A stretch of DNA of 64,000 nucleotides from Acinetobacter phage Ab15: the sequence record PP763259.1; one strand, 5' to 3'. How positions within the stretch are numbered: the stretch's first letter is position 1; the number at the start of each line of letters is the position of its first letter. A program made the position numbers and the translations under genes. The notes below the pieces were generated by a model. That model searched no databases and was not told where the DNA came from. It saw only the letters and a list, made by a program, of their open reading frames with translations. This document shows, piece after piece, positions 1-64,000 of this stretch.

Positions 1-363
1 TATGGGGAAACTAGAGAGGTAGTCGTTCGGGTTTCCTTTATAGGTAAATTTACTGATAGCACATATGCTAATTCCAGAAAGTTTATGGCAATCGTAAAAA
101 GTTTTCAAGGAAGAAGTGCATTTTACCGACAGGGATTGTCTTTAGCAGGTGTCTCTCCGATGAGGCCAGTTGATGTTTCTACAGAGACTACAGCCTATAC
201 AAACAACTATGTGGATCTTACCCTTAGATATAAATCAATCTTTGAATTTAATTTAGAGCCTATTGAAGAAGTAGAAGTGAGCCATGTTCTCACTATTGAC
301 GAAGATTTAGGGACTCCAGAACCTGACTACACAATAACAGGTACAAACACTATCACCAGATAA
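1..363 (+). CDS. hypothetical protein, C-terminal fragment; possibly a head-tail joining or tail completion protein
   Basis: Frame 1 is open from nt 1 with no stop, so the ORF-track Met at 85 is internal and the gene starts upstream of the window. It lies immediately 5' of the sheath gene. Confidence 0.4.
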   Translation, partial: YGETREVVVRVSFIGKFTDSTYANSRKFMAIVKSFQGRSAFYRQGLSLAGVSPMRPVDVSTETTAYTNNYVDLTLRYKSIFEFNLEPIEEVEVSHVLTIDEDLGTPEPDYTITGTNTITR

Positions 364-376
364 AAGAGGAAGAAAA

Positions 377-1405
377 ATGGCTTCAAAACTTTCTGAAGTA
401 GTGAATGTTGTTATTAGAAGAGAGACTAGTTTCATCCGTGAAGCTGATTTAAACACAATGGCTATTGTCTCAAATAACACAACATTTACAGATGCATACC
501 GCATCTACACTAATATTGATCAAATTTTAGATGATGGCTTTGATACAGATTCTTATGTTTATAAAGCAGCAGCAATGGCTTTTGGACAAGAAATTAAACC
601 AGCTAAGATTGTTGTTACAGGTGGTGCTGTTGCAACTGGCGAGTATGTTACAAAGCTTACAAGTACATTAAGTGCATATAACCAATTTTTATACGTTGTC
701 ACAGATGCTACAGCAGATGCAGATATTCTTGCAATTGCAGCTTATGTGGAAACACAAGAGTTATTTTATGGAGTTACTATGACTGATATTACAGCACAAG
801 GCAACTTGATGACTCAGCTAAAAACTCTTGGCTACGATCGTACACTTGTTTTATTCAATGAAAATACTACAGGAACTATCCCAGAAGCTGGATGGATTGC
901 TAGATTCGGTTCTGAGCAAGCTGGAAGTATCACTTGGGTTCTTAAACCAGTCAAAGGTCTTTTACCATCAAAACTTTCTGAAACACAGAAAACATTCTTA
1001 GAGACTAACAACGTTTCATGGCTAGACAGTTATGAAGACGATGCAGTTATCTCTAATCGTGGTGGTAAGGTTGCTTCTGGTGAGTGGATCGATGTAATGC
1101 TTGGGGTTCAGTGGATTATCACTCGCTTGAGAGAAGCAGTTTACAACGTTCTAAGAAACCAACGTAAAGTAGGTATGAGTAATGAAGGGGTTGCTTTAAT
1201 TGAGGCACCAATTCGTAGAGTTTTAGAACAAGCTATCCTGTTTGGTATCTTGGCAAGAGAACCACAATATTCTCTTATCATGCCTGATGTTCTAGCATTG
1301 ACACCAGCAGAACGTAACTCTCGTAAACTTAAAGGCATCACTTTCAGAGCTAGACTTGAAGGTGCTATTCACTATGTTGACATTGAAGGTACTGTTTACC
1401 CTTAA
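377..1405 (+). CDS. contractile tail sheath protein (XkdK-like), putative
   Basis: 342 aa with RBS AGAGGA. It is first in a sheath-tube-chaperone-TMP order. The C-terminal region GGKVASGEWIDVMLGVQWIITRLREAVYNVL resembles conserved sheath C-domains. Confidence 0.5.
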   Translation: MASKLSEVVNVVIRRETSFIREADLNTMAIVSNNTTFTDAYRIYTNIDQILDDGFDTDSYVYKAAAMAFGQEIKPAKIVVTGGAVATGEYVTKLTSTLSAYNQFLYVVTDATADADILAIAAYVETQELFYGVTMTDITAQGNLMTQLKTLGYDRTLVLFNENTTGTIPEAGWIARFGSEQAGSITWVLKPVKGLLPSKLSETQKTFLETNNVSWLDSYEDDAVISNRGGKVASGEWIDVMLGVQWIITRLREAVYNVLRNQRKVGMSNEGVALIEAPIRRVLEQAILFGILAREPQYSLIMPDVLALTPAERNSRKLKGITFRARLEGAIHYVDIEGTVYP

Positions 1406-1442
1406 TCCGAGGGTAAACTTACTTAAAATAAGGAGAGTTTAG

Positions 1443-1970
1443 ATGGCTGAACAAAACTTAGGTACATACAGTGCTGAAGAAGTTCAAGTAATTTTAGAGC
1501 AAGAAAGTACAGGTCTAGTTTATAGGGTTGTAGGTTTCATGGAAGATTCTATGGTTACTATAACACCTTCAGTAGATACATACACACCATACAATGGTGC
1601 AGATAATACTGGTGCCCGTATTCACAATGGTAACAGAAGTGCAAACGTGGTTTTATCTCTACAACAAACTTCACCTTCGAACGATGTCTTAACAAGACTA
1701 CTTCAAAAGGATGTTCGTTCACGTAGAAATGAAGGTCTCTTCTCAGTAATGATTAAAGATGCTTCTGGACGTACTGTTGCGACAGCACGACAAGCATACA
1801 TTACAAGACTACCAGAAATCACTTACACAAACAACATGTCAGTGCGTGAATGGAATATTTATGCATACAACTCAGAAATCTTCGTTGGTGGTAACGCTAT
1901 GTTAGAACCAGAAGTTGTAGATGCTTTAACAACACTTGAAGCACCTATCGACAACACTTGGGTTGACTAA
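1443..1970 (+). CDS. tail tube protein (XkdM-like), putative
   Basis: 175 aa with RBS AAGGAG. It directly follows the sheath and a terminator hairpin follows it. It carries the motif VLSLQQTSPSNDVL shared with the two downstream paralogs. Confidence 0.5.
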   Translation: MAEQNLGTYSAEEVQVILEQESTGLVYRVVGFMEDSMVTITPSVDTYTPYNGADNTGARIHNGNRSANVVLSLQQTSPSNDVLTRLLQKDVRSRRNEGLFSVMIKDASGRTVATARQAYITRLPEITYTNNMSVREWNIYAYNSEIFVGGNAMLEPEVVDALTTLEAPIDNTWVD

Positions 1971-1974
1971 TGCT

Positions 1975-2008
1975 TGGGAGGGTTGGGTTTTCCTTCCCTC
2001 CCTTTTTG
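1975..2008 (+). terminator. rho-independent terminator or attenuator after sheath and tube genes
   Basis: Stem GGGAGGG...CCCTCCC followed by TTTTTGTTTCTTT. Confidence 0.5.
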
Positions 2009-2026
2009 TTTCTTTGAGAGGATATT

Positions 2027-2593
2027 ATGATCAATGAATTGATGTATTACTCACCAATGGATGTGCAATTCACCATTCTTGGAAAAACTATTTCAGGTTA
2101 TGCTGAAGACAACTTCATTGTGATTGAGCCTCAAAATGACACATCAACCATGAAGGATTCTCTTGATGGTAGAGTGCAAATAACACAGAAACCTAATGCA
2201 ATGTATACTGTAACTCTTTCATTGCAGCAGACATCACCAGATAACACCTTATTGAGTGCACTACATACAATCTACAAGAGATTTGGTTCAACATTAAAAC
2301 TTCCATTGATTATTAAAGATCATAACACAGGGACCACAATGTATGCAACTGATGTTTTCTTTAGAAGGGAACCTACAGTTACTTTTGGTTCAGCTATGAA
2401 TGTACTTAACTGGGAGTTTAATGTAAAGAATCCTTCTTTTGTCATTAGTGGTAACCCTATAGGTGATAATGATGATATTGAAAGAATGATCAACCAAGCT
2501 ATTCAAATAGCTGGTTATTTAGATATTGACCTATCTTCAATTTTAGGAACTGTTAATAATCTTTTTGAAGATGTTAGAGACATATTTGTCTAG
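2027..2593 (+). CDS. tail tube-like paralog
   Basis: 188 aa. It shares TVTLSLQQTSPDNTLL with the tube protein. RBS GAGAGG. Confidence 0.45.
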   Translation: MINELMYYSPMDVQFTILGKTISGYAEDNFIVIEPQNDTSTMKDSLDGRVQITQKPNAMYTVTLSLQQTSPDNTLLSALHTIYKRFGSTLKLPLIIKDHNTGTTMYATDVFFRREPTVTFGSAMNVLNWEFNVKNPSFVISGNPIGDNDDIERMINQAIQIAGYLDIDLSSILGTVNNLFEDVRDIFV

Positions 2594-2605
2594 GGAGTGA
2601 ATTAT

Positions 2606-3211
2606 ATGGCTGATCTTGATTTTGATCAATACATCAAAGAAAACCCCGACATCTTAGGTCAAACAGTTGATAGAGATTCCTTACTAGGTCCACAAGCTAC
2701 AAATACTGTTTTAAAGTCATCAACAAAGGCTTCTGAGAGCTTTGGTAACTTTGTTAAGCAAACCCAAAGTGTTCTTAACAGTAGAGTTTTTACAACCCTT
2801 AAGAGGATTGCTGGAAAGATTATCTCTAATGGTGAGGGTTCTTATGACCCTTCAAAGCATATCTTTTATGTTGGTGATTTAAAATTAGAGGGTGTTGTTG
2901 AATGTAGAATCAACTACCCCGATGTTTTCAAAACTTACGAAAGTATGGCAATTGGTGGAAACCCTGTAACCAGAAAAAGAAATGGTGTAATTACTATGGA
3001 GATTGTACTGCAAAGAACCTCCCCTAGTTGTAATGCACTTAATCAAGCATGGGATATCATGTATAGAACTGGTAGGGGAAAACTTAAAATCCACATTGTC
3101 GATAATGGTGGTATTGGCCTAGATGGTGATGCCATTATTGTTAAAAAACCAGACAATACAATGGATATTGATGGTGCAGATTTTACATATACCTTTCAAT
3201 TATTTAGATAA
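2606..3211 (+). CDS. tail tube-like paralog or tail assembly protein
   Basis: The ATG at 2606 sits 8 nt after RBS AGGGAG; the ORF-track start at 2597 is GTG. It carries the motif EIVLQRTSPSCNAL related to the tube motif. Confidence 0.4.
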   Translation: MADLDFDQYIKENPDILGQTVDRDSLLGPQATNTVLKSSTKASESFGNFVKQTQSVLNSRVFTTLKRIAGKIISNGEGSYDPSKHIFYVGDLKLEGVVECRINYPDVFKTYESMAIGGNPVTRKRNGVITMEIVLQRTSPSCNALNQAWDIMYRTGRGKLKIHIVDNGGIGLDGDAIIVKKPDNTMDIDGADFTYTFQLFR

Positions 3212-3236
3212 TATCTTTGTTATATAAGGAGTGAAT

Positions 3237-3662
3237 ATGACACAAGAACTACAACGAGTTGTTACTGTTAACGACAAAGAATACACAATTCAAATCTTCA
3301 AGGGTGAAACCTCAATGGTTATCTTCCATGAGTTAAGCCGTGTAATCATCCCCTTCATTAAGGATTTACAGGATGCCTTCACAACTGAAGATGAAGCAGA
3401 AAAAAGTAAAATGATTTTAAGTGCTCTAGAGAAAGTATTCACTACAGTGGATTATAACACAGCACTCAAACTCTTAAAAACTCTGGTAAGTCAAGTATAT
3501 GGTGCCAATGGCCGTGTAATTGTTCCTAATGATGAATTCGCTAAGAACATTACTTCATGGTACTTGTTAGCTTGGGAAGTTATCTCATTCAACTACGCTG
3601 ATGTTTTTTCCTTTCTCGGTTCAGGAGAGACAGCAGCAGACCTGAAACGAGACTTAATCTAA
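3237..3662 (+). CDS. tail assembly chaperone (gpG-like), putative
   Basis: Small acidic protein directly upstream of the tape measure gene. The ATG at 3237 is 5 nt after AAGGAG. Confidence 0.45.
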   Translation: MTQELQRVVTVNDKEYTIQIFKGETSMVIFHELSRVIIPFIKDLQDAFTTEDEAEKSKMILSALEKVFTTVDYNTALKLLKTLVSQVYGANGRVIVPNDEFAKNITSWYLLAWEVISFNYADVFSFLGSGETAADLKRDLI

Positions 3663-3871
3663 AATTAAGGGCTGAACTTGACAAATTAGATGAAGAGTTC
3701 AGCATGCCTCATGAATGGCTGCAAATACTTAGTGCTAAAAAACCTTTGGTTACCTATATGGAATTAAGGAATATGACATGCTCTGAAGTATACGATATTC
3801 TTGAGTTGCAAGATAGTTTAGACCTCTACAGGGATGTTGCTGAATATATCCAAGAGCAAAATAAAAAATAA
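3602..3871 (+). CDS. -1 frame extension of the chaperone (gpGT-like frameshift product), putative
   Basis: The -1 frame is open from 3602 to the TAA at 3869-3871. A T6 run GTTTTTTC at 3603-3610 lies at the frame overlap. This matches the conserved G/GT arrangement ahead of a TMP. Confidence 0.35.
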   Translation, partial: CFFLSRFRRDSSRPETRLNLKLRAELDKLDEEFSMPHEWLQILSAKKPLVTYMELRNMTCSEVYDILELQDSLDLYRDVAEYIQEQNKK

Positions 3872-3886
3872 TTGTGAGGTAATATA

Positions 3887-6010
3887 ATGGAAATTGCTAA
3901 GCTGTTTGCCTCTGTCGGCTTCCGAGTTGACACAACAAACCTTGAAAAGTTCGAAAGCAAATTGGGCCAAGTACAGACTAAGTTTGTAGGTTTTAGCCAA
4001 ACAATTAGTGCTGTTGGTACACAAGCATCTACAGCAATTGTCCCTGTAAATAACTTACTTAAAGCTTTAGATTTTAAAGGTAAAAGTACAGGTATTACCC
4101 CTTTAGTTACTGCTTTAGGGAGATTATCTACCACAGTAAATGCAATGAATACTTCTGAGTTCCACTTAAAGATTCAAAAAATTACATTAGCACTAGAAGA
4201 ATCTAGACCTAGTATTTGGAAAAGTAAAAATGCTTGGGAAGCATACGCTAAAGCTGTAGCAGAAGCAAGGGCTGCCTTAACAGGAAACTGGGGAAGAATG
4301 CCCCCTAGCCCAAGAACTGCTGCTAGTGGTGCTGCTGGGGTAGCTGGAGGTATGGCTTTAGGGTCAACTATGAGAGGAGGTGGTGGTTATGTATCATCAC
4401 CTCACTACACACCAGCAAGTAGACTTTTAGCACCAATGGTTGGCTCTCACTTAGCTTATTTAGGTTCTGGTGGCGTTATGGCTGGGGTTGGTGCTATCTA
4501 TGCCACTAAAGCCACTCTAGATAGAGCACAAGAGAACGTAACCGCAGAGAACTTTGTAAAGATGGCCTCTAAAGATGATGACGAGTTCAAACAAAACCGA
4601 GATTGGTTGTGGGAAAGATCACAGTACTATGGTACTGACATCAATGCCAACATGGAAGGTTTTGGTAAAATCTACATGAACACCATTGATTCTCTAGGAA
4701 GAAAAGCTTCTTTAAATGTTATTGAAGACATTATGAAGTATAACACTGCTATGCACACTTCTAGGGAAGCTCAGAAGTTTATTAACAAGTCATTGTACCA
4801 AATGGCAGGTACAGCCCAAGTAAACGCTCAAGACTATAACCAATGGGAAGAACACGTAGCTGGTGGTAACAAAGTGGCTTCTGCTGCTCTTGATATCTTA
4901 GCACGACAAGGTAAAATCCAAAAAGATTGGAGAGAATTAGGAACCGCCAAAAAAGCTATTTCCGAATTAAAACTCCAAGGTAAGGATTTAGTACCAGCCT
5001 TGACACAAGCTATGGCTAATGCTTCTGCTAAAGGTCTAGAAACTGGTCGTACTGGTTACCAAGCCCAACAAACAAGATTCCAAAACCAAGTAACACAATT
5101 TGCTAGGGATCTTGCTGATGGTGGCTTGTTCGATATGGCTAAGAATTTCTTTAAGTTACTATCAACCATTATGGATGTCATGAAGGCAATGATGCCAATA
5201 TGGACTGGTTTAGCTAAGGTTATGGGATTCTTCTTTGAGAATTTAGCTTTAGGCATTGAAGCCATTAAGGAATTTTTGAAGTATGGTCTAGATTTTATAT
5301 CATTCTTATATGAAACACGTACTGGTGCTCTTATTGCCAATGCTGGTATTGCTTTACTTCTTATTGGACTTTGGAGATTCTTCAATGGCTTCAAGAAGTT
5401 TATGACTGCTGTTAAATTATTAATGGCTTCAAACCCAATCCTATTAGCATTAATGGCAATCATTACTATTCTAGGTTTCCTATATGGTCAATGGAAAGCA
5501 CAACAAGAAGGTTTAGATAACTGGTTAGATGTCTTTACGGATGTTCTAACAATTGCCAAATATTCATTCTTAGAGTTTGTCTACAATGTACAATCATACT
5601 TCTTTATGATGATTTCGTCAATTGTCTCTAAAGGCATGGAAATCAAAACTTGGTTGTCTGATGTAATTGAAGAAATGAGGGAGATGAGTAAAGTTGTTGA
5701 CTTGATTGTTACTGGTTTTGAGAAAGTTGAAGAGTTGAGACAAAGAAACAAAAAGAACCGAGAGGAACTTGATGGAGTATTTGAAAAATATGGAATCAAC
5801 AGAAATAGTTTCTGGTCACCAATGGCTAAACCTATTCAACAACCAACTACACCAAGTCCTTCTAAGAATGCTTTTGGTAATGGCTTAAGTGGCTTTACTG
5901 GTGCTGACTTCAGAATCAAAACTGAAGGTCAATTCACACTGGTTGACCAAAAAGGAAAACCTCTGGGTAATGCTGAGAATATTAATTCTCAAGTTGCTTA
6001 TGGTGTTTAG
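3887..6010 (+). CDS. tail tape measure protein
   Basis: 707 aa. It has a coiled-coil-like N-terminus, a Gly/Ala-rich segment, a central run of hydrophobic TM-like helices (FFENLALGIEAI...LIGLWRFF...ILLALMAIITILGFL), and sits downstream of the chaperone. Confidence 0.75.
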   Translation: MEIAKLFASVGFRVDTTNLEKFESKLGQVQTKFVGFSQTISAVGTQASTAIVPVNNLLKALDFKGKSTGITPLVTALGRLSTTVNAMNTSEFHLKIQKITLALEESRPSIWKSKNAWEAYAKAVAEARAALTGNWGRMPPSPRTAASGAAGVAGGMALGSTMRGGGGYVSSPHYTPASRLLAPMVGSHLAYLGSGGVMAGVGAIYATKATLDRAQENVTAENFVKMASKDDDEFKQNRDWLWERSQYYGTDINANMEGFGKIYMNTIDSLGRKASLNVIEDIMKYNTAMHTSREAQKFINKSLYQMAGTAQVNAQDYNQWEEHVAGGNKVASAALDILARQGKIQKDWRELGTAKKAISELKLQGKDLVPALTQAMANASAKGLETGRTGYQAQQTRFQNQVTQFARDLADGGLFDMAKNFFKLLSTIMDVMKAMMPIWTGLAKVMGFFFENLALGIEAIKEFLKYGLDFISFLYETRTGALIANAGIALLLIGLWRFFNGFKKFMTAVKLLMASNPILLALMAIITILGFLYGQWKAQQEGLDNWLDVFTDVLTIAKYSFLEFVYNVQSYFFMMISSIVSKGMEIKTWLSDVIEEMREMSKVVDLIVTGFEKVEELRQRNKKNREELDGVFEKYGINRNSFWSPMAKPIQQPTTPSPSKNAFGNGLSGFTGADFRIKTEGQFTLVDQKGKPLGNAENINSQVAYGV

Positions 6011-6047
6011 GTAGCAGAATACAGGAGAATAAAATGAGGGATCATGA

Positions 6048-6941
6048 ATGAGATATCACCTATATTCAATCAACACGGGAGAGGTAATCTCTCTCGATGC
6101 TACCACAAGCTTTAGTGAAAGCCATAAGGCCAATGTCACAGAGCATCCTGTGGAAATGGGCACACCAATTAGTGACCATGTGTTCTTATCCAACCCAACA
6201 CTTAACCTGAAGGGTATCGTGACAGATTATGATGTAGTTAATAGTGAATATATTGACTTGTCAAGCTTCTCGGTATCCTCAATAGTTCAAGATGTAATTA
6301 GTCTTTTTAAGGACCCTACAGATGTTGATAATATTTCAACACAGGATGACACTAAGTTAGACTTTAGGTCAATTGCTGTTGCAAACGCCTTAAAGAAAGC
6401 TTTCTATGATCGCCATGTTTTCTCTTTGTTTGTTTTAGATGACACAGAAGATGCACCACCTATTGATCACTACAACACAGTGGTAATCGATGGTCTAACC
6501 TTCACTAGAAGTGCTGACAATGGTGGTGAAATGATTGAGGTTGATATTGCACTCAAGCAAATACGATTAGCCAAAATCAGAAGATCTGAAGTGACAAAAG
6601 CCGAGAAGGATGCCTTAGATAAAGCTGTTTCTCAGACAGCTAAATCAAACGCTACTAAAGATAGTACTAGTGGTTCATCTAAGAGTACTAAAGATGGTAA
6701 AGGTACTAAAACAAGTGGTGATGGTGCCTTTTCGGATCCTTCAGATATTAGCAAACAATTTGATGTTGGTGCTAAAGAAGGCGAAGGTGCTGGAAGTTTA
6801 GTTGGTAAGGTTAGATCCAAGACAGCAGCTATGGCTAAACAAAAGATGGTAGATGCAGAAGATGCTAGAAAGTTAGCCGAAAGAAACCGAGCAGGTATCT
6901 CTGAAGGTAAAACTTACGGAACTACTTATGGTGGTAGATAA
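6048..6941 (+). CDS. tail/baseplate protein (XkdP position) with disordered K/S/T/G-rich C-terminal tail
   Basis: 297 aa immediately after the TMP. The C-terminal 110 aa are low-complexity (SNATKDSTSGSSKSTKDGKGTKTSGDG). Confidence 0.4.
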   Translation: MRYHLYSINTGEVISLDATTSFSESHKANVTEHPVEMGTPISDHVFLSNPTLNLKGIVTDYDVVNSEYIDLSSFSVSSIVQDVISLFKDPTDVDNISTQDDTKLDFRSIAVANALKKAFYDRHVFSLFVLDDTEDAPPIDHYNTVVIDGLTFTRSADNGGEMIEVDIALKQIRLAKIRRSEVTKAEKDALDKAVSQTAKSNATKDSTSGSSKSTKDGKGTKTSGDGAFSDPSDISKQFDVGAKEGEGAGSLVGKVRSKTAAMAKQKMVDAEDARKLAERNRAGISEGKTYGTTYGGR

Positions 6942-6955
6942 TTTAAGGAGTATGT

Positions 6956-7303
6956 ATGGAGCAATTAAAATATTATGGTTGTAGGGTAGCACTTTATAAC
7001 GATAAAAATTACACATGCTTTATCAAGCTCTCGGATTTTACCTACCACTTAGCCTTTAGGTACAACACCTTTGCTGGTGCATATATGTTAACTGTATATG
7101 ATGCCAATGGTAATACTCTAATATCAAACAAAATGGTCAAACCTGACAGGATGTTTGATATTAGACCTAGAGAGAATTCTGTAGAATCTTTGAACTTGGT
7201 ATTTAACAAAATATTCCCAAATGCTGATGTAAATTATGACAAATGGGATGACAACATGATGTGCACAGCCTATCTTACACGATGGGAGAATGTAGAGCAA
7301 TAG
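6956..7303 (+). CDS. hypothetical tail/baseplate protein
   Basis: 115 aa ORF with RBS AAGGAG in the structural module. Confidence 0.4.
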   Translation: MEQLKYYGCRVALYNDKNYTCFIKLSDFTYHLAFRYNTFAGAYMLTVYDANGNTLISNKMVKPDRMFDIRPRENSVESLNLVFNKIFPNADVNYDKWDDNMMCTAYLTRWENVEQ

Positions 7304-7316
7304 GAAAGGAGGGTTT

Positions 7317-8513
7317 ATGTCTGAATATTTATGGGACAGGAAGATCAGGGTTACAGTTTACAAACAAGGCTTGACAACTGATGAAATCACCCAAATCCTT
7401 GCAAGCACAGATGATGGTCTTGAAGAGGGTTTCGATAGAAGCCCAACTCAGACAGGTATTTTAAAGTTTGAAATTGATCAAGAGTTACCTATTGAGTTTG
7501 AGATTACAAAAACTCTAGACAATAGTGGAAAGAATAACTCTGCAAGTTTAAGAATATACAATATTAGTGAAGATACTGCAAAAACTATGGGCCACCAAAT
7601 GCTCACAGTTAAAATTGAAGTAGCTTATAGAGGTATGCCTCTTACACCAATCTTCCTAGGGGATGTTATTAGTGCATCCTACAAGAGAGGTAAAGAAGGA
7701 AACTATGCTGACTTTGAGATGAGTCAATCATACCTAATACAAAATACAGGAATTAAATTCTCTGCTACATTCCCTGCTGGGATGACCTATGCGGAAGCTG
7801 TGTTTTTTGTTTTAGATTTTTATAGTTTTGCTGGTGAGTTTTACTCTGCCAAAGAAGATGAAATTGCCATGTTCCAAAAGCCATTACCTTATGGTTTAAG
7901 CTTAGAGGGAAACATGGCTGAATGTTTAGCAAAGCTTTTAAAGCCTATAGGTATGAATTGGCACATTACTCAAGCTAACACTATTCAAATTTTTACTGAT
8001 AGGGTTTTTGAGGAAGGTGGTACTAGTGGAACAATCTCAAAACAAGGTCTAGTTCCAAATAAAACACAATCAAGTGATGTTACAACAAGCACTGGTTTAA
8101 CAATATACTCATTCGATGCTGATAGTGGTTTGATTGAAAAACCATACCTAAAAACTGAGACAGTTACGAAAAGAATGGGTGAGGTAGCCAATAATGAAAC
8201 ATTCATTGCAGTAAAACCTACAAAGTCAAAAGCTAAATCTACAAGTGAAGCAGTTGGTACAAATAAAAAGAAAACCAAAAAAGCTGTAAAGACACCAAAC
8301 AAACCGAAGATCACTGTAGCTCGACAAGTTGTTGAGTTTAAAACCTTACTATTACCTCAGATAGAACCAAAAACGGTTGTTGATATTGTTTCCAAAACAC
8401 AGGAAAACATTAGTGGTCGTTACGGAATTTTAGAGGTTAAATATACAGGTGCCAGCTATGATGATAAATGGTACTGTGAATGCATCGGAGTTGCAACCAG
8501 TAAGATAGATTAA
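7317..8513 (+). CDS. baseplate hub / tail protein (gpD or XkdQ-like position)
   Basis: 398 aa with RBS AGGAGGG. It precedes the spike-like gene. The C-terminal region is Lys-rich. Confidence 0.35.
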   Translation: MSEYLWDRKIRVTVYKQGLTTDEITQILASTDDGLEEGFDRSPTQTGILKFEIDQELPIEFEITKTLDNSGKNNSASLRIYNISEDTAKTMGHQMLTVKIEVAYRGMPLTPIFLGDVISASYKRGKEGNYADFEMSQSYLIQNTGIKFSATFPAGMTYAEAVFFVLDFYSFAGEFYSAKEDEIAMFQKPLPYGLSLEGNMAECLAKLLKPIGMNWHITQANTIQIFTDRVFEEGGTSGTISKQGLVPNKTQSSDVTTSTGLTIYSFDADSGLIEKPYLKTETVTKRMGEVANNETFIAVKPTKSKAKSTSEAVGTNKKKTKKAVKTPNKPKITVARQVVEFKTLLLPQIEPKTVVDIVSKTQENISGRYGILEVKYTGASYDDKWYCECIGVATSKID

Positions 8514-8523
8514 AGGAGTGAAC

Positions 8524-9267
8524 ATGAACACAGATTTTATCACAGCACTAAAGAAAGGTGCACAAACCCAGACTGAGAACAGGTACTATTGTTTACCAGC
8601 CGAGGTTGTTGGTGTTGCCAATCTTGATAAGGGTGTAATTGATGTAAAACCAATTATTGAACGAGTGTATGATGATGGATCTGTAAATGAAGTTCCTACC
8701 ATATTATCTGTGCCAATAGCACACCCACACACAAGAAATAGTGCCATAATGTTACCAGTAAATCAAGGTGACAGTGTACTTTTAGTTTTCTCTCAGAGGG
8801 ATATTTCTGCATTTAAAGGTGGAGCAAGAAGTTCTCATGAACCAGAAACAAGAAGAGTTCATGATTTAAATGATGCCTTTGCCATTCTTGGAATTAGTCC
8901 CCTAGAGGAAAGCCCTTATGCATCACAGCAGCATTCCTTGCCACACTCCACAAGTGATGTTGTTGTGGTGCATAATTTAGGTTCTTCAAATGAAAATGAA
9001 GTAAGACTAAAACGCAATGGAGACATTGAGTTAACTACACCAAATAATTTCGTAGTTAATGCAAAAACAGCACAATTTAATGTTGACAAATTGATAAATA
9101 CGGGTGATAATATTGTAGAGGGAGACTCTACTGTAAATAGCAACCAGACAGTTAATGGAATGACTAATCTTGTTGGTGGTGGTGTTGCCAAGGGAATCTC
9201 TCTAGAACAACATAGACACCATTACACCGATGATGGTAACGATATGATTACAGACCCTCCACAATAG
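8524..9267 (+). CDS. baseplate spike protein (gpV-like)
   Basis: The ATG at 8524 is 5 nt after AAGGAG. An N-terminal OB-like segment (LPAEVVGV...PVNQGDSVLLVFSQRD) resembles P2 gpV-family proteins. Confidence 0.5.
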   Translation: MNTDFITALKKGAQTQTENRYYCLPAEVVGVANLDKGVIDVKPIIERVYDDGSVNEVPTILSVPIAHPHTRNSAIMLPVNQGDSVLLVFSQRDISAFKGGARSSHEPETRRVHDLNDAFAILGISPLEESPYASQQHSLPHSTSDVVVVHNLGSSNENEVRLKRNGDIELTTPNNFVVNAKTAQFNVDKLINTGDNIVEGDSTVNSNQTVNGMTNLVGGGVAKGISLEQHRHHYTDDGNDMITDPPQ

Positions 9268-9293
9268 TGAGGGTTTATTTTTAAGGGGTGTAT

Positions 9294-9704
9294 ATGGACA
9301 TACTATTAGTAAATGGGAAGGTTTCCATTACAGGAAATCAACTCCATCCAACAACAGACCTTGCCAGTAAAGTTTCCCAAAGAATCTACGTAAGACTTAA
9401 AAGCAACAAAGGTTACTGGTTTCTTGACACTACCTTTGGGGTTGCTTGGCTTGATGAAATCTTTGGAAAAAGAAGAACTAAAGCTGCAATCGATACTCGA
9501 CTTCAACAAGAAATCTTGAAAGACACTTATATTGAAAGAATTAGTTCTTGGTCATCTAACATTGATGGCCGTTCCTATAGTTGTCAATTTACCATACAGG
9601 TTATAAGAAGTCAAGATGAGGATAACACAATTACCATGAGGTTAGTTGGTAACGAATCTGGTCTTATCCTTCAAGATAGTCTAGGTAATGTATATGAAAT
9701 ATAG
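9294..9704 (+). CDS. baseplate wedge protein (gpW/gp25-like)
   Basis: About 137 aa, sitting between the spike and J-like genes, as gpW-type proteins do in P2/PBSX-like modules. Confidence 0.4.
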   Translation: MDILLVNGKVSITGNQLHPTTDLASKVSQRIYVRLKSNKGYWFLDTTFGVAWLDEIFGKRRTKAAIDTRLQQEILKDTYIERISSWSSNIDGRSYSCQFTIQVIRSQDEDNTITMRLVGNESGLILQDSLGNVYEI

Positions 9705-9713
9705 GAGGCTTAA

Positions 9714-11177
9714 ATGGCTAGAACTGTAAATGGAGTTTTACAAAGAGATTCTTTATCAGATATTAGAACAAAGCTAAGAACCAAAGCTGTTGAGATTTTC
9801 CAAGAAGTTACACCTTATGGTCAATCAGTTGATACAGACCCAGCTTCTATTTTAGGTAGGTGGATTGATATTAATGCTGAAGCAAAATACGACCTTGAAG
9901 AAATAACTGAGTATCTTATTAATATGGCTGACTTAGACACAGCCGAAGGTAACAAACTTGAAGACATTACCAGTTTAGGTGGTATTGATAGACTACAGTC
10001 AACAGCTTCTCAGGTTTTACTTGTTGTTGTAGCTAAACCATATACAGTTATCCCAGCAGGTTCATTCATTAAGAGTGCTTACACTAACGACACTTTCTCA
10101 ACCGACTATGAAATTCAAATCCAATCGACACAAGGAGAAGGCGGTGTTTTTGGTTATGACCTCAATGTTGCTGACTCTAGTGATCCAAACTTTAACTACG
10201 TCTTCACATGGCAACGAGATTCATCTCCGAGCACAAACATTAATGTTAATGTACAACGTGGCACTGGTTCTTTTGACTCTTTTCTACAACTACTTGTAGA
10301 TACAATCAATCAAACAACCAATGATGTATTTGCTGAGATATCTTCAGATGGATACCTTAAGATCACTACAACAGATTACAATGAGACAATATCATTAAGA
10401 TTAACAGCGAGTCAAGTTGTTAATGTTTACCAAGGTGTTGAAGCAACCTGTACTAACTTAGGTGCTGTATCGGCTGATGCTGGTACTTTAACTTCAATTC
10501 AAAGTCCTGTTAATGGTTGGTTATCAGTTAATAACCCTTTTGATGCTTCGATTGGTTCAGAAATTCAAACCGATGAAGAATTGAGAGATTACTACAAAGC
10601 AGCTAAAAACTTTGGTGGGTCAAGTACTTTGAATGCTCTTCAAGCTTCCTTGTACAGAGTCTCAGGAGTTAAATACGTCTATATCAGTGAGAATACATCT
10701 AACATTACCACAACAATGCCATCACACTCATTCAGTGCTGTAGTCCTTGGTGGAAGGAGAGATGATATCGCACAGGTTATCTTCGAAAATAAACCTCTTG
10801 GTATTAACTCTTTTGGTTCTTCTGAAGGTAATGCTGTTGATATCAACGGAAACAACTACACTGTTAATTTTAGTCGCCCTGAGTTTGTTCCTATTGCTAT
10901 CAGAATTAGTCTTACACAACAAGCTGGTTTCGAAAATAGTAACTACGATCAAATTAGACAGAATATTATCAACTATCTAAACAGTATGCAATATGGTGGA
11001 GGGGTTGTTTCAATATCAAGACTTTATACACCAATTAATGCGGTGCCAAACCACTATATTAATAGTTTGGAAATTGGTCGAATAGTGAATGGTGTACCTG
11101 AATATGGAACATCAAACATTACCCTTCAGTATAATGAGATACCAACAATCAATCCAGAAAACATCCAATTCTACTAG
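9714..11177 (+). CDS. baseplate J-like protein
   Basis: 487 aa with RBS AGGAGG, in the canonical position after the gpW-like gene. Confidence 0.5.
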   Translation: MARTVNGVLQRDSLSDIRTKLRTKAVEIFQEVTPYGQSVDTDPASILGRWIDINAEAKYDLEEITEYLINMADLDTAEGNKLEDITSLGGIDRLQSTASQVLLVVVAKPYTVIPAGSFIKSAYTNDTFSTDYEIQIQSTQGEGGVFGYDLNVADSSDPNFNYVFTWQRDSSPSTNINVNVQRGTGSFDSFLQLLVDTINQTTNDVFAEISSDGYLKITTTDYNETISLRLTASQVVNVYQGVEATCTNLGAVSADAGTLTSIQSPVNGWLSVNNPFDASIGSEIQTDEELRDYYKAAKNFGGSSTLNALQASLYRVSGVKYVYISENTSNITTTMPSHSFSAVVLGGRRDDIAQVIFENKPLGINSFGSSEGNAVDINGNNYTVNFSRPEFVPIAIRISLTQQAGFENSNYDQIRQNIINYLNSMQYGGGVVSISRLYTPINAVPNHYINSLEIGRIVNGVPEYGTSNITLQYNEIPTINPENIQFY

Positions 11178-11185
11178 GAGGTTAT

Positions 11186-11812
11186 ATGATAGATCATAGC
11201 TTCACAGAAAAAGCTCGATCAAGATATACAGGAACCTTTAAGGGTGATGGTGTTTTTGATTGTGCAGTTAGAACTGGTATTGCATATGAACAAGATTGCT
11301 TAGATCAGTTTGATGACTTTGTTGATAAGCTTTTTAACATTGACAAATCTTCTGGTTTGATGTTAGACCTTATAGGGAAAATTGTAGGTCAGGATAGGGT
11401 TTTAATTTCTTACACTGACCAAAATAATTTTGGTTTCTTAGGTCACCCCTTGGCAGAATCCTTTGGTACAAAAGCAAATCCAAATATTGGTGGTTATTGG
11501 AAGAGTTCTTCGTCTTCCAGCACTATTTATAGGAAGATGGCTGATGATACTTACAGGACTGTCTTGAAGGCAAGAATTGCATCAAATATCTCTAGAGGAA
11601 CTATCAATGACTTCCTCAGAGTTATAAATATTCTTACTGGTCACACTAGATCTCAAATTATTGAGGGTCCTGAAAGCGGTAGTGTCACTTTGGTAATCCC
11701 TTCGGGTAATGCAACATTAGTTCAATATTATTATACACGTATAGGACAATCAGATCAAATTCTGCCAATTCCTGTAGGTGTTAGTTTAAAAGTTATTATT
11801 GTAGAGGAATAA
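11186..11812 (+). CDS. tail protein (gpI-like)
   Basis: 208 aa following the J-like gene. RBS AGGAGG. Confidence 0.4.
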   Translation: MIDHSFTEKARSRYTGTFKGDGVFDCAVRTGIAYEQDCLDQFDDFVDKLFNIDKSSGLMLDLIGKIVGQDRVLISYTDQNNFGFLGHPLAESFGTKANPNIGGYWKSSSSSSTIYRKMADDTYRTVLKARIASNISRGTINDFLRVINILTGHTRSQIIEGPESGSVTLVIPSGNATLVQYYYTRIGQSDQILPIPVGVSLKVIIVEE

Positions 11813-11813
11813 A

Positions 11814-12878
11814 ATGGCAAGAATGAACAAGCCCAACGACTACAATGTTATTTGGGCACAATCAGGTGGTAAATCTGATATTACAGCTAAGATTCCTGAA
11901 GGTTGGGTTGTTGAGATTCCTGACTTTGAAGATATGAACGCCCTTCAGTACAGACAAGATAGAGCCATTGCTTATCTTCTACAAGTTGGCGTTCCTGAGT
12001 GGGATTCTAGCAGTGTTTACTATGTAAGTCAGATTGCAAACAGAAGCGGTGTATTGTACAGAGCTATCCAAGAAAACCAAGGAAGAGACCCTTCGACCTC
12101 AGTTGCTAATGGTTATTGGGAAAAATTATCACCTTCTTATGCTGAGTTCACAACACTTCAAAATAGGATAAACTCAACAGACCCATTCTCACAGTATATT
12201 CTTAAAACTCAACCAGTAGTTTCTGTCACTATGGGTGCTACTGGTTATCGGTCCAATATTGAGCCAACTACAGGTATGTTCTTTAATGGTACTGAAATGG
12301 AGTTTAGAAAGTCAGGTACAACTACAGCAGTTATCCCTCCACAAACCTTAAGTATTGAAGACAACAGTAAAAACCTAGCAACTACAGCTTGGGTAAAATC
12401 GTTGATTGCTGATGAGATTGCTAAAGTTACTACTAAGTTCCAAGTTGGGATTGGTGAATCAATTATCAGTAACAACCCTCAAAATCCAGCTACAACCAAA
12501 GGTTATGGTGTTTGGGCTTTAGATTGCCAAGGTAGAACAATTGTAGGTGTTTCTCAAAACACACCAGACCCTACTTGGACTAAAACTGTGAATAGTTTAT
12601 TTGGTGCTTATACACATACGTTAAGTACCGCAGAAATGCCTAAACATAAACACAGAGGGGCTGGTTCACCAGATGGTAGTGGCACTAGCGTTGTTGGTTG
12701 GGATTCTAGCACAAAGGTTATCGACCCTACAATGGCACTTGTGATGAAGTCAGATTACGGTACCTTACAAGATAACTACACTATTTACCCTCTAGATTGG
12801 GGTGAAGAGGGTGGTAGCCAACCTCACAATAACGTTCAACCATCACAAACAAAGTATATCTGGACAAGAATTGCTTAA
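11814..12878 (+). CDS. tail fibre protein
   Basis: 354 aa after the baseplate genes. RBS GAGGAA. Confidence 0.45.
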   Translation: MARMNKPNDYNVIWAQSGGKSDITAKIPEGWVVEIPDFEDMNALQYRQDRAIAYLLQVGVPEWDSSSVYYVSQIANRSGVLYRAIQENQGRDPSTSVANGYWEKLSPSYAEFTTLQNRINSTDPFSQYILKTQPVVSVTMGATGYRSNIEPTTGMFFNGTEMEFRKSGTTTAVIPPQTLSIEDNSKNLATTAWVKSLIADEIAKVTTKFQVGIGESIISNNPQNPATTKGYGVWALDCQGRTIVGVSQNTPDPTWTKTVNSLFGAYTHTLSTAEMPKHKHRGAGSPDGSGTSVVGWDSSTKVIDPTMALVMKSDYGTLQDNYTIYPLDWGEEGGSQPHNNVQPSQTKYIWTRIA

Positions 12879-12893
12879 TTAGGAGTAGGAGCG

Positions 12894-13277
12894 ATGGAGA
12901 TATTTTCAATTAGTACAGCCATTGCCTTCATCAAACCTATAATTCCAAATATCATCGGTGGTGCTTTATCTATTAAGGATGAGATAACAAGTGGTGCTAA
13001 AGAACAATCTTTTAAGAAATACTTTGTTCTTTTCACTATGTTTATCTTGGCAGTATCTTTTGGGTACTACCTTGGTGGCTTTATTATTGAGTATTTGAAG
13101 ATAGAGAAATGGAGTGGTGACTTGCCCACATTCTCTTATGCAATGATCATGATATTAGCTACAGCATCGAGTCTAAGGTTTATTAAGAAATTCACAAGCC
13201 GTATCGAAGAAATATTGGATTTAATCTTTGATGGTTTTATCGGCTTGATCAAAACCATATTTAAGATGGATAAGTGA
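12894..13277 (+). CDS. membrane protein (holin candidate)
   Basis: 127 aa with several hydrophobic helices. RBS AGGAG. Confidence 0.35.
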   Translation: MEIFSISTAIAFIKPIIPNIIGGALSIKDEITSGAKEQSFKKYFVLFTMFILAVSFGYYLGGFIIEYLKIEKWSGDLPTFSYAMIMILATASSLRFIKKFTSRIEEILDLIFDGFIGLIKTIFKMDK

Positions 13278-13298
13278 TAGCCATGAAGGAGTTATCGA

Positions 13299-13625
13299 AT
13301 GAATAACATTATCGACAGTATTACTGCATCTTTTGTTGGAATAGCTTTGTTGCTAACCCCAACAGTTGTATTCCAAGGGGTGATGGTTGCACTTGTCGCC
13401 TTTTTCATTTGGATTGAGTATTTCTCAAAGAAATTTGATAAGAATGGTTTTATGTATGTGATGTTCACATTTATAGGAATGTCAGCATCCATACTCTATT
13501 ACTATGCCCCTAGTATTCAGACCGATTTTGGTTGGACTATAGCGTTAATTACATTTAGTTTATACACAATATACTTCTTAAAGTATATCTGGAGAATGAG
13601 AAAAGATAATCGCACAGGAGATTAG
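13299..13625 (+). CDS. three-TM membrane protein (holin/antiholin candidate)
   Basis: 108 aa with three hydrophobic segments and a basic C-terminus RMRKDNRTGD. RBS GAAGGAG. Confidence 0.35.
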   Translation: MNNIIDSITASFVGIALLLTPTVVFQGVMVALVAFFIWIEYFSKKFDKNGFMYVMFTFIGMSASILYYYAPSIQTDFGWTIALITFSLYTIYFLKYIWRMRKDNRTGD

Positions 13626-13626
13626 A

Positions 13627-14871
13627 ATGGAACAACTTGTTTTAAATATTAATAAAGTCCCTGTTGTGGAAGCATCTCAATTTAAATACTCAGACCATAT
13701 TTTTGTTTCAGTTAATGGTCAATTTAAAAGAATGAAAAGAACTGATCTCATTACCTTATTGAGTGCTGATGTTAAGGGTGAAAAAGGTGAGAGAGGTCCG
13801 ATTGGTTTACAAGGTAGGACTGGAGCTACAGGTGCAACTGGTGCCACAGGAGCTACAGGTGCAACTGGAGATAAAGGCGATAAGGGAGATCGTGGAGATC
13901 GTGGTTTCCGAGGATGGTCACCAGTCTTCAAATCAGTGGCTGAAGATGGTTCTATTTACCTATACTTAAGTGATTGGGTTGGTGGTGAAAATACAAAACC
14001 TGATGTTCTAGGTTATATCTCACCTACAGGGATTGTAAACTATATCACTGAGGGCGCAACTGCAATCAACACTGACTTTGCACCACAAATCAATGACCTT
14101 CAAGCAAATAAACTAGACGTTGGCTCTACAACTAGTGCTATCCCTGAAGGTTCAAACTTGTATTATACAGATGCAAGAGTTCGTGATGTAATCCTTACAG
14201 ATCTCTCTACAGCGACCTCTACAGCTATTGTAGCGACAGATACTGTATTAAGTGCATTTGGCAAGGCACAGGCTCAACTTAACCTTAAACAGAACAGTTC
14301 AAGCTTAGGAACAGATGTACAAGCTACAGTTCTATCTACTTACACCGTTGGTGGTAATACAGAAATTGCCAACACTGACACCATAGCAGCAGCTTTTGGT
14401 AAAGCTCAAGGGCAAATTAATGCTAGACAACTTTCAGCCAATCTTTCATCTGATGTTCAGGCTTTAGTACTTTCAGGTTATGTTGTTGGTTCTAACACAG
14501 CTTTAGCCAATACAGATACTTTCATTGCTGCTCTTGGCAAGTTGCAAGGTCAGATCAATGCCAGAGAGGTAGCTGCCAATGTACCAGCAGATGTTAGGGC
14601 AACAGTTCTTACAGGTCTTTCTACAGCAAGTTCTACAGCAATTACTGCTACAGATACTGTCTTGTCAGCCTTCGGGAAATTACAAGCCCAAGTCAACTTG
14701 AAACAAGACTCATCTACCCTAGCTGCAAATGTAAGATCAACAACCCTTACAGGTTTCTCTGCTACACCAAACTCAGCAGTAGTTGCAGCAGACACTATAT
14801 TGGCAGCAATAGGAAAATTACAGGCTCAAGTTGATAGTTTATCTTCTAGAGTAACAGCACTAGGAGGATAA
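13627..14871 (+). CDS. collagen-like tail fibre protein
   Basis: GXY repeats (GEKGERGPIGLQGRTGATGATGATGATGATGDKGDKGDRGDRGFRG) followed by five tandem repeats of about 45 aa (TDTVLSAFGKAQAQLNLKQ...). Confidence 0.7.
   Translation: MEQLVLNINKVPVVEASQFKYSDHIFVSVNGQFKRMKRTDLITLLSADVKGEKGERGPIGLQGRTGATGATGATGATGATGDKGDKGDRGDRGFRGWSPVFKSVAEDGSIYLYLSDWVGGENTKPDVLGYISPTGIVNYITEGATAINTDFAPQINDLQANKLDVGSTTSAIPEGSNLYYTDARVRDVILTDLSTATSTAIVATDTVLSAFGKAQAQLNLKQNSSSLGTDVQATVLSTYTVGGNTEIANTDTIAAAFGKAQGQINARQLSANLSSDVQALVLSGYVVGSNTALANTDTFIAALGKLQGQINAREVAANVPADVRATVLTGLSTASSTAITATDTVLSAFGKLQAQVNLKQDSSTLAANVRSTTLTGFSATPNSAVVAADTILAAIGKLQAQVDSLSSRVTALGG
14200..14850. repeat. tandem repeats of about 135 nt (five copies) inside the fibre gene
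   Basis: The recurring protein unit TDT(V/I)LSAFGK(A/L)Q(A/G)Q(L/I)N is mirrored at the nucleotide level. Confidence 0.55.
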
Positions 14872-14872
14872 T

Positions 14873-15439
14873 ATGGCAACAACTTTTCTAGAGGAAACTG
14901 TAGAAGTTTCAATTTCTCGTGAAGAGGCACCAACAACCTCTTCAGGGGTTGACCTAAGAAATATTTTAATTGTTAGCGACAACCCTAGATATTCAGATAG
15001 TCATCGAGTCTACTCATCTGTTTCTGAAATGAAAATGGATGGTTTTACCAGTGATGACTTCGCTTTAAAATTTGCTGCTCTTTACTTCCCAAATACAACA
15101 ATACCTTACGATAGACCAAAGCTTATTGTATCTGGTGGTGCTCTTCTAACAGATTACCATGAATATATTAACAAGATATCTCAAGTATTGCAATCAACAG
15201 ATAACTTTGGATTGATTGTTACTGATGGTTTATATAGAGGCTTAACTGAGGAACAAGGTGCCAACTTTGTAATTAATGTTGCCCAGTATGTTGAAACTAC
15301 TGAGAAGTTTTATGCAGTTTTTCTCGACAATAGATTTATGCCTGAATACAAACAATTCATCCATGCAGCTAGTGATGATGTTGTACTAACAGAATCACCT
15401 GAAGGATTATTGACAGAGAGTTCCTTTGTCAAAGAATAA
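14873..15439 (+). CDS. hypothetical protein (fibre-associated position)
   Basis: 188 aa with RBS AGGAGG, between the fibre and the endolysin. Confidence 0.4.
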   Translation: MATTFLEETVEVSISREEAPTTSSGVDLRNILIVSDNPRYSDSHRVYSSVSEMKMDGFTSDDFALKFAALYFPNTTIPYDRPKLIVSGGALLTDYHEYINKISQVLQSTDNFGLIVTDGLYRGLTEEQGANFVINVAQYVETTEKFYAVFLDNRFMPEYKQFIHAASDDVVLTESPEGLLTESSFVKE

Positions 15440-15465
15440 TTCAAGGCAGTTAAAAGGAGTTTAAC

Positions 15466-16140
15466 ATGGACATTTTAAAATTTAACTCTCGTGGTGATTT
15501 AGTAGTTCACCTACAGAAAAAACTTGCATCATTAGGCTATAAGTTAAACCCAGATGGAATCTTTGGAAAGGCCACACAAGAAGCTGTTATTCATTTCCAA
15601 AGACAAAATGGCTTAACTTCTGATGGTATCGTTGGCAAGTTAACTTGGTCTATGTTGGACTCTAAAACTTCATCAATAGGTAAAACTAGAACAATTAGCC
15701 AAAACGGTATTGACTTTATAAAAAGTTTTGAGGGCTTAAGACTGCGTGCTTATGACGATGGTGTTGGGGTGATAACTATTGGTTATGGCACAACCCGTTA
15801 TCCAAATGGTCATAAAGTTCAATTAGGCGATACCTGCACTGAAAAACAGGCAGAACAATACTTAGCCAATGATTTAGTCAAGTTTGAAAAAGCTGTTAAT
15901 GAACTGGTAAAAGTCCCAGTCAATCAAAACCAATATGATGCACTTGTTAGCTTCACATATAATGTTGGAGTAGGTGCACTATCCACAAGTAAGGCTTTAA
16001 AGCTTCTAAATGCTGGTGATTACACTGGTTGTGCTAAAGCTATGCTTTCTTGGAATAAAGGTCGTGTTGGTGGAAAACTTGTTGAAATTGGTGGTCTAAC
16101 CAGAAGAAGAAATGCAGAAAAGGATTTATTTTTAAAATAA
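15466..16140 (+). CDS. endolysin: N-terminal PG-binding domain plus GH24 (T4-type) lysozyme
   Basis: The N-terminal segment LQKKLASLGYKLNPDGIFGKATQEAVIHFQRQNGLTSDGIVGKLTW is PG_binding_1-like. The catalytic core FEGLRLRAYDDGVGVITIGYGTT matches T4 lysozyme. Confidence 0.85.
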   Translation: MDILKFNSRGDLVVHLQKKLASLGYKLNPDGIFGKATQEAVIHFQRQNGLTSDGIVGKLTWSMLDSKTSSIGKTRTISQNGIDFIKSFEGLRLRAYDDGVGVITIGYGTTRYPNGHKVQLGDTCTEKQAEQYLANDLVKFEKAVNELVKVPVNQNQYDALVSFTYNVGVGALSTSKALKLLNAGDYTGCAKAMLSWNKGRVGGKLVEIGGLTRRRNAEKDLFLK

Positions 16141-16161
16141 AAAGGATACAAGGAGAGATTT

Positions 16162-16443
16162 ATGGCTGATGTTTTAGTATCAGGTATCAAAATTTCAGAA
16201 ATGGAATTAGTTAACGATGTAACAGGCGCTGAGAAAGTACCTACAGATCAAACAGGTGATAAAGCTATTAATATTGACCAGATATTAGCTTATGTTAATA
16301 GTAAGGTTAAACCTGTTTGGGGAAACATTCAAGGTGATATTGATCAGCAAACTGACTTGATTGACATCATAACTGCTCAAAATGCCACATTGATAAATGA
16401 AATTGAACAGCTTAAACTTAGAGTTACACAACTAGAAACTTAA
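16162..16443 (+). CDS. hypothetical coiled-coil protein
   Basis: 93 aa with RBS AAGGAGAG. It is the last gene of the + strand late block. Confidence 0.4.
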   Translation: MADVLVSGIKISEMELVNDVTGAEKVPTDQTGDKAINIDQILAYVNSKVKPVWGNIQGDIDQQTDLIDIITAQNATLINEIEQLKLRVTQLET

Positions 16444-16481
16444 AAAGAAACCCCTGAAGGAATTCCTTCAGGGGTTTTTCT
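16444..16481. terminator. bidirectional rho-independent terminator
   Basis: Perfect 24-nt palindrome CCCCTGAAGGAATTCCTTCAGGGG flanked by T-runs on both strands, between convergent genes. Confidence 0.7.
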
Positions 16482-16500
16482 ATGGCTAAAAATTTATGAT

Positions 16501-19272
16501 TTATTGACAGTTATCACATTCTTCATGTCGCTTAATATCACCAGATCCCCTCATAGAGTAGATGTAGTATAAAGCTAAGATACCTGCATTTTCCAAAGCA
16601 TATTTGTGAACCTTCATAATATACTCTGGAGTGTCATTACTTGTAAAATACAAGTTGATTGACTGTTGCTGATCAATATATTGTTGTCGTTGTGCACACA
16701 AATCCAAATGTTTGATCATGTCAATCTCAAAGGCAGTTCTAAAGACATCCTTCTCATGCTGAGTCAACCAGTGAACATGTTGTACAGAACCTTTATGCTT
16801 ATTGATGTCATTGATTACGTCTTCATTGTAAACACCACGTTCCTTCATGATCTCTAGAAGGACCTTATTAACCCTCCAGATATCTCCTCCAGCACTCTGC
16901 TTAACGAACACCATAGCAACATCTAAACCAATACCTTCAGAAGCACCAGCCATAATCTCTGCTGTTGACTTTGTAGGTGGCATCATCATCGTTGTTGCAT
17001 TACGGATTCCTAAATGAGCGCACCCTTCAGGCATACCAACTTCACGAGCCAACCACTTAGAAGCAGCTAAGGTTTGATCTCTCATACCCTTAAAGATTTC
17101 TTCATTTAACCAGAAGCTCTCAAGGCTACCTACCACAATTCTACGTTTTTGTAGTAGTGTGTGGAAACCTAATACACCTGTACCAACTGCACGGAATCTC
17201 TTGGTGAAGGCTAAGATTTTTCTAAATGCCAAGGCATCCTCTTTACCTTGCTTAGTTCGGTTTTCCATAAACTCGATGTAGTCACTCACATTACAATCTT
17301 GCATTACATGTGCAATAAATGCTAAGTGAGGACATCTCGATTTCCACTCATCGTATAAGTCAAGGTTCAAGTTCAGAATTACACAAGAGAATGTATGCTT
17401 CTCATCACTACCAAGTAACACTTCTTGGCAATTCATAGTATTCAAACCATTGAACATCAACATGTTACGTTTTGGCTCAAGTGCACAATATGTATCATCA
17501 AATCTTCCTTGGTCGATCACTTCATCAACACATACAAATCTTTCAGCAGAACGTTGAGGTTTTCTTTCACTCCATTTTAGGCGGTGTGTTTTTAAACCTA
17601 ACTGACTCAACTTAAAGAGACCTGTACTCGATACAAGAAGACGATAAGCATCTTGGCATTCAAACAGTCCTTTATCACCCGTACCATTATTGAGAGGTAA
17701 TTCTTTTAGACCACCTACATCCCTCAAGACAACCTTTGAAGAAACACCAAGTGTTTGTAACATCAATTGCACATCTTGTAAGAATGTCTTGTGAATGCTT
17801 ACCACTTGGATAGATTCATTTTCACCATTACGAGCAATAGTTCCATCTGAATCTAGGAGTCCAGCAAACCATTCCAATCGGCTTTCAACAGTGTACTCAG
17901 ATGTTGGTACAAAGAATTTATCCTTAAGTCCTTCACTGTGAGTAAGCTTAATACGATCACCACCTTGAAGTCCTGACACTGAAGAAACGCAAGTTATATT
18001 TTCAAGTAACTCCTTCTTCTTACCATACAAGTATGTGTGTTTTTTACCTTTGTATTCAAAACCATCACCAGTGAAGAATCCATTAGTGTAAGCATGTTCG
18101 AGGGTCTTGTCACCTAAAATAACTGGTAGATCAAATTTAGATAGTCGATCACCAGACTTCAACTCGTAGGCACGTTTAATGACCTCATTGCCATCCTCAC
18201 CAACAACCTTAAAGCGGTGATACTCTGTGCAATCTAATTCATACCCTGAATCAGTTACCACTTTAACTAACTTCTGATTTTCACCAGTTTTGATAATTGT
18301 CACTTCAGACCATTCAAAACCATTCCACACCTCGACCTGTTGTCCCTCAAGGTCAGAAATCGTTTGATATCCACTTTTAGTTAAGATTAATGTCTCAGGT
18401 GAAACACACAAATTAGAAGCTTTCGCTGTCATACCTGCATCTTTAAATGCCTGAGCTAAGTGGCGGTTCATTTCATCAATCTTAGTGAAGTAACCCTTAC
18501 CACGTTGCATCTTGATAGCAATAGCTTTAGCTAATAGGGCAACTGCTTCTGGGTCATCCTTGACTAACTTCTCAATGTACTCGTCCTTACATAACCATGC
18601 TGGGTTATTACTTTCAGGTCGTTTGAATAAGTACTTTAAAACTTCCTCAAACTCGGGATGTTCAATACTTACAGCATAAGATAAACTACCTCTACGGCTA
18701 CCTTGAACAACCTCATCCATACAGTTGATTAAGTCACGGATAAGAGGCATAACCCCACCACTGTAACCACCACGAGGTAGTTTCTTACCTTTATAGGCCC
18801 AATCATCAATTGAGTAAGATGTACCATGTGAGTGCTTAGTTAGGATAGCTGCTTCAGTCACACAATCATAACGAGAGAACAAGTCATCACCAACATAACC
18901 GCTAGCACAACTTACTGTTGATCCCCTTTCAGGTAAACCACTGTTCGCCAATAAAGGAGTTGAACAAGACACATAACCATCCCAAAGTACGTCAAAAAAC
19001 ACCTCCTCCCAAGTTTTACCAGCCGTATAAGTATCCACATTCCACCAAGAAGGGTACTTATCTGGTGCATGTTTAGCTAAAGTCTTAGCAATCATTTTAT
19101 AGCGAGCTTTTACAGTCTCACCATTCCACGAATACTTTTCAAAGAACAACTGAGTCCCACCAGTGGTAAACCATTTAGGGATCTCTCCATGTTCTTGTAG
19201 TTTTTTTCGAAGTTGACTGTAACTGTCAACCCCGTATAATTCCAATGTCTCTAAATAAGATAAAACAGCCAC
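16501..19272 (-). CDS. nrdA: ribonucleotide reductase class I alpha subunit, intein-containing
   Basis: Motif LANSGLPERG. The catalytic SNL-C...C-QEVLL site is split by an insertion. A C-terminal CDNC pair is present. 923 aa including a 326-aa insertion. Confidence 0.85.
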   Translation of the reverse strand: MAVLSYLETLELYGVDSYSQLRKKLQEHGEIPKWFTTGGTQLFFEKYSWNGETVKARYKMIAKTLAKHAPDKYPSWWNVDTYTAGKTWEEVFFDVLWDGYVSCSTPLLANSGLPERGSTVSCASGYVGDDLFSRYDCVTEAAILTKHSHGTSYSIDDWAYKGKKLPRGGYSGGVMPLIRDLINCMDEVVQGSRRGSLSYAVSIEHPEFEEVLKYLFKRPESNNPAWLCKDEYIEKLVKDDPEAVALLAKAIAIKMQRGKGYFTKIDEMNRHLAQAFKDAGMTAKASNLCVSPETLILTKSGYQTISDLEGQQVEVWNGFEWSEVTIIKTGENQKLVKVVTDSGYELDCTEYHRFKVVGEDGNEVIKRAYELKSGDRLSKFDLPVILGDKTLEHAYTNGFFTGDGFEYKGKKHTYLYGKKKELLENITCVSSVSGLQGGDRIKLTHSEGLKDKFFVPTSEYTVESRLEWFAGLLDSDGTIARNGENESIQVVSIHKTFLQDVQLMLQTLGVSSKVVLRDVGGLKELPLNNGTGDKGLFECQDAYRLLVSSTGLFKLSQLGLKTHRLKWSERKPQRSAERFVCVDEVIDQGRFDDTYCALEPKRNMLMFNGLNTMNCQEVLLGSDEKHTFSCVILNLNLDLYDEWKSRCPHLAFIAHVMQDCNVSDYIEFMENRTKQGKEDALAFRKILAFTKRFRAVGTGVLGFHTLLQKRRIVVGSLESFWLNEEIFKGMRDQTLAASKWLAREVGMPEGCAHLGIRNATTMMMPPTKSTAEIMAGASEGIGLDVAMVFVKQSAGGDIWRVNKVLLEIMKERGVYNEDVINDINKHKGSVQHVHWLTQHEKDVFRTAFEIDMIKHLDLCAQRQQYIDQQQSINLYFTSNDTPEYIMKVHKYALENAGILALYYIYSMRGSGDIKRHEECDNCQ
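17431..18408 (-). mobile_element. intein with LAGLIDADG homing endonuclease domain, at the catalytic Cys of nrdA
   Basis: Starts CVSPETLIL (block A), has TEYH (block B) and two LAGLIDADG-like blocks (YTNGFFTGDG and FAGLLDSDGT). It ends ...NTMN followed by Cys +1. Removing it restores SNLCQEV. Confidence 0.7.
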
Positions 19273-19282
19273 AAATACCTCC

Positions 19283-19789
19283 TTACTTACTTCCTTGTAA
19301 TCCTTTATTCTCTTCTGAATCTTCCATGATCAGCTTCAAGAGTTCTTCTTGTTCCTCTTGTTCTTTCTTCCTCATATTATTCCAAGCTTCTACAAACATA
19401 GCCTCAGACCAGTTACTTTCATACTCTCGGTTTTGACCCTTAGTGAAGAAATCTGGCATCTGGTAACCGTATGTATTTAAGTTAAACATCTTAGCCACTT
19501 TAGAATCCTTCTGAGTAACTTGAAACTCTTTAGGGATTTTATCTACAGGAACCTGCAAACGAGTCAAGAAAGTAAAGATTCGGAAGCGCACAAAATCAAT
19601 GTACTCGGCTGTTGTATACCCATTAAGTGAACCTGAAGGGATTGCCATATCAATGATTCGCTTCTCATGCTCTAACACGTAGTGGCAAGCTTGTAGTAAC
19701 TTTCCAAACATTTCTTCATGCTCATGTAGAGGTTTCCCTACTTCATGGAAATAGGTGTTAAAATGTTCTGCGGCGTAAATTCCATGCAA
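19283..19789 (-). CDS. nrdB: ribonucleotide reductase beta subunit, exon 2
   Basis: Begins LHGIYAAEHF..., which completes the DEDLH iron-ligand motif. Downstream EYIDFVRFRIF matches the R2 QYIEFVADRL region. Confidence 0.6.
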   Translation of the reverse strand: MHGIYAAEHFNTYFHEVGKPLHEHEEMFGKLLQACHYVLEHEKRIIDMAIPSGSLNGYTTAEYIDFVRFRIFTFLTRLQVPVDKIPKEFQVTQKDSKVAKMFNLNTYGYQMPDFFTKGQNREYESNWSEAMFVEAWNNMRKKEQEEQEELLKLIMEDSEENKGLQGSK

Positions 19790-20237
19790 CATGGGTTGTT
19801 CAGGTGTGCTCGTTACACACACCCCGTAGAGTACTTCACCACTCAAGTACTCACAGCTTACACTTTCATGTAAGATCAGACTATATCATCACCACAAGGT
19901 TTTACTTGTTGTGGTGCTTCCCACTTCGGTCTTACTTAAGACCTACTCCCCGAAGGGATAGTCGTTGAGGATTCTAAACCTAATTCCAACCACAAAGCTT
20001 TCCAACGTTTTTTATGCCTAATTAACGAAACATATCTAATGTATCCAGAAAATTTTGGATGTTTAAATTTTTCCATAATTACCTCCATAATAAGAGGTTG
20101 GAATTAGGTTTAGCTTTCCTGCTGATTGCCCAATACTTTAGATTTTTACTCAGTGTTTAAATTTTTCAACACTTCAGTACTAAAGTCTCTAAGGGGTTTC
20201 CAGCATTTCAAGAAGTTTATTGAGGACTTGCAAATTA
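19790..20237 (-). mobile_element. group I self-splicing intron (ORF-less) in nrdB
   Basis: P1 pairs exon GAGGAU with IGS GUCCUC and has U.G at the splice site. P10 pairs UGCAA with exon-2 UUGCA. P7 pairs GACUAU with AUAGUC. The intron ends in G. The spliced frame reads DEDLH. Confidence 0.65.
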
Positions 20238-21002
20238 ATCCTCATCTAGTGCACTCTGGTTAGCAATTTGGGCAATAACTTTAATTAAGTTAAAACCATT
20301 TGTCTGGAAGCTCTTAAGGATAGCAAAACTAGAGAACAACAAAGCTGTCTCTGTTAAAGAGAAGCACAAGCATGCAAGCATCTTGTTTTCATCTCGCATT
20401 AAACCATCTAACCATTCCATACGTTCATTGAGTACAGGGTCATCAATGTATGATGTGTAGTAATCATCAGTATCTAGTCCAAGTACAATGTTAATCTCAT
20501 TGTACGTTCGTGCATGGACCATCAACTCAATCATTGCTAAAGCAGAAGCACCAGCACGGGATTCATGTCGAGGGAATACTTTAATGAATAATCCATTCCA
20601 GAATTCATCACCAACAATTAATTCATACTGTAAGAATAAGTGTAGAACTGTTTTTACTGCATGTAGTTGCTCTTTAGTTAGCACATACTCAAGTTCCATC
20701 TGGTCATTCTTGACTTCCATTTCACTCTTAAACCACATCTGCTCTTCAAGCTGCTGGTCAGCAATCTCAAGAATCTTTGGGTACTTAATCTCATAGCCAC
20801 TATTGGGTGATGTAATACGGGTTTGCACTAATCCAGTTTTCTCTGAATTTAATGTTTTGTTTATTGTCACATAAACGAATTTCCCTTCAGGGTTTTTCTC
20901 ATCCTTGACATTGATGATAACCTTTCCAGCCGGTGGTGGTAAAAATCTAATCTTCTCAACCTGACCTTCGGTTAAATCCACCTCAATATTAATTTTAGAC
21001 AT
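20238..21002 (-). CDS. nrdB: ribonucleotide reductase beta subunit, exon 1
   Basis: The R2-like N-terminal 255 aa (FSLTETALLFSSFAIL) correspond to the E204 helix. The ORF-track stop TAA at 20235-20237 lies inside the intron. Confidence 0.65.
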
Positions 21003-21081
21003 CTTAACTCCTTTTAATTTTTAAAATTATAAATCATAAACTCCATGTAAAAGTAAGGCCACTCAATGGTGGCCTCTTCTG

Positions 21082-21558
21082 TTATTTACGTTTAATTCTT
21101 GCACTGGTAATTCGAGGTTTATCTGAAGAGCGATGATACTCAATTTCAAAACCCAACTCATTTAAGATGTCTGAAAATTCACGAGAGGTTAAATTGGAGT
21201 CAAACAATGGTACATCCTCACCATAATTCTTGACAACTTTAATACCTTGAATTTCCTTACGAGATACCTTTTCCAAGATTTCTTCACAAAATAACTTAGC
21301 GAATAAGTCACACAGTGTTTGTACTGCTGGTCGTTTCTCTGGGGTTCGAAAACCGTTCTGGTCCTCTAATGAGTGCCAACCCCACCAACGACCTTCACCA
21401 ATATCTGTTTGTGCGAATAAACTTCGAGTATTTCTTTTGTGATCCTGATAATGCCCAAGTCGCACAATAAAGTTATCTAGAGTATTCCCTGTCATGTCTA
21501 CATAATTAGGACGTTTGGTAGGGTCTTTCTCTTGGACTTGGTTTACTGTTTCAATCAT
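21082..21558 (-). CDS. hypothetical protein, first gene of the reverse block
   Basis: 158 aa with RBS AAGGAG upstream of the ATG at 21558. Confidence 0.45.
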   Translation of the reverse strand: MIETVNQVQEKDPTKRPNYVDMTGNTLDNFIVRLGHYQDHKRNTRSLFAQTDIGEGRWWGWHSLEDQNGFRTPEKRPAVQTLCDLFAKLFCEEILEKVSRKEIQGIKVVKNYGEDVPLFDSNLTSREFSDILNELGFEIEYHRSSDKPRITSARIKRK

Positions 21559-21983
21559 ATAGTCTCCTTATGAATTGTTTACATAATATGTAGGGATGTT
21601 ATCTGGCACCTCTACAAGTTGAAGGTATTGTAGTATGAATTAAATTTATAAAACACCCCACACCTTTAGAAATTCTTAAAAGTTTACCTTGTTTGGTTGT
21701 TTGTTAAACACAACACAAAATAAAGGTAGAACCTAGAGGTTATCTTTAAATTTGTCACTAGGGGAAATCCTTCAGGGAATAAAAAAGGGCACCACCTTGA
21801 AGTAGTGCCCTAAAAAGTACCCTAGGGAATATTAATATATTAACCCCTGAGGAAAATTTTTTAAGTATCCTCTTATATTTATAGTACCCCAAAAAGTCAT
21901 TTTGTCAAGCTAAAACCATGCCAATTAATCATTGGAAATTTCGATTAAAAATTAAATATTAGTAAATTCTGTAAAAAATACAT

Positions 21984-22066
21984 CAGACCGATTTGATCAA
22001 ATGCATTTTTTAAAAGTGAAAATAACCAGTTCAAAATGGTTTTAACCAGACCGATTTGATCAAATG
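21984..22066. repeat. two exact 20-bp direct repeats CAGACCGATTTGATCAAATG, each containing the 12-bp palindrome ATTTGATCAAAT (with GATC)
   Basis: Copies at 21984-22003 and 22047-22066. Confidence 0.7.
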
Positions 22067-22112
22067 TTCTAATAAGGTAATAAATAGGGTTTTAAATATG
22101 TTTCTTTTTAAG

Positions 22113-22139
22113 TTGACAGAGAAAAAATTTTTTTATAAA
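22113..22139 (+). promoter_or_regulatory. sigma70-like promoter
   Basis: TTGACA at 22113-22118 and TATAAA at 22134-22139, in an AT-rich context upstream of the 22189 gene. Confidence 0.4.
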
Positions 22140-22188
22140 GTTATCCACATCCAAAGATGGTTGATTGGTATAAGTAAGGAGAATTTTT

Positions 22189-22905
22189 ATGTTTAAAGGT
22201 TTTTTAACAGATGTAGCAAAAGAAGCTGGTGTTGGTCCTGCAATTCTTTTAAATCAGTTGCACCAATGGGTTAAGTCTACTGGAAACCAGAAGATTTACC
22301 GTTCTAATGCTCAATTATCTGAAGACCTTGATGGAGTTCTTTCAGTAGCAGCTATTCAACGTCATAAGGTAAAACTGATTGAATGTGGATACATTATCGT
22401 TTCTCACGATAAAGGAACTATTCGTACTACTACTTACCAATTAACTGAGAAAGCTTTGAAATCTTTAGGTGCTTTCTTTGACAAAGCTAAAGACAAAGTT
22501 AAACAAGCCTTCCAACCTAAAAAACCTAAACAACAAGTTCCAGCACAACCTAAAGAGGAACCAGTAAAGCAAAGCACTGAGAAACCAACCTCTATGGAAG
22601 AAGAGTTTAAGAAAGCTGGTCAAGAACGTAAGGACCTCCCTAGAGGTTGCCCTAAAGAACTTCTTAAAGGTATCTTTATGAGTGCTAAGAAAGAAGAGGA
22701 AAAACAAGAAGATGTTGTTTATGAGGACAATTCTGAAGAGTTATTTGGAAAGAAATTCGAAAGTGAAGACTTGAGTGATGAAGAAATCTTTGATAAAATG
22801 AGTAAAACTCTTGGTGGTTTATTTAAGACTATCCCTAATGTGGATAAAAGAAATTCAAACCTTCAATCTATGACTAACTTTGGTAACTTTCGAGAAGAGT
22901 ACTAA
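22189..22905 (+). CDS. hypothetical early protein with a central basic/acidic low-complexity region
   Basis: 238 aa. RBS AAGGAG. First gene of the forward early block. Confidence 0.5.
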   Translation: MFKGFLTDVAKEAGVGPAILLNQLHQWVKSTGNQKIYRSNAQLSEDLDGVLSVAAIQRHKVKLIECGYIIVSHDKGTIRTTTYQLTEKALKSLGAFFDKAKDKVKQAFQPKKPKQQVPAQPKEEPVKQSTEKPTSMEEEFKKAGQERKDLPRGCPKELLKGIFMSAKKEEEKQEDVVYEDNSEELFGKKFESEDLSDEEIFDKMSKTLGGLFKTIPNVDKRNSNLQSMTNFGNFREEY

Positions 22906-22937
22906 GGCTTATTGATTAATAATCGGAGAAATCGATA

Positions 22938-23561
22938 ATGACTAAACATAAAATCGGAAAACCTGATTTCTGTCAGAATTATCCTGAATTAAATAAAGCT
23001 TTTGAGGAAGAGCTTCAGAGTCTATGCCGTGAAGAAGACGAACAGACTGTGAACATTAGGAAAGCTTTCGAAAATTTCAAACAATTCCTAACACAAGCTA
23101 TTTATGGGACCACTGAGTGTGTAGACCCTAGAGTTCGTGTGTTGGCACAGGCTGGATATGGTTTTGGTACTAAGAATTGGCGTTTTTATTATGAAGATAT
23201 TTTAGAAAATGCTCTTGAGTATGCCCGTGAAAAACTGAGTGCTGATGAGTATGAAGATGTTCGTGCAATGAAGGAAACTTTCTTAGGTGAGGACTTGATA
23301 GAGCAGCACTGTCAAGATATGCTAAGAGAATTTTACGGATATGATTACAAAGTTTATTGTTCAGAGTTTTACCGCTACTTTATACGAGATATGAGTTTAG
23401 TTGAAGAGGCTTATTTCTTTACTTTTGCAAATGTTGCTGGTTGGGGTGTTTGGTTTATTGTTAAATTACTTATTGGTATTCCTTGGGCAATTCTAGTTTT
23501 TGTACTTTATGTAGTTTTTGGAGGCTTGGAAAGGATTTATAATATTCTTTTTAAAAAGTAG
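22938..23561 (+). CDS. hypothetical protein with two C-terminal TM helices
   Basis: 207 aa. The C-terminal stretch WGVWFIVKLLIGIPWAILVFVLYVVFGG is hydrophobic. Confidence 0.5.
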   Translation: MTKHKIGKPDFCQNYPELNKAFEEELQSLCREEDEQTVNIRKAFENFKQFLTQAIYGTTECVDPRVRVLAQAGYGFGTKNWRFYYEDILENALEYAREKLSADEYEDVRAMKETFLGEDLIEQHCQDMLREFYGYDYKVYCSEFYRYFIRDMSLVEEAYFFTFANVAGWGVWFIVKLLIGIPWAILVFVLYVVFGGLERIYNILFKK

Positions 23562-23590
23562 TTGACATTATTTTCTACCTGATCTAATAT
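23562..23590 (+). promoter_or_regulatory. early promoter AAAGTAGTTGACA-N17-TAATAT
   Basis: TTGACA at 23562-23567, a 17-nt spacer, and TAATAT at 23585-23590. Confidence 0.55.
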
Positions 23591-23658
23591 ACACACATCA
23601 GGTAGAAGGTATAGATACCTAAAAATTAATAAACGAGATATCCTAAGAGGAAACTTAA

Positions 23659-24150
23659 ATGAAAGCGATTGTTAGTTCATCTTTAAAGGCACAAGAAGTT
23701 CGCTCTAAGCGTGAAAACTTGGAGTTTAAATCAAATGGGACTACGTTGTATCGTTCACTTGAAAAAATGTTCAAGATTCGTGATGCACTTGCTGATGCTA
23801 AAGCAACTATTGCTGAAGTAACTGGTGAGAAATACATGATCGTTACAGCCGATGAAGCGATCAGTATTTATGAAAATAACAAATCATCATTTACAAGTTT
23901 TACTTTTGTAAAGATTTCTGATTGCACATTACGTACAATTTCTACTCGACAAACTGATATTGGTGTGTCTGGCACTGCTCGTCCAAGTAAAAACAAAGAT
24001 CAATATAATGTCTTTGATACTAACTTGGCTAAGAAAATGATCAAAGAAGGTCGTAAAGAAGAAGTTGAAAGTGGTGGTGCATGGCGTTCATTTAACAAGA
24101 AATCACTTGTTAGTATGCGACACAATGGTATAACTTATTTGATTGCATAA
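23659..24150 (+). CDS. hypothetical protein
   Basis: 163 aa with RBS AGAGGAAAC. Confidence 0.5.
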   Translation: MKAIVSSSLKAQEVRSKRENLEFKSNGTTLYRSLEKMFKIRDALADAKATIAEVTGEKYMIVTADEAISIYENNKSSFTSFTFVKISDCTLRTISTRQTDIGVSGTARPSKNKDQYNVFDTNLAKKMIKEGRKEEVESGGAWRSFNKKSLVSMRHNGITYLIA

Positions 24151-24229
24151 GTTAAAGAATCAATTAAAACTTAGAAATTAATTTAACAAGAGTCATCCAA
24201 AAGGTGCTCTTGTTTTTCGTCTTTATAAA

Positions 24230-24529
24230 ATGGAGAAAAAGATGGTATTTGAAATTGGAATTCTTAGAGAAGCTTTGCAAGGTATCAGGAAGGCAAAAAT
24301 GAAAGTGAGACTTGATCCGTATATTAGCGAGGAAGAGTGCATCGAAATTCTTGAGGAACTTAATCTTGCAGAGATGGTGCACATGTCTCTCATTGCAACA
24401 ATGCATGAGCAGCAACAAGTTGTGTCTGGAAAAGGAATTATAAAAGGGACTAAGACACCAAAAGAAATTTTAGATCAACTTCGAGAGAAATCACCAGAGG
24501 ATTCTAAAGTAATTTTACCAGATAATTAA
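24230..24529 (+). CDS. hypothetical protein
   Basis: 99 aa ORF immediately upstream of the primase-helicase. Confidence 0.4.
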   Translation: MEKKMVFEIGILREALQGIRKAKMKVRLDPYISEEECIEILEELNLAEMVHMSLIATMHEQQQVVSGKGIIKGTKTPKEILDQLREKSPEDSKVILPDN

Positions 24530-24542
24530 AAGGAGGAAAACT

Positions 24543-26579
24543 GTGCAATATGAAGGATTCAAAATAAAAGGTGGAACTTACCAAAATTTTGATGTGAGTG
24601 ATTTAGATTTTAGCCATGAACACAAAACAACCTGCCCTAAATGTAAATCTAAAGGTAAGGACCGTTCTGGGAATAACTTTCATATTTACTCTCCAGATGA
24701 ATTAGGTAGACCGAGTGGTGGTAAGTGTTGGGCTGCTGGTTGTGGATTTCGTATCTTAAGCGCTGAAATTATCGGTGAGCTAGAGGCTACAGGAAATGGT
24801 CATGGTAAATATGAGTTAACAGAAGAGGAAAAAGCTGAATTAAAGACACAACAGCTTTTAAGGAAATCTCAAAGGAATAAGGAGAAGGCATTGGAAAAGG
24901 CATTATCTAGGGAAGATTTTTTGTCGATTTGGCAAAGCACTGGATCTGACCCTAAAGGTTGGAGAGGTTTGACAAAAGAAACCTGTGATGATTTAAAAAT
25001 CCGATTCCGATATAATGAGGATGATGGTAAGCCAAACTCAATGTTGGTCCCAACCTTTATGCCTATGGAGGATGGCGCTAAGGCTGTACCAGTGGGTTAT
25101 AAGATTCGAGTATTCCCTAAAGACTTCTCTCATTCAGTTGGTGCTTTTGGTAAAGCTACTGATTTGATTGGTATGGCAAAATTCCACAGCCATAACAAAA
25201 CTTTAGTGATTACTGCTGGTGAAGTTGACTGGGCTTCAGCTTATCAGATGTACAAGGCTAAGAAACCTGAACGTTATATTCCAGCTATTGCAACCTCACC
25301 ACTGGGTGAAGAGGGAACCTTACAGCACTTCTTGGAGAACCCTAGAAACTATGAGTTCTTCATGCAGTTTGATAAGGTTATCTTGTGCTTAGACTCTGAT
25401 GATGCTGGCTTAAAGGCTATGGAATCATTTGCCGAGAAGATGCCTAGAGAGAAGCTTTGGAAGGTTCAACTACGTTACAAAGATGTAAATGAGTATCTTG
25501 TACAAGGTAAGTATCAAGAGTTTGTCGATGATGTTGAGTTTAAGGCCAAACCATGTCATGATTCCTTGATCATTGGTTCTGGTGGTTGGCAAGTTGCCAT
25601 TAAGCGTGAAATTAGTGTGGAGAAGTTGCAATTACCTCCAATGTTGTGTAGACTAGAGAAATCTATAAAAGGTGGTTTCCCAATGGGTCGTATTGTAACC
25701 ATTGGTGCAGCAAGTTCTGCTGGTAAAACCACCTTAGTAAACTCGATGATTTATTACTGGTTGGGTTTAAGAACACATAAAATCGGTATTGTATCTTTGG
25801 AGTTAACCTTTGGTCAATACTGTATGGATATGCTGTCACGACATGTTGGTAGAAAAATTGATGCATTTGAGACAGTTAAGGAACAACAAGATTTCTTAAA
25901 TCGTCCAGATGTGATTGATGCTGCAAATGATTTCTTCTACAATGAAGATGGAAGTGATAGATTCTGGGTGGTTGATAACCGAGATTCAAACATTGCAGAG
26001 ATTCAACGTCTGTGTGAACAGATGGTTATCCAACATGGAATTAATGTTCTTATCTTAGACCCAGTTTCAGACTTAACACAAAAACTTGATAAAGAAAAAC
26101 AAGTTGAGTTTGCTTCTTGGCAAAAGAGTTTTGTTAAGAAACATAATGTCTTGATGATTCAAATTTCACACGTTCGTAAAACAGGAAATGGTCAAAAGAG
26201 TTATGCTGAAGGTGCTGTACCTACAGAAGATGACTTGATTGGATCATATGCTGTTGGTTCATCTAGTGCGTGTACCATTATGCTTGCACGTAATAAGATG
26301 AGTGATAACCCACGTGTACGTAATACCACAGGTGTTTATGTTCCAAAGTGTCGTTGGAGTCCAGTTACAGGTCACTTGGATGATATTTACTACGATCTAG
26401 AGACACACCGATTGCACAATCTAGAGCAATGGGATTTGGGTATTGTCGATACTGGACAGAAGCTCTTGTTAGATGAAGACCTAGATACAAAAGGTGATGA
26501 TCAAGATCATGTTTGTGCTGATGAGCAGGAATCTGTGTATGCATCATCAAGTGATGTAACTCAATTGTTTAGTGAGTAA
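24543..26579 (+). CDS. DNA primase-helicase (T7 gp4-like)
   Basis: GTG start after AAGGAGG. Zinc ribbon CPKC...CWAAGC. TOPRIM motifs (ITAGEVDW and LCLDSDDAG). Walker A GAASSAGKT and Walker B VLILDP. Confidence 0.85.
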   Translation: MQYEGFKIKGGTYQNFDVSDLDFSHEHKTTCPKCKSKGKDRSGNNFHIYSPDELGRPSGGKCWAAGCGFRILSAEIIGELEATGNGHGKYELTEEEKAELKTQQLLRKSQRNKEKALEKALSREDFLSIWQSTGSDPKGWRGLTKETCDDLKIRFRYNEDDGKPNSMLVPTFMPMEDGAKAVPVGYKIRVFPKDFSHSVGAFGKATDLIGMAKFHSHNKTLVITAGEVDWASAYQMYKAKKPERYIPAIATSPLGEEGTLQHFLENPRNYEFFMQFDKVILCLDSDDAGLKAMESFAEKMPREKLWKVQLRYKDVNEYLVQGKYQEFVDDVEFKAKPCHDSLIIGSGGWQVAIKREISVEKLQLPPMLCRLEKSIKGGFPMGRIVTIGAASSAGKTTLVNSMIYYWLGLRTHKIGIVSLELTFGQYCMDMLSRHVGRKIDAFETVKEQQDFLNRPDVIDAANDFFYNEDGSDRFWVVDNRDSNIAEIQRLCEQMVIQHGINVLILDPVSDLTQKLDKEKQVEFASWQKSFVKKHNVLMIQISHVRKTGNGQKSYAEGAVPTEDDLIGSYAVGSSSACTIMLARNKMSDNPRVRNTTGVYVPKCRWSPVTGHLDDIYYDLETHRLHNLEQWDLGIVDTGQKLLLDEDLDTKGDDQDHVCADEQESVYASSSDVTQLFSE

Positions 26580-26619
26580 TTGAATGCATATCTATTAAAG
26601 AATTAATTAGGAGGTAATT

Positions 26620-29124
26620 TTGACAGACCAAAAGAAATATCACGTTTTTGCAGCAGACTTAGAAAGTACAGGTTTGCTTCATCATCTTGAAGAACAGGGT
26701 GAGAATGCCCGATTACACAACTTTGGTCTGTTATCTACCAAAAGTGATTCTTATGCCATTCTACATCCAATGGAACAAGAAGACCGTGAGAAACTTCAAA
26801 AGGTTTTAGATCGTGAAGATACTGTTTTGGTTATCCATAATGGTATCTGCTATGATATAGAAGCTTTAAAACATTTTAAATTTGATACTTCAAAAGTTAA
26901 AGTAATTGATACTTTATATCTTGCTTGGTACTTAGATTTCTTTAAGGAAGGTCGTTATGGCTTAGAGGCTTATGGTGAGTTGTTAGGATTTCCTAAGCCA
27001 CCTATTGAAGATTGGGAGAATCTAACCCAAGAGGATTATGACCACCGTGTTTATGGGGATATTAAAATCCAGAAAGCACTTTGGTTAAAGCTTTGTAAGC
27101 AATTTGCAGAACTGTACAACATTCCAAATGATGAGTACATGGAGTCCCGTGTCATTGATCATTATGCAATGAAGTACATTATGTGGAAGGGTGAACAGAT
27201 GCGTATTCAACAAGAGAATATGTGGAAGTTCGACTATGAAAAAGCTGCACCAATGCTTAAGAAAATTGAGTTTCAAATCAATGAAAAGATTGAAGCTCTC
27301 ACAAGTGTAATGCCGAAGGTTCCAGTCTATGCAACAAGAAAGCGTCCAGCTAAACCTTTCAAGCAAAATGGTGAGTTAAGCTCTACAGGTTTAAAATGGA
27401 AGGAACTCACAGAGGAAATGAACCTGCCTTTTGAACATGCAGATGAAATCCGAGTGATTACTAAATATAATCCACCAAACCCAGCTTCACCAGCACAGGT
27501 TAAAGATTGGCTGTTTGATTTAGGGTGGGTGCCACAAACCTACGAGTTTAAGAAAGATGACAGTGGTGAAAGGAAAATCCCTCAGATTTATGTAAAAGGA
27601 TCTGGTGGTGAGGTTTGCCCATCTGTACAAGAGCTTGCAGAGCGATACCCAGAGGTTGGTCACTTGGTTGGCCTTGGTGTATTAAAGCACCGAAAAGGAA
27701 TGGTAGCTAACTGGCTCAACAACCATAGAAATGGATACCTAACAGCCCGTGCTGCTGGGTTTACTAACACCTTACGCTTGAAGCATGCAGAGTTGGTAAA
27801 TATTCCTTCTGGTCGTGTTTTCTTAGGTTCACAAGTACGTGCACTATTAACGGTGCGTGATGATGCTAACATTTTGTTAGGTTCAGACTTAAGTTCTTTA
27901 GAAAACCGATTGAAGTTCCACTTCCAGATGCCTCTTGACCCTGACTATGTTAAGGCCCAGATGTCTAAAGACTTCGATCCTCACTTATCCCTAGCTCTTC
28001 TTGCTGGACTACTCACAGAGGATGAAGTCAACTTCTACAAGATAGAAGAAAAAGGCTTTGACATGCCTGATGAAGTGTACACTGATGATCTCAAGGAGAT
28101 GCTTGCTAAGAGTGATGATTGGAAACATACTGAATTGGCTCGTATTGAGAAGATACGTGGTATGGGTAAAGCTGGTAACTATGCTTGTTTGCCAATGGAT
28201 ACTCAAGTTGCAATTATTGATACAAATAATTTTGGTTATGTGAAGTATGTCACATTTGATGATTTAAAAGATACGGACCGAATTGTTCAGTATTGGTCTG
28301 ATTCTGGAGAATATACAGCAAGTCCTTATAAGTACAAACACTTCTATAAGGATGCAGAGGTTGTGACTGTAAAAATTAAACCTGATGGGATTGTGACATT
28401 TAAATGCACTATGAACCACCGTTGGTTGGTGAGGTTTGATAATGGTCGTGAAGGTTTTGCTGAACTTTCAGATATCATTTCAAATAACTACGAAATGAAT
28501 TATGCTGGCGTGTGGGTAAAGGGTTCCGACTTAGAAATTATAGAAGTTACAAAAGAGGACGTTTTTTGTTTGACTACTGAAAGTTCATCATTCTTGATTA
28601 AACAGGGTAGGTATTATTCGATTACTGGTAACTGTCAGTATGGCGCTGGAGCTAAAACTGTGGCACGTACAGCGAAGGTATCTTTAGATGTTGGTCAACA
28701 GATTGTTGAAGGTTATCGAATGATGAATTGGTCCATTGATGTTATTGCTTCTAATACATCAATTAAAAAGACATCCTTTGGTGATTTCCAGTTAAACCCA
28801 ATCAATAAGATGTACTATCCTCTCAAGACAGCTAAGGATAGATTCTCAACATTAATTCAAGGTAGTGGTGCCTATGTACTTGATCTTTGGTTGATGTTTA
28901 TTTTTAAACGCTTGAAGTTAGCTCATCAAGTTGGTATTATGAAGGATGTTAAACTTCTAGGACAATTTCATGATGAAATAATCTTAGAATTCAATGAGTT
29001 ACAGAAATCAGAAGTTGAAAAGTTGGTTAATGACGCTATGGGTGATGTTAATAACGCTTTAAAACTTCATGTAGATTTAGCATGTGATATTAAGTTTGGT
29101 AAAAACTACTCTGATATTCACTAA
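26620..29124 (+). CDS. DNA polymerase, family A (T7-like), intein-containing
   Basis: TTG start after AGGAGG. An N-terminal 3'-5' exo motif FAADLESTGL is present. Motif B RGMGKAGNYA / CQYGAGAKT is split by a 149-aa insertion. Confidence 0.85.
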   Translation: MTDQKKYHVFAADLESTGLLHHLEEQGENARLHNFGLLSTKSDSYAILHPMEQEDREKLQKVLDREDTVLVIHNGICYDIEALKHFKFDTSKVKVIDTLYLAWYLDFFKEGRYGLEAYGELLGFPKPPIEDWENLTQEDYDHRVYGDIKIQKALWLKLCKQFAELYNIPNDEYMESRVIDHYAMKYIMWKGEQMRIQQENMWKFDYEKAAPMLKKIEFQINEKIEALTSVMPKVPVYATRKRPAKPFKQNGELSSTGLKWKELTEEMNLPFEHADEIRVITKYNPPNPASPAQVKDWLFDLGWVPQTYEFKKDDSGERKIPQIYVKGSGGEVCPSVQELAERYPEVGHLVGLGVLKHRKGMVANWLNNHRNGYLTARAAGFTNTLRLKHAELVNIPSGRVFLGSQVRALLTVRDDANILLGSDLSSLENRLKFHFQMPLDPDYVKAQMSKDFDPHLSLALLAGLLTEDEVNFYKIEEKGFDMPDEVYTDDLKEMLAKSDDWKHTELARIEKIRGMGKAGNYACLPMDTQVAIIDTNNFGYVKYVTFDDLKDTDRIVQYWSDSGEYTASPYKYKHFYKDAEVVTVKIKPDGIVTFKCTMNHRWLVRFDNGREGFAELSDIISNNYEMNYAGVWVKGSDLEIIEVTKEDVFCLTTESSSFLIKQGRYYSITGNCQYGAGAKTVARTAKVSLDVGQQIVEGYRMMNWSIDVIASNTSIKKTSFGDFQLNPINKMYYPLKTAKDRFSTLIQGSGAYVLDLWLMFIFKRLKLAHQVGIMKDVKLLGQFHDEIILEFNELQKSEVEKLVNDAMGDVNNALKLHVDLACDIKFGKNYSDIH
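28186..28632 (+). mobile_element. mini-intein with no endonuclease domain, in DNA polymerase motif B
   Basis: Block A CLPMDTQVAI, block B CTMNHRWLV, block F VFCLTTESSSFL. It ends SITGN followed by Cys +1; the penultimate residue is Gly rather than His. Removing it restores RxxGKxxNYAxQYGAG. Confidence 0.6.
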
Positions 29125-29135
29125 TTGGAGGTTGT

Positions 29136-29381
29136 ATGAGAGATTTCTTAGGAGTTTTACTTGAGGTTGATGACGATGTTGTTTTGTTAAAAACACCAAT
29201 CGTTGGTGAGCACACATTTAAAATTGGAAAAGTTAAAAAGATTTCTTCTAAAAAAGTTTTGGTGGAAATCAAAGGTCGTCCTTATCGTTGGAGTGATGAG
29301 GAATGTATTCATGAGGTTTGGAGATACCCAGAGCAATTAATTCAAGTAGATATTGAGGTACATAGAAATGAAGAGCATTAA
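29136..29381 (+). CDS. small hypothetical protein
   Basis: 81 aa with RBS GGAGG. Confidence 0.3.
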   Translation: MRDFLGVLLEVDDDVVLLKTPIVGEHTFKIGKVKKISSKKVLVEIKGRPYRWSDEECIHEVWRYPEQLIQVDIEVHRNEEH

Positions 29382-29607
29382 TGGTTATGAACTGAAGGTT
29401 GGTCAATTGGTTATCTGTGCAGAACAGAAGACAGCAGATTTCTTTCATGGTAAAATTACACAGATTAACGAAAAGACTGTTATTGTAGAAACACATCGGG
29501 AAAACTACAAGTACCACAAATACTCTAAACCAGTGACTGGCTATGTAACTCACCCAAGACGACCTGAACAAGTATTTGTTTTAGGAAGCCCTAAAGAATT
29601 AAATTAA
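29353..29607 (+). CDS. small hypothetical protein with a KVGQLV SH3/KOW-like motif
   Basis: 84 aa, overlapping the previous ORF by 29 nt. Confidence 0.3.
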   Translation: MRYIEMKSINGYELKVGQLVICAEQKTADFFHGKITQINEKTVIVETHRENYKYHKYSKPVTGYVTHPRRPEQVFVLGSPKELN

Positions 29608-29636
29608 AAATTCTTTAAAATATTTTATAAAAGTAG

Positions 29637-29665
29637 TTGACATGGTGTTTTAATTATGATTTAAT
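29637..29665 (+). promoter_or_regulatory. early promoter AAAGTAGTTGACA with a weak -10
   Basis: TTGACA at 29637-29642. The same upstream context recurs at 23562 and 51455. TTTAAT lies 17 nt downstream. Confidence 0.35.
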
Positions 29666-29863
29666 TAGCACAATAAATTAATAATAAATATATTACCTAC
29701 CTTAGATGTGCAACACATCATATTTTTAGGAAGCCTCTAGGCAAGCCAGAAAGAAAAATGGAGAAGACAAGTTTTATTTAAGTCAGGACGACTATAATTA
29801 AGCGACTTTACGTCTTTTTCGCAAAACATATCTTAAAAGTATTTACTAAAAGGAGTTTACTAA

Positions 29864-30523
29864 ATGGCTAATACAAGTCTAGTTGATGGTGTTGTTTTAT
29901 TTAATTCTTTGAAAAACCCAAAGTTTAAATTCGAAAGTCAAACTCGCCGAGAGTTTACAATCGATTTGATTGTGAGTAAGAAAGATGCTATCGCTTGGAA
30001 TAAACGTTTCAAGAAACAGCAAGCTGAAATTATTGACAACCAAGACTTTGTGGCAAAGTTTGAGATGGAAGTACCGTTCCCTGAGCAAGATGAACAGTAT
30101 AAAATCAAAGTAAAACGCCCAGCAGATTATGAAGAAAAGGATCCAACAACCCTTCAGAAAACTGGTCGAATCTTACCAATTCCAGATAAGTATCGCCCTC
30201 GTGTTCTACAGTTGGTTGACCCAGAAACACGTAAATGTGTTGATATTACCTTCAAGGATTTTGGTGTAGGTCGTGGATCTAAAGTAACTGTTCAGTATGA
30301 AGAACGTGATAATGGTTCTTTTGGGACTACAGCACGTTTATCTAACGTTCGTGTTAACGAGTTGGTGAAGTTTGAGACAGGAAACTCATTTGATCAACTT
30401 GGTGAGGTGGAAGAGGTTATGGAAAACCCTTACGCACAAAAAGCAACTCCAGCGCCAGCAGCTAATGAAGGCGGTGCCACTGGTGGTGACCCAAGCCAAT
30501 CAGAAGTTGAAGATCTCTTTTAA
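29864..30523 (+). CDS. single-stranded DNA-binding protein (T7 gp2.5-like)
   Basis: 219 aa with an acidic C-terminal tail ending EVEDLF; a terminal Phe is the gp2.5 hallmark. It sits next to the polymerase and exonuclease genes. Confidence 0.55.
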   Translation: MANTSLVDGVVLFNSLKNPKFKFESQTRREFTIDLIVSKKDAIAWNKRFKKQQAEIIDNQDFVAKFEMEVPFPEQDEQYKIKVKRPADYEEKDPTTLQKTGRILPIPDKYRPRVLQLVDPETRKCVDITFKDFGVGRGSKVTVQYEERDNGSFGTTARLSNVRVNELVKFETGNSFDQLGEVEEVMENPYAQKATPAPAANEGGATGGDPSQSEVEDLF

Positions 30524-30537
30524 TTGGTGAGGTAGAT

Positions 30538-31083
30538 ATGAGTGCAAGAAATCCGAAAAGGAAAGTTTATAAAACAAACCCAAAAATAACAATTTCTGTA
30601 GAGAAGGACCTTCGTTGGAGAGATGTTAAGGATATGGTTTTTGATTCGATAGAACAGGGAGTTCCTTCGGATTTTGAATCTAAAAAACTTGCACAACTAT
30701 CTATCAAGTTACTAGCTGAGAAACAAGGACGTTCTCAGTTAAACTTGAGTTTTTATCCAGTTGTTCGTAGTACCCTTGAACATTTAACCCCTGATGAACT
30801 TAGAAAGATAGCCATTCAGTGTATTGTGAAATGTACTGAGACAGAAGAAACCAGTGAGAACATTGTACCTATTGCTAATAAGGTTGGTGTTATTTATGGA
30901 AGATTCTTTGATTATCGCTATAAGGGAAAACCTTATGTGGTATCTAAGCAAGCTGATCTTTTAGAAGAAGAAGTGGGTGTTGCAAATTTACCTAAAGATG
31001 GTGATCTGGAAGAAAACCAACTGGAGGAAGATGAGCAGTATGACATCATGGGGGCATTAGGACATATCCCTATAGATTTGTAG
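30538..31083 (+). CDS. hypothetical protein
   Basis: 181 aa with an acidic C-terminus. Confidence 0.45.
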   Translation: MSARNPKRKVYKTNPKITISVEKDLRWRDVKDMVFDSIEQGVPSDFESKKLAQLSIKLLAEKQGRSQLNLSFYPVVRSTLEHLTPDELRKIAIQCIVKCTETEETSENIVPIANKVGVIYGRFFDYRYKGKPYVVSKQADLLEEEVGVANLPKDGDLEENQLEEDEQYDIMGALGHIPIDL

Positions 31084-31123
31084 TTCATAGGTTTTTACAA
31101 GGAATTTGCATAAGGAGTTGTGC

Positions 31124-32359
31124 ATGAGTTGTTATGATGGAATTGGTGAGAAGTTGCCAATTGTCACTGACTTAGGTGTTATTGAATATGAATTACCAGT
31201 TTATGGCTCTAAGGATGTTGTTGCAGTTTTTGACTTAGACTTTATTGTGTACTCTTCTGCATGTATGGCTGATCACACATCAATTAAGGTGACATCGAAA
31301 AAGAAAGGTGTTGTCAAGTACTTCAAAAGTAGAACTGAATTTAATGAATTGCTGAGAGGGTTTAATGAAAAGAACCCTGAAGGTAAACTCACTAAAGCGG
31401 ATTTTATTATTGAAGATATTGTTGTTCCCCAGCCTGTATCACATGCCTTAAGAAGTATTAAAGCACGAATTCAAGGTATTATGGAAGTCCTTGGTGCAAA
31501 TAAAGCTGAGTATTATGTTGGTGGTGAGGATAATTTCAGGATGAGATTGCCATTGCCAGTACCATACAAAGGTAACCGAAAGGAAATGAGGAAGCCTACT
31601 CATTTAGCAGAAAGTAAAAAGTATGCTATTGAGGTTATTGGTGCCAAGAGTGTCTACGGTAGGGAGGCTGACGATGTGGTAACACAACGAGCCGTTCAGA
31701 TTAGAAAGCAAGGAGCTAAAGCTATTCTGATTGGCGAGGATAAAGATGCTTATGGTACATTTAATATCTACACTTATAACCCAAAAAAGGATTTTGAGCC
31801 TTTCTTCATAGGTGAATCCCCTTCTGTTTGGAGCACAAGTTTCATTGGTCACATAGACACAATTGAAAAGGTATCCATAGATAAGAATACAGGGAAAGAA
31901 AAAATCACTTACGATTATAAAGGTTGTGGCCTAGCATGGAAATGCTATCAGATTGCCACAGGGGATGATGCAGATGGTTACCACTTCTTAGATATTGCCA
32001 AGAGATTATATTGTGATAAACATGGAGTCAGTCTAATGGCAGCAGCTAAGAAGATTCAACTCGATAGGGTGGGTTTAGTGGAAAAACTAAACAATGCCAA
32101 GGAAGAAAAAGAGTTGTGGGAAATTCTCTTAGAGCATTCAAAAAAATATTATGGGGAAGAGCCTTTCGAATATACAGACCACAATGGTATTAAACACACA
32201 ACAGATTATATAGGTGTTCTTAACTTATACTATCACTGTGTGCATATGAGATTGTCAGTCGCTGATGACAATACCTTCTACACCATCTTGAGAAAACATG
32301 GATTGTATGATGGTCCGTTTAATCCAGAAGTTGAATATTGTTATTTGTTCGAAAAGTAA
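31124..32359 (+). CDS. 5'-3' exonuclease / flap endonuclease (FEN family; T5 D15 or T4 RNase H-like)
   Basis: The ATG at 31124 is 6 nt after AAGGAG. N-terminal VAVFDLDFIVYSSA. Central motif GREADDVVTQRAV...ILIGEDKDAYG matches the FEN motif GxEADDvI...S.DKD. Confidence 0.6.
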   Translation: MSCYDGIGEKLPIVTDLGVIEYELPVYGSKDVVAVFDLDFIVYSSACMADHTSIKVTSKKKGVVKYFKSRTEFNELLRGFNEKNPEGKLTKADFIIEDIVVPQPVSHALRSIKARIQGIMEVLGANKAEYYVGGEDNFRMRLPLPVPYKGNRKEMRKPTHLAESKKYAIEVIGAKSVYGREADDVVTQRAVQIRKQGAKAILIGEDKDAYGTFNIYTYNPKKDFEPFFIGESPSVWSTSFIGHIDTIEKVSIDKNTGKEKITYDYKGCGLAWKCYQIATGDDADGYHFLDIAKRLYCDKHGVSLMAAAKKIQLDRVGLVEKLNNAKEEKELWEILLEHSKKYYGEEPFEYTDHNGIKHTTDYIGVLNLYYHCVHMRLSVADDNTFYTILRKHGLYDGPFNPEVEYCYLFEK

Positions 32360-32398
32360 TCTTTCAGTAATTATTCAGTTCAAATTAACAAAAATTTG

Positions 32399-32427
32399 TT
32401 GACTTGGTGTTTGCATAGTTCTAATAT
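32399..32427 (+). promoter_or_regulatory. sigma70-like promoter TTGACT-N17-TAATAT
   Basis: TTGACT at 32399-32404 and TAATAT at 32422-32427. The ORF-track TTG start at 32396 overlaps it and is rejected. Confidence 0.5.
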
Positions 32428-32440
32428 ACAAGGAATAGTT

Positions 32441-33115
32441 ATGGTTGCAAGACATTCAAGAACTAAGTTAAATATATCTAACATTGATACATCAAATATG
32501 AAACCTTCGGAGAAAGTTCAACATATACTTGAGCTTAATCCAGAGGTTTTCCCTTCTAAGGCTTCTTATATTGACCTCTTAAGGAAGTGTATTCGTGCAG
32601 GTTGGGTAAAACACCCAGTTAAGCAAGCTTACAAAGAGTCAAAAAAGAAGAAGATCAAAAACCCAAACCCATATCACCAGAAAAGATTTGAGTATGTTTG
32701 GGGTTACACATGTGAAATTTGTGGTGAAGATTATGTCGAAAAGGATATCGAAGTAGACCACAAAGTAGGAAACATTAGATTTACCGAAATAGAGGACTTT
32801 GAGAGTTATGCTCTTGCAATTTTACATATTGCACCAGAGGACTTGCAAATACTTTGTGCTTATCGGGACACTGATGTTAGATCAAGGAAGAAACATTCTT
32901 GTCACCATATCAAAACACTAGCAGAAAAGAATGGAATATCTTTTGAAGAGGCTAAAGTTTTGAAAAAGGTTATTCAGGTGGAGAAGTCTGGTGAAGGTGC
33001 TGTTGTAAAGATGTTGACTAGTTTAGGTGTGTCTGCTAAGGATATTCCAAAAACAAAGTCAGGTAAAAATAAATTATTAAGGGAGGTTGCTCTAAGTCAA
33101 GTTAAGGCTAAGTAA
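32441..33115 (+). CDS. HNH endonuclease (free-standing)
   Basis: Motifs CEICGEDY, EVDHKVGN and CAYRD...CHH. An ATG at 32441 with RBS AGGAATAG is preferred as the start. Confidence 0.65.
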   Translation: MVARHSRTKLNISNIDTSNMKPSEKVQHILELNPEVFPSKASYIDLLRKCIRAGWVKHPVKQAYKESKKKKIKNPNPYHQKRFEYVWGYTCEICGEDYVEKDIEVDHKVGNIRFTEIEDFESYALAILHIAPEDLQILCAYRDTDVRSRKKHSCHHIKTLAEKNGISFEEAKVLKKVIQVEKSGEGAVVKMLTSLGVSAKDIPKTKSGKNKLLREVALSQVKAK

Positions 33116-33128
33116 CCTTGGAGGTAAA

Positions 33129-34100
33129 ATGTCAAAACAAAATTTAGAGTATAATCTCGAAATGGTTGAGCCTAGAGCTTGGCATGCTAAAGCTGTAGAA
33201 ATGAGTCTGCAAGGTAAATCTTCAAGTGATATTGCTGAGGCTTTACTTGGCAGACGTACTCAAGGAAGTACGGTTCGAGATTTTCTTCGGAAGGTTAGTA
33301 TCAGTAAGGCTGCTATTGAAGAGGTTGAGCCTGTAGAGATTCAGGAAAAGAACCCAACTATTTTAATCATTGCTGATACACAGTGTAAACCAGATGAGAG
33401 CCTTGAATATATGTTGTGGGTTGGGCACTATATTGCCGAGACAAAACCTGATGTTATTGTGCATATTGGTGACCATTTTGACTTCCCAAGTTTGTCGAGT
33501 TACGATAAAGGGAAAGCAAGTTCTGAGGGGCGTAGACTCTCTGATGACATTGAGGCTGGTTGTTTAGGGTTTGAGTATTTAAATTTACCTATGAAGAAGT
33601 ACCCTGAATATAAACCACGTAAAATATTCTGTCTAGGTAACCATGAAGAGCGTCTTGATCGTTATGTGAATGATAACCCTGAGTTGGTTGGGACACTAGG
33701 TACAGACAAGTTACCATTCAAGGAACATGGTTGGGAGGTTCACCCTTTCTTGAAACCTGTAGAGGTTAATGGGATTCACTTTGTACACTACTTGGCTAAT
33801 CCATTTACAGGGAAACCTTATGGTGGTACTGCAAACAGCATCTTGAAAACAGTGGGTCGATCTTTTGTGGTTGGTCATAAACAGTGTTTAGATGTTGCTA
33901 TCAGACCTGTTATTGATGGAACACAACAAATTGGTATTATCAATGGTGCTTGCTACTCATTTGATGAATCTTACAAGGGTTACCAAGGCAATAACCACTT
34001 CAGAGGTATTACTGTTTTGACAGATGTTGAAAATGGTTTTGGTTGCCCATCATTTATATCGTTAGAACAAATGAGAAAAATATACTATTCAGAAATTTAG
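33129..34100 (+). CDS. metallophosphoesterase (calcineurin-like) with an N-terminal HTH-like segment
   Basis: Motifs IIADTQ, HIGDHFD and LGNHE. The N-terminal segment SSDIAEALLGRRTQGSTVRDFLRKV resembles sigma-70 region 4 / LuxR HTH. Confidence 0.6.
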   Translation: MSKQNLEYNLEMVEPRAWHAKAVEMSLQGKSSSDIAEALLGRRTQGSTVRDFLRKVSISKAAIEEVEPVEIQEKNPTILIIADTQCKPDESLEYMLWVGHYIAETKPDVIVHIGDHFDFPSLSSYDKGKASSEGRRLSDDIEAGCLGFEYLNLPMKKYPEYKPRKIFCLGNHEERLDRYVNDNPELVGTLGTDKLPFKEHGWEVHPFLKPVEVNGIHFVHYLANPFTGKPYGGTANSILKTVGRSFVVGHKQCLDVAIRPVIDGTQQIGIINGACYSFDESYKGYQGNNHFRGITVLTDVENGFGCPSFISLEQMRKIYYSEI

Positions 34101-34109
34101 GAGGAGATT

Positions 34110-35024
34110 ATGGAAGATAAAGATTTAGGTGAAGTTAAAGAGGTTTTACAAGAAGTGAGCACACAAATTCAGAACGTATCAAATGATGCTCAGAGTGCTG
34201 CTATTGAGTTGGCTCATAGCGAGGTTGAACAGCTAGAGATTTCACCTGAAGAACAAGCTCGACAGGACCGTGTTGTAGCTTGTGTTCGTAAGATTGTACT
34301 ATTGAATACAATCATGGGCAACAACCCTGTGTACGGTGTTCTACCAAGTGAGCATTTGAAAATTTTATCTGCTCAAGAAAAAGTATTCTTGGAAGAACGT
34401 AATGAAGCCTTAGCTGCAATCCATTCTAAATACCTTATTGAAGTATTAGATGGTTTAGCTGATATGTTTGTTGTACAGACTGGCTACCAACATTTAAACG
34501 CACCAATTCCAGAAGAGTTAATTGCTGAAGGTCGTTTCTCAGAACAATTTGCAGGGCATGTCGGCTCAGCTTTAATGGGTCCAGAGATTGGTGCTCTATC
34601 AAATAGTGTATTTGCAGGTATGGCTGATGCATTCCATATTGCACGTATTGCCTCAGAACAGCTTTTTATTGATAAGATTGGGGTGAGCCAAGAACGATAC
34701 CTTGAGGGTTGTATTCGAGCGCTAGAGCTTGTCTGTGATAACAACTTAGCTAAAGCTACAAAAGACAAAGATGTGGCTGCACATTGGTACAAGAAACTTG
34801 GTAAAAAGTTAGTCGAGAAAGAAGGATGGCATATCCGTGCAGTCGAAGTCAATGGTGAAACTTGGTACTCACTTTTTGATGGCAATGGTAAGTTCCGTAA
34901 ACACAAAGACTTTGTTGGTGTAGATTTGCAACCTGTTTTAGATTATATGCTTGAGGGTATTGACAAAGAGTTAATTCCAGATCAAGATAATGCTAAGTTA
35001 CTATTCGAACAAGCGAGAGGTTAG
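34110..35024 (+). CDS. hypothetical protein
   Basis: 304 aa with RBS AGGAGG. Confidence 0.5.
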   Translation: MEDKDLGEVKEVLQEVSTQIQNVSNDAQSAAIELAHSEVEQLEISPEEQARQDRVVACVRKIVLLNTIMGNNPVYGVLPSEHLKILSAQEKVFLEERNEALAAIHSKYLIEVLDGLADMFVVQTGYQHLNAPIPEELIAEGRFSEQFAGHVGSALMGPEIGALSNSVFAGMADAFHIARIASEQLFIDKIGVSQERYLEGCIRALELVCDNNLAKATKDKDVAAHWYKKLGKKLVEKEGWHIRAVEVNGETWYSLFDGNGKFRKHKDFVGVDLQPVLDYMLEGIDKELIPDQDNAKLLFEQARG

Positions 35025-35066
35025 TATTATGTGTCGAAGTGCTAAGTATTTTGAAGGGGGTGATGA

Positions 35067-36098
35067 TTGAGTTTAACAAAAGATTTTTTTGAAAGAGATA
35101 CAAACATCACTGCTAAGGTTATTGCTGACAGCATTTCCCCTTCAGGAAATCGTATCACGACCTTTGAGATTGAATATCCACGATTTATTCTTGCTGAATT
35201 AAACACCCACAAGATGTTGGAAAAGAATTCTTCTAGTTCTCGTGCTATTCCCATCACTAAAATGATTGAGCAGATTCAAAACAATATGGCTCTACCTTTG
35301 TATTGGGGTTCTAAGCAAGCTGGTATGCAAGCTGGAGCAGAAATAACCAATGCTCAAGACTTTGGGCAAGGAGCTTATCAGTGGTGTGGTGCTGCCAAGG
35401 ATGTTGAAGCAAGAGTATTGGTTCTTGATAAACAAGGTTACCATAAACAAGTTGTTAATCGTTTGCTTGAACCTTTTCAGATGATGAAGACTGTCATCAC
35501 TGGCACTGACTGGGATAACTTCTTTAACTTACGTATTCATCCAGATGCTCAACCTGAATTCTGTATGTTGGCTTACAAGATGTATATGGCTATGCAAGAG
35601 AGTACTCCTGTAAAATTAGTTGCTGGTCAATGGCATTTACCATTTGTTCACACTTTTATTAGTAAAGAGGGTGTTCAATATTATAGTGATGGTATTAATC
35701 CTCTGAGTGGTGGTAAACAACTTTCACTTGAAGAAGCTATTCGTGTATCTGCATCGTGTTGTGCTCAAACATCATACCGTAAGAGTGATGATTCATTAGA
35801 GAAAGCTGATAAGATTTTCGACATGTTGATCAAGGCAGATGTGCTTCATGCTTCACCTTTTGGGCACTTAGCTACACCAATTGTATCTGTAAATGACACT
35901 GTTAATGAAATCTATAAAAATCTGACAGACGATTTTACTTGGGAACTTGGTGTAACTCATATGAGACGTGGTGGTATATTGTGTTCAGGTAATTTAACTG
36001 GTTGGATTTCATATCGACATCTTATTCCAAACAATACATGTTATGAATTTGATTTTGAAGAACGTATGAAGCTCTTCTCAGATGGAAGTGTTTCTTAA
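35067..36098 (+). CDS. thyX: flavin-dependent thymidylate synthase ThyX, putative
   Basis: ELNTHKMLEKNSSSSRA matches the ThyX RHR...SxR motif. ARVLVLDKQGYHKQVVNRLLEPF...NFFNLRIHPDAQPE matches ThyX motif 2. LHASPFGHL is present. TTG start after GAAGGGGG. Confidence 0.6.
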   Translation: MSLTKDFFERDTNITAKVIADSISPSGNRITTFEIEYPRFILAELNTHKMLEKNSSSSRAIPITKMIEQIQNNMALPLYWGSKQAGMQAGAEITNAQDFGQGAYQWCGAAKDVEARVLVLDKQGYHKQVVNRLLEPFQMMKTVITGTDWDNFFNLRIHPDAQPEFCMLAYKMYMAMQESTPVKLVAGQWHLPFVHTFISKEGVQYYSDGINPLSGGKQLSLEEAIRVSASCCAQTSYRKSDDSLEKADKIFDMLIKADVLHASPFGHLATPIVSVNDTVNEIYKNLTDDFTWELGVTHMRRGGILCSGNLTGWISYRHLIPNNTCYEFDFEERMKLFSDGSVS

Positions 36099-36498
36099 GG
36101 AGGTGTACATGGCTTATGTACGAGCAAGCCACAAGGATGTGGTAGAGTTACTTACACAGGGAAACTATGAAGTAACCAAGGAAAATATTTATAAAGCATT
36201 ACATTTGGTTTTTGGTTTTGATAGAACTCGTAGGGGTGAGTTTGGAATTGAAGATTCTGAAACGGCTTTATCGGAGAGTGATATTGGCAAAAAGCGTTGG
36301 TTTAGTGTAGATGCATACCAACACAAAACCTTGGATGGTGAAGTTGTGGTTGGGTTAATGTATATTGGCTACGAACGTAAGGATGAGGATTGGATTCAAA
36401 ATGGACGACCTTCAGAGGAAGTTAAAATGGAAATTCGAAATGATCCATCTTACAATGCTTTAATTGCTGGTTTGAGTCGAAGACGACCTGTTAGTTAA
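36082..36498 (+). CDS. hypothetical protein
   Basis: 138 aa with RBS AAGGAGG. Confidence 0.45.
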   Translation: MEVFLKEVYMAYVRASHKDVVELLTQGNYEVTKENIYKALHLVFGFDRTRRGEFGIEDSETALSESDIGKKRWFSVDAYQHKTLDGEVVVGLMYIGYERKDEDWIQNGRPSEEVKMEIRNDPSYNALIAGLSRRRPVS

Positions 36499-36587
36499 CG
36501 ATTAAAATTTGAAGTGTTTCTTTATAGAGGCAAACCTAAAGGCTCACCTCTGGTGGGCTTTATTTGTATGTGCAGAAGGAGTTTTAA

Positions 36588-37367
36588 ATGGGAAAAAATA
36601 TTACCCGTAAAAGAGAGGATGGCCGTAACACCCGTAACCGTGACTACAGACAAGAAATTGGAGAAAGAGATTTATACATCAGTGAGAAGCACAAACAACA
36701 ACGTGAAGAGTATATTAAGCAAAACCCAATTGTTCCATTAAACCCTAAACAACGTAGATATATGGAACTCTTAGATGAGAAGAAGTGTATCATTGCTACA
36801 GGCTTTGCAGGTACATCTAAAACATATATCCCCACAGCTATCTTTGCAGATTTATACCGTACAGGAAAGCTTAAGAAAATTGTTTTAATTCGACCAGCCG
36901 TGTCTAATTCTAAGAGTTTAGGTTACTTTGCAGGGACTATCGAGCAAAAGAGTTCTGTTTGGTTGGCACCTGTTATTGATGTGCTATACAAACGTCTAGG
37001 TCGTCCAGCAGCCCTACAGGCTATCGCTAATGGTGACATTGAGTTTGTTCCTATGGAAACAGTTAAAGGTAGAAGCTTTGATGAAGACACAGCAGTTATT
37101 GTTACGGAAGCTGAAGATTGTACCAAAGAGGAAATCATGTCTCTACTAACCCGACAAAATGGTTGTAAGATGGTCATTGAAGGTGATGTTCGACAAAGTG
37201 CACTCCGAGAGGAAAGTGGTTTGAAGTTGGCTATTGATCTTTACTCTAAGCACAAATCCCTTCAGGAAACTATGGGGTTAATTAACTTTGATGATGTACA
37301 GGATATTGTTCGAAGCAAGGAATGCCGTGAGTGGATTAAAGTGTTTGTGAAAGAGAGGTTGATGTAA
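36588..37367 (+). CDS. phoH: PhoH-like ATPase
   Basis: GFAGTSKTYIPTA (Walker A) and LIRPAVSNSKSLGYFAGTIEQK (PhoH signature). Confidence 0.7.
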   Translation: MGKNITRKREDGRNTRNRDYRQEIGERDLYISEKHKQQREEYIKQNPIVPLNPKQRRYMELLDEKKCIIATGFAGTSKTYIPTAIFADLYRTGKLKKIVLIRPAVSNSKSLGYFAGTIEQKSSVWLAPVIDVLYKRLGRPAALQAIANGDIEFVPMETVKGRSFDEDTAVIVTEAEDCTKEEIMSLLTRQNGCKMVIEGDVRQSALREESGLKLAIDLYSKHKSLQETMGLINFDDVQDIVRSKECREWIKVFVKERLM

Positions 37368-37753
37368 TGTCTGAGGATGTACATACACGTTCTTATAGTG
37401 ATGCAGTAGAGCACATGCATAAGTGTGAGAATGCTCTACTGGAGGCCATTAACAATGTATTTGAAGAGTACTCCAAGATGAATTACTTCTTGGATTCCTA
37501 TTTGAATATGTCAGAGGCATTGAAACAAATTAAGAGTGATTTCAATGTCTTAATTGATAAGGTAAATAATTTTAACTTTTCTTTTGAAAAAGTGTTGACA
37601 AAGAATTTTTCTATTGGTAAAGTATGCTACATATTAAGGGCGAAAGCCAAAATAGATAAGACATCTGGTTTAACAAAGATTGACACTTTCAGTGTTTTTA
37701 AGATAAACTTGGATGGTTCTCAGTCGATAGTTTTAGCGGGAGATTGGTTATGA
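37367..37753 (+). CDS. hypothetical protein
   Basis: 128 aa, start overlaps the PhoH stop (ATGTAATG). Confidence 0.45.
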   Translation: MSEDVHTRSYSDAVEHMHKCENALLEAINNVFEEYSKMNYFLDSYLNMSEALKQIKSDFNVLIDKVNNFNFSFEKVLTKNFSIGKVCYILRAKAKIDKTSGLTKIDTFSVFKINLDGSQSIVLAGDWL

Positions 37754-37778
37754 AAAACTTTTAAATTTGGAGATTTAT

Positions 37779-38006
37779 GTGAACATTACGCAAGCACAAC
37801 TTGATCATTTAGGAACTTTGCATACATTAATGATTTCTTCTAAAGAATCTTATGATGAAGCAGTTAAGAAAATTGCTGAAGATAATGGTGTTGATGCATC
37901 AGTACTAAAATCCTTTGTAGGTAAGTATGAAGGTGATCGTGAAAAACTAAGCAAAGAGATTGATAAAAAACAACAGTTTATTGATCTTGCTGAAAAATTT
38001 AATTAG
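37779..38006 (+). CDS. small hypothetical protein
   Basis: A GTG at 37779 after TGGAG is preferred over the TTG at 37767. Confidence 0.35.
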   Translation: MNITQAQLDHLGTLHTLMISSKESYDEAVKKIAEDNGVDASVLKSFVGKYEGDREKLSKEIDKKQQFIDLAEKFN

Positions 38007-38015
38007 GAGAATTAA

Positions 38016-38442
38016 TTTGGAAAATGTAGAAGATATGTTAAAAGCCCTTAAAGAAATCGTTGAAACACGAGTTAAGATGGCTGAACTTGCTGAAATCATG
38101 GAGCGTAAAACACCTTTAGAAGTTGCTCGTGCTTGGTACAGTACTCAAAAAGGTAATTACATGATTACCAAACAGTCTTATGAAGACGATGAAGAAGTTG
38201 ATGAAGTTAAATTAAAACTCGTTGGTTTCGTTGAAGATGGTGACAATTACAAGTTTGAATTTGAAACAGTACTTGGTGATACAATTCAACTTGGCGGTAA
38301 TCTTCATAGTGACTACGTGCTTGTTGCAGAAGCGGTTGAAGTTTCAGCACTTGATCAAATGAATGCAATTATTGCCATTCTTGAACCTGACAATCAAGTT
38401 GTAGAAATTGAAAAATCCACAATTGGTCACTTGTTAAATTAA
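38016..38442 (+). CDS. acidic hypothetical protein
   Basis: The TTG at 38016 after AGGAG is preferred; the ORF-track start at 37960 would overlap the upstream gene by 47 nt. Confidence 0.4.
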
Positions 38443-38522
38443 TTTTTAGCATAAACATAAAATATTAATTAAGGTTGTGCACGAGGTGTGCACTTCCGAT
38501 AGAAATTTAGGAGAAAATATTT

Positions 38523-39095
38523 ATGACACGTTTAAATACTCAATATGTTGAAACTGAAAACACTGGTAAGTTAAAAGTTGGTGATGTTGTTGAAATCTTA
38601 AATACAGAAGAATTCCATGATGGTGCAAAAGTTGGTGATCGTGCTGTTGTTCTACAAATTCGAACTATGCCAATCATGGGATTACGATTCGCTGTATTAG
38701 GTTATGAAGTGGAAGGTTTTGACCACCTTGTATTCCGAAACATTGATTTTGAAGACTTTGAAGATGAAGTTAAATTCTTAGGTCGTCAAACAGATGCACA
38801 TGAATTCCAAACCAAATACCTTGAAAAGTTAGGTGCTACAAACATCCGTGTTCTTGATCTTGCAGGTTTTGCCGAAGATTATGTAGAGCAAAATGCTGTT
38901 TACCCTCTAGTTGGTGCTGCATTGAAACCTACAATCAAGTGGGTTGAAAGCGAAGATAAAGGTCTTGTTGATGCTGTAACTGGTTGGGAAGCTGATACTG
39001 ATGAAGATGGTGATGTTCTTGTGTTCCAACTTGAAGATGGTAACATCCAGTACACTCAGTTAGATGGAGGTGTTGAGTTAGCTTTAGCTAGTTAA
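38523..39095 (+). CDS. hypothetical protein with N-terminal KVGDVVEI / GAKVGDRAVV motifs (related to the small-paralog family)
   Basis: 190 aa. RBS AGGAG. A terminator follows. Confidence 0.5.
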   Translation: MTRLNTQYVETENTGKLKVGDVVEILNTEEFHDGAKVGDRAVVLQIRTMPIMGLRFAVLGYEVEGFDHLVFRNIDFEDFEDEVKFLGRQTDAHEFQTKYLEKLGATNIRVLDLAGFAEDYVEQNAVYPLVGAALKPTIKWVESEDKGLVDAVTGWEADTDEDGDVLVFQLEDGNIQYTQLDGGVELALAS

Positions 39096-39122
39096 TTCAA
39101 TTAAATAACTGATTAAAGAATG

Positions 39123-39145
39123 CCCCAACATTGTTTGGGGTTTTC
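39123..39145 (+). terminator. rho-independent terminator
   Basis: CCCCAA-CATTGT-TTGGGG followed by TTTTCTTG. Confidence 0.55.
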
Positions 39146-39173
39146 TTGTAGTTTAACTTGACAGGAGGTCATT

Positions 39174-39578
39174 ATGGAAGTACGTGTAAAAAGCTCTTTG
39201 GCGCCTAGCTTTGGTGTTAAAGATACCAGTGGGTCTGTGGGTTGTGAAGCTCCAGTAGCAATAGGCAATGGTTTAAGTGGGGGTACAATTAAATCTGATG
39301 GGGGTTCCTCAACATATTACGACATTGCATTGCCTGATGGATTACTCGATGAGCTAATTCGAAGAAAGCAAGATGAAGGACAATCTTATATTAAAACTGA
39401 AGAGATCATCGAACTAGGTCTTGGAAATGATTTTGATGCTGGAAATATCTTCAAGTGTTTAATTCGAATGCAATCCTTAAAGAATGGTAAAGGTAAGGCT
39501 GGAAATGACTTAGAGTATGATGCTAACAAAGTTGTTTATTCTGCCAAAAAAATAGCAAAACGCTATTCTAAAAAATGA
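39174..39578 (+). CDS. hypothetical protein
   Basis: 134 aa with RBS GGAGG. Confidence 0.45.
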   Translation: MEVRVKSSLAPSFGVKDTSGSVGCEAPVAIGNGLSGGTIKSDGGSSTYYDIALPDGLLDELIRRKQDEGQSYIKTEEIIELGLGNDFDAGNIFKCLIRMQSLKNGKGKAGNDLEYDANKVVYSAKKIAKRYSKK

Positions 39579-39928
39579 TTTCACATGTTATTATCTCTCA
39601 AAAGATAACCTTTGAGAGATTTTTTATGACTATGCGAAAAGAAGATGGTGGGATTGACTACCTACTTGCCTCTTTGTTTTTATTATTGGGGTTTGTTTTA
39701 GGTGCTCTATTTCTTGCCTACCAAAACACTCAGTTTATGAAGAATGAGATGTATACAGATTGTGCTAAGGTAGGATTTTATGAGATCTATCCAGATAAGG
39801 GTAAAGGTGTATACTGTACCATAGCAAAGTACGAGAAAGAGCACACTGAATACACTACTTACAAGGTTTTTAAAGATGATGGTGAGTTGTTTGCTACCCT
39901 TCGTGAAGATTTAGGAGAGAAGAAATGA
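39575..39928 (+). CDS. small membrane protein (one TM)
   Basis: Contains the hydrophobic stretch LLASLFLLLGFVLGALFLAY. Confidence 0.4.
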   Translation: MISHVIISQKITFERFFMTMRKEDGGIDYLLASLFLLLGFVLGALFLAYQNTQFMKNEMYTDCAKVGFYEIYPDKGKGVYCTIAKYEKEHTEYTTYKVFKDDGELFATLREDLGEKK

Positions 39929-40407
39929 AAGTTTATCACAGCAGTAAAGATCACACTTGGGAAACACCTCAAGAATTATTTGACAAGTTGAATAATGTGT
40001 TTAACTTTAAAACGGATGTGTGTGCATTACCTGAAACAGCTAAGTGTAATGAATACTTCACACCCGAAGTGGATGGGTTAAAACAAGATTGGGTTGATGT
40101 TTGCTGGTGTAATCCTCCTTATGGTAGGATGCAAAAAGACTGGATTAAAAAGGCTCGTGATGAAGCCTTGAAAAACGATGCAACCGTTGTGATGTTGATT
40201 CCAGCTAAACCAGATACAAAGATTTGGCACGATGTAATCTTTAAGGATTATTCAGCAGTTTGTTTTATTAAGGGAAGATTGCGTTTTGGTAGTGCTAAAG
40301 AAAATGCACCTTTTCCATCTGCTATTGTTGTTTTTGGAAATGTTACTAGCAAGCAAATAGAAACATTAAGCAGTTTTGGTTACACAATAATTAAGGAGAA
40401 ACATTAA
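39925..40407 (+). CDS. DNA N6-adenine methyltransferase (phage Dam family)
   Basis: WETPQELFDKL, CNPPYGR (motif IV) and FIKGRLRFG are typical of the small phage Dam family. Confidence 0.7.
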   Translation: MKVYHSSKDHTWETPQELFDKLNNVFNFKTDVCALPETAKCNEYFTPEVDGLKQDWVDVCWCNPPYGRMQKDWIKKARDEALKNDATVVMLIPAKPDTKIWHDVIFKDYSAVCFIKGRLRFGSAKENAPFPSAIVVFGNVTSKQIETLSSFGYTIIKEKH

Positions 40408-40922
40408 TGCACATTCAGAAAGGTAAACTTCGCTTTAATAAGCGAGAGTTGTGGAACTTAGATAAACACCTTGCTAAAGTTATTGTTCAGGGGTTACAAC
40501 AGTTCAAGAGTGTCCACAAGAACACCATCCCACCACACTTAGTCACTGAGGATATTAACCCTGAAACTGGTAGAGAGGTTTATTGGGATTATTCGAGTGA
40601 GTATTGTGATGAACAATGGCAAGAGTTATTAGATAAGATGATCTTTGCGTTTACAGAGCATCCCACATACTTTGATATTGAACCTTATGATTTCCACTAT
40701 GATGATTTAACACACCCTGAAAAGTTTCCTGAGCAAGTGTGGGAAGAGCATCCTGTTTATGGTAAGATAACAGAGTGGAGACAGGTGCTAAAAGAAGGTG
40801 TTACACAAGAAGATGTAGATGCTTGGTGGGAACGTAGTCGAGCTTACGATGCTGAGATTAAACGCAAAGTGGATGAAGGGCGAGAGTTATTCATTAAACA
40901 TTTTGATAGCTTGTGGGACTGA
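40407..40922 (+). CDS. hypothetical protein
   Basis: 171 aa, start overlaps the upstream stop. Confidence 0.45.
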   Translation: MHIQKGKLRFNKRELWNLDKHLAKVIVQGLQQFKSVHKNTIPPHLVTEDINPETGREVYWDYSSEYCDEQWQELLDKMIFAFTEHPTYFDIEPYDFHYDDLTHPEKFPEQVWEEHPVYGKITEWRQVLKEGVTQEDVDAWWERSRAYDAEIKRKVDEGRELFIKHFDSLWD

Positions 40923-40952
40923 GATATACAACACTATTGAGGAGGGTCAAGA

Positions 40953-41156
40953 ATGAATTTTGGTTGGTATGAAATTATGGATCGTATTTCTGTTATTCAG
41001 AATGCGTTAGAAGATAATGTAAGAAATCATCAAGAAGTTGATGAAAAGTTACAAGAGTTAGTTGATTCTGCACAAGAGATGTTATGTAAAGCATATCAAC
41101 ATGCTGCGAGTCAATGGGATGAGAGTTGTAGAGATTTTGAGGATGGGTGTAAATGA
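40953..41156 (+). CDS. small hypothetical protein
   Basis: 67 aa with RBS GGAGGG. Confidence 0.35.
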   Translation: MNFGWYEIMDRISVIQNALEDNVRNHQEVDEKLQELVDSAQEMLCKAYQHAASQWDESCRDFEDGCK

Positions 41157-41458
41157 GTAAGAAAATTCCATGTGAAGAAATTCAGAGGTTAAAACGAGCT
41201 AACTTTTGGTTGTGTAGAGATAGAGTTAAAGTTAAGAATCTTATGAGAGAGAAACTTGCTCGTGTTGTTGAGTTAAACAAGTCAATGCAACAGATGGCTT
41301 ATAGTTCTCTTAAAGAATGTACAAAACAAAGAAACAAACTTATTGATGAACACTCTTTGCTGATTGATTTGTATGTGAGGATTAACCAAGATATTTATGA
41401 CAATGGTGTTAAGATTATGAAGCTCAGAAATGGTCTAAACAAGGACGTGTCTAAATAA
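41153..41458 (+). CDS. small hypothetical protein
   Basis: 101 aa, overlaps the upstream stop. Confidence 0.4.
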   Translation: MSKKIPCEEIQRLKRANFWLCRDRVKVKNLMREKLARVVELNKSMQQMAYSSLKECTKQRNKLIDEHSLLIDLYVRINQDIYDNGVKIMKLRNGLNKDVSK

Positions 41459-41520
41459 CTCTTGATTGTATTCACACTTTGGTTAGCACTCTGTTTAAAT
41501 TTTTATCTGGAGAAATGTAT

Positions 41521-41808
41521 ATGAGTAGTCATTGGTACGAGGCGGTTATTAATGAATTTGGCACAGCAGAGAACTTTATTGAGGAGGTTTGTAAGAAACA
41601 AGGTGTTGCAGATGAAGATATTAATCATCAAGTTAGTCAGCGACAACCTAAAAACACTTGTTTAACTGTGGATGAGCTTATTGCTAAACTTGAGGAAATT
41701 AGAGAAAAACAGGGTGGTGGTGCTTTAGTTTGCTTTCAGGATTCTAGTGGATATGACGCGGATTGTGTTGGTGTAACTGTTGATAACGATACTGTCGTAA
41801 TTTTTTAA
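41521..41808 (+). CDS. small hypothetical protein
   Basis: An ATG at 41521 after GGAG is preferred over the ORF-track start at 41479. Confidence 0.4.
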   Translation: MSSHWYEAVINEFGTAENFIEEVCKKQGVADEDINHQVSQRQPKNTCLTVDELIAKLEEIREKQGGGALVCFQDSSGYDADCVGVTVDNDTVVIF

Positions 41809-41846
41809 CTTTTAAATAGGAGAAATAAATGAGTAAGGGGATTTAA

Positions 41847-42521
41847 ATGTTTAGAGTTGCGTTAATAGGAAGTCGTGAGCTTGAGAAAAACCCTAAGTAT
41901 CATGATCAAATAAAATTCTGTTGGAATGTGTGTTTGGCTTGTGCTCAACAAGGATATACATTCACATCAGGTCTGTGTGAGTTGGGTATGGATGGTATTG
42001 CACAGAAAGCTTATAGTAAAGCAATGGAAAATGGATGGGTGACTGAAAAGAACTTCGAAGTTTATGTTGCTACACAGAAAAACATTGATCGAAGTTGTTT
42101 ACCTAATAAACATTTAGCTGTTGTAAGAAATCCAGACTTAATTAAAAAGTCTGAGGAGATTGCTAAATCTGTTATGGGTGAATCGCATTGGTCTAGATGT
42201 AATGAATGGGCTAGAGGGATGCATAGTCGTAATTGTCATCAGATTCTTGGTTATGATTTAGAAAGTCCAGTTGATTGTGTTATCTGTTGGACACCAGAAG
42301 GTAAGATACAAGGTGGTACTGCTACAGCAATTAAACTTGCAATGAAATATAACATCCCTGTATTTAATCTTGGTATTTCTGACAAAGAAAAGGTAGTTCA
42401 GGACATTATTGAATTTTTGAAAGGAAAAGGTGTTTATGAATTTAAGGAGAGAAAATGTGTCTCCATCAATCTCAAAAACTTGTTGACAAACCTTCCGAAT
42501 ACCCCTAAGATTCAACCATAA
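41847..42521 (+). CDS. DprA/Smf-like (SLOG superfamily) Rossmann-fold protein
   Basis: VALIGSREL and GLCELGMDGIAQKA resemble the DprA motifs aIVGSR and GLArGIDaaAH. Confidence 0.4.
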   Translation: MFRVALIGSRELEKNPKYHDQIKFCWNVCLACAQQGYTFTSGLCELGMDGIAQKAYSKAMENGWVTEKNFEVYVATQKNIDRSCLPNKHLAVVRNPDLIKKSEEIAKSVMGESHWSRCNEWARGMHSRNCHQILGYDLESPVDCVICWTPEGKIQGGTATAIKLAMKYNIPVFNLGISDKEKVVQDIIEFLKGKGVYEFKERKCVSINLKNLLTNLPNTPKIQP

Positions 42522-42546
42522 GATAAACACTTAGTTTGGAGTTAAA

Positions 42547-43374
42547 ATGTTAAAAAAGATTGCTTTAGTTGGTATCATGGTTGCTTCTGCAATTTCATTC
42601 ACAGGTTGTACACGAGTTACTGATGCAGAAGTTGGTGTAAAGACTAGTTTCACTGGTAAAATTTCTGATACACCACAATATCAAGGGTTGTACTTCCCTT
42701 GGGTATATAGCTTAGATAAATTCTCTACACGTAACCTGATTATTGATGTTTCTGGTCAGCCTATTGTTGAGAATGTGCAGATGGATGGTATGACAATTCG
42801 GGTAAACTACTCAATCAAACCTGAACTTGCACCTGAAATGTGGAAAACACAGAAGGCACAACATATGGTTCGTGGAGGTGGTGAAGGAGATGAAAAACGT
42901 GAGATATTCCTCATGGGTTTATATGTTGAGACAATCTCTCGTAATGTCATGATGGATGTGGTTAAGAACTACAAAGCCTTAGAGGTAAACTCTAAGCGTA
43001 CAGAGATTGAGCCAATCTTAAAATCTCAGATTGTGAAGACAATCAATGCCAACGGTCGTGGTAAGTATGTAAATATTAATGAGGTGGTTATTATTAATTC
43101 ACAACCACCGAAATCTGTAATGGATTCCGCTAAGCGTTACTTGACATCACTAAACGACTTACGCACAAAGCAGAATGAAGTAGAGATTGCTAAGCAAGAA
43201 TCTGAGCGATTAAAAGCTTTGGCTTCGCAAGCCAATGAAACCACTCTAGACTACATGCGAGCACAAGCCCAATTGAATAACTCAGAGGCAATGATGGAAA
43301 TGGCTCGTAATAAGAGTGCCAATAAGTTGATCATTGCACCAATGAATATTACTTCATTAGGTAAGTTGGACTAA
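42547..43374 (+). CDS. SPFH (band 7 / stomatin-prohibitin-like) lipoprotein
   Basis: Signal peptide with lipobox (MLKKIALVGIMVASAISFTGC). SPFH-like core EVGVKTSFTGKI...YFPWVYSLDKFSTRNLIIDV and a C-terminal coiled coil. Confidence 0.5.
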   Translation: MLKKIALVGIMVASAISFTGCTRVTDAEVGVKTSFTGKISDTPQYQGLYFPWVYSLDKFSTRNLIIDVSGQPIVENVQMDGMTIRVNYSIKPELAPEMWKTQKAQHMVRGGGEGDEKREIFLMGLYVETISRNVMMDVVKNYKALEVNSKRTEIEPILKSQIVKTINANGRGKYVNINEVVIINSQPPKSVMDSAKRYLTSLNDLRTKQNEVEIAKQESERLKALASQANETTLDYMRAQAQLNNSEAMMEMARNKSANKLIIAPMNITSLGKLD

Positions 43375-43420
43375 TTGATTTGGGGAGGGAGACTTCCCCT
43401 TGTTTATTTTGGAGGCTGGC

Positions 43421-43891
43421 ATGTCGTGGTTTAAGCGATTGTTTGGCACAAAGATTGTACAACAACATAACATTGTTTCTGGTGGATCAGTAGTTGCTGG
43501 AGACTATGTTGGGAGAAATAATAAAGGGGGTGGTTCGATGGGTTTTAGTGTAAGTATGTCTGGTGGTTCTGTTAATGTAAATGGCAAAACATACACAGGA
43601 AAGAATATCCAAATCAACGGTGATCAAGTTATCATTGATGGAGTTGTGCAAGAAGGTGCACCTTTGGTTGGTCCTATTAATGTCACTGTCAATGGTGATG
43701 TGGAATCACTTCGAACTGTTTCTGGTGACATTACTGTAAATGGTTCTACAGGTTCAATTCAAAGTACATCAGGAGATGTTCAAGTAGGTGGTGATGTGTC
43801 TGGAAATGTGCAAACAGTCTCTGGTGATGTATCGTGCAAGAAAATTGAAGGGGATGCACGTACAGTATCTGGCGATATAAAAACCCGTTAA
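43421..43891 (+). CDS. beta-helix repeat protein (bactofilin-like)
   Basis: An ATG at 43421 after GGAGG. Repeats of VSGD(I/V)xVxG are typical of bactofilin/DUF583-type beta-helix. Confidence 0.4.
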   Translation: MSWFKRLFGTKIVQQHNIVSGGSVVAGDYVGRNNKGGGSMGFSVSMSGGSVNVNGKTYTGKNIQINGDQVIIDGVVQEGAPLVGPINVTVNGDVESLRTVSGDITVNGSTGSIQSTSGDVQVGGDVSGNVQTVSGDVSCKKIEGDARTVSGDIKTR

Positions 43892-43902
43892 GGAGTTATT
43901 AA

Positions 43903-44070
43903 GTGAATGCATTTATCTTGTGGTTTATGGTATTTATGCTTTACCTTTTGGTATGGCGTGTGGTAAAATTGTATAAAGAAGATAAGGTTGGGGAGTTCTT
44001 TACAATGATGTGCATTGTAATGCTGCCAATACTAACAACTGTTATCTCTAAAGCTGTATTAAGTAGTTAA
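43903..44070 (+). CDS. small membrane peptide (55 aa)
   Basis: GTG start 7 nt after TAAGGAG. Two hydrophobic segments. It is too short for the ORF track. Confidence 0.25.
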   Translation: MNAFILWFMVFMLYLLVWRVVKLYKEDKVGEFFTMMCIVMLPILTTVISKAVLSS

Positions 44071-44084
44071 TTAGGAGAAAATAT

Positions 44085-44432
44085 ATGTCAAAAAATTCAC
44101 ATGTGAATACATTGGAAGTTGTAAATGGTGGTAATCCTGTCGTTAGTATTCAAGATTTGAACACTGCACGTAAAAACAAGTTGTTCCATGATGGTTTACA
44201 ACGTGTATATGAAAAGATGTACCGTAGTGGTTTTATGAAAGATACCACACCAAAACAACAAAAGATGATTGAGGAAGAACCAATCATGATGTTATCTCGT
44301 GAGCTATATCCATCACGACAAGCGTACCGACATGCATTACGTAGTTGGGCTAAGCAGAAAGAGCGCTTTGCTAAAGCTGACTCTCGTGGATTGCTTCCAG
44401 AGCACTTAAAGGTTCACTTAACTGGACTTTAA
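44085..44432 (+). CDS. hypothetical protein
   Basis: 115 aa with RBS AGGAG. A terminator hairpin follows. Confidence 0.45.
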   Translation: MSKNSHVNTLEVVNGGNPVVSIQDLNTARKNKLFHDGLQRVYEKMYRSGFMKDTTPKQQKMIEEEPIMMLSRELYPSRQAYRHALRSWAKQKERFAKADSRGLLPEHLKVHLTGL

Positions 44433-44442
44433 GACTTACCTT

Positions 44443-44470
44443 AAAGGACCATATATGGTCCTTTTTGATT
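44443..44470 (+). terminator. rho-independent terminator
   Basis: Perfect palindrome AAAGGACCATATATGGTCCTTT followed by TTGATTT. Confidence 0.55.
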
Positions 44471-44484
44471 TAAAGGTGATAGAA

Positions 44485-45084
44485 ATGAAAAAACGAGTTT
44501 ATGGTGTAGGAATCAATGATTCTACTTTGCAAGTATGTCAGAGTAAAAAGAAACTTCCAGAATATAGGTTGTGGTGTAAGATGCTGGAGAGATGTTACAG
44601 TGATTTTTATCACAAAGAGCATCCAACCTACAAGGGATGTGAAGTGGAACCCTTTCTCCTATCCTTCACAAACTTCTATAATTTCGTAAGAAGTTTAAAG
44701 GGTTTTGGTGAGGTTGATGAGAAAGGTAGACCCTTCCAGATGGATAAGGATATTTTAGTTAAAAGGAATAAAACTTATGGGGTTGACACTATTTGTTTTG
44801 TACCACAAGAGATAAATCTATTTCTTGTCAATGCTAAACTGCTTAGAGGTGAACTCCCAGTTGGTGTTGATTATTGTGAAGGGAATGGTAAATATCGTTC
44901 TAGGTTGAGGGTGTTTAATAAGAAAAAGCATCTAGGGTATTTTTCTTCTGTTGAAGAAGCGTTTGCTGCATATAAAGTTGCAAAAGAGCGACACGCTAAA
45001 GTTTTAGCTTTAAAATGGAAAGACAAAATAGACCCTAGAGTATATAACGCACTTATGAAATACGAGGTGAGTATAGATGACTAA
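44485..45084 (+). CDS. AP2-domain protein, homing-endonuclease-like
   Basis: GKYRSRLRVFNKKKHLGYFSSVEEAFAAYKVA matches the AP2 DNA-binding domain found in phage homing endonucleases. The ATG at 44485 is preferred; the ORF-track start at 44455 lies inside the terminator hairpin. Confidence 0.5.
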   Translation: MKKRVYGVGINDSTLQVCQSKKKLPEYRLWCKMLERCYSDFYHKEHPTYKGCEVEPFLLSFTNFYNFVRSLKGFGEVDEKGRPFQMDKDILVKRNKTYGVDTICFVPQEINLFLVNAKLLRGELPVGVDYCEGNGKYRSRLRVFNKKKHLGYFSSVEEAFAAYKVAKERHAKVLALKWKDKIDPRVYNALMKYEVSIDD

Positions 45085-45277
45085 ATACAAAGTTGGTGAT
45101 AAAATAAAGGTGGTAGCTACCAAGTTACAACAACGAGATATAGGAATTACATCAGTAAATTTGAAAGGTGAGATTGGGGTTGTGAAATCAATCTGTAGTG
45201 ATGGGGTTACTGCAAATTTTAAGAAAGGTGGCGACTGGTCCTTACGCTTTAGTGATATCCAAAAAGTGGTTGAGTAA
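45077..45277 (+). CDS. small protein, VGD-family paralog (family A)
   Basis: MTKYKVGDKIKVV... shares its N-terminal motif with the 49.9-57.6 kb array. Confidence 0.4.
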   Translation: MTKYKVGDKIKVVATKLQQRDIGITSVNLKGEIGVVKSICSDGVTANFKKGGDWSLRFSDIQKVVE

Positions 45278-45300
45278 TTGTTGTGCAAGTGTAAATTAAT

Positions 45301-45329
45301 TTGACAATAATAACTTTTGATGATATACA
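45301..45329 (+). promoter_or_regulatory. sigma70-like promoter, weak -10
   Basis: TTGACA at 45301-45306, a 17-nt spacer, and TATACA. Confidence 0.3.
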
Positions 45330-45363
45330 TAAAGAACTATTAAACTTTTAAGAGGAATATTTT

Positions 45364-45795
45364 ATGGATCATCAAGAAAAATTTGATCAAAATCAACCAG
45401 AAACTTCAAAACACAAGGGAACACCTTGGTTAGATTGGCTTCGTGGTACTATTGGCACCCTGTTAATTGTTATTGCAGTTGGTGCTTTTGTTGCGAATAA
45501 TCAACAACAACAATCCAACTCTATTGTAACTGCTATTCAAGCTTTGAACAAGGATAAAATTCGAGAAACATACTCTTCAAGTAACTATAATATTGCCATG
45601 ACATGTGGCATGGATGGTAACTACCAAACTGCCTCTAATGTTTTAGAGCTAAGTGATGTCAAAGTTAAAACCCTTAATAGTATTGTGCTGTACGATACTG
45701 GTATTGTAATGGCAAACTTTAGTGACAACACAAAGTTTATCACAGATATTAAAAACTGCACAATAAATGTTCAGAAACTAACTAAGGAGTCGTAA
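45364..45795 (+). CDS. hypothetical membrane-anchored protein
   Basis: N-terminal TM segment GTIGTLLIVIAVGAFVA. Confidence 0.45.
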   Translation: MDHQEKFDQNQPETSKHKGTPWLDWLRGTIGTLLIVIAVGAFVANNQQQQSNSIVTAIQALNKDKIRETYSSSNYNIAMTCGMDGNYQTASNVLELSDVKVKTLNSIVLYDTGIVMANFSDNTKFITDIKNCTINVQKLTKES

Positions 45796-45945
45796 TATGA
45801 GGGAAATTTCTAAAGAGGGTATCAAAAGAAAAGTTAAAGATTGGTATAACCTAGCAGCAACACATCCAAGGATTACCTATGCGATATTCTTGGTGGTTGT
45901 TTTTTCTTTAATACTTTTAAATGCTGAATAATAACAGGAGGTTAT

Positions 45946-46512
45946 ATGGGGATCAGGGGGACTGGTGACTATATTCGTGTGGCTGTTTCTCAAGAGGCAA
46001 AAGCTGCACTTGCTCGGAAGTTATTGCCTTTAGAGAATGTCAAAGATAAATATAGTGCATCAGCACAAACACAACTAGGTTTTCCTTTTGGGGGTAACCT
46101 AGGGATTCCCTACACCTTAGAAACTATGAAGAGGCGCTATGTAGATTTCCTTGGTGAGAATGAGATTAAGATTCTTAGGTATATGATGCGGATATCTTTA
46201 TCCTCAATTAAGTATGGAATGTATACCAAGCAAGATTACGCTATGGTGAACTTCACAAGCTCTATTGTATCACCTTATCTCTGGGATGTGTTTAAAGAGT
46301 GGCTAATCTCATGTGGATTTACTGTACGAGAGGATATTCGAGAGACAGTACTAATTCAAGATTCTTACAATCAAGGGTCTGGAAGGTTTAAACTAATGTA
46401 CGGTGCAAAAATCTTTTGGTCAAAAAAATCTGAAGAAAATGTTGACTTGTTAGCTAAGATTGGTGTAGGATTAGGTATCAAAAATGGTTATGACCTAGAG
46501 GAAATCTTATGA
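45946..46512 (+). CDS. hypothetical protein
   Basis: 188 aa with RBS AGGAGG. Confidence 0.45.
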   Translation: MGIRGTGDYIRVAVSQEAKAALARKLLPLENVKDKYSASAQTQLGFPFGGNLGIPYTLETMKRRYVDFLGENEIKILRYMMRISLSSIKYGMYTKQDYAMVNFTSSIVSPYLWDVFKEWLISCGFTVREDIRETVLIQDSYNQGSGRFKLMYGAKIFWSKKSEENVDLLAKIGVGLGIKNGYDLEEIL

Positions 46513-46895
46513 CCGAATTAGTTAAACAAGAAGAGAAAACTTCTGAAGATGAAATCATAAAAGTTAAAAAGAGTGTTGTTGTAGAGTATATCCTGAAGGA
46601 TAGAAAGCGACATATGAAAATGCAACAAGAACGTTACCGACATATGCGTGAAGTTGATAAAATTAACATGCGTATCTTATTAGGTCATGGTGCAATGTGT
46701 TTCCTTTTAGTTTTAATTTTTCTTTGGAATGTCATCGACATTATTGCAACACGAGACTTTTCAGCAGTCCTTTTGGGTGCATTTAATGTAATAACCTTGT
46801 TTATGTTTGCTACTCAAATCGATAGTGCATTACACTGGTGGGATGAAGAAGAGGAAAGAACAGGAGGGTATCTTGCCGACACAGAAACAGACTGA
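46509..46895 (+). CDS. hypothetical membrane protein
   Basis: Two hydrophobic helices (GAMCFLLVLIFLWNVIDII and AVLLGAFNVITLFMF). Confidence 0.4.
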   Translation: MTELVKQEEKTSEDEIIKVKKSVVVEYILKDRKRHMKMQQERYRHMREVDKINMRILLGHGAMCFLLVLIFLWNVIDIIATRDFSAVLLGAFNVITLFMFATQIDSALHWWDEEEERTGGYLADTETD

Positions 46896-46911
46896 TTCAC
46901 TATACGTTGAA

Positions 46912-47358
46912 ATGCTAGAACCCCTGAAGAAACGCTCTCATGGGGTTAGAGCTAAAGTTGGAGCAATCTTGGTGACCCAACAAGGTAACCTTCTGGTTGG
47001 AATTAATGGGCTACCTAAACAGCTTGGAAACAAGTTGGAAATTGAAGAGGTGGTTCTAGAAAGTCTGTTCGGACAGTCACCTAGATGGGTTCTCACAGGT
47101 GAGTTAATAACTAAACCTACAGTTATCCATGCAGAGATGAACTGCATTTTAAAGGCTGCTAGAGAAGGAGTTAGCACAGTTAATTCTACTGTCTATGTAA
47201 CGCTATCACCATGTGCTCATTGTGCCTCTATGCTTGTTTCTGCTGGTGTAAAGCGGTTGGTTTATGTTGAGGATTATCGTGATCCTTCTGGGTTGGATGT
47301 TTTAAGACGATGCGATGTGGAGGTGGTTAAGTATGAGCCTGAAAAGAAAAATGGCTAG
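46912..47358 (+). CDS. dCMP deaminase
   Basis: HAEMNCILKAA and SPCAHCASML form the zinc-binding CDA motifs. The ATG at 46912 just after the upstream stop is preferred over the overlapping start at 46807. Confidence 0.65.
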   Translation: MLEPLKKRSHGVRAKVGAILVTQQGNLLVGINGLPKQLGNKLEIEEVVLESLFGQSPRWVLTGELITKPTVIHAEMNCILKAAREGVSTVNSTVYVTLSPCAHCASMLVSAGVKRLVYVEDYRDPSGLDVLRRCDVEVVKYEPEKKNG

Positions 47359-47626
47359 AAAGGCCCTAGAGGATTGGTCAGAGAAGACAACTCCAGAGCA
47401 ATTTGTTAAAGAACATGAAGGTATTATTTTTGTGGAGAAAGAACCTACAAGATGCTTGAGGTGTCAAATTGGATGCTATGTTCACGATGAATGGCAAGAG
47501 GAAATAGGTAGAGGTAGAACAGTAACAATAGTTAGTGAAATTTGTGAAAGTTGTGGACATAATTACTATAGTGAAATGGCTAGGTTAGCTGAAGAATGTT
47601 ACCAAGCAAGTGAGAAAGAGGTGTGA
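47315..47626 (+). CDS. Cys-rich small protein (zinc-ribbon-like)
   Basis: Cys pairs CLRCQIGC and CESCGHNYY. Confidence 0.4.
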   Translation: MWRWLSMSLKRKMARKALEDWSEKTTPEQFVKEHEGIIFVEKEPTRCLRCQIGCYVHDEWQEEIGRGRTVTIVSEICESCGHNYYSEMARLAEECYQASEKEV

Positions 47627-47629
47627 TGT

Positions 47630-47959
47630 ATGAATATGTTGGAAGGGTATCTGAAAAAGAGAATGTTGGGTTGTGCTTTTAAAGGTATTATCCACCAAGG
47701 TCCTAGCAAAGAAAAATTTCAGGATGCTGAATTTCTACTTACAAGAATTTCAAATCGCTATGTTTGGGGACATCCTGTAGGGCATCCAAAGAAGAAATTC
47801 TGCTTTAAATTGTCCGAAGTTAGATTTTACTTTGATGATCAACAATTGGAACCACATCAATCATTTATGTGTAAGTTGATGGAATCTCTATCTGATGTTG
47901 AAGATGATCTTGAAAGTGGCTTTCTAGGTTCCCTTATGGGCAAAACAAACCAAACTTAA
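47630..47959 (+). CDS. hypothetical protein
   Basis: 109 aa ORF. Confidence 0.4.
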   Translation: MNMLEGYLKKRMLGCAFKGIIHQGPSKEKFQDAEFLLTRISNRYVWGHPVGHPKKKFCFKLSEVRFYFDDQQLEPHQSFMCKLMESLSDVEDDLESGFLGSLMGKTNQT

Positions 47960-47982
47960 AATTTAAATTAGAAATTTACCAA

Positions 47983-48016
47983 CCCCTAGTGCTTGACATT
48001 AGGGGTATTTTTTTTG
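47983..48016 (+). terminator. rho-independent terminator overlapping a TTGACA hexamer
   Basis: CCCCTA-GTGCTTGACAT-TAGGGG followed by TATTTTTTTT. Confidence 0.5.
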
Positions 48017-48056
48017 CTTAAATTAAACTTAGTAGATAACCTAAAGGTTAATTTTT

Positions 48057-48497
48057 ATGACAACTTATGTATATGTTGAAATGTCTGAGGGATTGAAATC
48101 CCCAGTGGGTAAACTCCACGAGGTTGATACCTCAATGATTTGTATCCATAAAGATACACTATTTGAGGGATTTCCAGAAGTAAACTTCGACATGTTGATG
48201 GAAACCTTGAAAGAACACCTCAATGAATTTGAAGAGTCAACCTTCTTGAAAAACTGGCAGGGTGTGGGTTATATGAAAAATATACCACAACATCAATTTG
48301 CACTCAGAATGGTTGAGAAGTATAAATTATTTCAAGCTCTTGATGAAATGGAACTTGATGGTTTTGAATATGATGAATACGCTAATGGTGTTGTTCAAAG
48401 TATGCTGGCACTGTTAGATGATTTATTCAATTATGGGGATACCATTGAAGTGGTCAAGATTATTTACGCTGGTGAAGTTAATAACCTGTTTGGGTGA
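48057..48497 (+). CDS. acidic hypothetical protein
   Basis: 146 aa. Confidence 0.45.
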   Translation: MTTYVYVEMSEGLKSPVGKLHEVDTSMICIHKDTLFEGFPEVNFDMLMETLKEHLNEFEESTFLKNWQGVGYMKNIPQHQFALRMVEKYKLFQALDEMELDGFEYDEYANGVVQSMLALLDDLFNYGDTIEVVKIIYAGEVNNLFG

Positions 48498-48507
48498 GGG
48501 TTTTTAA

Positions 48508-48717
48508 ATGAAAGAGAAATGGACTATTGCTGCTGCTGTGGCTTGTAGCATCTTAATCCTGTACTTCTGTGCACTATCACAAAATAAAGCTAAAGAGGCT
48601 CAGTGTGATGGAGAAACGCGATTTTATGCAAGTGGTGGGAGAATTTATGCTTGTGACAACTACAAGAAAACACCTCAAGGTCAGCAACAGGAATCCAGTA
48701 AATGGACAAACAATTAG
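48508..48717 (+). CDS. small secreted or membrane protein
   Basis: N-terminal hydrophobic segment WTIAAAVACSILILYFCAL. Confidence 0.35.
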   Translation: MKEKWTIAAAVACSILILYFCALSQNKAKEAQCDGETRFYASGGRIYACDNYKKTPQGQQQESSKWTNN

Positions 48718-48905
48718 TTTTGAACTATTTAAGGACCTGTAGTTTTTCTTACATAAGACCTATGTATCGATCCCTACAGGTCAGATCTAAAGAAATGTCT
48801 TTGAATAAATTTAGAAAGTTTTTAAAAGATATGGAAAAAGAAGGGTTAATTGAAGAGGTTGAGATACTTCCTCACCATGACTTTCCTTGCTGGAGATTAA
48901 AATGA
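48702..48905 (+). CDS. small hypothetical protein
   Basis: 67 aa. Confidence 0.3.
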   Translation: MDKQLVLNYLRTCSFSYIRPMYRSLQVRSKEMSLNKFRKFLKDMEKEGLIEEVEILPHHDFPCWRLK

Positions 48906-49120
48906 CATTCTTTAATGAAGGGCGTATTGGTGGAAAAGATGAGGTAGAGTTGGGAACTAGGGTAATATCAAGTCTCAATGTGCACAGTTTCAATAAAGTC
49001 ACCTACGAGTTTTCCTTCTTGATTTTTGGTGATGAGTTTGATAAAACTATCTACACACGCTTTGATATAGATTTTAATATCGAAGACCATGAAGAATTTA
49101 TCTGGAGAGATGATGGGTAG
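48887..49120 (+). CDS. small hypothetical protein
   Basis: 77 aa. Confidence 0.3.
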   Translation: MLEIKMTFFNEGRIGGKDEVELGTRVISSLNVHSFNKVTYEFSFLIFGDEFDKTIYTRFDIDFNIEDHEEFIWRDDG

Positions 49121-49394
49121 ATTTCAAATAGGTGAGGTTGCTATACTGGAAACCATCCCTGAAATTTTAAAAAGGGATTTAGCCATTTGTAAAATTCATG
49201 AAGGTGCAGTATGCAAAATTCTTGATATTATTGGTGATGGTAAAACACTGGTTATTGGAAATGAGAAATGGGACTGTTCTCAAGAGGTTGATGTTATGAG
49301 ACGTGCCAAAATTAAACCGCCAGAGAAATATTCTACATATAATGGTAAAGCTATACGTATTAACACTTTATTTTTAGGAAAAATTTATGGATAA
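49089..49394 (+). CDS. small hypothetical protein (SH3/KOW-like motif QIGEVAIL)
   Basis: 101 aa. Confidence 0.35.
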   Translation: MKNLSGEMMGRFQIGEVAILETIPEILKRDLAICKIHEGAVCKILDIIGDGKTLVIGNEKWDCSQEVDVMRRAKIKPPEKYSTYNGKAIRINTLFLGKIYG

Positions 49395-49453
49395 TATGAG
49401 CAGTAGAGATGTCATTTTTACAGTGGCAGCTATAGGAATATTTTTCTATATGT

Positions 49454-49870
49454 TTGGATTTTGGTCAGCTTACTTTATTTTTACCTAATAGGATTCCTAT
49501 GAAACAAATTATTTTTCTAGATGATGAAAGAGTTATCCAAGACGTAACTTGGATAGACTACTCTCAATGGTCAGGTGCTTATGTTATTTCTCAAAGTTCA
49601 GCTTCTCGTTTAATTTCGTACATTAAACATTATGGGAAATACTTTGACTGGGAAAATACTTTGTTTTCCTTAGACCATGACCTTCAGGATTTTGATGGGG
49701 AGGAAGAGTCTACAGGTTATACTTTCATTAAATGGTTGGTTGACTTTATGGTTGAGAACGAAATTTCTTTAAAGTACCTCCATGTAGTTGTGCACTCACA
49801 AAACCCTATTGGCAAAGAAAACATTGAAAAATATATCAGTAATGCTAAACTACACTATTTAGAATTCTAG
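49454..49870 (+). CDS. hypothetical protein
   Basis: 138 aa. Confidence 0.45.
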   Translation: MDFGQLTLFLPNRIPMKQIIFLDDERVIQDVTWIDYSQWSGAYVISQSSASRLISYIKHYGKYFDWENTLFSLDHDLQDFDGEEESTGYTFIKWLVDFMVENEISLKYLHVVVHSQNPIGKENIEKYISNAKLHYLEF

Positions 49871-49876
49871 GAGATT

Positions 49877-50095
49877 TTGATGGGATATTACAAAGTAGGT
49901 GATGTAGTTGAAATTACCAAACTAATAGCTTTAGATGAAGAACTTGGTATAAAAGTTGGGGATATTGCGAAGGTCCAACGAGTAAAAGATTACGATGATG
50001 GTGATCATCATATCATCTGTTATAATCCAAAATGGGATAGATTAACTGATAGATTAAGACGAATGGTCCCCCGACAGTTAAAAAAGGTGAAGTGA
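49877..50095 (+). CDS. family A small paralog (KVGDVVEI...VGDIAKV...YNPKW)
   Basis: Member of the tandem array; the motif skeleton is shared. Confidence 0.5.
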   Translation: MMGYYKVGDVVEITKLIALDEELGIKVGDIAKVQRVKDYDDGDHHIICYNPKWDRLTDRLRRMVPRQLKKVK

Positions 50096-50325
50096 TGAGG
50101 GATCGTCTACATGTTGATATAAAACTTGGTGACAAAGTAGTCGTATACTTTGCTATGGGTATTGACAAAAGGTACAACATAAAAGATGGAGATGTTGCCA
50201 AGGTGATACTAACTGATCAAGATGGTGCTTGGTGTTATAACCCTAATTGGAAAGTTGTAGAAGGTCAAGACCTTAAGATTAAAGCTAACTATATGTCATC
50301 TACACAAATAGAAAAGGTAAAGTAA
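50092..50325 (+). CDS. family A small paralog (LGDKVVV...DGDVAKV...YNPNW)
   Basis: Tandem array member. Confidence 0.5.
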   Translation: MMRDRLHVDIKLGDKVVVYFAMGIDKRYNIKDGDVAKVILTDQDGAWCYNPNWKVVEGQDLKIKANYMSSTQIEKVK

Positions 50326-50327
50326 AT

Positions 50328-50558
50328 ATGAGTTACGATGCTGATAAATTCGAATATGGCGATAAGGTTGAAGTTATGCAGCTTTGCACATTTGATGCAA
50401 CGTACAACATTAAAGTTGGTGATGTAGCCAAAGTAAGATTTGTTCAAACTACATTTAGTGGTGAACAATATATTGAGTGCTACAACCCTGAGTGGGACCA
50501 TGAGGGTATTGGTGGTGATCGGAACATGCTGGCTTGGCAAATTAAGAAGGTAGGCTAA
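50328..50558 (+). CDS. family A small paralog (YGDKVEV...VGDVAKV...YNPEW)
   Basis: Tandem array member. Confidence 0.5.
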   Translation: MSYDADKFEYGDKVEVMQLCTFDATYNIKVGDVAKVRFVQTTFSGEQYIECYNPEWDHEGIGGDRNMLAWQIKKVG

Positions 50559-50569
50559 GGAGGTGATTA

Positions 50570-50791
50570 GTGGGAAAATATAAAGTTGGGACTAAGGTTA
50601 AAGTTGTGAAACTAACTCAGGGCGACTTTGATAGGGGTGTTCGAGTAGGACATATTGCTAAAGTTCTTGAAGTAAGGGGTTTAGATGGGGCTGCCTATTG
50701 TCACAACCCCGAATGGGATTATAGAGGGTTACAACGTCAAAGTAGGACAATGTTACCCCACCAAATTGAAAAATGTGAGGTGCACAAGTGA
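50570..50791 (+). CDS. family A small paralog (KVGTKVKV...VGHIAKV...HNPEW)
   Basis: Tandem array member. Confidence 0.5.
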   Translation: MGKYKVGTKVKVVKLTQGDFDRGVRVGHIAKVLEVRGLDGAAYCHNPEWDYRGLQRQSRTMLPHQIEKCEVHK

Positions 50792-51021
50792 GTGTAGATT
50801 TTAGTCAAGATAAAAGTAAAGGCAAAGGTTTACCAATTGAGGAAATTCGTTATCGTGCACCAAAATATGCTACACATTATGAAATTCAAGGAAATGAGGT
50901 GGTATACTACGCTAAGGACCAAATAGGTCGTTGGTGCTATGTCGATGATGAAAGTGGTGGAGGTTGGCCTACACATTCTTGTGAATGGGATCGTCTGGAT
51001 AATGAACTGAAGCCACTTTAA
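50788..51021 (+). CDS. small hypothetical protein embedded in the array (no family motif)
   Basis: 77 aa; lacks the VGD/NPxW skeleton. Confidence 0.4.
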   Translation: MSVDFSQDKSKGKGLPIEEIRYRAPKYATHYEIQGNEVVYYAKDQIGRWCYVDDESGGGWPTHSCEWDRLDNELKPL

Positions 51022-51022
51022 T

Positions 51023-51244
51023 GTGGTTTTACTTTTTGGAGATTATGTGATGTTGAAAGTTGGTGATAAAGTAGAGGTGATAGAGGTTTTAGCTGCCGAT
51101 GAGTGGGCTAATATTAAAGTAGGTGATGTTGCAAAAGTCACTGTGGTGAGAGGTCCTTTTTGGATTCAATGTGAAAATCCTGAATGGGTAGACGGTTTCA
51201 TGCCTATGAGAGAATACCAAATCAAAAAGGTAGGTAATTTATGA
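51023..51244 (+). CDS. family A small paralog (KVGDKVEV...VGDVAKV...ENPEW)
   Basis: Tandem array member. Confidence 0.5.
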   Translation: MVLLFGDYVMLKVGDKVEVIEVLAADEWANIKVGDVAKVTVVRGPFWIQCENPEWVDGFMPMREYQIKKVGNL

Positions 51245-51435
51245 GTTACCATTTAAAGGTTGGAGATAAGGTGGAGATCACGTGGATTCACCAACTTGAT
51301 GACTGCGATGGAATTAAGGTTGGTGATGTTGCAAAGATTGTTTGCGTGATTAATGAAAGGTGGTACATCTGTGCTAATCCTAACTGGTTGGCTGGAAAAA
51401 TGCCAATGAAAGACTACCAAATCAAAAAACTTTAA
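51241..51435 (+). CDS. family A small paralog (KVGDKVEI...VGDVAKI...ANPNW)
   Basis: Tandem array member. Confidence 0.5.
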   Translation: MSYHLKVGDKVEITWIHQLDDCDGIKVGDVAKIVCVINERWYICANPNWLAGKMPMKDYQIKKL

Positions 51436-51454
51436 AAATTATTTTAAAAAGTTG

Positions 51455-51483
51455 TTGACAGGAAAATTAAATACCACTAACAT
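51455..51483 (+). promoter_or_regulatory. early promoter AAAGTTGTTGACA-N17-TAACAT
   Basis: TTGACA at 51455-51460 and TAACAT at 51478-51483, upstream of the AAA+ gene. Confidence 0.5.
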
Positions 51484-51571
51484 AAGCATCATAGAGAACA
51501 AGCAAACAAAGTTCTTAGTGAAATACTTGAATAAACAGCACATTGGTGCACAAACTATCTAGGAGATATTA

Positions 51572-52765
51572 ATGGATTTACTTATTGGTCATTCTTACCA
51601 GTTAATCAACACTAAAGATCCAGCTTTCATGTTCACAACTGGTTTTAGTGACCCTAAGACAAATAAAGTCATTAAAGATGCTGTTATTAAACCATACAGC
51701 AAAGATGATGATGGTGATGTTTTTGCTTATGCATACTTCCCAGATCGTCAAGACACTATTATCAATCCAGATCACAATGTGTTGATCATTCGAAGTGAAT
51801 TTGATTTGTTTAAAGAAGTTGGTGCTGGTGATCAATCTCAACCAGAAGTGGATGGAATTGAAGAAAGTGAAGTATTCTCTCACAATCTTAAGAAGATGTT
51901 CCAAGAGATGGTTGATAAAAACCTAGGCTCTGAAGAGATGCAAGCGAAGATCACTGAAACTATCCGTGAAACTGTGCTAGAGCAAGCTCCACGACCACTT
52001 GAGGTTAAATTTGGTGAGAAGACAACTGTAATTGGTACTGCTCACGTAATGCTTGAAGAAGCTTTAAAACGCTTGAATGCAACAAAGAACATTATGTTGG
52101 TTGGTCCTGCTGGTTCTGGTAAGACTTACCTTGCAGCACAACTTGCAGAGTCTTTACAGCTTGACTTCTCATCAATTTCTTGTAGCTCTGGTATGTCTGA
52201 ATCAGTAATTACTGGTTGGTTGTTACCTGTTGATGGTGGTGCATTTGAATACCATGAAAGTGACTTTATTCGAATTTACGAAAATGGTGGTGTGTTCTTG
52301 TTTGATGAAATGGATGCTGCTGACCCATCTATCCTATTGATCATCAACCAAGCATTAGCTAATGGTAAAATTACAGTTCCACAGCGTAAAGGTAATACAG
52401 AAGTTAAACGACATAAAGACTTCATTTGTGTGGGTGCATGTAACACATTTGGTCGTGGTTCTAACTTGATGTACTCTGGTCGTGAACGTTTAGATGAATC
52501 AACCCTTGACCGTTTCCGTTTAGGTTTGATGGAAATGGATTACGACAAGCTCCTTGAAGAAAAAGTTGTTGATAAAGCTGTTCGTGAATGGGCTTGGCAA
52601 GTACGTGCTCGAATTCAGGAAAGTGGTTTACGCCGAGTGATGTCAACACGTTTCATGATCGATGCAACTAAGTTGTTACAAAATACTGATGCAACAATGC
52701 AGAAAGTAAAAGATATCTTCTTTGTTGGTTGGTCTGATGACGAGAGACATAAAACTGATTTATAA
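51572..52765 (+). CDS. AAA+ ATPase, MoxR/CobS-like
   Basis: Walker A LVGPAGSGKTYLA, Walker B VFLFDEMDAA and a downstream Arg-rich sensor region. The N-terminal roughly 170 aa domain is of unknown function. Confidence 0.7.
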   Translation: MDLLIGHSYQLINTKDPAFMFTTGFSDPKTNKVIKDAVIKPYSKDDDGDVFAYAYFPDRQDTIINPDHNVLIIRSEFDLFKEVGAGDQSQPEVDGIEESEVFSHNLKKMFQEMVDKNLGSEEMQAKITETIRETVLEQAPRPLEVKFGEKTTVIGTAHVMLEEALKRLNATKNIMLVGPAGSGKTYLAAQLAESLQLDFSSISCSSGMSESVITGWLLPVDGGAFEYHESDFIRIYENGGVFLFDEMDAADPSILLIINQALANGKITVPQRKGNTEVKRHKDFICVGACNTFGRGSNLMYSGRERLDESTLDRFRLGLMEMDYDKLLEEKVVDKAVREWAWQVRARIQESGLRRVMSTRFMIDATKLLQNTDATMQKVKDIFFVGWSDDERHKTDL

Positions 52766-52780
52766 CAAAAACTTCCCAAG

Positions 52781-52817
52781 AAACCCCTAAAGGAATTCCT
52801 TTAGGGGTTTTATTTTG
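52781..52817. terminator. rho-independent terminator, near-twin of the one at 16451
   Basis: Perfect palindrome CCCCTAAAGGAATTCCTTTAGGGG followed by TTTTATTTT. Confidence 0.65.
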
Positions 52818-52894
52818 CATAAATTTTACTTGATTTAAAAATAGAATTTGTTTAGAATCTACTTAGTTATTAAGCTCAATAAGAGGATATCTCA

Positions 52895-53788
52895 ATGTAT
52901 AAATCTGTTGAAAATGTTAAAGGTTTGCACGGTAAAGTGGCGATCGTTAAATATAGAAATGTTTCTGATGCTATGGACCACTATAAAAAATATGATGTGG
53001 ACATCCCTTTCAAGCACAATAAAGGTAAGGTTTCAGAGTATCGTGGTGGTCATCATAGTACTGATTGGACAGGTTTTAGTGATCAACGTCACTTTGAACA
53101 AACTATGCTTCATGGTGATAAAATCAAAGCGATTGAGATTGAAGAAATTCAAGCACCAGAAGTTAAGGTTGAGTCACGTAAACGTAAACGCCATAAAGGG
53201 CCTATCGGTGATACTTTAGATATTCATGCAGTATATCGTGGTGAATTGGATCGTGCATGGACCTATACCAAACGTGATATGCATGATGGTGGTATGAAAA
53301 ACATCACCCTCCTAATTAACATTGGTGATAACTGTGGTATTTCCTCACAGGCATTAGGGTGGCGTGGTGCAGTGGCATTGAAAGTCTGTGATGTGATGAC
53401 TGAAGCTGGCTACAATGTTCGAATCATTGCTAACCAAATGACTGAAGATTTAACCCGTGATGACGATGGTTATGGCTACAATTGCACAACTGTTAAGGAC
53501 TTTGATGAATACTTGGATGTGCCTAAGCTTGCTGCAATCTTCTGCCGTGCAGGTTTCTTCCGTTCAGTAATCTTCACCACAATTGTTTATGAAGCTGAAT
53601 TACTGGGGAAACGTGTAGGTTACGGTTTAGGTCGATCTATCAAGTCACACAGTGAGGAAGGTAAGAAGCTAATCGAACATGTGCACCAAGATGAAGGATA
53701 TATGGTGGTATTCCCTTCGGTGAATGGTAAAGAGGATGCTTTAAATGCCATGAAGGAGATCTTAAAGCCTTATTTAATTGAGGAATAA
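52895..53788 (+). CDS. hypothetical protein, candidate partner of the AAA+ ATPase (possible degenerate VWA fold)
   Basis: 297 aa. The segment ITLLINIGDNCGISS resembles a VWA beta1-MIDAS region (DxSGS), but degenerately. It is adjacent to the MoxR-like gene. Confidence 0.4.
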   Translation: MYKSVENVKGLHGKVAIVKYRNVSDAMDHYKKYDVDIPFKHNKGKVSEYRGGHHSTDWTGFSDQRHFEQTMLHGDKIKAIEIEEIQAPEVKVESRKRKRHKGPIGDTLDIHAVYRGELDRAWTYTKRDMHDGGMKNITLLINIGDNCGISSQALGWRGAVALKVCDVMTEAGYNVRIIANQMTEDLTRDDDGYGYNCTTVKDFDEYLDVPKLAAIFCRAGFFRSVIFTTIVYEAELLGKRVGYGLGRSIKSHSEEGKKLIEHVHQDEGYMVVFPSVNGKEDALNAMKEILKPYLIEE

Positions 53789-53790
53789 TC

Positions 53791-54084
53791 ATGGATCGTC
53801 AAGAGATGATTAAGAAGTACCCTATCGGCTCTAAGCTGGTAGGGAGGTATCTAGGACACAAAAAGTCTTCAAGTGAAATGATTTGTAAGGTTGTTGGTTA
53901 TTCTGCTTTCAGAACTTCGATTTTAGTCTATAATCCAGAAATAATTGGTCATACTGGTACTGGAAGATGTGTAGATCAAACAGGATCTAGAATTTCTGGG
54001 GAAAAGATAAAAGATTTTTATGGTAACCATTGTTGGTATATAGATAGTGAGACCTTATCTGGGTATAGATTATGCAAAAGATAA
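53791..54084 (+). CDS. family B small paralog (YPIGSKL...VGY...YNPEIIGHTG...G.HCWY)
   Basis: One of four tandem paralogs with conserved Cys/His positions. Confidence 0.5.
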   Translation: MDRQEMIKKYPIGSKLVGRYLGHKKSSSEMICKVVGYSAFRTSILVYNPEIIGHTGTGRCVDQTGSRISGEKIKDFYGNHCWYIDSETLSGYRLCKR

Positions 54085-54401
54085 ATCCTAAATTAAAAGA
54101 ATTAGTCAAAAGATTTCCCATAGGTAGTAAGGTGGTAGCAGACAAAAATCATACCTCATCAGAAATATTTGATGAGTGTGGTTATGCCTACGTGGTTGGA
54201 TATGGTTGTGATACCAAGCTAACATATGATGAATTTGGTTGGTTATTGTTGCACCACCCAGACTTTGATGGTCATAGTGGTAATTCTTATGGAATTCTTG
54301 GTGCTAATTTTGAGTTGTACCATGAGGGTGAAATTCAAAAGAAATATGGTTGTACCTGTTGGTGGGATACTGGAGGTCATTGTCAGTTATTGAAGGAGTG
54401 A
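54072..54401 (+). CDS. family B small paralog (FPIGSKV...HHPDFDGHSG...GCTCWW)
   Basis: Tandem paralog. Confidence 0.5.
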   Translation: MQKINPKLKELVKRFPIGSKVVADKNHTSSEIFDECGYAYVVGYGCDTKLTYDEFGWLLLHHPDFDGHSGNSYGILGANFELYHEGEIQKKYGCTCWWDTGGHCQLLKE

Positions 54402-54407
54402 GTTCAC

Positions 54408-54719
54408 GTGTCGGAAGAAAATGAAGTGGAAATTGTGAAAGAATTGGCGAAAAGGTTCCCCATAGGATGTAAAGTTGCCAAAGGTGATGTATACAATTCC
54501 TCTATATTTCACTATGTAGATTTTGCATATGTCATTGGTTATAATATTTATGGTAATGATCACTGGTTACTTCTCTACAATGAAGATTTTGAGGGTCATT
54601 CATCAATTCATGGTGCACTAGTACACAACCATAAAAAATGCTCTATGGCTGAGATTAAAAAGAAGTACGGAAGGCATTGCTGGTGGGCTGATTCAAAATT
54701 AGTAAAAAGGGTGGGATAG
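54408..54719 (+). CDS. family B small paralog (FPIGCKV...YNEDFEGHSS...GRHCWW)
   Basis: Tandem paralog. Confidence 0.5.
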   Translation: MSEENEVEIVKELAKRFPIGCKVAKGDVYNSSIFHYVDFAYVIGYNIYGNDHWLLLYNEDFEGHSSIHGALVHNHKKCSMAEIKKKYGRHCWWADSKLVKRVG

Positions 54720-54723
54720 TAAT

Positions 54724-55005
54724 ATGCAGAAAGTTTCCAGTGATTTAGTTGATAAATTCCCTATTGGATGTAAAGTAATGGTGATTATTGGAGATGGTAG
54801 GTGGAAAACTGGAGATATTGGCAAGGTTATAGGTTATGGTGATACAGATGAGGTTGTTGTACATAATCCAAGTATAGAAGGGCATAGTGCAGCAACTTCC
54901 TGTTTTGATGAGAATGGTTGTAGGATCAAAGATGAAGTAAGGTTAAAATATGCAGGTCATTTATGGTACATCCATATAAGAAGTGTAGAAAGAATTGGAG
55001 GTTAG
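54724..55005 (+). CDS. family B small paralog (FPIGCKV...HNPSIEGHSA...GHLWY)
   Basis: Tandem paralog. Confidence 0.5.
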   Translation: MQKVSSDLVDKFPIGCKVMVIIGDGRWKTGDIGKVIGYGDTDEVVVHNPSIEGHSAATSCFDENGCRIKDEVRLKYAGHLWYIHIRSVERIGG

Positions 55006-55008
55006 GTT

Positions 55009-55470
55009 ATGAGTAAGCAAGTAGAAAACCCTAAGTACAAATCCTTAAAACAACCTACAGGTAATGGTTCATATCGCCCTAAAGGTTATGGCTGGGTGCA
55101 AGTTGATAAGTTAGTAGGTTCTGACAATCAGTATGGTATTGTAGAGAATGGTATCTATAAGGTTGTGGTTTACAATCCTTTAGGTGTAATTATTATTACT
55201 CCAAATGCCCCGTATGGTGACAACACAAGAGAGCTAATTAAGGATCAATATCATTGGGTTTCATTTGATGATGTCTTTAATCCAATACCTGAAGATGAAG
55301 AACTGAAGGTTGGTGATAGGGTAATGCTTAATCAAGACTACAACACCTATAAAAAAGGTTATGTTATGAAAGTAAAAGAAATCAGAAAAGATGGTGACGA
55401 ATTGCTTGTACAACTTTGTAATCCGAGTACATCCTTCTGGGCTTATTCTCATAGAATACGTAAATTCTAA
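55009..55470 (+). CDS. N-terminally extended family A-like protein (KVGDRVML...CNP)
   Basis: 153 aa. The C-terminal half carries the family skeleton. Confidence 0.45.
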   Translation: MSKQVENPKYKSLKQPTGNGSYRPKGYGWVQVDKLVGSDNQYGIVENGIYKVVVYNPLGVIIITPNAPYGDNTRELIKDQYHWVSFDDVFNPIPEDEELKVGDRVMLNQDYNTYKKGYVMKVKEIRKDGDELLVQLCNPSTSFWAYSHRIRKF

Positions 55471-55554
55471 TTCAGTTTCCCTTGAAAACTTGCACAAACA
55501 ATCAAGAAATGGTAATATGCACCTATTAATCAACCAAGCATTGTAGGTGCTAAA

Positions 55555-56019
55555 ATGGCTAAACATTTTAAGTATACTAAACATCTTGAATCACAAAATT
55601 CTCAAACAATGGCATCACCATTTAATAAAGTGACTACTTATGTAGCTCGCTTTTTTCGTGTTGCCTTTAAAAACTTCTCAAGTATGTTTGAGGGTGGAAG
55701 TCCTCAAGATATCGTGCGAGATAGATTTAAAGAGTGGCACGAAGATGTAAACCTTGCAAATAAGAAGGTGACTTATCAAGTTGGTCAGAGAGTTACTATT
55801 AATGATGTTTCTTATTTTGAGAAATACAGAGGTTTTCATGCTGGTGATGTTGCAAAAATTACCAAATTGATTAATGAGGATGGTGTTGAGAAGTTAGCAC
55901 TCTTCAATCCTAAATGGATTACTGCTAAAGATGAACTTGGTTTGGGTTGTGTAATTGTTGATCCTAAGAAATGCATGGTGGAGATTGTTGGTGTAAAATC
56001 TGGGGGTGTAAATGTATAA
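55555..56019 (+). CDS. N-terminally extended family A paralog (QVGQRVTI...AGDVAKI...FNPKW)
   Basis: 154 aa. Confidence 0.45.
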   Translation: MAKHFKYTKHLESQNSQTMASPFNKVTTYVARFFRVAFKNFSSMFEGGSPQDIVRDRFKEWHEDVNLANKKVTYQVGQRVTINDVSYFEKYRGFHAGDVAKITKLINEDGVEKLALFNPKWITAKDELGLGCVIVDPKKCMVEIVGVKSGGVNV

Positions 56020-56260
56020 TGAAGGTCTACCTGTAGATGGTGCTAAAATAGTGGTTAACAACCCTGATGGCATATCCAGAAGCACCTACAACGTAAGAGA
56101 AAACGATGTGGCGAAAGTAGTGGGGAGAATTCATGGTTCTGGTTACAGTATACTAGCATACAATCCTGATTGGAAAAATAAAGAGAGGGATCACGATGCA
56201 TTTACATACAAGGGACCTTGTGTGGTATTGTGTCGCAGTGAGTATGAGGTAATTGAGTAA
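56012..56260 (+). CDS. family A small paralog (DGAKIVV...ENDVAKV...YNPDW)
   Basis: Tandem array member. Confidence 0.5.
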   Translation: MYNEGLPVDGAKIVVNNPDGISRSTYNVRENDVAKVVGRIHGSGYSILAYNPDWKNKERDHDAFTYKGPCVVLCRSEYEVIE

Positions 56261-56583
56261 TGGAAATGTGGGATGGTTATGGTGTGTCAAGCTATGCAAA
56301 AGGTGAAGGTGAAAAGAAGTCTTCGGAAGTTTTTGTAGGTTCAAAGATAGTTATAACAAAACCTGACAGTGTTTCTATTGAAAGGAATGCTCTTAATGGT
56401 GATATTGGGAAGATTGTGTGCATAGAAACTGGTGTTTTTGGAGTAACTAGGTATCTGGCATATAATCCAAAGTGGAAATGTCGTGACGATGGTATGCAGG
56501 AGGATTTTAGATATGATGGATTGTTCATCGTCCTTTCGAGAAGAGAGTTTGAGGTGATTCGATATGAAAACAAAAGTTGGTGA
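56260..56583 (+). CDS. family A small paralog (VGSKIVI...NGDIGKI...YNPKW)
   Basis: Tandem array member. Confidence 0.5.
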   Translation: MEMWDGYGVSSYAKGEGEKKSSEVFVGSKIVITKPDSVSIERNALNGDIGKIVCIETGVFGVTRYLAYNPKWKCRDDGMQEDFRYDGLFIVLSRREFEVIRYENKSW

Positions 56584-56776
56584 TAAAATCAAAATAACCT
56601 CTCTTGATAAGTACAGTTATGCTACAGGAGTAGAAATAGGACATATTGGTAAAGTTGTTGAGGTTTACCCTGCTGGGTGCTTTGCTGAGAATCCGTTGTG
56701 GGGTGAAGGTTCAACAGGATTCTTTAACAATGAATTTGAGGTCTTAAAGGAATCTGAGGGGTTAAACGATGGCTGA
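56564..56776 (+). CDS. family A small paralog (KVGDKIKI...IGHIGKV...ENPLW)
   Basis: Tandem array member. Confidence 0.5.
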   Translation: MKTKVGDKIKITSLDKYSYATGVEIGHIGKVVEVYPAGCFAENPLWGEGSTGFFNNEFEVLKESEGLNDG

Positions 56777-57038
56777 GTGTTATTATTGGGATGTACCATC
56801 ACAAGTTAAAGAGCCTACAATAAAAGTTGGCGATAAGGTTGAGATAGTTGATCCTTGGCAGCTTGACAAACGACTTGGAATTCAGGTTGGGGATGTGGCT
56901 AAAGTGGTTTATGTGGGAAATGATCACTTAAGGTGCAATAATCCAAGATGGAATATATGTGATCATAAGATCGGCAGGGTGATGGGCTTAAATCAAATTA
57001 AGCTGATTGTGAATACTCATAAGGAAGAATATCTATGA
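56769..57038 (+). CDS. family A small paralog (KVGDKVEI...VGDVAKV...NNPRW)
   Basis: Tandem array member. Confidence 0.5.
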   Translation: MAECYYWDVPSQVKEPTIKVGDKVEIVDPWQLDKRLGIQVGDVAKVVYVGNDHLRCNNPRWNICDHKIGRVMGLNQIKLIVNTHKEEYL

Positions 57039-57292
57039 AAGAACCAGAAATTGGCACAAAAGTTGTAATTGTTAATCCTGATGACCGTTCTCGTGCAGAA
57101 GGTATTGTTGAAGGTGATGTTGCGAAGGTTGTTGGGGTGGAGGCTTCCATAAAAAGTTGTGATTTACTACTTCTCTTGCACAATCCTAAGTGGAAAAACA
57201 TGCATGAAGATGTTCTAAGTTGTAACACACCTTGTCATCTTGTATACTTATCTGAATGTGATATTTACGAAGAATGCCTTAAGGGGGATTAG
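57035..57292 (+). CDS. family A small paralog (IGTKVVI...EGDVAKV...HNPKW)
   Basis: Tandem array member. Confidence 0.5.
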   Translation: MKEPEIGTKVVIVNPDDRSRAEGIVEGDVAKVVGVEASIKSCDLLLLLHNPKWKNMHEDVLSCNTPCHLVYLSECDIYEECLKGD

Positions 57293-57294
57293 TT

Positions 57295-57645
57295 ATGAGT
57301 GCTAAGATACCAGAAATACCACCTATACCAAAACCAGAGCCAGAAAAACCTTATGAAAGTTCTCCGATTGTATATAGTCGATTTAATCATCAAAAGTGTC
57401 AGTATGAAGTATTTTCTGTAGGTGAGAGGGTGAGAATATTCCTTTACGGATCTCAATTCCTGAATAATTATGGGATTTACGATGGTCAAGTAGGGAAAAT
57501 TGTAGAGATAAAAAAGGTTGATATGGGGAATGGACGTGTTGTTGCTAAGATTTACATAAAAAACCCACTATGGCACTATAAATTACCCGACAAAGACCCT
57601 ACAATAATGGAGTTTTTGGATCATGAAGTTTCCAAGTTGGAGTAG
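57295..57645 (+). CDS. family A-like small paralog with a Pro-rich N-terminus (VGERVRI...GQVGKIVEI...KNPLW)
   Basis: 116 aa. Confidence 0.45.
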   Translation: MSAKIPEIPPIPKPEPEKPYESSPIVYSRFNHQKCQYEVFSVGERVRIFLYGSQFLNNYGIYDGQVGKIVEIKKVDMGNGRVVAKIYIKNPLWHYKLPDKDPTIMEFLDHEVSKLE

Positions 57646-57745
57646 GGGATAAAGTAGGGAGTAGGGGTAGAGTAGTAATTAAAGTGTTAACTAAAGCGAT
57701 AGTTAAAGCGATAGTTAAAGTAGTAATTAGAAATTGTAAGTTTTA
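57646..57745. repeat. short tandem and direct repeats (AGTAGGG x3; GCGATAGTTAAA x2 flanked by AGTAGTAATTA)
   Basis: Read directly in the intergenic spacer. Confidence 0.5.
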
Positions 57746-57755
57746 GGAGGATTTT

Positions 57756-58076
57756 ATGCCCAATGTAGATTTAGAGAGCTTATTTAGCCTCAATCCTGAT
57801 GATAGACCAGTAGGTTATCAGCCAAAGGATGTTAAAATTATTATAACAGCACCACAACAAGAAAAGGTTATCTTTAAAGGTTGGGACATGAGTAGGCGAG
57901 ATGGTGTCCGTAGAGAGATACCTGTAGGTACTGTGTTTAAAGTCATAGATGTGACCAAGAATGGTAGATTCATTAAAGGAACTAATCCCGATTACACCTT
58001 AAGTGGTATTGTTTTTTATAACACTGAGGTGGAATATGCTATGGTTCCTGTAGAGTTGGTTGAAATTGAGGTTTAA
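57756..58076 (+). CDS. small hypothetical protein (weak family A-like motif VGTVFKV...TNPDY)
   Basis: 106 aa with RBS AGGAGG. Confidence 0.4.
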   Translation: MPNVDLESLFSLNPDDRPVGYQPKDVKIIITAPQQEKVIFKGWDMSRRDGVRREIPVGTVFKVIDVTKNGRFIKGTNPDYTLSGIVFYNTEVEYAMVPVELVEIEV

Positions 58077-58856
58077 AGAATTATTTAAATACTACCTTAA
58101 AACCTACCTTTGAGGATACCTCTAGCATTGCCTACTTGGTGTCTTTGTTGTTTGTGGGTAGTAAACATGAAAATTTAAGTGACTACTTCTAGGGATTCCC
58201 TCAAGGTATATTCTTTGTGCTTAAGTTAAAACTGTACCACATAATGGTTTATTTGTCAATATTTAAAAACCTTGTCAATAGTTCGTTTGTTCATTATTTA
58301 AACTAAAATTAACTAAAGTATTGTATTTTAAGGTAATAAAGTTTGTGTGCTAATATTACAACTATATAACTACCTATATTACTACCTATATGGCATATTT
58401 GTGTATTTCTTAAACAATTAGATAAATATTTAAAATTATTTTGTAAATTGTTTGTAAATCTCACAATAATTTCCTATATGGTTCATAAATATAAGAAAAC
58501 CTTAGTTTTTGTGTGTTTTTAAAATATATTATTTATCAAGTAGTTAATAAACCTTGAAGGCTATGCTTAATTCATCCTTCAATCTTATCCTTCACAATAT
58601 ATTAAAAGGTGAGGGTTATTTTTGAGAGTATCCTTAAGGGAATCCTTCAAGGTAGGTTTCACTTTGTAGATTATATTTGTAAATTATATTTGTAGTTTCT
58701 CTTGTCTTTTCTCTTGTTATTTTTAGCACTCTCTCAAAGGTTGTAATGTTGTTGTAATCCCTTGTAGGCCAATGTTGTGGGGTTTCTTGTAGGATTCCTT
58801 GTAAAAGTAGTAGGGGATTTTTAGAGGGTAGAAGGAGGTTCTGTGGCGAGTTTTTA

Positions 58857-58963
58857 GGGGATAACTCTTAGGGATAGCCTGAAGGTTTCTTTAAGAGATA
58901 ACTTCTAGGTTTCCTCTGGGGATAACCTCTGGGTTTACTTTGGAGATAACCTCTAGGTTTCCT
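58857..58963. repeat. iteron array: four direct repeats of about 21 bp (consensus GAGATAACCTCTAGGTTTCCT) at 24-36 bp spacing
   Basis: GATAAC hexamers begin at 58861, 58897, 58921 and 58945. Confidence 0.6.
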
Positions 58964-59028
58964 GAAAGGTCAAGTAAAGGCTTTTTCGATATTTTTTCAC
59001 ATATACATAGGATGGGCGACTTTAGTCG

Positions 59029-59057
59029 TTGACATTTCAAATGAACTCAGGTAAGAT
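59029..59057 (+). promoter_or_regulatory. sigma70-like promoter TTGACA-N17-TAAGAT
   Basis: TTGACA at 59029-59034 and TAAGAT at 59052-59057, just upstream of the 59085 gene. Confidence 0.5.
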
Positions 59058-59084
59058 TCCCTTAAGATTAAAAAGGAGGAAATT

Positions 59085-59618
59085 ATGTCCTACAAATCAG
59101 AGGTGCGAAACTCTAAAAATTTAACCCTAGAGGGATTACCTCAAACACCATTAACTAACCCATTGGCTTACTCCCCAAAATACTTAGGTAGTGCTACAGA
59201 AGAAATTGACATTATTGTGCTCCTAGATGGTTTAATAACAGACCCTAAAGTTTCCCGTATCAGTGCGGACATTGTGCTAGACACTATGACAATTACCTAC
59301 AAGGCATCCATAGACAATCTATACAAAGAGGTTGTGCTAAAGCACTCACCCAACGGAGCACCAGTAAAGGGACTCAATAGAGTATATTGTCAGATTATCA
59401 GTAAAACGGATGAAAGTCAAGAAGATTTGGAGGATAAACCCGTAAAGTATTACTTTGAGGTATGGCGCACTAATACCGAAGGGGAAATTGTAGAGCAACA
59501 TTGTGCCCAACTTCTGCCACTATTAAACCTGTTATACCCTACAATTCGTGCCTTTAAGGTTAGATTAGGTGGGATTATCCAACAAGTTGACATTGTTGGT
59601 GCTATTCTGTTAGAATAA
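59085..59618 (+). CDS. hypothetical protein
   Basis: 177 aa with RBS AAAGGAGG. Confidence 0.5.
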   Translation: MSYKSEVRNSKNLTLEGLPQTPLTNPLAYSPKYLGSATEEIDIIVLLDGLITDPKVSRISADIVLDTMTITYKASIDNLYKEVVLKHSPNGAPVKGLNRVYCQIISKTDESQEDLEDKPVKYYFEVWRTNTEGEIVEQHCAQLLPLLNLLYPTIRAFKVRLGGIIQQVDIVGAILLE

Positions 59619-59716
59619 ATGCAATTCGACTACAATAATTTGATCTTAAGTCCCCTGAAGGATAACCTAGGGGGATATTCTTAAAGATATTTTAAAAGTG
59701 GTAGATATTTTAAAAA

Positions 59717-60034
59717 TTGTCAGAAAAATCCGAAAAAGTGGGAAAAGTTTGGGAAATTGTTATGGATATGTTTGATTCTTGGTATTCTGTATCAGAGGTG
59801 TATGCGGTAGAGGATAAGCTGAAGGTGGGTTGTATTAGAATGCAAGTATGTGTTGCGGATAGTGCACAGTATGTTTCATACCTCATGTTATGTAAGTTTG
59901 AGGATATTAACCTTAAACATGTCCTAATGATGAAGCTTGCAAGAATAGCCCAGAAAAGAGGAATAAGAGGTAAGTTCATCGTGACAGCAGAGGACTCTTA
60001 TGGTAACACAACAAGCCATGTCATAGATTCATAG
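59717..60034 (+). CDS. hypothetical protein
   Basis: 105 aa. Confidence 0.4.
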   Translation: MSEKSEKVGKVWEIVMDMFDSWYSVSEVYAVEDKLKVGCIRMQVCVADSAQYVSYLMLCKFEDINLKHVLMMKLARIAQKRGIRGKFIVTAEDSYGNTTSHVIDS

Positions 60035-60500
60035 GAATTTTTGAAAAATTTTTTGAAATTTTGAAATTTGAGATTTCTATATTTGGTGCGAAACCAAAAA
60101 AGTGACCCTAAAAATATTCTCCACCCCCTAAAAATCACTCTTCAAAAGTAAGTCTTCTGGAAGCCTTTAAAATCAACCCCTCGGTTCATCGTTATAACAT
60201 TACTATAACAAAAACCTACTAAAAACCCCCTTAAAAATTACCTAAAAGGTGTAGACATCGAACCCTTTTCTGTGGTATCCGTGCACGTTTCTTTATATAG
60301 GAAAGACGAAAGGGTGTATCTCAACCTTTCCATTGGTGAATATCCTTTGGTTCTTTGTTGGTAATGATAAAAGACTGGTTAAAATTCACCTAAATAAATG
60401 ATTTTCTATAACTACTAATAAAAGATTTAATAAAATAAACAATTAAATTATCTTTATTTTCATGTATTTATGATTATTTTTAGTATTATTTTAAAATTTT

Positions 60501-60980
60501 TTGAAGGAAAGTCTTGCAATGAATCTAAAATTTGTTATTATGAACTCATACCAAGCAAACAAGCTAAACAAGCTTAAAGGAAAGACTATGAACAATATGA
60601 TTAACGTACCAGTGGAATTTGTAATTGATGCTTTACAAGCTCGTTATGATGATGTGAAACAACATTGGGGTAATGATGCAAGTGAAGCCCTATGGGAGCA
60701 AGCTCTAGATTTAGTTGAGGAATGCGGATTAGGCAGTGACATTACAAGTCCAAGTGCTTATGTAGACAATTATCTCATTAATGGGGAGTTTATTAGTAAA
60801 GAGGATAATATAGAAGATTGGTTACACAAAACTTCTCATGACGGGTGTTTTGAACAATTGAATTATGAAGGCGATGAATACGACCAATGGCTAGATGATA
60901 ACTTTGATAATTTCTGGCAAGAGTATTGTCAAGATAACGCTCTAATCTATAACGATGAATATGCTTGCTTATCGTTCTAA
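60501..60980 (+). CDS. acidic hypothetical protein
   Basis: 159 aa, follows an AT-rich 500-nt gap. Confidence 0.45.
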   Translation: MKESLAMNLKFVIMNSYQANKLNKLKGKTMNNMINVPVEFVIDALQARYDDVKQHWGNDASEALWEQALDLVEECGLGSDITSPSAYVDNYLINGEFISKEDNIEDWLHKTSHDGCFEQLNYEGDEYDQWLDDNFDNFWQEYCQDNALIYNDEYACLSF

Positions 60981-61017
60981 CACCTAAATAATATTTAATT
61001 TATAGTGAGTATTTAAA

Positions 61018-61215
61018 ATGATTAAATTAAAAGTTGCTTTAATTATAGTTGACTTTAAAAACAAACATTCCTTAAAGTTGAAATTTATCAGTAGAAAAGA
61101 TGCTTTTAATGTTTTACAACAAGATTGGAAGTTACTCAAAAGTGAGGTAGAAAACTTGGAATTAAATTTAAGTTTAATTAAAGATGATTTACACATTTAT
61201 TTAATTGAGTGGTAA
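61018..61215 (+). CDS. small hypothetical protein
   Basis: 65 aa in an AT-rich region. Weak call. Confidence 0.25.
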   Translation: MIKLKVALIIVDFKNKHSLKLKFISRKDAFNVLQQDWKLLKSEVENLELNLSLIKDDLHIYLIEW

Positions 61216-61317
61216 CAGTTAGACAAACGTGCATTGTATTAATAGTGATATGATGCACAATATTAAATGATTCCTTCGGAGTTTTTATTCCATTACATTT
61301 CATAAAGGTAACATAAC

Positions 61318-61461
61318 ATGAAACATTATCAGATCATTCATAATGGCTTGGTTTATTGTGTAGACGTCTATGCATCATCTAAAAGAGAAGCTATTGCACA
61401 ATACAGACAGCAATGGAGTCTTGAAGGAAAACGCATTAACTTGCAATGTTGGGAAGTTTAA
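61318..61461 (+). CDS. small hypothetical protein (47 aa)
   Basis: Open frame MKHYQIIHNGLVYCVDVYASSKREAIAQYRQQWSLEGKRINLQCWEV, below the ORF-track threshold. Confidence 0.25.
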   Translation: MKHYQIIHNGLVYCVDVYASSKREAIAQYRQQWSLEGKRINLQCWEV

Positions 61462-61661
61462 ATATGACATACTCACTAATTAACACGAATAAATGTGATG
61501 TAACTGCAATTGAGGTTATTTATAAAGGAGGTAAACGGCGCATATTCAATCTTAAAAACAAAGTTTATCGTCATGATGCTATAGAATTACAAACTAAGCT
61601 TGAGAATTATGACAACGTGTTCCGTGTAAATTGTCATACAACATTAAACCACTATATATGA
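61446..61661 (+). CDS. small hypothetical protein
   Basis: 71 aa. Confidence 0.35.
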   Translation: MLGSLNMTYSLINTNKCDVTAIEVIYKGGKRRIFNLKNKVYRHDAIELQTKLENYDNVFRVNCHTTLNHYI

Positions 61662-61673
61662 GGATATAACACA

Positions 61674-61880
61674 ATGTTAATCATTAACCGTTACAAGTGT
61701 CCAATATCAGGTAAGACTTCGATATGTGCCCATAAAGTTAATAATATGAAAGTGATTAAGAGCTATAAACCATGCGATGAATCTTTCATCGAAATGCTAT
61801 CGCAAGGACATAAGCAATTTCTATTGTGTGATGTTCCAAATTATAGTATGTTAAGTAAAATCAATATTGTTAAGAGTTAA
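61674..61880 (+). CDS. small hypothetical protein
   Basis: 68 aa. Confidence 0.35.
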   Translation: MLIINRYKCPISGKTSICAHKVNNMKVIKSYKPCDESFIEMLSQGHKQFLLCDVPNYSMLSKINIVKS

Positions 61881-62103
61881 TTGGGAGTATATGAAAATGA
61901 TTAAATCGTTCAGCAAAAATGGTAAATATTATTATTGCAAAACAGATCAAAGTAATTGGTCACAATGGGCATGTCGTCATGAAGATGGATTGGAAACATT
62001 TGCTAAAGTAAGTGTAGCATCTTACAAATTGAAAAGACAAAATGTAATAGATGCGATTGATAATGTTGAAAATCGTTATTCAAGTGATGAGGTGTATAAA
62101 TGA
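61867..62103 (+). CDS. small hypothetical protein
   Basis: 78 aa. Confidence 0.35.
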   Translation: MLRVNWEYMKMIKSFSKNGKYYYCKTDQSNWSQWACRHEDGLETFAKVSVASYKLKRQNVIDAIDNVENRYSSDEVYK

Positions 62104-62396
62104 AAACCGCACATTTAGAAAAAGAGTTTAATGCTCTAATTGATGAACATGAAAAGAAGCTTGAAGCTTTAGCGGAGAAGGTTAGGCAAGAGGTTATAAT
62201 TCCTTATTGCAGAAAGAAAGGCTATGAGTATATATCTGGTATGGGTGACTTCTTTTTTAATGTTGTCAAAACCAATGAGATTATAGACATATGTTGGGAT
62301 AGTACAAATAAGGTTGATAAACTATTGTGCATGGAAATCAATTACAATCATCAATTAGGGGATTATATAAGAACTGTAAGAGAGTGTGATTTATGA
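62100..62396 (+). CDS. small hypothetical protein
   Basis: 98 aa, overlapping stop and start. Confidence 0.4.
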   Translation: MKTAHLEKEFNALIDEHEKKLEALAEKVRQEVIIPYCRKKGYEYISGMGDFFFNVVKTNEIIDICWDSTNKVDKLLCMEINYNHQLGDYIRTVRECDL

Positions 62397-62680
62397 AGAT
62401 TACAAAAGAACATGCATTATTCTATGCAAGCAAGAAAAGTAAGCTTTTCCCATGTGATGTTAGTATTCATACATTGATTAACTCTCAAGTACACATTGAA
62501 AGAAATGTATACGAGAAGTATAACGATTTAGCCATTGTTAATAGTCTTTACCAACGTTGTAAACGTAATGGTTTAAACTTAATAGCTGAATTAAGAGTGC
62601 TATCATGGAATAGTAAAGGTTTAAGGCATCATAGGGCAAGACTTTGTAGAAAGATTATTAAAAAATTATTAAGGGTGTAA
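62393..62680 (+). CDS. small basic hypothetical protein
   Basis: 95 aa. Confidence 0.35.
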   Translation: MKITKEHALFYASKKSKLFPCDVSIHTLINSQVHIERNVYEKYNDLAIVNSLYQRCKRNGLNLIAELRVLSWNSKGLRHHRARLCRKIIKKLLRV

Positions 62681-62796
62681 GTTAAAATACTTACATCTTT
62701 TTTTATTGTCTGAAAATAATTAAAGATGGTATTGCAGTCTTTTATTATTCATGTATAATCAGTCTTAGAAACAACAAACATTGTAGAGATTCCCAA

Positions 62797-63132
62797 ATGG
62801 CTAAATTACTTGTAATTAAAACAACACAAGCAATAATCTATGTTGCAAATGGTAAAGTTACACTAGTTAAAAATGCCTTAAATGGTCGTTTTATGAAAAT
62901 CGCTAAATTTGCCAATATTGTGGACAATTTGATTGTAGCTGCTAAAAAAGCTAATTCTGCTATTAGCCAACACAAGACTTTTTACTATAACATTGAAACA
63001 AAATTAGCTTTGCGTAAATTTAAAAGTCTAGCGAAAATGGCTATTGCATTGTTAGGTGATGTTTTGGTGCATGTAAGCCGTAACTATCGCCATGATGACT
63101 TTGATTTTACATTATTGGCTATGTACTCTTAA
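62797..63132 (+). CDS. hypothetical protein
   Basis: 111 aa. Confidence 0.4.
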   Translation: MAKLLVIKTTQAIIYVANGKVTLVKNALNGRFMKIAKFANIVDNLIVAAKKANSAISQHKTFYYNIETKLALRKFKSLAKMAIALLGDVLVHVSRNYRHDDFDFTLLAMYS

Positions 63133-63171
63133 GAGTATACATTAACAACATTCTATATAAGGATTAACACA

Positions 63172-63357
63172 ATGAGTATTAAACAACATGTAGGAGGTTT
63201 TCTCTTCACGTTCGGTCTAGTAGTAGCTCTAGGGTTATTCTATAGCGCCGTTGCTGAAGGTAATAACCTGAAAGATACACTTTTATCAGTCCTTTTCGGT
63301 TTAGCCCTTGTATGGGCTATTGTAAAGGCATTCAAACAAAATAAACTTAGAGGATAA
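63172..63357 (+). CDS. small membrane protein (two TM)
   Basis: Hydrophobic stretches GGFLFTFGLVVALGLFYSAV and LSVLFGLALVWAIV. Confidence 0.35.
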   Translation: MSIKQHVGGFLFTFGLVVALGLFYSAVAEGNNLKDTLLSVLFGLALVWAIVKAFKQNKLRG

Positions 63358-63362
63358 CCCAC

Positions 63363-63719
63363 ATGGATTTTATTGAGCAACGACCTACCCCCAAAGCGGT
63401 TAGCACTCATTTTCTAGCTGACATAGGCACTACAAGCAACCCACAAGAATCTGTAACGGTGCATATCAAAGTTTTATACCCTAGTGTCATCACTCAGTTA
63501 GGAAATGAAGGGTTGAGCTTTGAAGCATGCCAAAACGAAGATGATCACGGGTACAAGGTCCTATTTTGTGCTTTTAAAGACTATCTTTCCGAAGCTGCAT
63601 TAATCATTAAGTGTAAAGATGATGTAGATAGTGTAACCTTAATTGAATTGGCACTGGATTACATCGGAGCGGGTAACCTCAAATATGTTGTCAGTGAGCG
63701 TTACATTGAAGCTCTATAA
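63363..63719 (+). CDS. hypothetical protein
   Basis: 118 aa. A terminator follows. Confidence 0.4.
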   Translation: MDFIEQRPTPKAVSTHFLADIGTTSNPQESVTVHIKVLYPSVITQLGNEGLSFEACQNEDDHGYKVLFCAFKDYLSEAALIIKCKDDVDSVTLIELALDYIGAGNLKYVVSERYIEAL

Positions 63720-63733
63720 TTAGTTATCTATCA

Positions 63734-63766
63734 AGGCTGCCCTAATGGGTGGCCTTTTTTATTGCC
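63734..63766 (+). terminator. rho-independent terminator
   Basis: GGCTGCCC-TAAT-GGGTGGCC (two G.U pairs) followed by TTTTTTATT. Confidence 0.45.
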
Positions 63767-64000
63767 TAAAATAAATCAAAAAGGTTTTGCCTTAAGGGGT
63801 GTTATGTGTGGGGTGTTAGCACTACTCATAAATACTCCATGTCATATGTGGTTATTTCCTCATGGAATCGCTCAGGTTTAACGGTGGCGGTGGGTAGTAG
63901 GGGTGTATATGTGGGTTATCTCTCAGGGCTATAGTGGCCTTACAGTATTGATAGCGCATAGATATTTTAGGATTTTAGGGTCGAAATATATGCCCCACCC

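Follow-up and report, generated by a model that had tools for sequence, protein, structure and literature searches.

A conserved non-coding control region with a variable repeat array in Acinetobacter phage Ab15: a candidate genome-end region and replication origin

Positions 58,077–59,084 of Acinetobacter phage Ab15 (record PP763259.1; the 64,000-nucleotide stretch analysed here is called the window) hold no gene and are, judging by alignment with nine relatives, a unique, conserved, non-coding control region. Our tentative proposal, to which we give somewhat less than an even chance, is that this 1-kb gap is a control region at the ends of the genome, carrying a repeat array that is a candidate origin together with an AT-rich core. 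Sequence alone leaves the choice between a genome-end role and an origin role undecided, and the two readings are compatible.

The gene-free region, its repeat array and its promoters

The phage is lytic, infects Acinetobacter baumannii and is a myovirus that falls in the AM24 / YMC13-03-R2096 / Herod cluster. We aligned the region across nine relatives, namely five GenBank phages, three Logan contigs and a 97-kb contig ('plasmid') of an A. baumannii assembly. When viral contigs were scanned with an exact pattern for more relatives, YMC13/03/R2096 alone was returned, and a comparison with plasmid origins found the region to be similar to no plasmid. A Logan contig from SRR28813064 equals the window sequence exactly across 52,781–64,000. 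From 57,700 to 58,952 the window agrees at every position (100% identity) with the right end of the Herod GenBank record (MW316732.1), the left end of which matches the window from 58,953 onward. The idea that the window is a rotated Herod genome was dropped, because indels are present and overall identity is 97–99%, exact identity being local only; the HNH gene Herod_00101 is missing from the window.

The gap is flanked by a gene of 106 aa (57,756–58,076, plus strand) and by the first small early-type gene (59,085–59,618, plus strand). Pfam searches with the flanking genes gave no match, and the AlphaFold model of the first downstream gene product, with a pLDDT of 43.6, was unusable. At 1008 bp the gap is the longest of the window when the ORF cut-off is set to 52 or 60 aa, followed by gaps of 630 and 466 bp, which bears out what an earlier note on this DNA had claimed; with a cut-off of 80 aa, two gaps in the window exceed it in length. 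The corresponding gap in Herod is the longest between annotated genes. In the nine relatives its length ranges from 929 to 1041 bp, and in the genome studied here its sequence is found once.

Across 58,250–58,550 the GC content falls to 17–22%, and this is the lowest-GC 300-bp window in the 97.4-kb Herod genome. We regard the AT-rich core (58,235–58,550), on the grounds of its low GC content and its conservation, as a candidate segment for DNA unwinding or for the binding of multiple proteins. In duplex stability at the 100-bp scale the core is only the third least stable segment in the window, the least stable 100 bp being found at 60,401. The conserved block around the core spans 58,100–58,660, and between 58,100 and 58,600 seven relatives show 95–100% identity, compared with roughly 85–95% for most of the flanking coding sequence. 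A-tract phasing within the core was nothing unusual. GC skew tracks gene orientation and shows no switch at 58,077–59,084.

Repeat and TRF analysis placed the array at 58,856–58,966 (plus strand), where a half unit (58,857) is followed by four 24-bp units (58,871, 58,895, 58,919 and 58,943). The 24-bp units are imperfect dyads, GGAGATAACCT-CT-AGGTTTCC, each made of sub-units of ~12 nt; these sub-units come in two types, GGRGATAACCTCT and RGGTTTCCTYT, which are inverted versions of each other. The array can thus be written as 8–10 degenerate units of 11–14 nt with, in Ab15, a super-period of 24 bp. With TRF scores of 96–128, it outranks all other tandem repeats of the window and of the first 50 kb of Herod. 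The iteron consensus given in the earlier note has three matches at up to three mismatches where 0.01 would be expected, and none of 100 shuffled sequences reached three. The array of four iterons described there was recovered, with a spacing of 24 bp in place of the proposed 24–36 bp and with three good units, one degenerate unit (58,871) and the half unit (58,857). The motif is nearly confined to the locus 58,077–59,084, apart from one 16-nt copy at 21,730 that is discussed below. A phage protein probably binds these dyad-symmetric units.

Comparison of the relatives showed that every genome has its own number, order and sequence of units, so the conservation of the iterons that the earlier note had put forward as a check was not found. 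The array segment (58,800–59,000) is the least conserved alignable part among the relatives, with 63–88% identity. In place of the 24-bp dyads of Ab15, the relatives carry direct tandems of 12–13 bp, and the TAACYTYT core alone recurs in their arrays (2–6 times by our count). This variable array is bounded by conserved blocks, CTGTGGCGAGTTTTT at its left edge (58,841–58,855, plus strand) and GTCAAGTAAAGGC. Between the array and the downstream promoter lies a conserved AT-rich block of ~45 bp (GTCAAGTAAAGGCTTTTTCGATATTTTTTCACATAT.CATA; 58,969–59,012, plus strand). It is this block that adjoins the array; the large island of 17–22% GC is ~300 bp off, and the claim that the array sits next to an AT-rich region applies to the former and not to the latter.

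Of the other direct repeats listed for the region, most belong to short two-copy families that individually are indistinguishable from chance. For CTTGTAGG, said to occur three times, we found two exact copies. The second copy of ACTACCTATA is absent in AM24 and in the relative L020, the duplication of TTATATTTGTA is restricted to Ab15 and Herod, and CCYTNAAGG (29 occurrences, 3.7 expected) is enriched throughout the window and is not peculiar to the gap. The motif AGGGAWTCCYTCAAGGTA (58,191–58,208, plus strand) has a second copy at 58,637–58,654, a degenerate one at 58,870–58,887 and an inverted relative at 58,108–58,125. Three of the five matches to GGAWTCCYTNAAGG in the Herod genome fall in this region, to which that motif is all but restricted. 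In the gap the IHF core consensus WATCAANNNNTTR is matched once (58,534–58,546, plus strand), at a site conserved in the relatives; this match is weak evidence, with seven matches to the pattern in the window and 8.5 expected, and hence no enrichment.

Two promoters are predicted in the gap. P_R (59,029–59,057, plus strand; TTGACA-17-TAAGAT), which the earlier note had already recognised as sigma70-like, is conserved in all nine relatives and has the sequence of a near-consensus sigma-70 early promoter; a ribosome-binding site, AAGGAGG (59,073–59,079), and the ATG at 59,085 follow on its 3' side. P_L (58,231–58,259, minus strand; TTGACA-17-TGgTACAGT) is likewise of the sigma-70 type, and both of its hexamers are kept in the relatives, the most divergent one included. 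Its -10 hexamer reads TATAGT in all eight relatives compared (TTGACA-17-TGgTATAGT) and TACAGT in Ab15. P_L overlaps one of two direct repeats of TATTGACAA (58,253–58,261 and 58,272–58,280). Near the upstream gene, an imperfect hairpin followed by a U-rich run (58,090–58,163, plus strand) is a weak candidate for a terminator of the upstream rightward operon. The folding z-score of this hairpin is not significant; one-sided changes in the relative L017 preserve G-U/G-C pairing on the plus strand only, as read from the alignment.

Record ends and a possible terminal repeat

The linear Herod record ends and starts at 58,952/58,953. The Mithridates record was opened 1 nt from this point, that of AM24 at about 58,936 and that of Bestia at about 58,917, and these four GenBank records of the cluster were thus all opened within the array. 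Three of the four begin 15–16 nt 5' of a conserved GTCAAG block, with differing sequence upstream, and when the ends of Herod are joined a perfect repeat unit re-forms. Seven independent assemblies, including YMC13/03/R2096, P577, three Logan assemblies and the 'plasmid' contig, are continuous across the record-end point, and non-redundant cohesive (cos) ends at this position were therefore rejected. Such read-through fits a collapsed terminal repeat or circular permutation. In the literature that we found, it is stated nowhere how the record ends of AM24, Herod, Bestia and Mithridates were chosen, and nothing is stated on the genome ends of AM24, Herod, TaPaz, P577 or R2096. In the TaPaz record, deposited by the same laboratory, the ends are arbitrary and show an assembler overlap of 77 bp. 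For these reasons, the record ends are weak evidence when taken alone.

For the genome-end reading, the argument from position is the stronger one. The Ab15 TerL is T4-type, with Terminase_6N/6C domains, and shares 36–39% identity with its counterparts in Pakpunavirus, Saclayvirus and Felix O1-like phages; on sequence grounds it belongs to a clade shared with phages that have proven terminal repeats. Going by position, in a replicating concatemer the gap would form the joint between the early operon and the end of the long block of rightward genes, and the terminase would cut at the array or just to its right, at ~58,950–58,970. The terminal repeat would in that case take in the conserved AT-rich block, P_R and the first small gene or the first two, and these sequences would be the first to enter the cell, where the host RNA polymerase would transcribe them. 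P_R, a conserved promoter of the host type, would initiate the first block of small early-type genes, with P_L directed leftward. With a length of ~1.1–1.2 kb, the terminal repeat would span P_R and genes 1 and 2 and would end in the next gap (60,035–60,500). On this analysis we lean slightly towards a terminal-repeat boundary at the right edge of the array or close to it. That the array itself plays a role in recognition by the terminase is quite unlikely, and less likely than a role in an origin.

The initiator locus and other readings of the region

A protein that may bind the array is encoded at 22,189–22,905 (plus strand), 36 kb from it. The product matches PHROG families of replication initiation, O-like and DnaD-like proteins (phrog_11233, 2e-9; phrog_678, 1.6e-7; phrog_6493, 8.6e-7); searching its sequence against Pfam and the PDB brought up no significant match. 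In other Acinetobacter phages its homologues carry the annotation 'DNA replication protein DNAD' or 'replication initiation protein', and the candidate is called 'hypothetical' in the records of Herod, AM24, Mithridates, Bestia and YMC13/03/R2096. Its gene heads a module with primase-helicase and DNA polymerase genes, and the protein is 93–98% identical in six relatives.

The array motif recurs at this locus. Sixteen nucleotides of array unit 4 (AGATAACCTCTAGGTT) are found again, without a mismatch, at 21,730–21,745 on the minus strand, in the intergenic space between the initiator gene and its divergent upstream neighbour; this copy is kept in five related genomes and deleted in YMC13/03/R2096. 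Within the initiator gene there are two inverted partial copies of the motif (22,586–22,598 and 22,637–22,649), and the pattern AACCTCTAKGG has nine matches (1.8 expected), a third of them within 0.9 kb of the initiator locus. These copies tie the array motif to the initiator locus and, at the level of sequence matches, are the best new support for the idea of an origin. For the array and the AT-rich core together, the likeliest role is that of an iteron-type origin served by the O/DnaD-like protein, which we place a little below an even chance; it would be compatible with an end function. An origin linked to the array would perhaps be a second one, tied to the formation of concatemers, as proposed for ICP1. 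Taking this a step further, the array might combine second-origin iterons with a marker of the terminal-repeat boundary, such that concatemer-forming initiation and the terminase cut are physically coupled within a single non-coding module, which we consider improbable.

The gap could also be an iteron-type origin and nothing else, with the O/DnaD-like initiator binding the iterons and the genome either having its ends elsewhere or being circularly permuted. Here the 45-bp AT-rich block or the 300-bp AT island would melt, and transcription from P_L or P_R would bring about activation. As expected for iteron origins, at least three direct repeats of ~17–24 bp are found, regularly spaced and at a single locus: dyad-symmetric units with a 24-bp period occupy ~95 bp, and next to them comes a conserved AT-rich block. 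The genome's lowest-GC segment is present as well, and a candidate initiator is encoded, with copies of the unit at its locus. Other features expected of such an origin are missing. The arrangement of the iterons is not conserved along with the initiator among the relatives, the order and spacing of the units differing and the array being hypervariable beside a protein that is 93–98% identical, and the unit copy near the initiator gene is lacking in YMC13/03/R2096. Host factor sites are also scarce, with a single IHF-like match and, at up to one mismatch, no DnaA box in 58,077–59,084 except one overlapping the array; perfect DnaA boxes occur at 22,141 and 22,839. The GC skew does not switch in the gap. 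Furthermore, the DNA beside the initiator gene is AT-rich and has divergent promoters, a perfect DnaA box and a perfect 20-bp direct repeat (21,984 and 22,047) containing the palindrome ATTTGATCAAAT, which makes that locus a competing and more conventional candidate origin. Any origin component is further weakened by the Saclayvirus phages, in which the motif of the array is not repeated at the initiator locus. Altogether, we consider an origin without an end function unlikely. The earlier proposal of an origin or master regulatory region is borne out in so far as the gap is a unique, conserved cis element with an array and the AT-richest segment; the hypervariability of the array, the ~300 bp that separate it from the large AT-rich island and the rival origin count against it, and the option of a genome end had not been considered.

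A smaller probability still attaches to a role in transcription control only, in which a terminator and the divergent early promoters P_L and P_R would be accompanied by the array and the GGAWTCCYTNAAGG motifs as operators for a phage regulator. Both promoters are near-consensus and conserved in all relatives, the array lies 65–170 bp upstream of P_R, and the unit copy at 21,730 is located in the other large divergent promoter region. However, promoter-like sites are no more frequent than in shuffled sequences (10 found, 8.2 expected), and ~500 bp of highly conserved AT-rich DNA far exceeds the need of two promoters. The array is also free to vary among the relatives while P_R is fixed. As the motif is almost wholly confined to this locus and missing from the genome's many other promoter regions, it is not a genome-wide operator.

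We also searched the gap for RNA and protein coding. An Rfam scan at permissive E-values gave nothing credible, with no match below an E-value of 4, and sliding-window folding of both strands showed no excess of RNA structure (z of at least 0 in the AT-rich core, -1.0 to -1.2 for folds of 58,070–58,260, and -2.8, the most negative value, at the edge of the upstream gene). None of the ORFs in the gap is conserved across all nine relatives. These results, namely the lack of a conserved ORF, of an Rfam match and of excess RNA structure, point to cis-acting DNA. One or more non-coding RNAs, such as a short leftward RNA from P_L, or a missed small protein are very improbable, even though P_L is conserved, opposes the local gene flow and is the genome's sole promoter with a perfect -35 to do so, and even though most relatives have a minus-strand ORF of 47–51 aa, since that ORF starts with GTG, lacks a ribosome-binding site and is absent from the most divergent relative.

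Relevance and comparison with known systems

Phages of the AM24/Herod type are candidates for the therapy of Acinetobacter baumannii, and we found no description of their ends, packaging mode or origin in the literature. The positions of the ends and of the origin bear on correct annotation and on the orientation of records, and the packaging mode bears on the risk of generalised transduction, in which fixed-end and headful phages differ. Knowledge of ends and origin would also be useful for engineering these phages. If the array does couple an origin to a terminal-repeat boundary, it would offer a tractable model of end definition in a widespread terminase clade; should it be no more than a hypervariable spacer next to an early promoter, the region would be an ordinary one.

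In concatemer junctions of the T7 type, the terminal repeat is flanked by short repeat arrays and early promoters lie inside the left end. Ab15 resembles this arrangement in having a short repeat array beside the presumed end and a host-type early promoter immediately inside it. T7 belongs to another phage lineage with another type of terminase, and it has a terminal repeat where that of Ab15 is only presumed.

With respect to origins, lambda ori consists of four dyad-symmetric iterons and an AT-rich segment and is bound by the O protein, and in SPP1 (oriL and oriR) one initiator binds sites within the gene that encodes it as well as others about 30 kb distant. Ab15 is similar to these systems in that three to four dyad-symmetric units of 21–24 bp with a regular period lie beside an AT-rich block, and in that copies of the motif occur at or in the gene of a remote O-like/DnaD-like initiator candidate and at a distant site. 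The likeness of the candidate to O-like families is weak, with PHROG E-values of 1e-7 to 1e-9. Points of difference are the 36 kb between the array and the initiator gene and an array architecture that varies among close relatives.

For the genome-end reading, the closest layout is that of PaP1 and of the Saclayvirus phages, of which we compared Aci01-1, Aci02-2, Aci05 and vB_AbaM_P1. The PaP1 terminal repeat measures 1190 bp by run-off sequencing (PMC3652863), and those of Saclayvirus phages 1151–1198 bp by coverage (PMC6318358). A terminal repeat was also called for Saclayvirus with PhageTerm by another laboratory, with the common start GGCAAACCTATGTC. In PaP1 the repeat begins within an ORF-poor stretch of about 1 kb, and both PaP1 and Saclayvirus have a gap of ~1 kb, the boundary, consensus sigma-70 promoters, one or two small plus-strand genes and then a minus-strand block. 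Like them, the phages of the Ab15 cluster are myoviruses of ~90–105 kb with tRNA clusters and a TerL of the common clade, and in all three groups a gap of ~1 kb ends a long rightward gene block and precedes promoters, small plus-strand genes and a minus-strand block. The layouts differ in that Ab15 has 13 plus-strand genes before the minus-strand block, compared with one or two. Searches of the Ab15 region against the Saclayvirus and TaPaz junctions, on both strands, returned only low-complexity AT-rich matches. The terminal repeat is demonstrated in PaP1 and Saclayvirus, and the AM24/Herod cluster is compared with them by sequence and layout alone.

These phages also bear on the function of the array. 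In Aci02-2 and Aci05, six YTATCTAG repeats form an array about 60 bp upstream of the boundary, whereas vB_AbaM_P1 has the same boundary but lacks the array and ~500 bp of the gap. Such an array is hence not required for end formation there, and PaP1 shows no clear repeat array at its terminal-repeat boundary. The array of Ab15 thus probably need not be the end signal.

ICP1 offers a parallel for the combination of genome end and origin that we propose for the gap. Its pac site and termini are located in a 1.3-kb ORF-less space near a predicted rolling-circle origin (PMC7145576), ICP1 having been mapped experimentally by a coverage time course and PhageTerm (PMC7145576, PMC11417361). ICP1 TerL is a distant homologue with 26% identity to that of Ab15. 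The two gaps share no sequence similarity, and in the portions of the ICP1 papers available to us (PMC7145576, PMC11417361) an array of this kind is not described. A coupling of origin and cut has been hinted at for ICP1 and is not known to have been dissected in any phage of the large Felix O1/PaP1/Saclayvirus/ICP1 terminase clade. What ICP1 and Ab15 have in common is that the gap is the genome's largest ORF-free one, and in ICP1, where this gap holds the packaging end, an origin used late in infection has been proposed close to it.

Divergent intergenic region and adjoining gene at 21559-22905

The divergent intergenic region at 21559-22188, which lies 5' of a gene at 22189-22905, carries several origin-like features. 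It contains a perfect 20-bp direct repeat, CAGACCGATTTGATCAAATG, with copies at 21984 and 22047 and a GATC palindrome within the repeat, as well as a perfect DnaA box at 22141; a second perfect box is located at 22839. The region also holds one copy of the array unit, i.e., the 24-bp repeat unit of the ORF-free gap at 58077-59084, in the form of a 16-nt exact match on the minus strand (21730-21745). The gene at 22189-22905 is annotated as 'hypothetical' and looks like an O/DnaD-type replication initiator. Together, the region and the gene represent a candidate for a conventional origin.

On the minus strand of the same region, a promoter-like site (TTGACA-16-TACTAT, approximately 21907-21880) could be read from the sequence, as could a strong hairpin with a T-run (GGGCAC...GTGCCC, TTTTTTATT, 21811-21780) approximately 100 nt downstream of it. 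The site and the hairpin (21780-21907) could specify a short RNA or, alternatively, an attenuator 5' of the leftward operon.

AT-rich element and other repeats

A second AT-rich non-coding element is found at 60267-60520, 5' of the third small gene; at the 100-bp scale, duplex stability in the window reaches its minimum within it, at 60401-60500. The element is 84-88% identical to sequences of TaPaz, B9, BS46, Phab24 and phiAB441, which belong to a different phage cluster, and no match to it was obtained in AM24, Bestia or Mithridates, relatives from the phage's own cluster. In the records of Herod, B9 and phiAB441, it is positioned approximately 1.0-1.4 kb from the record start. The element could be a right-side marker of a terminal repeat, such as the direct repeat proposed to start near the array at 58856-58966 and to run rightward, or it could be an origin element.

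At 57639-57720, two small genes are separated by a short spacer with G-rich tandem repeats, where a 19-mer is present in two copies and TAAAGCGATAGT in 2.4 copies, and where the GC skew is extreme (+0.68 to +0.81). Across the whole window, the motif CCYTNAAGG is enriched approximately 8-fold (29 matches; 3.7 expected). Many of its copies form closely spaced inverted pairs, e.g., at 16452/16465 and 52785/52798, and these pairs look like terminator stems.

Variable elements and a contig labelled as a plasmid

An HNH homing endonuclease gene is present in the divergent intergenic region of Herod and Bestia and missing from the window (20113-22000 versus Herod 58314-60811); this gene varies by presence or absence within the cluster. 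Outside the window, the Herod record (29395-31642) contains an HNH/NUMOD4 endonuclease gene directly upstream of the gene annotated as the terminase large subunit, whose 448-aa product aligns to PHROG profile positions 176-608 only. This alignment may point to a split terminase gene in Herod or to one that lacks its N-terminal part.

The non-coding region of AM24 has a 27- to 29-nt insert, ATAGTGAGGCATTCGCCGAACGGCTCATT, at approximately window position 58806. The same insert lies in frame and in reverse orientation inside gene 1 of YMC13/03/R2096 and P577 (approximately 59150), gene 1 being the first small gene after the ORF-free gap, and a related version is found in gene 1 of Bestia (approximately 59100). 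The insert resembles a miniature mobile element or a hairpin insertion.

Gene 1 is also present, with 87% identity, in one contig of an A. baumannii genome assembly (JBQTVS010000002.1, GCA_052396245.1), along with a matching gap of approximately 1 kb and an unchanged layout of the flanking small genes. This contig bears the label 'plasmid'; at 97,154 bp, it has the length of a whole phage genome and appears to be a phage of the AM24/Herod cluster rather than a plasmid.
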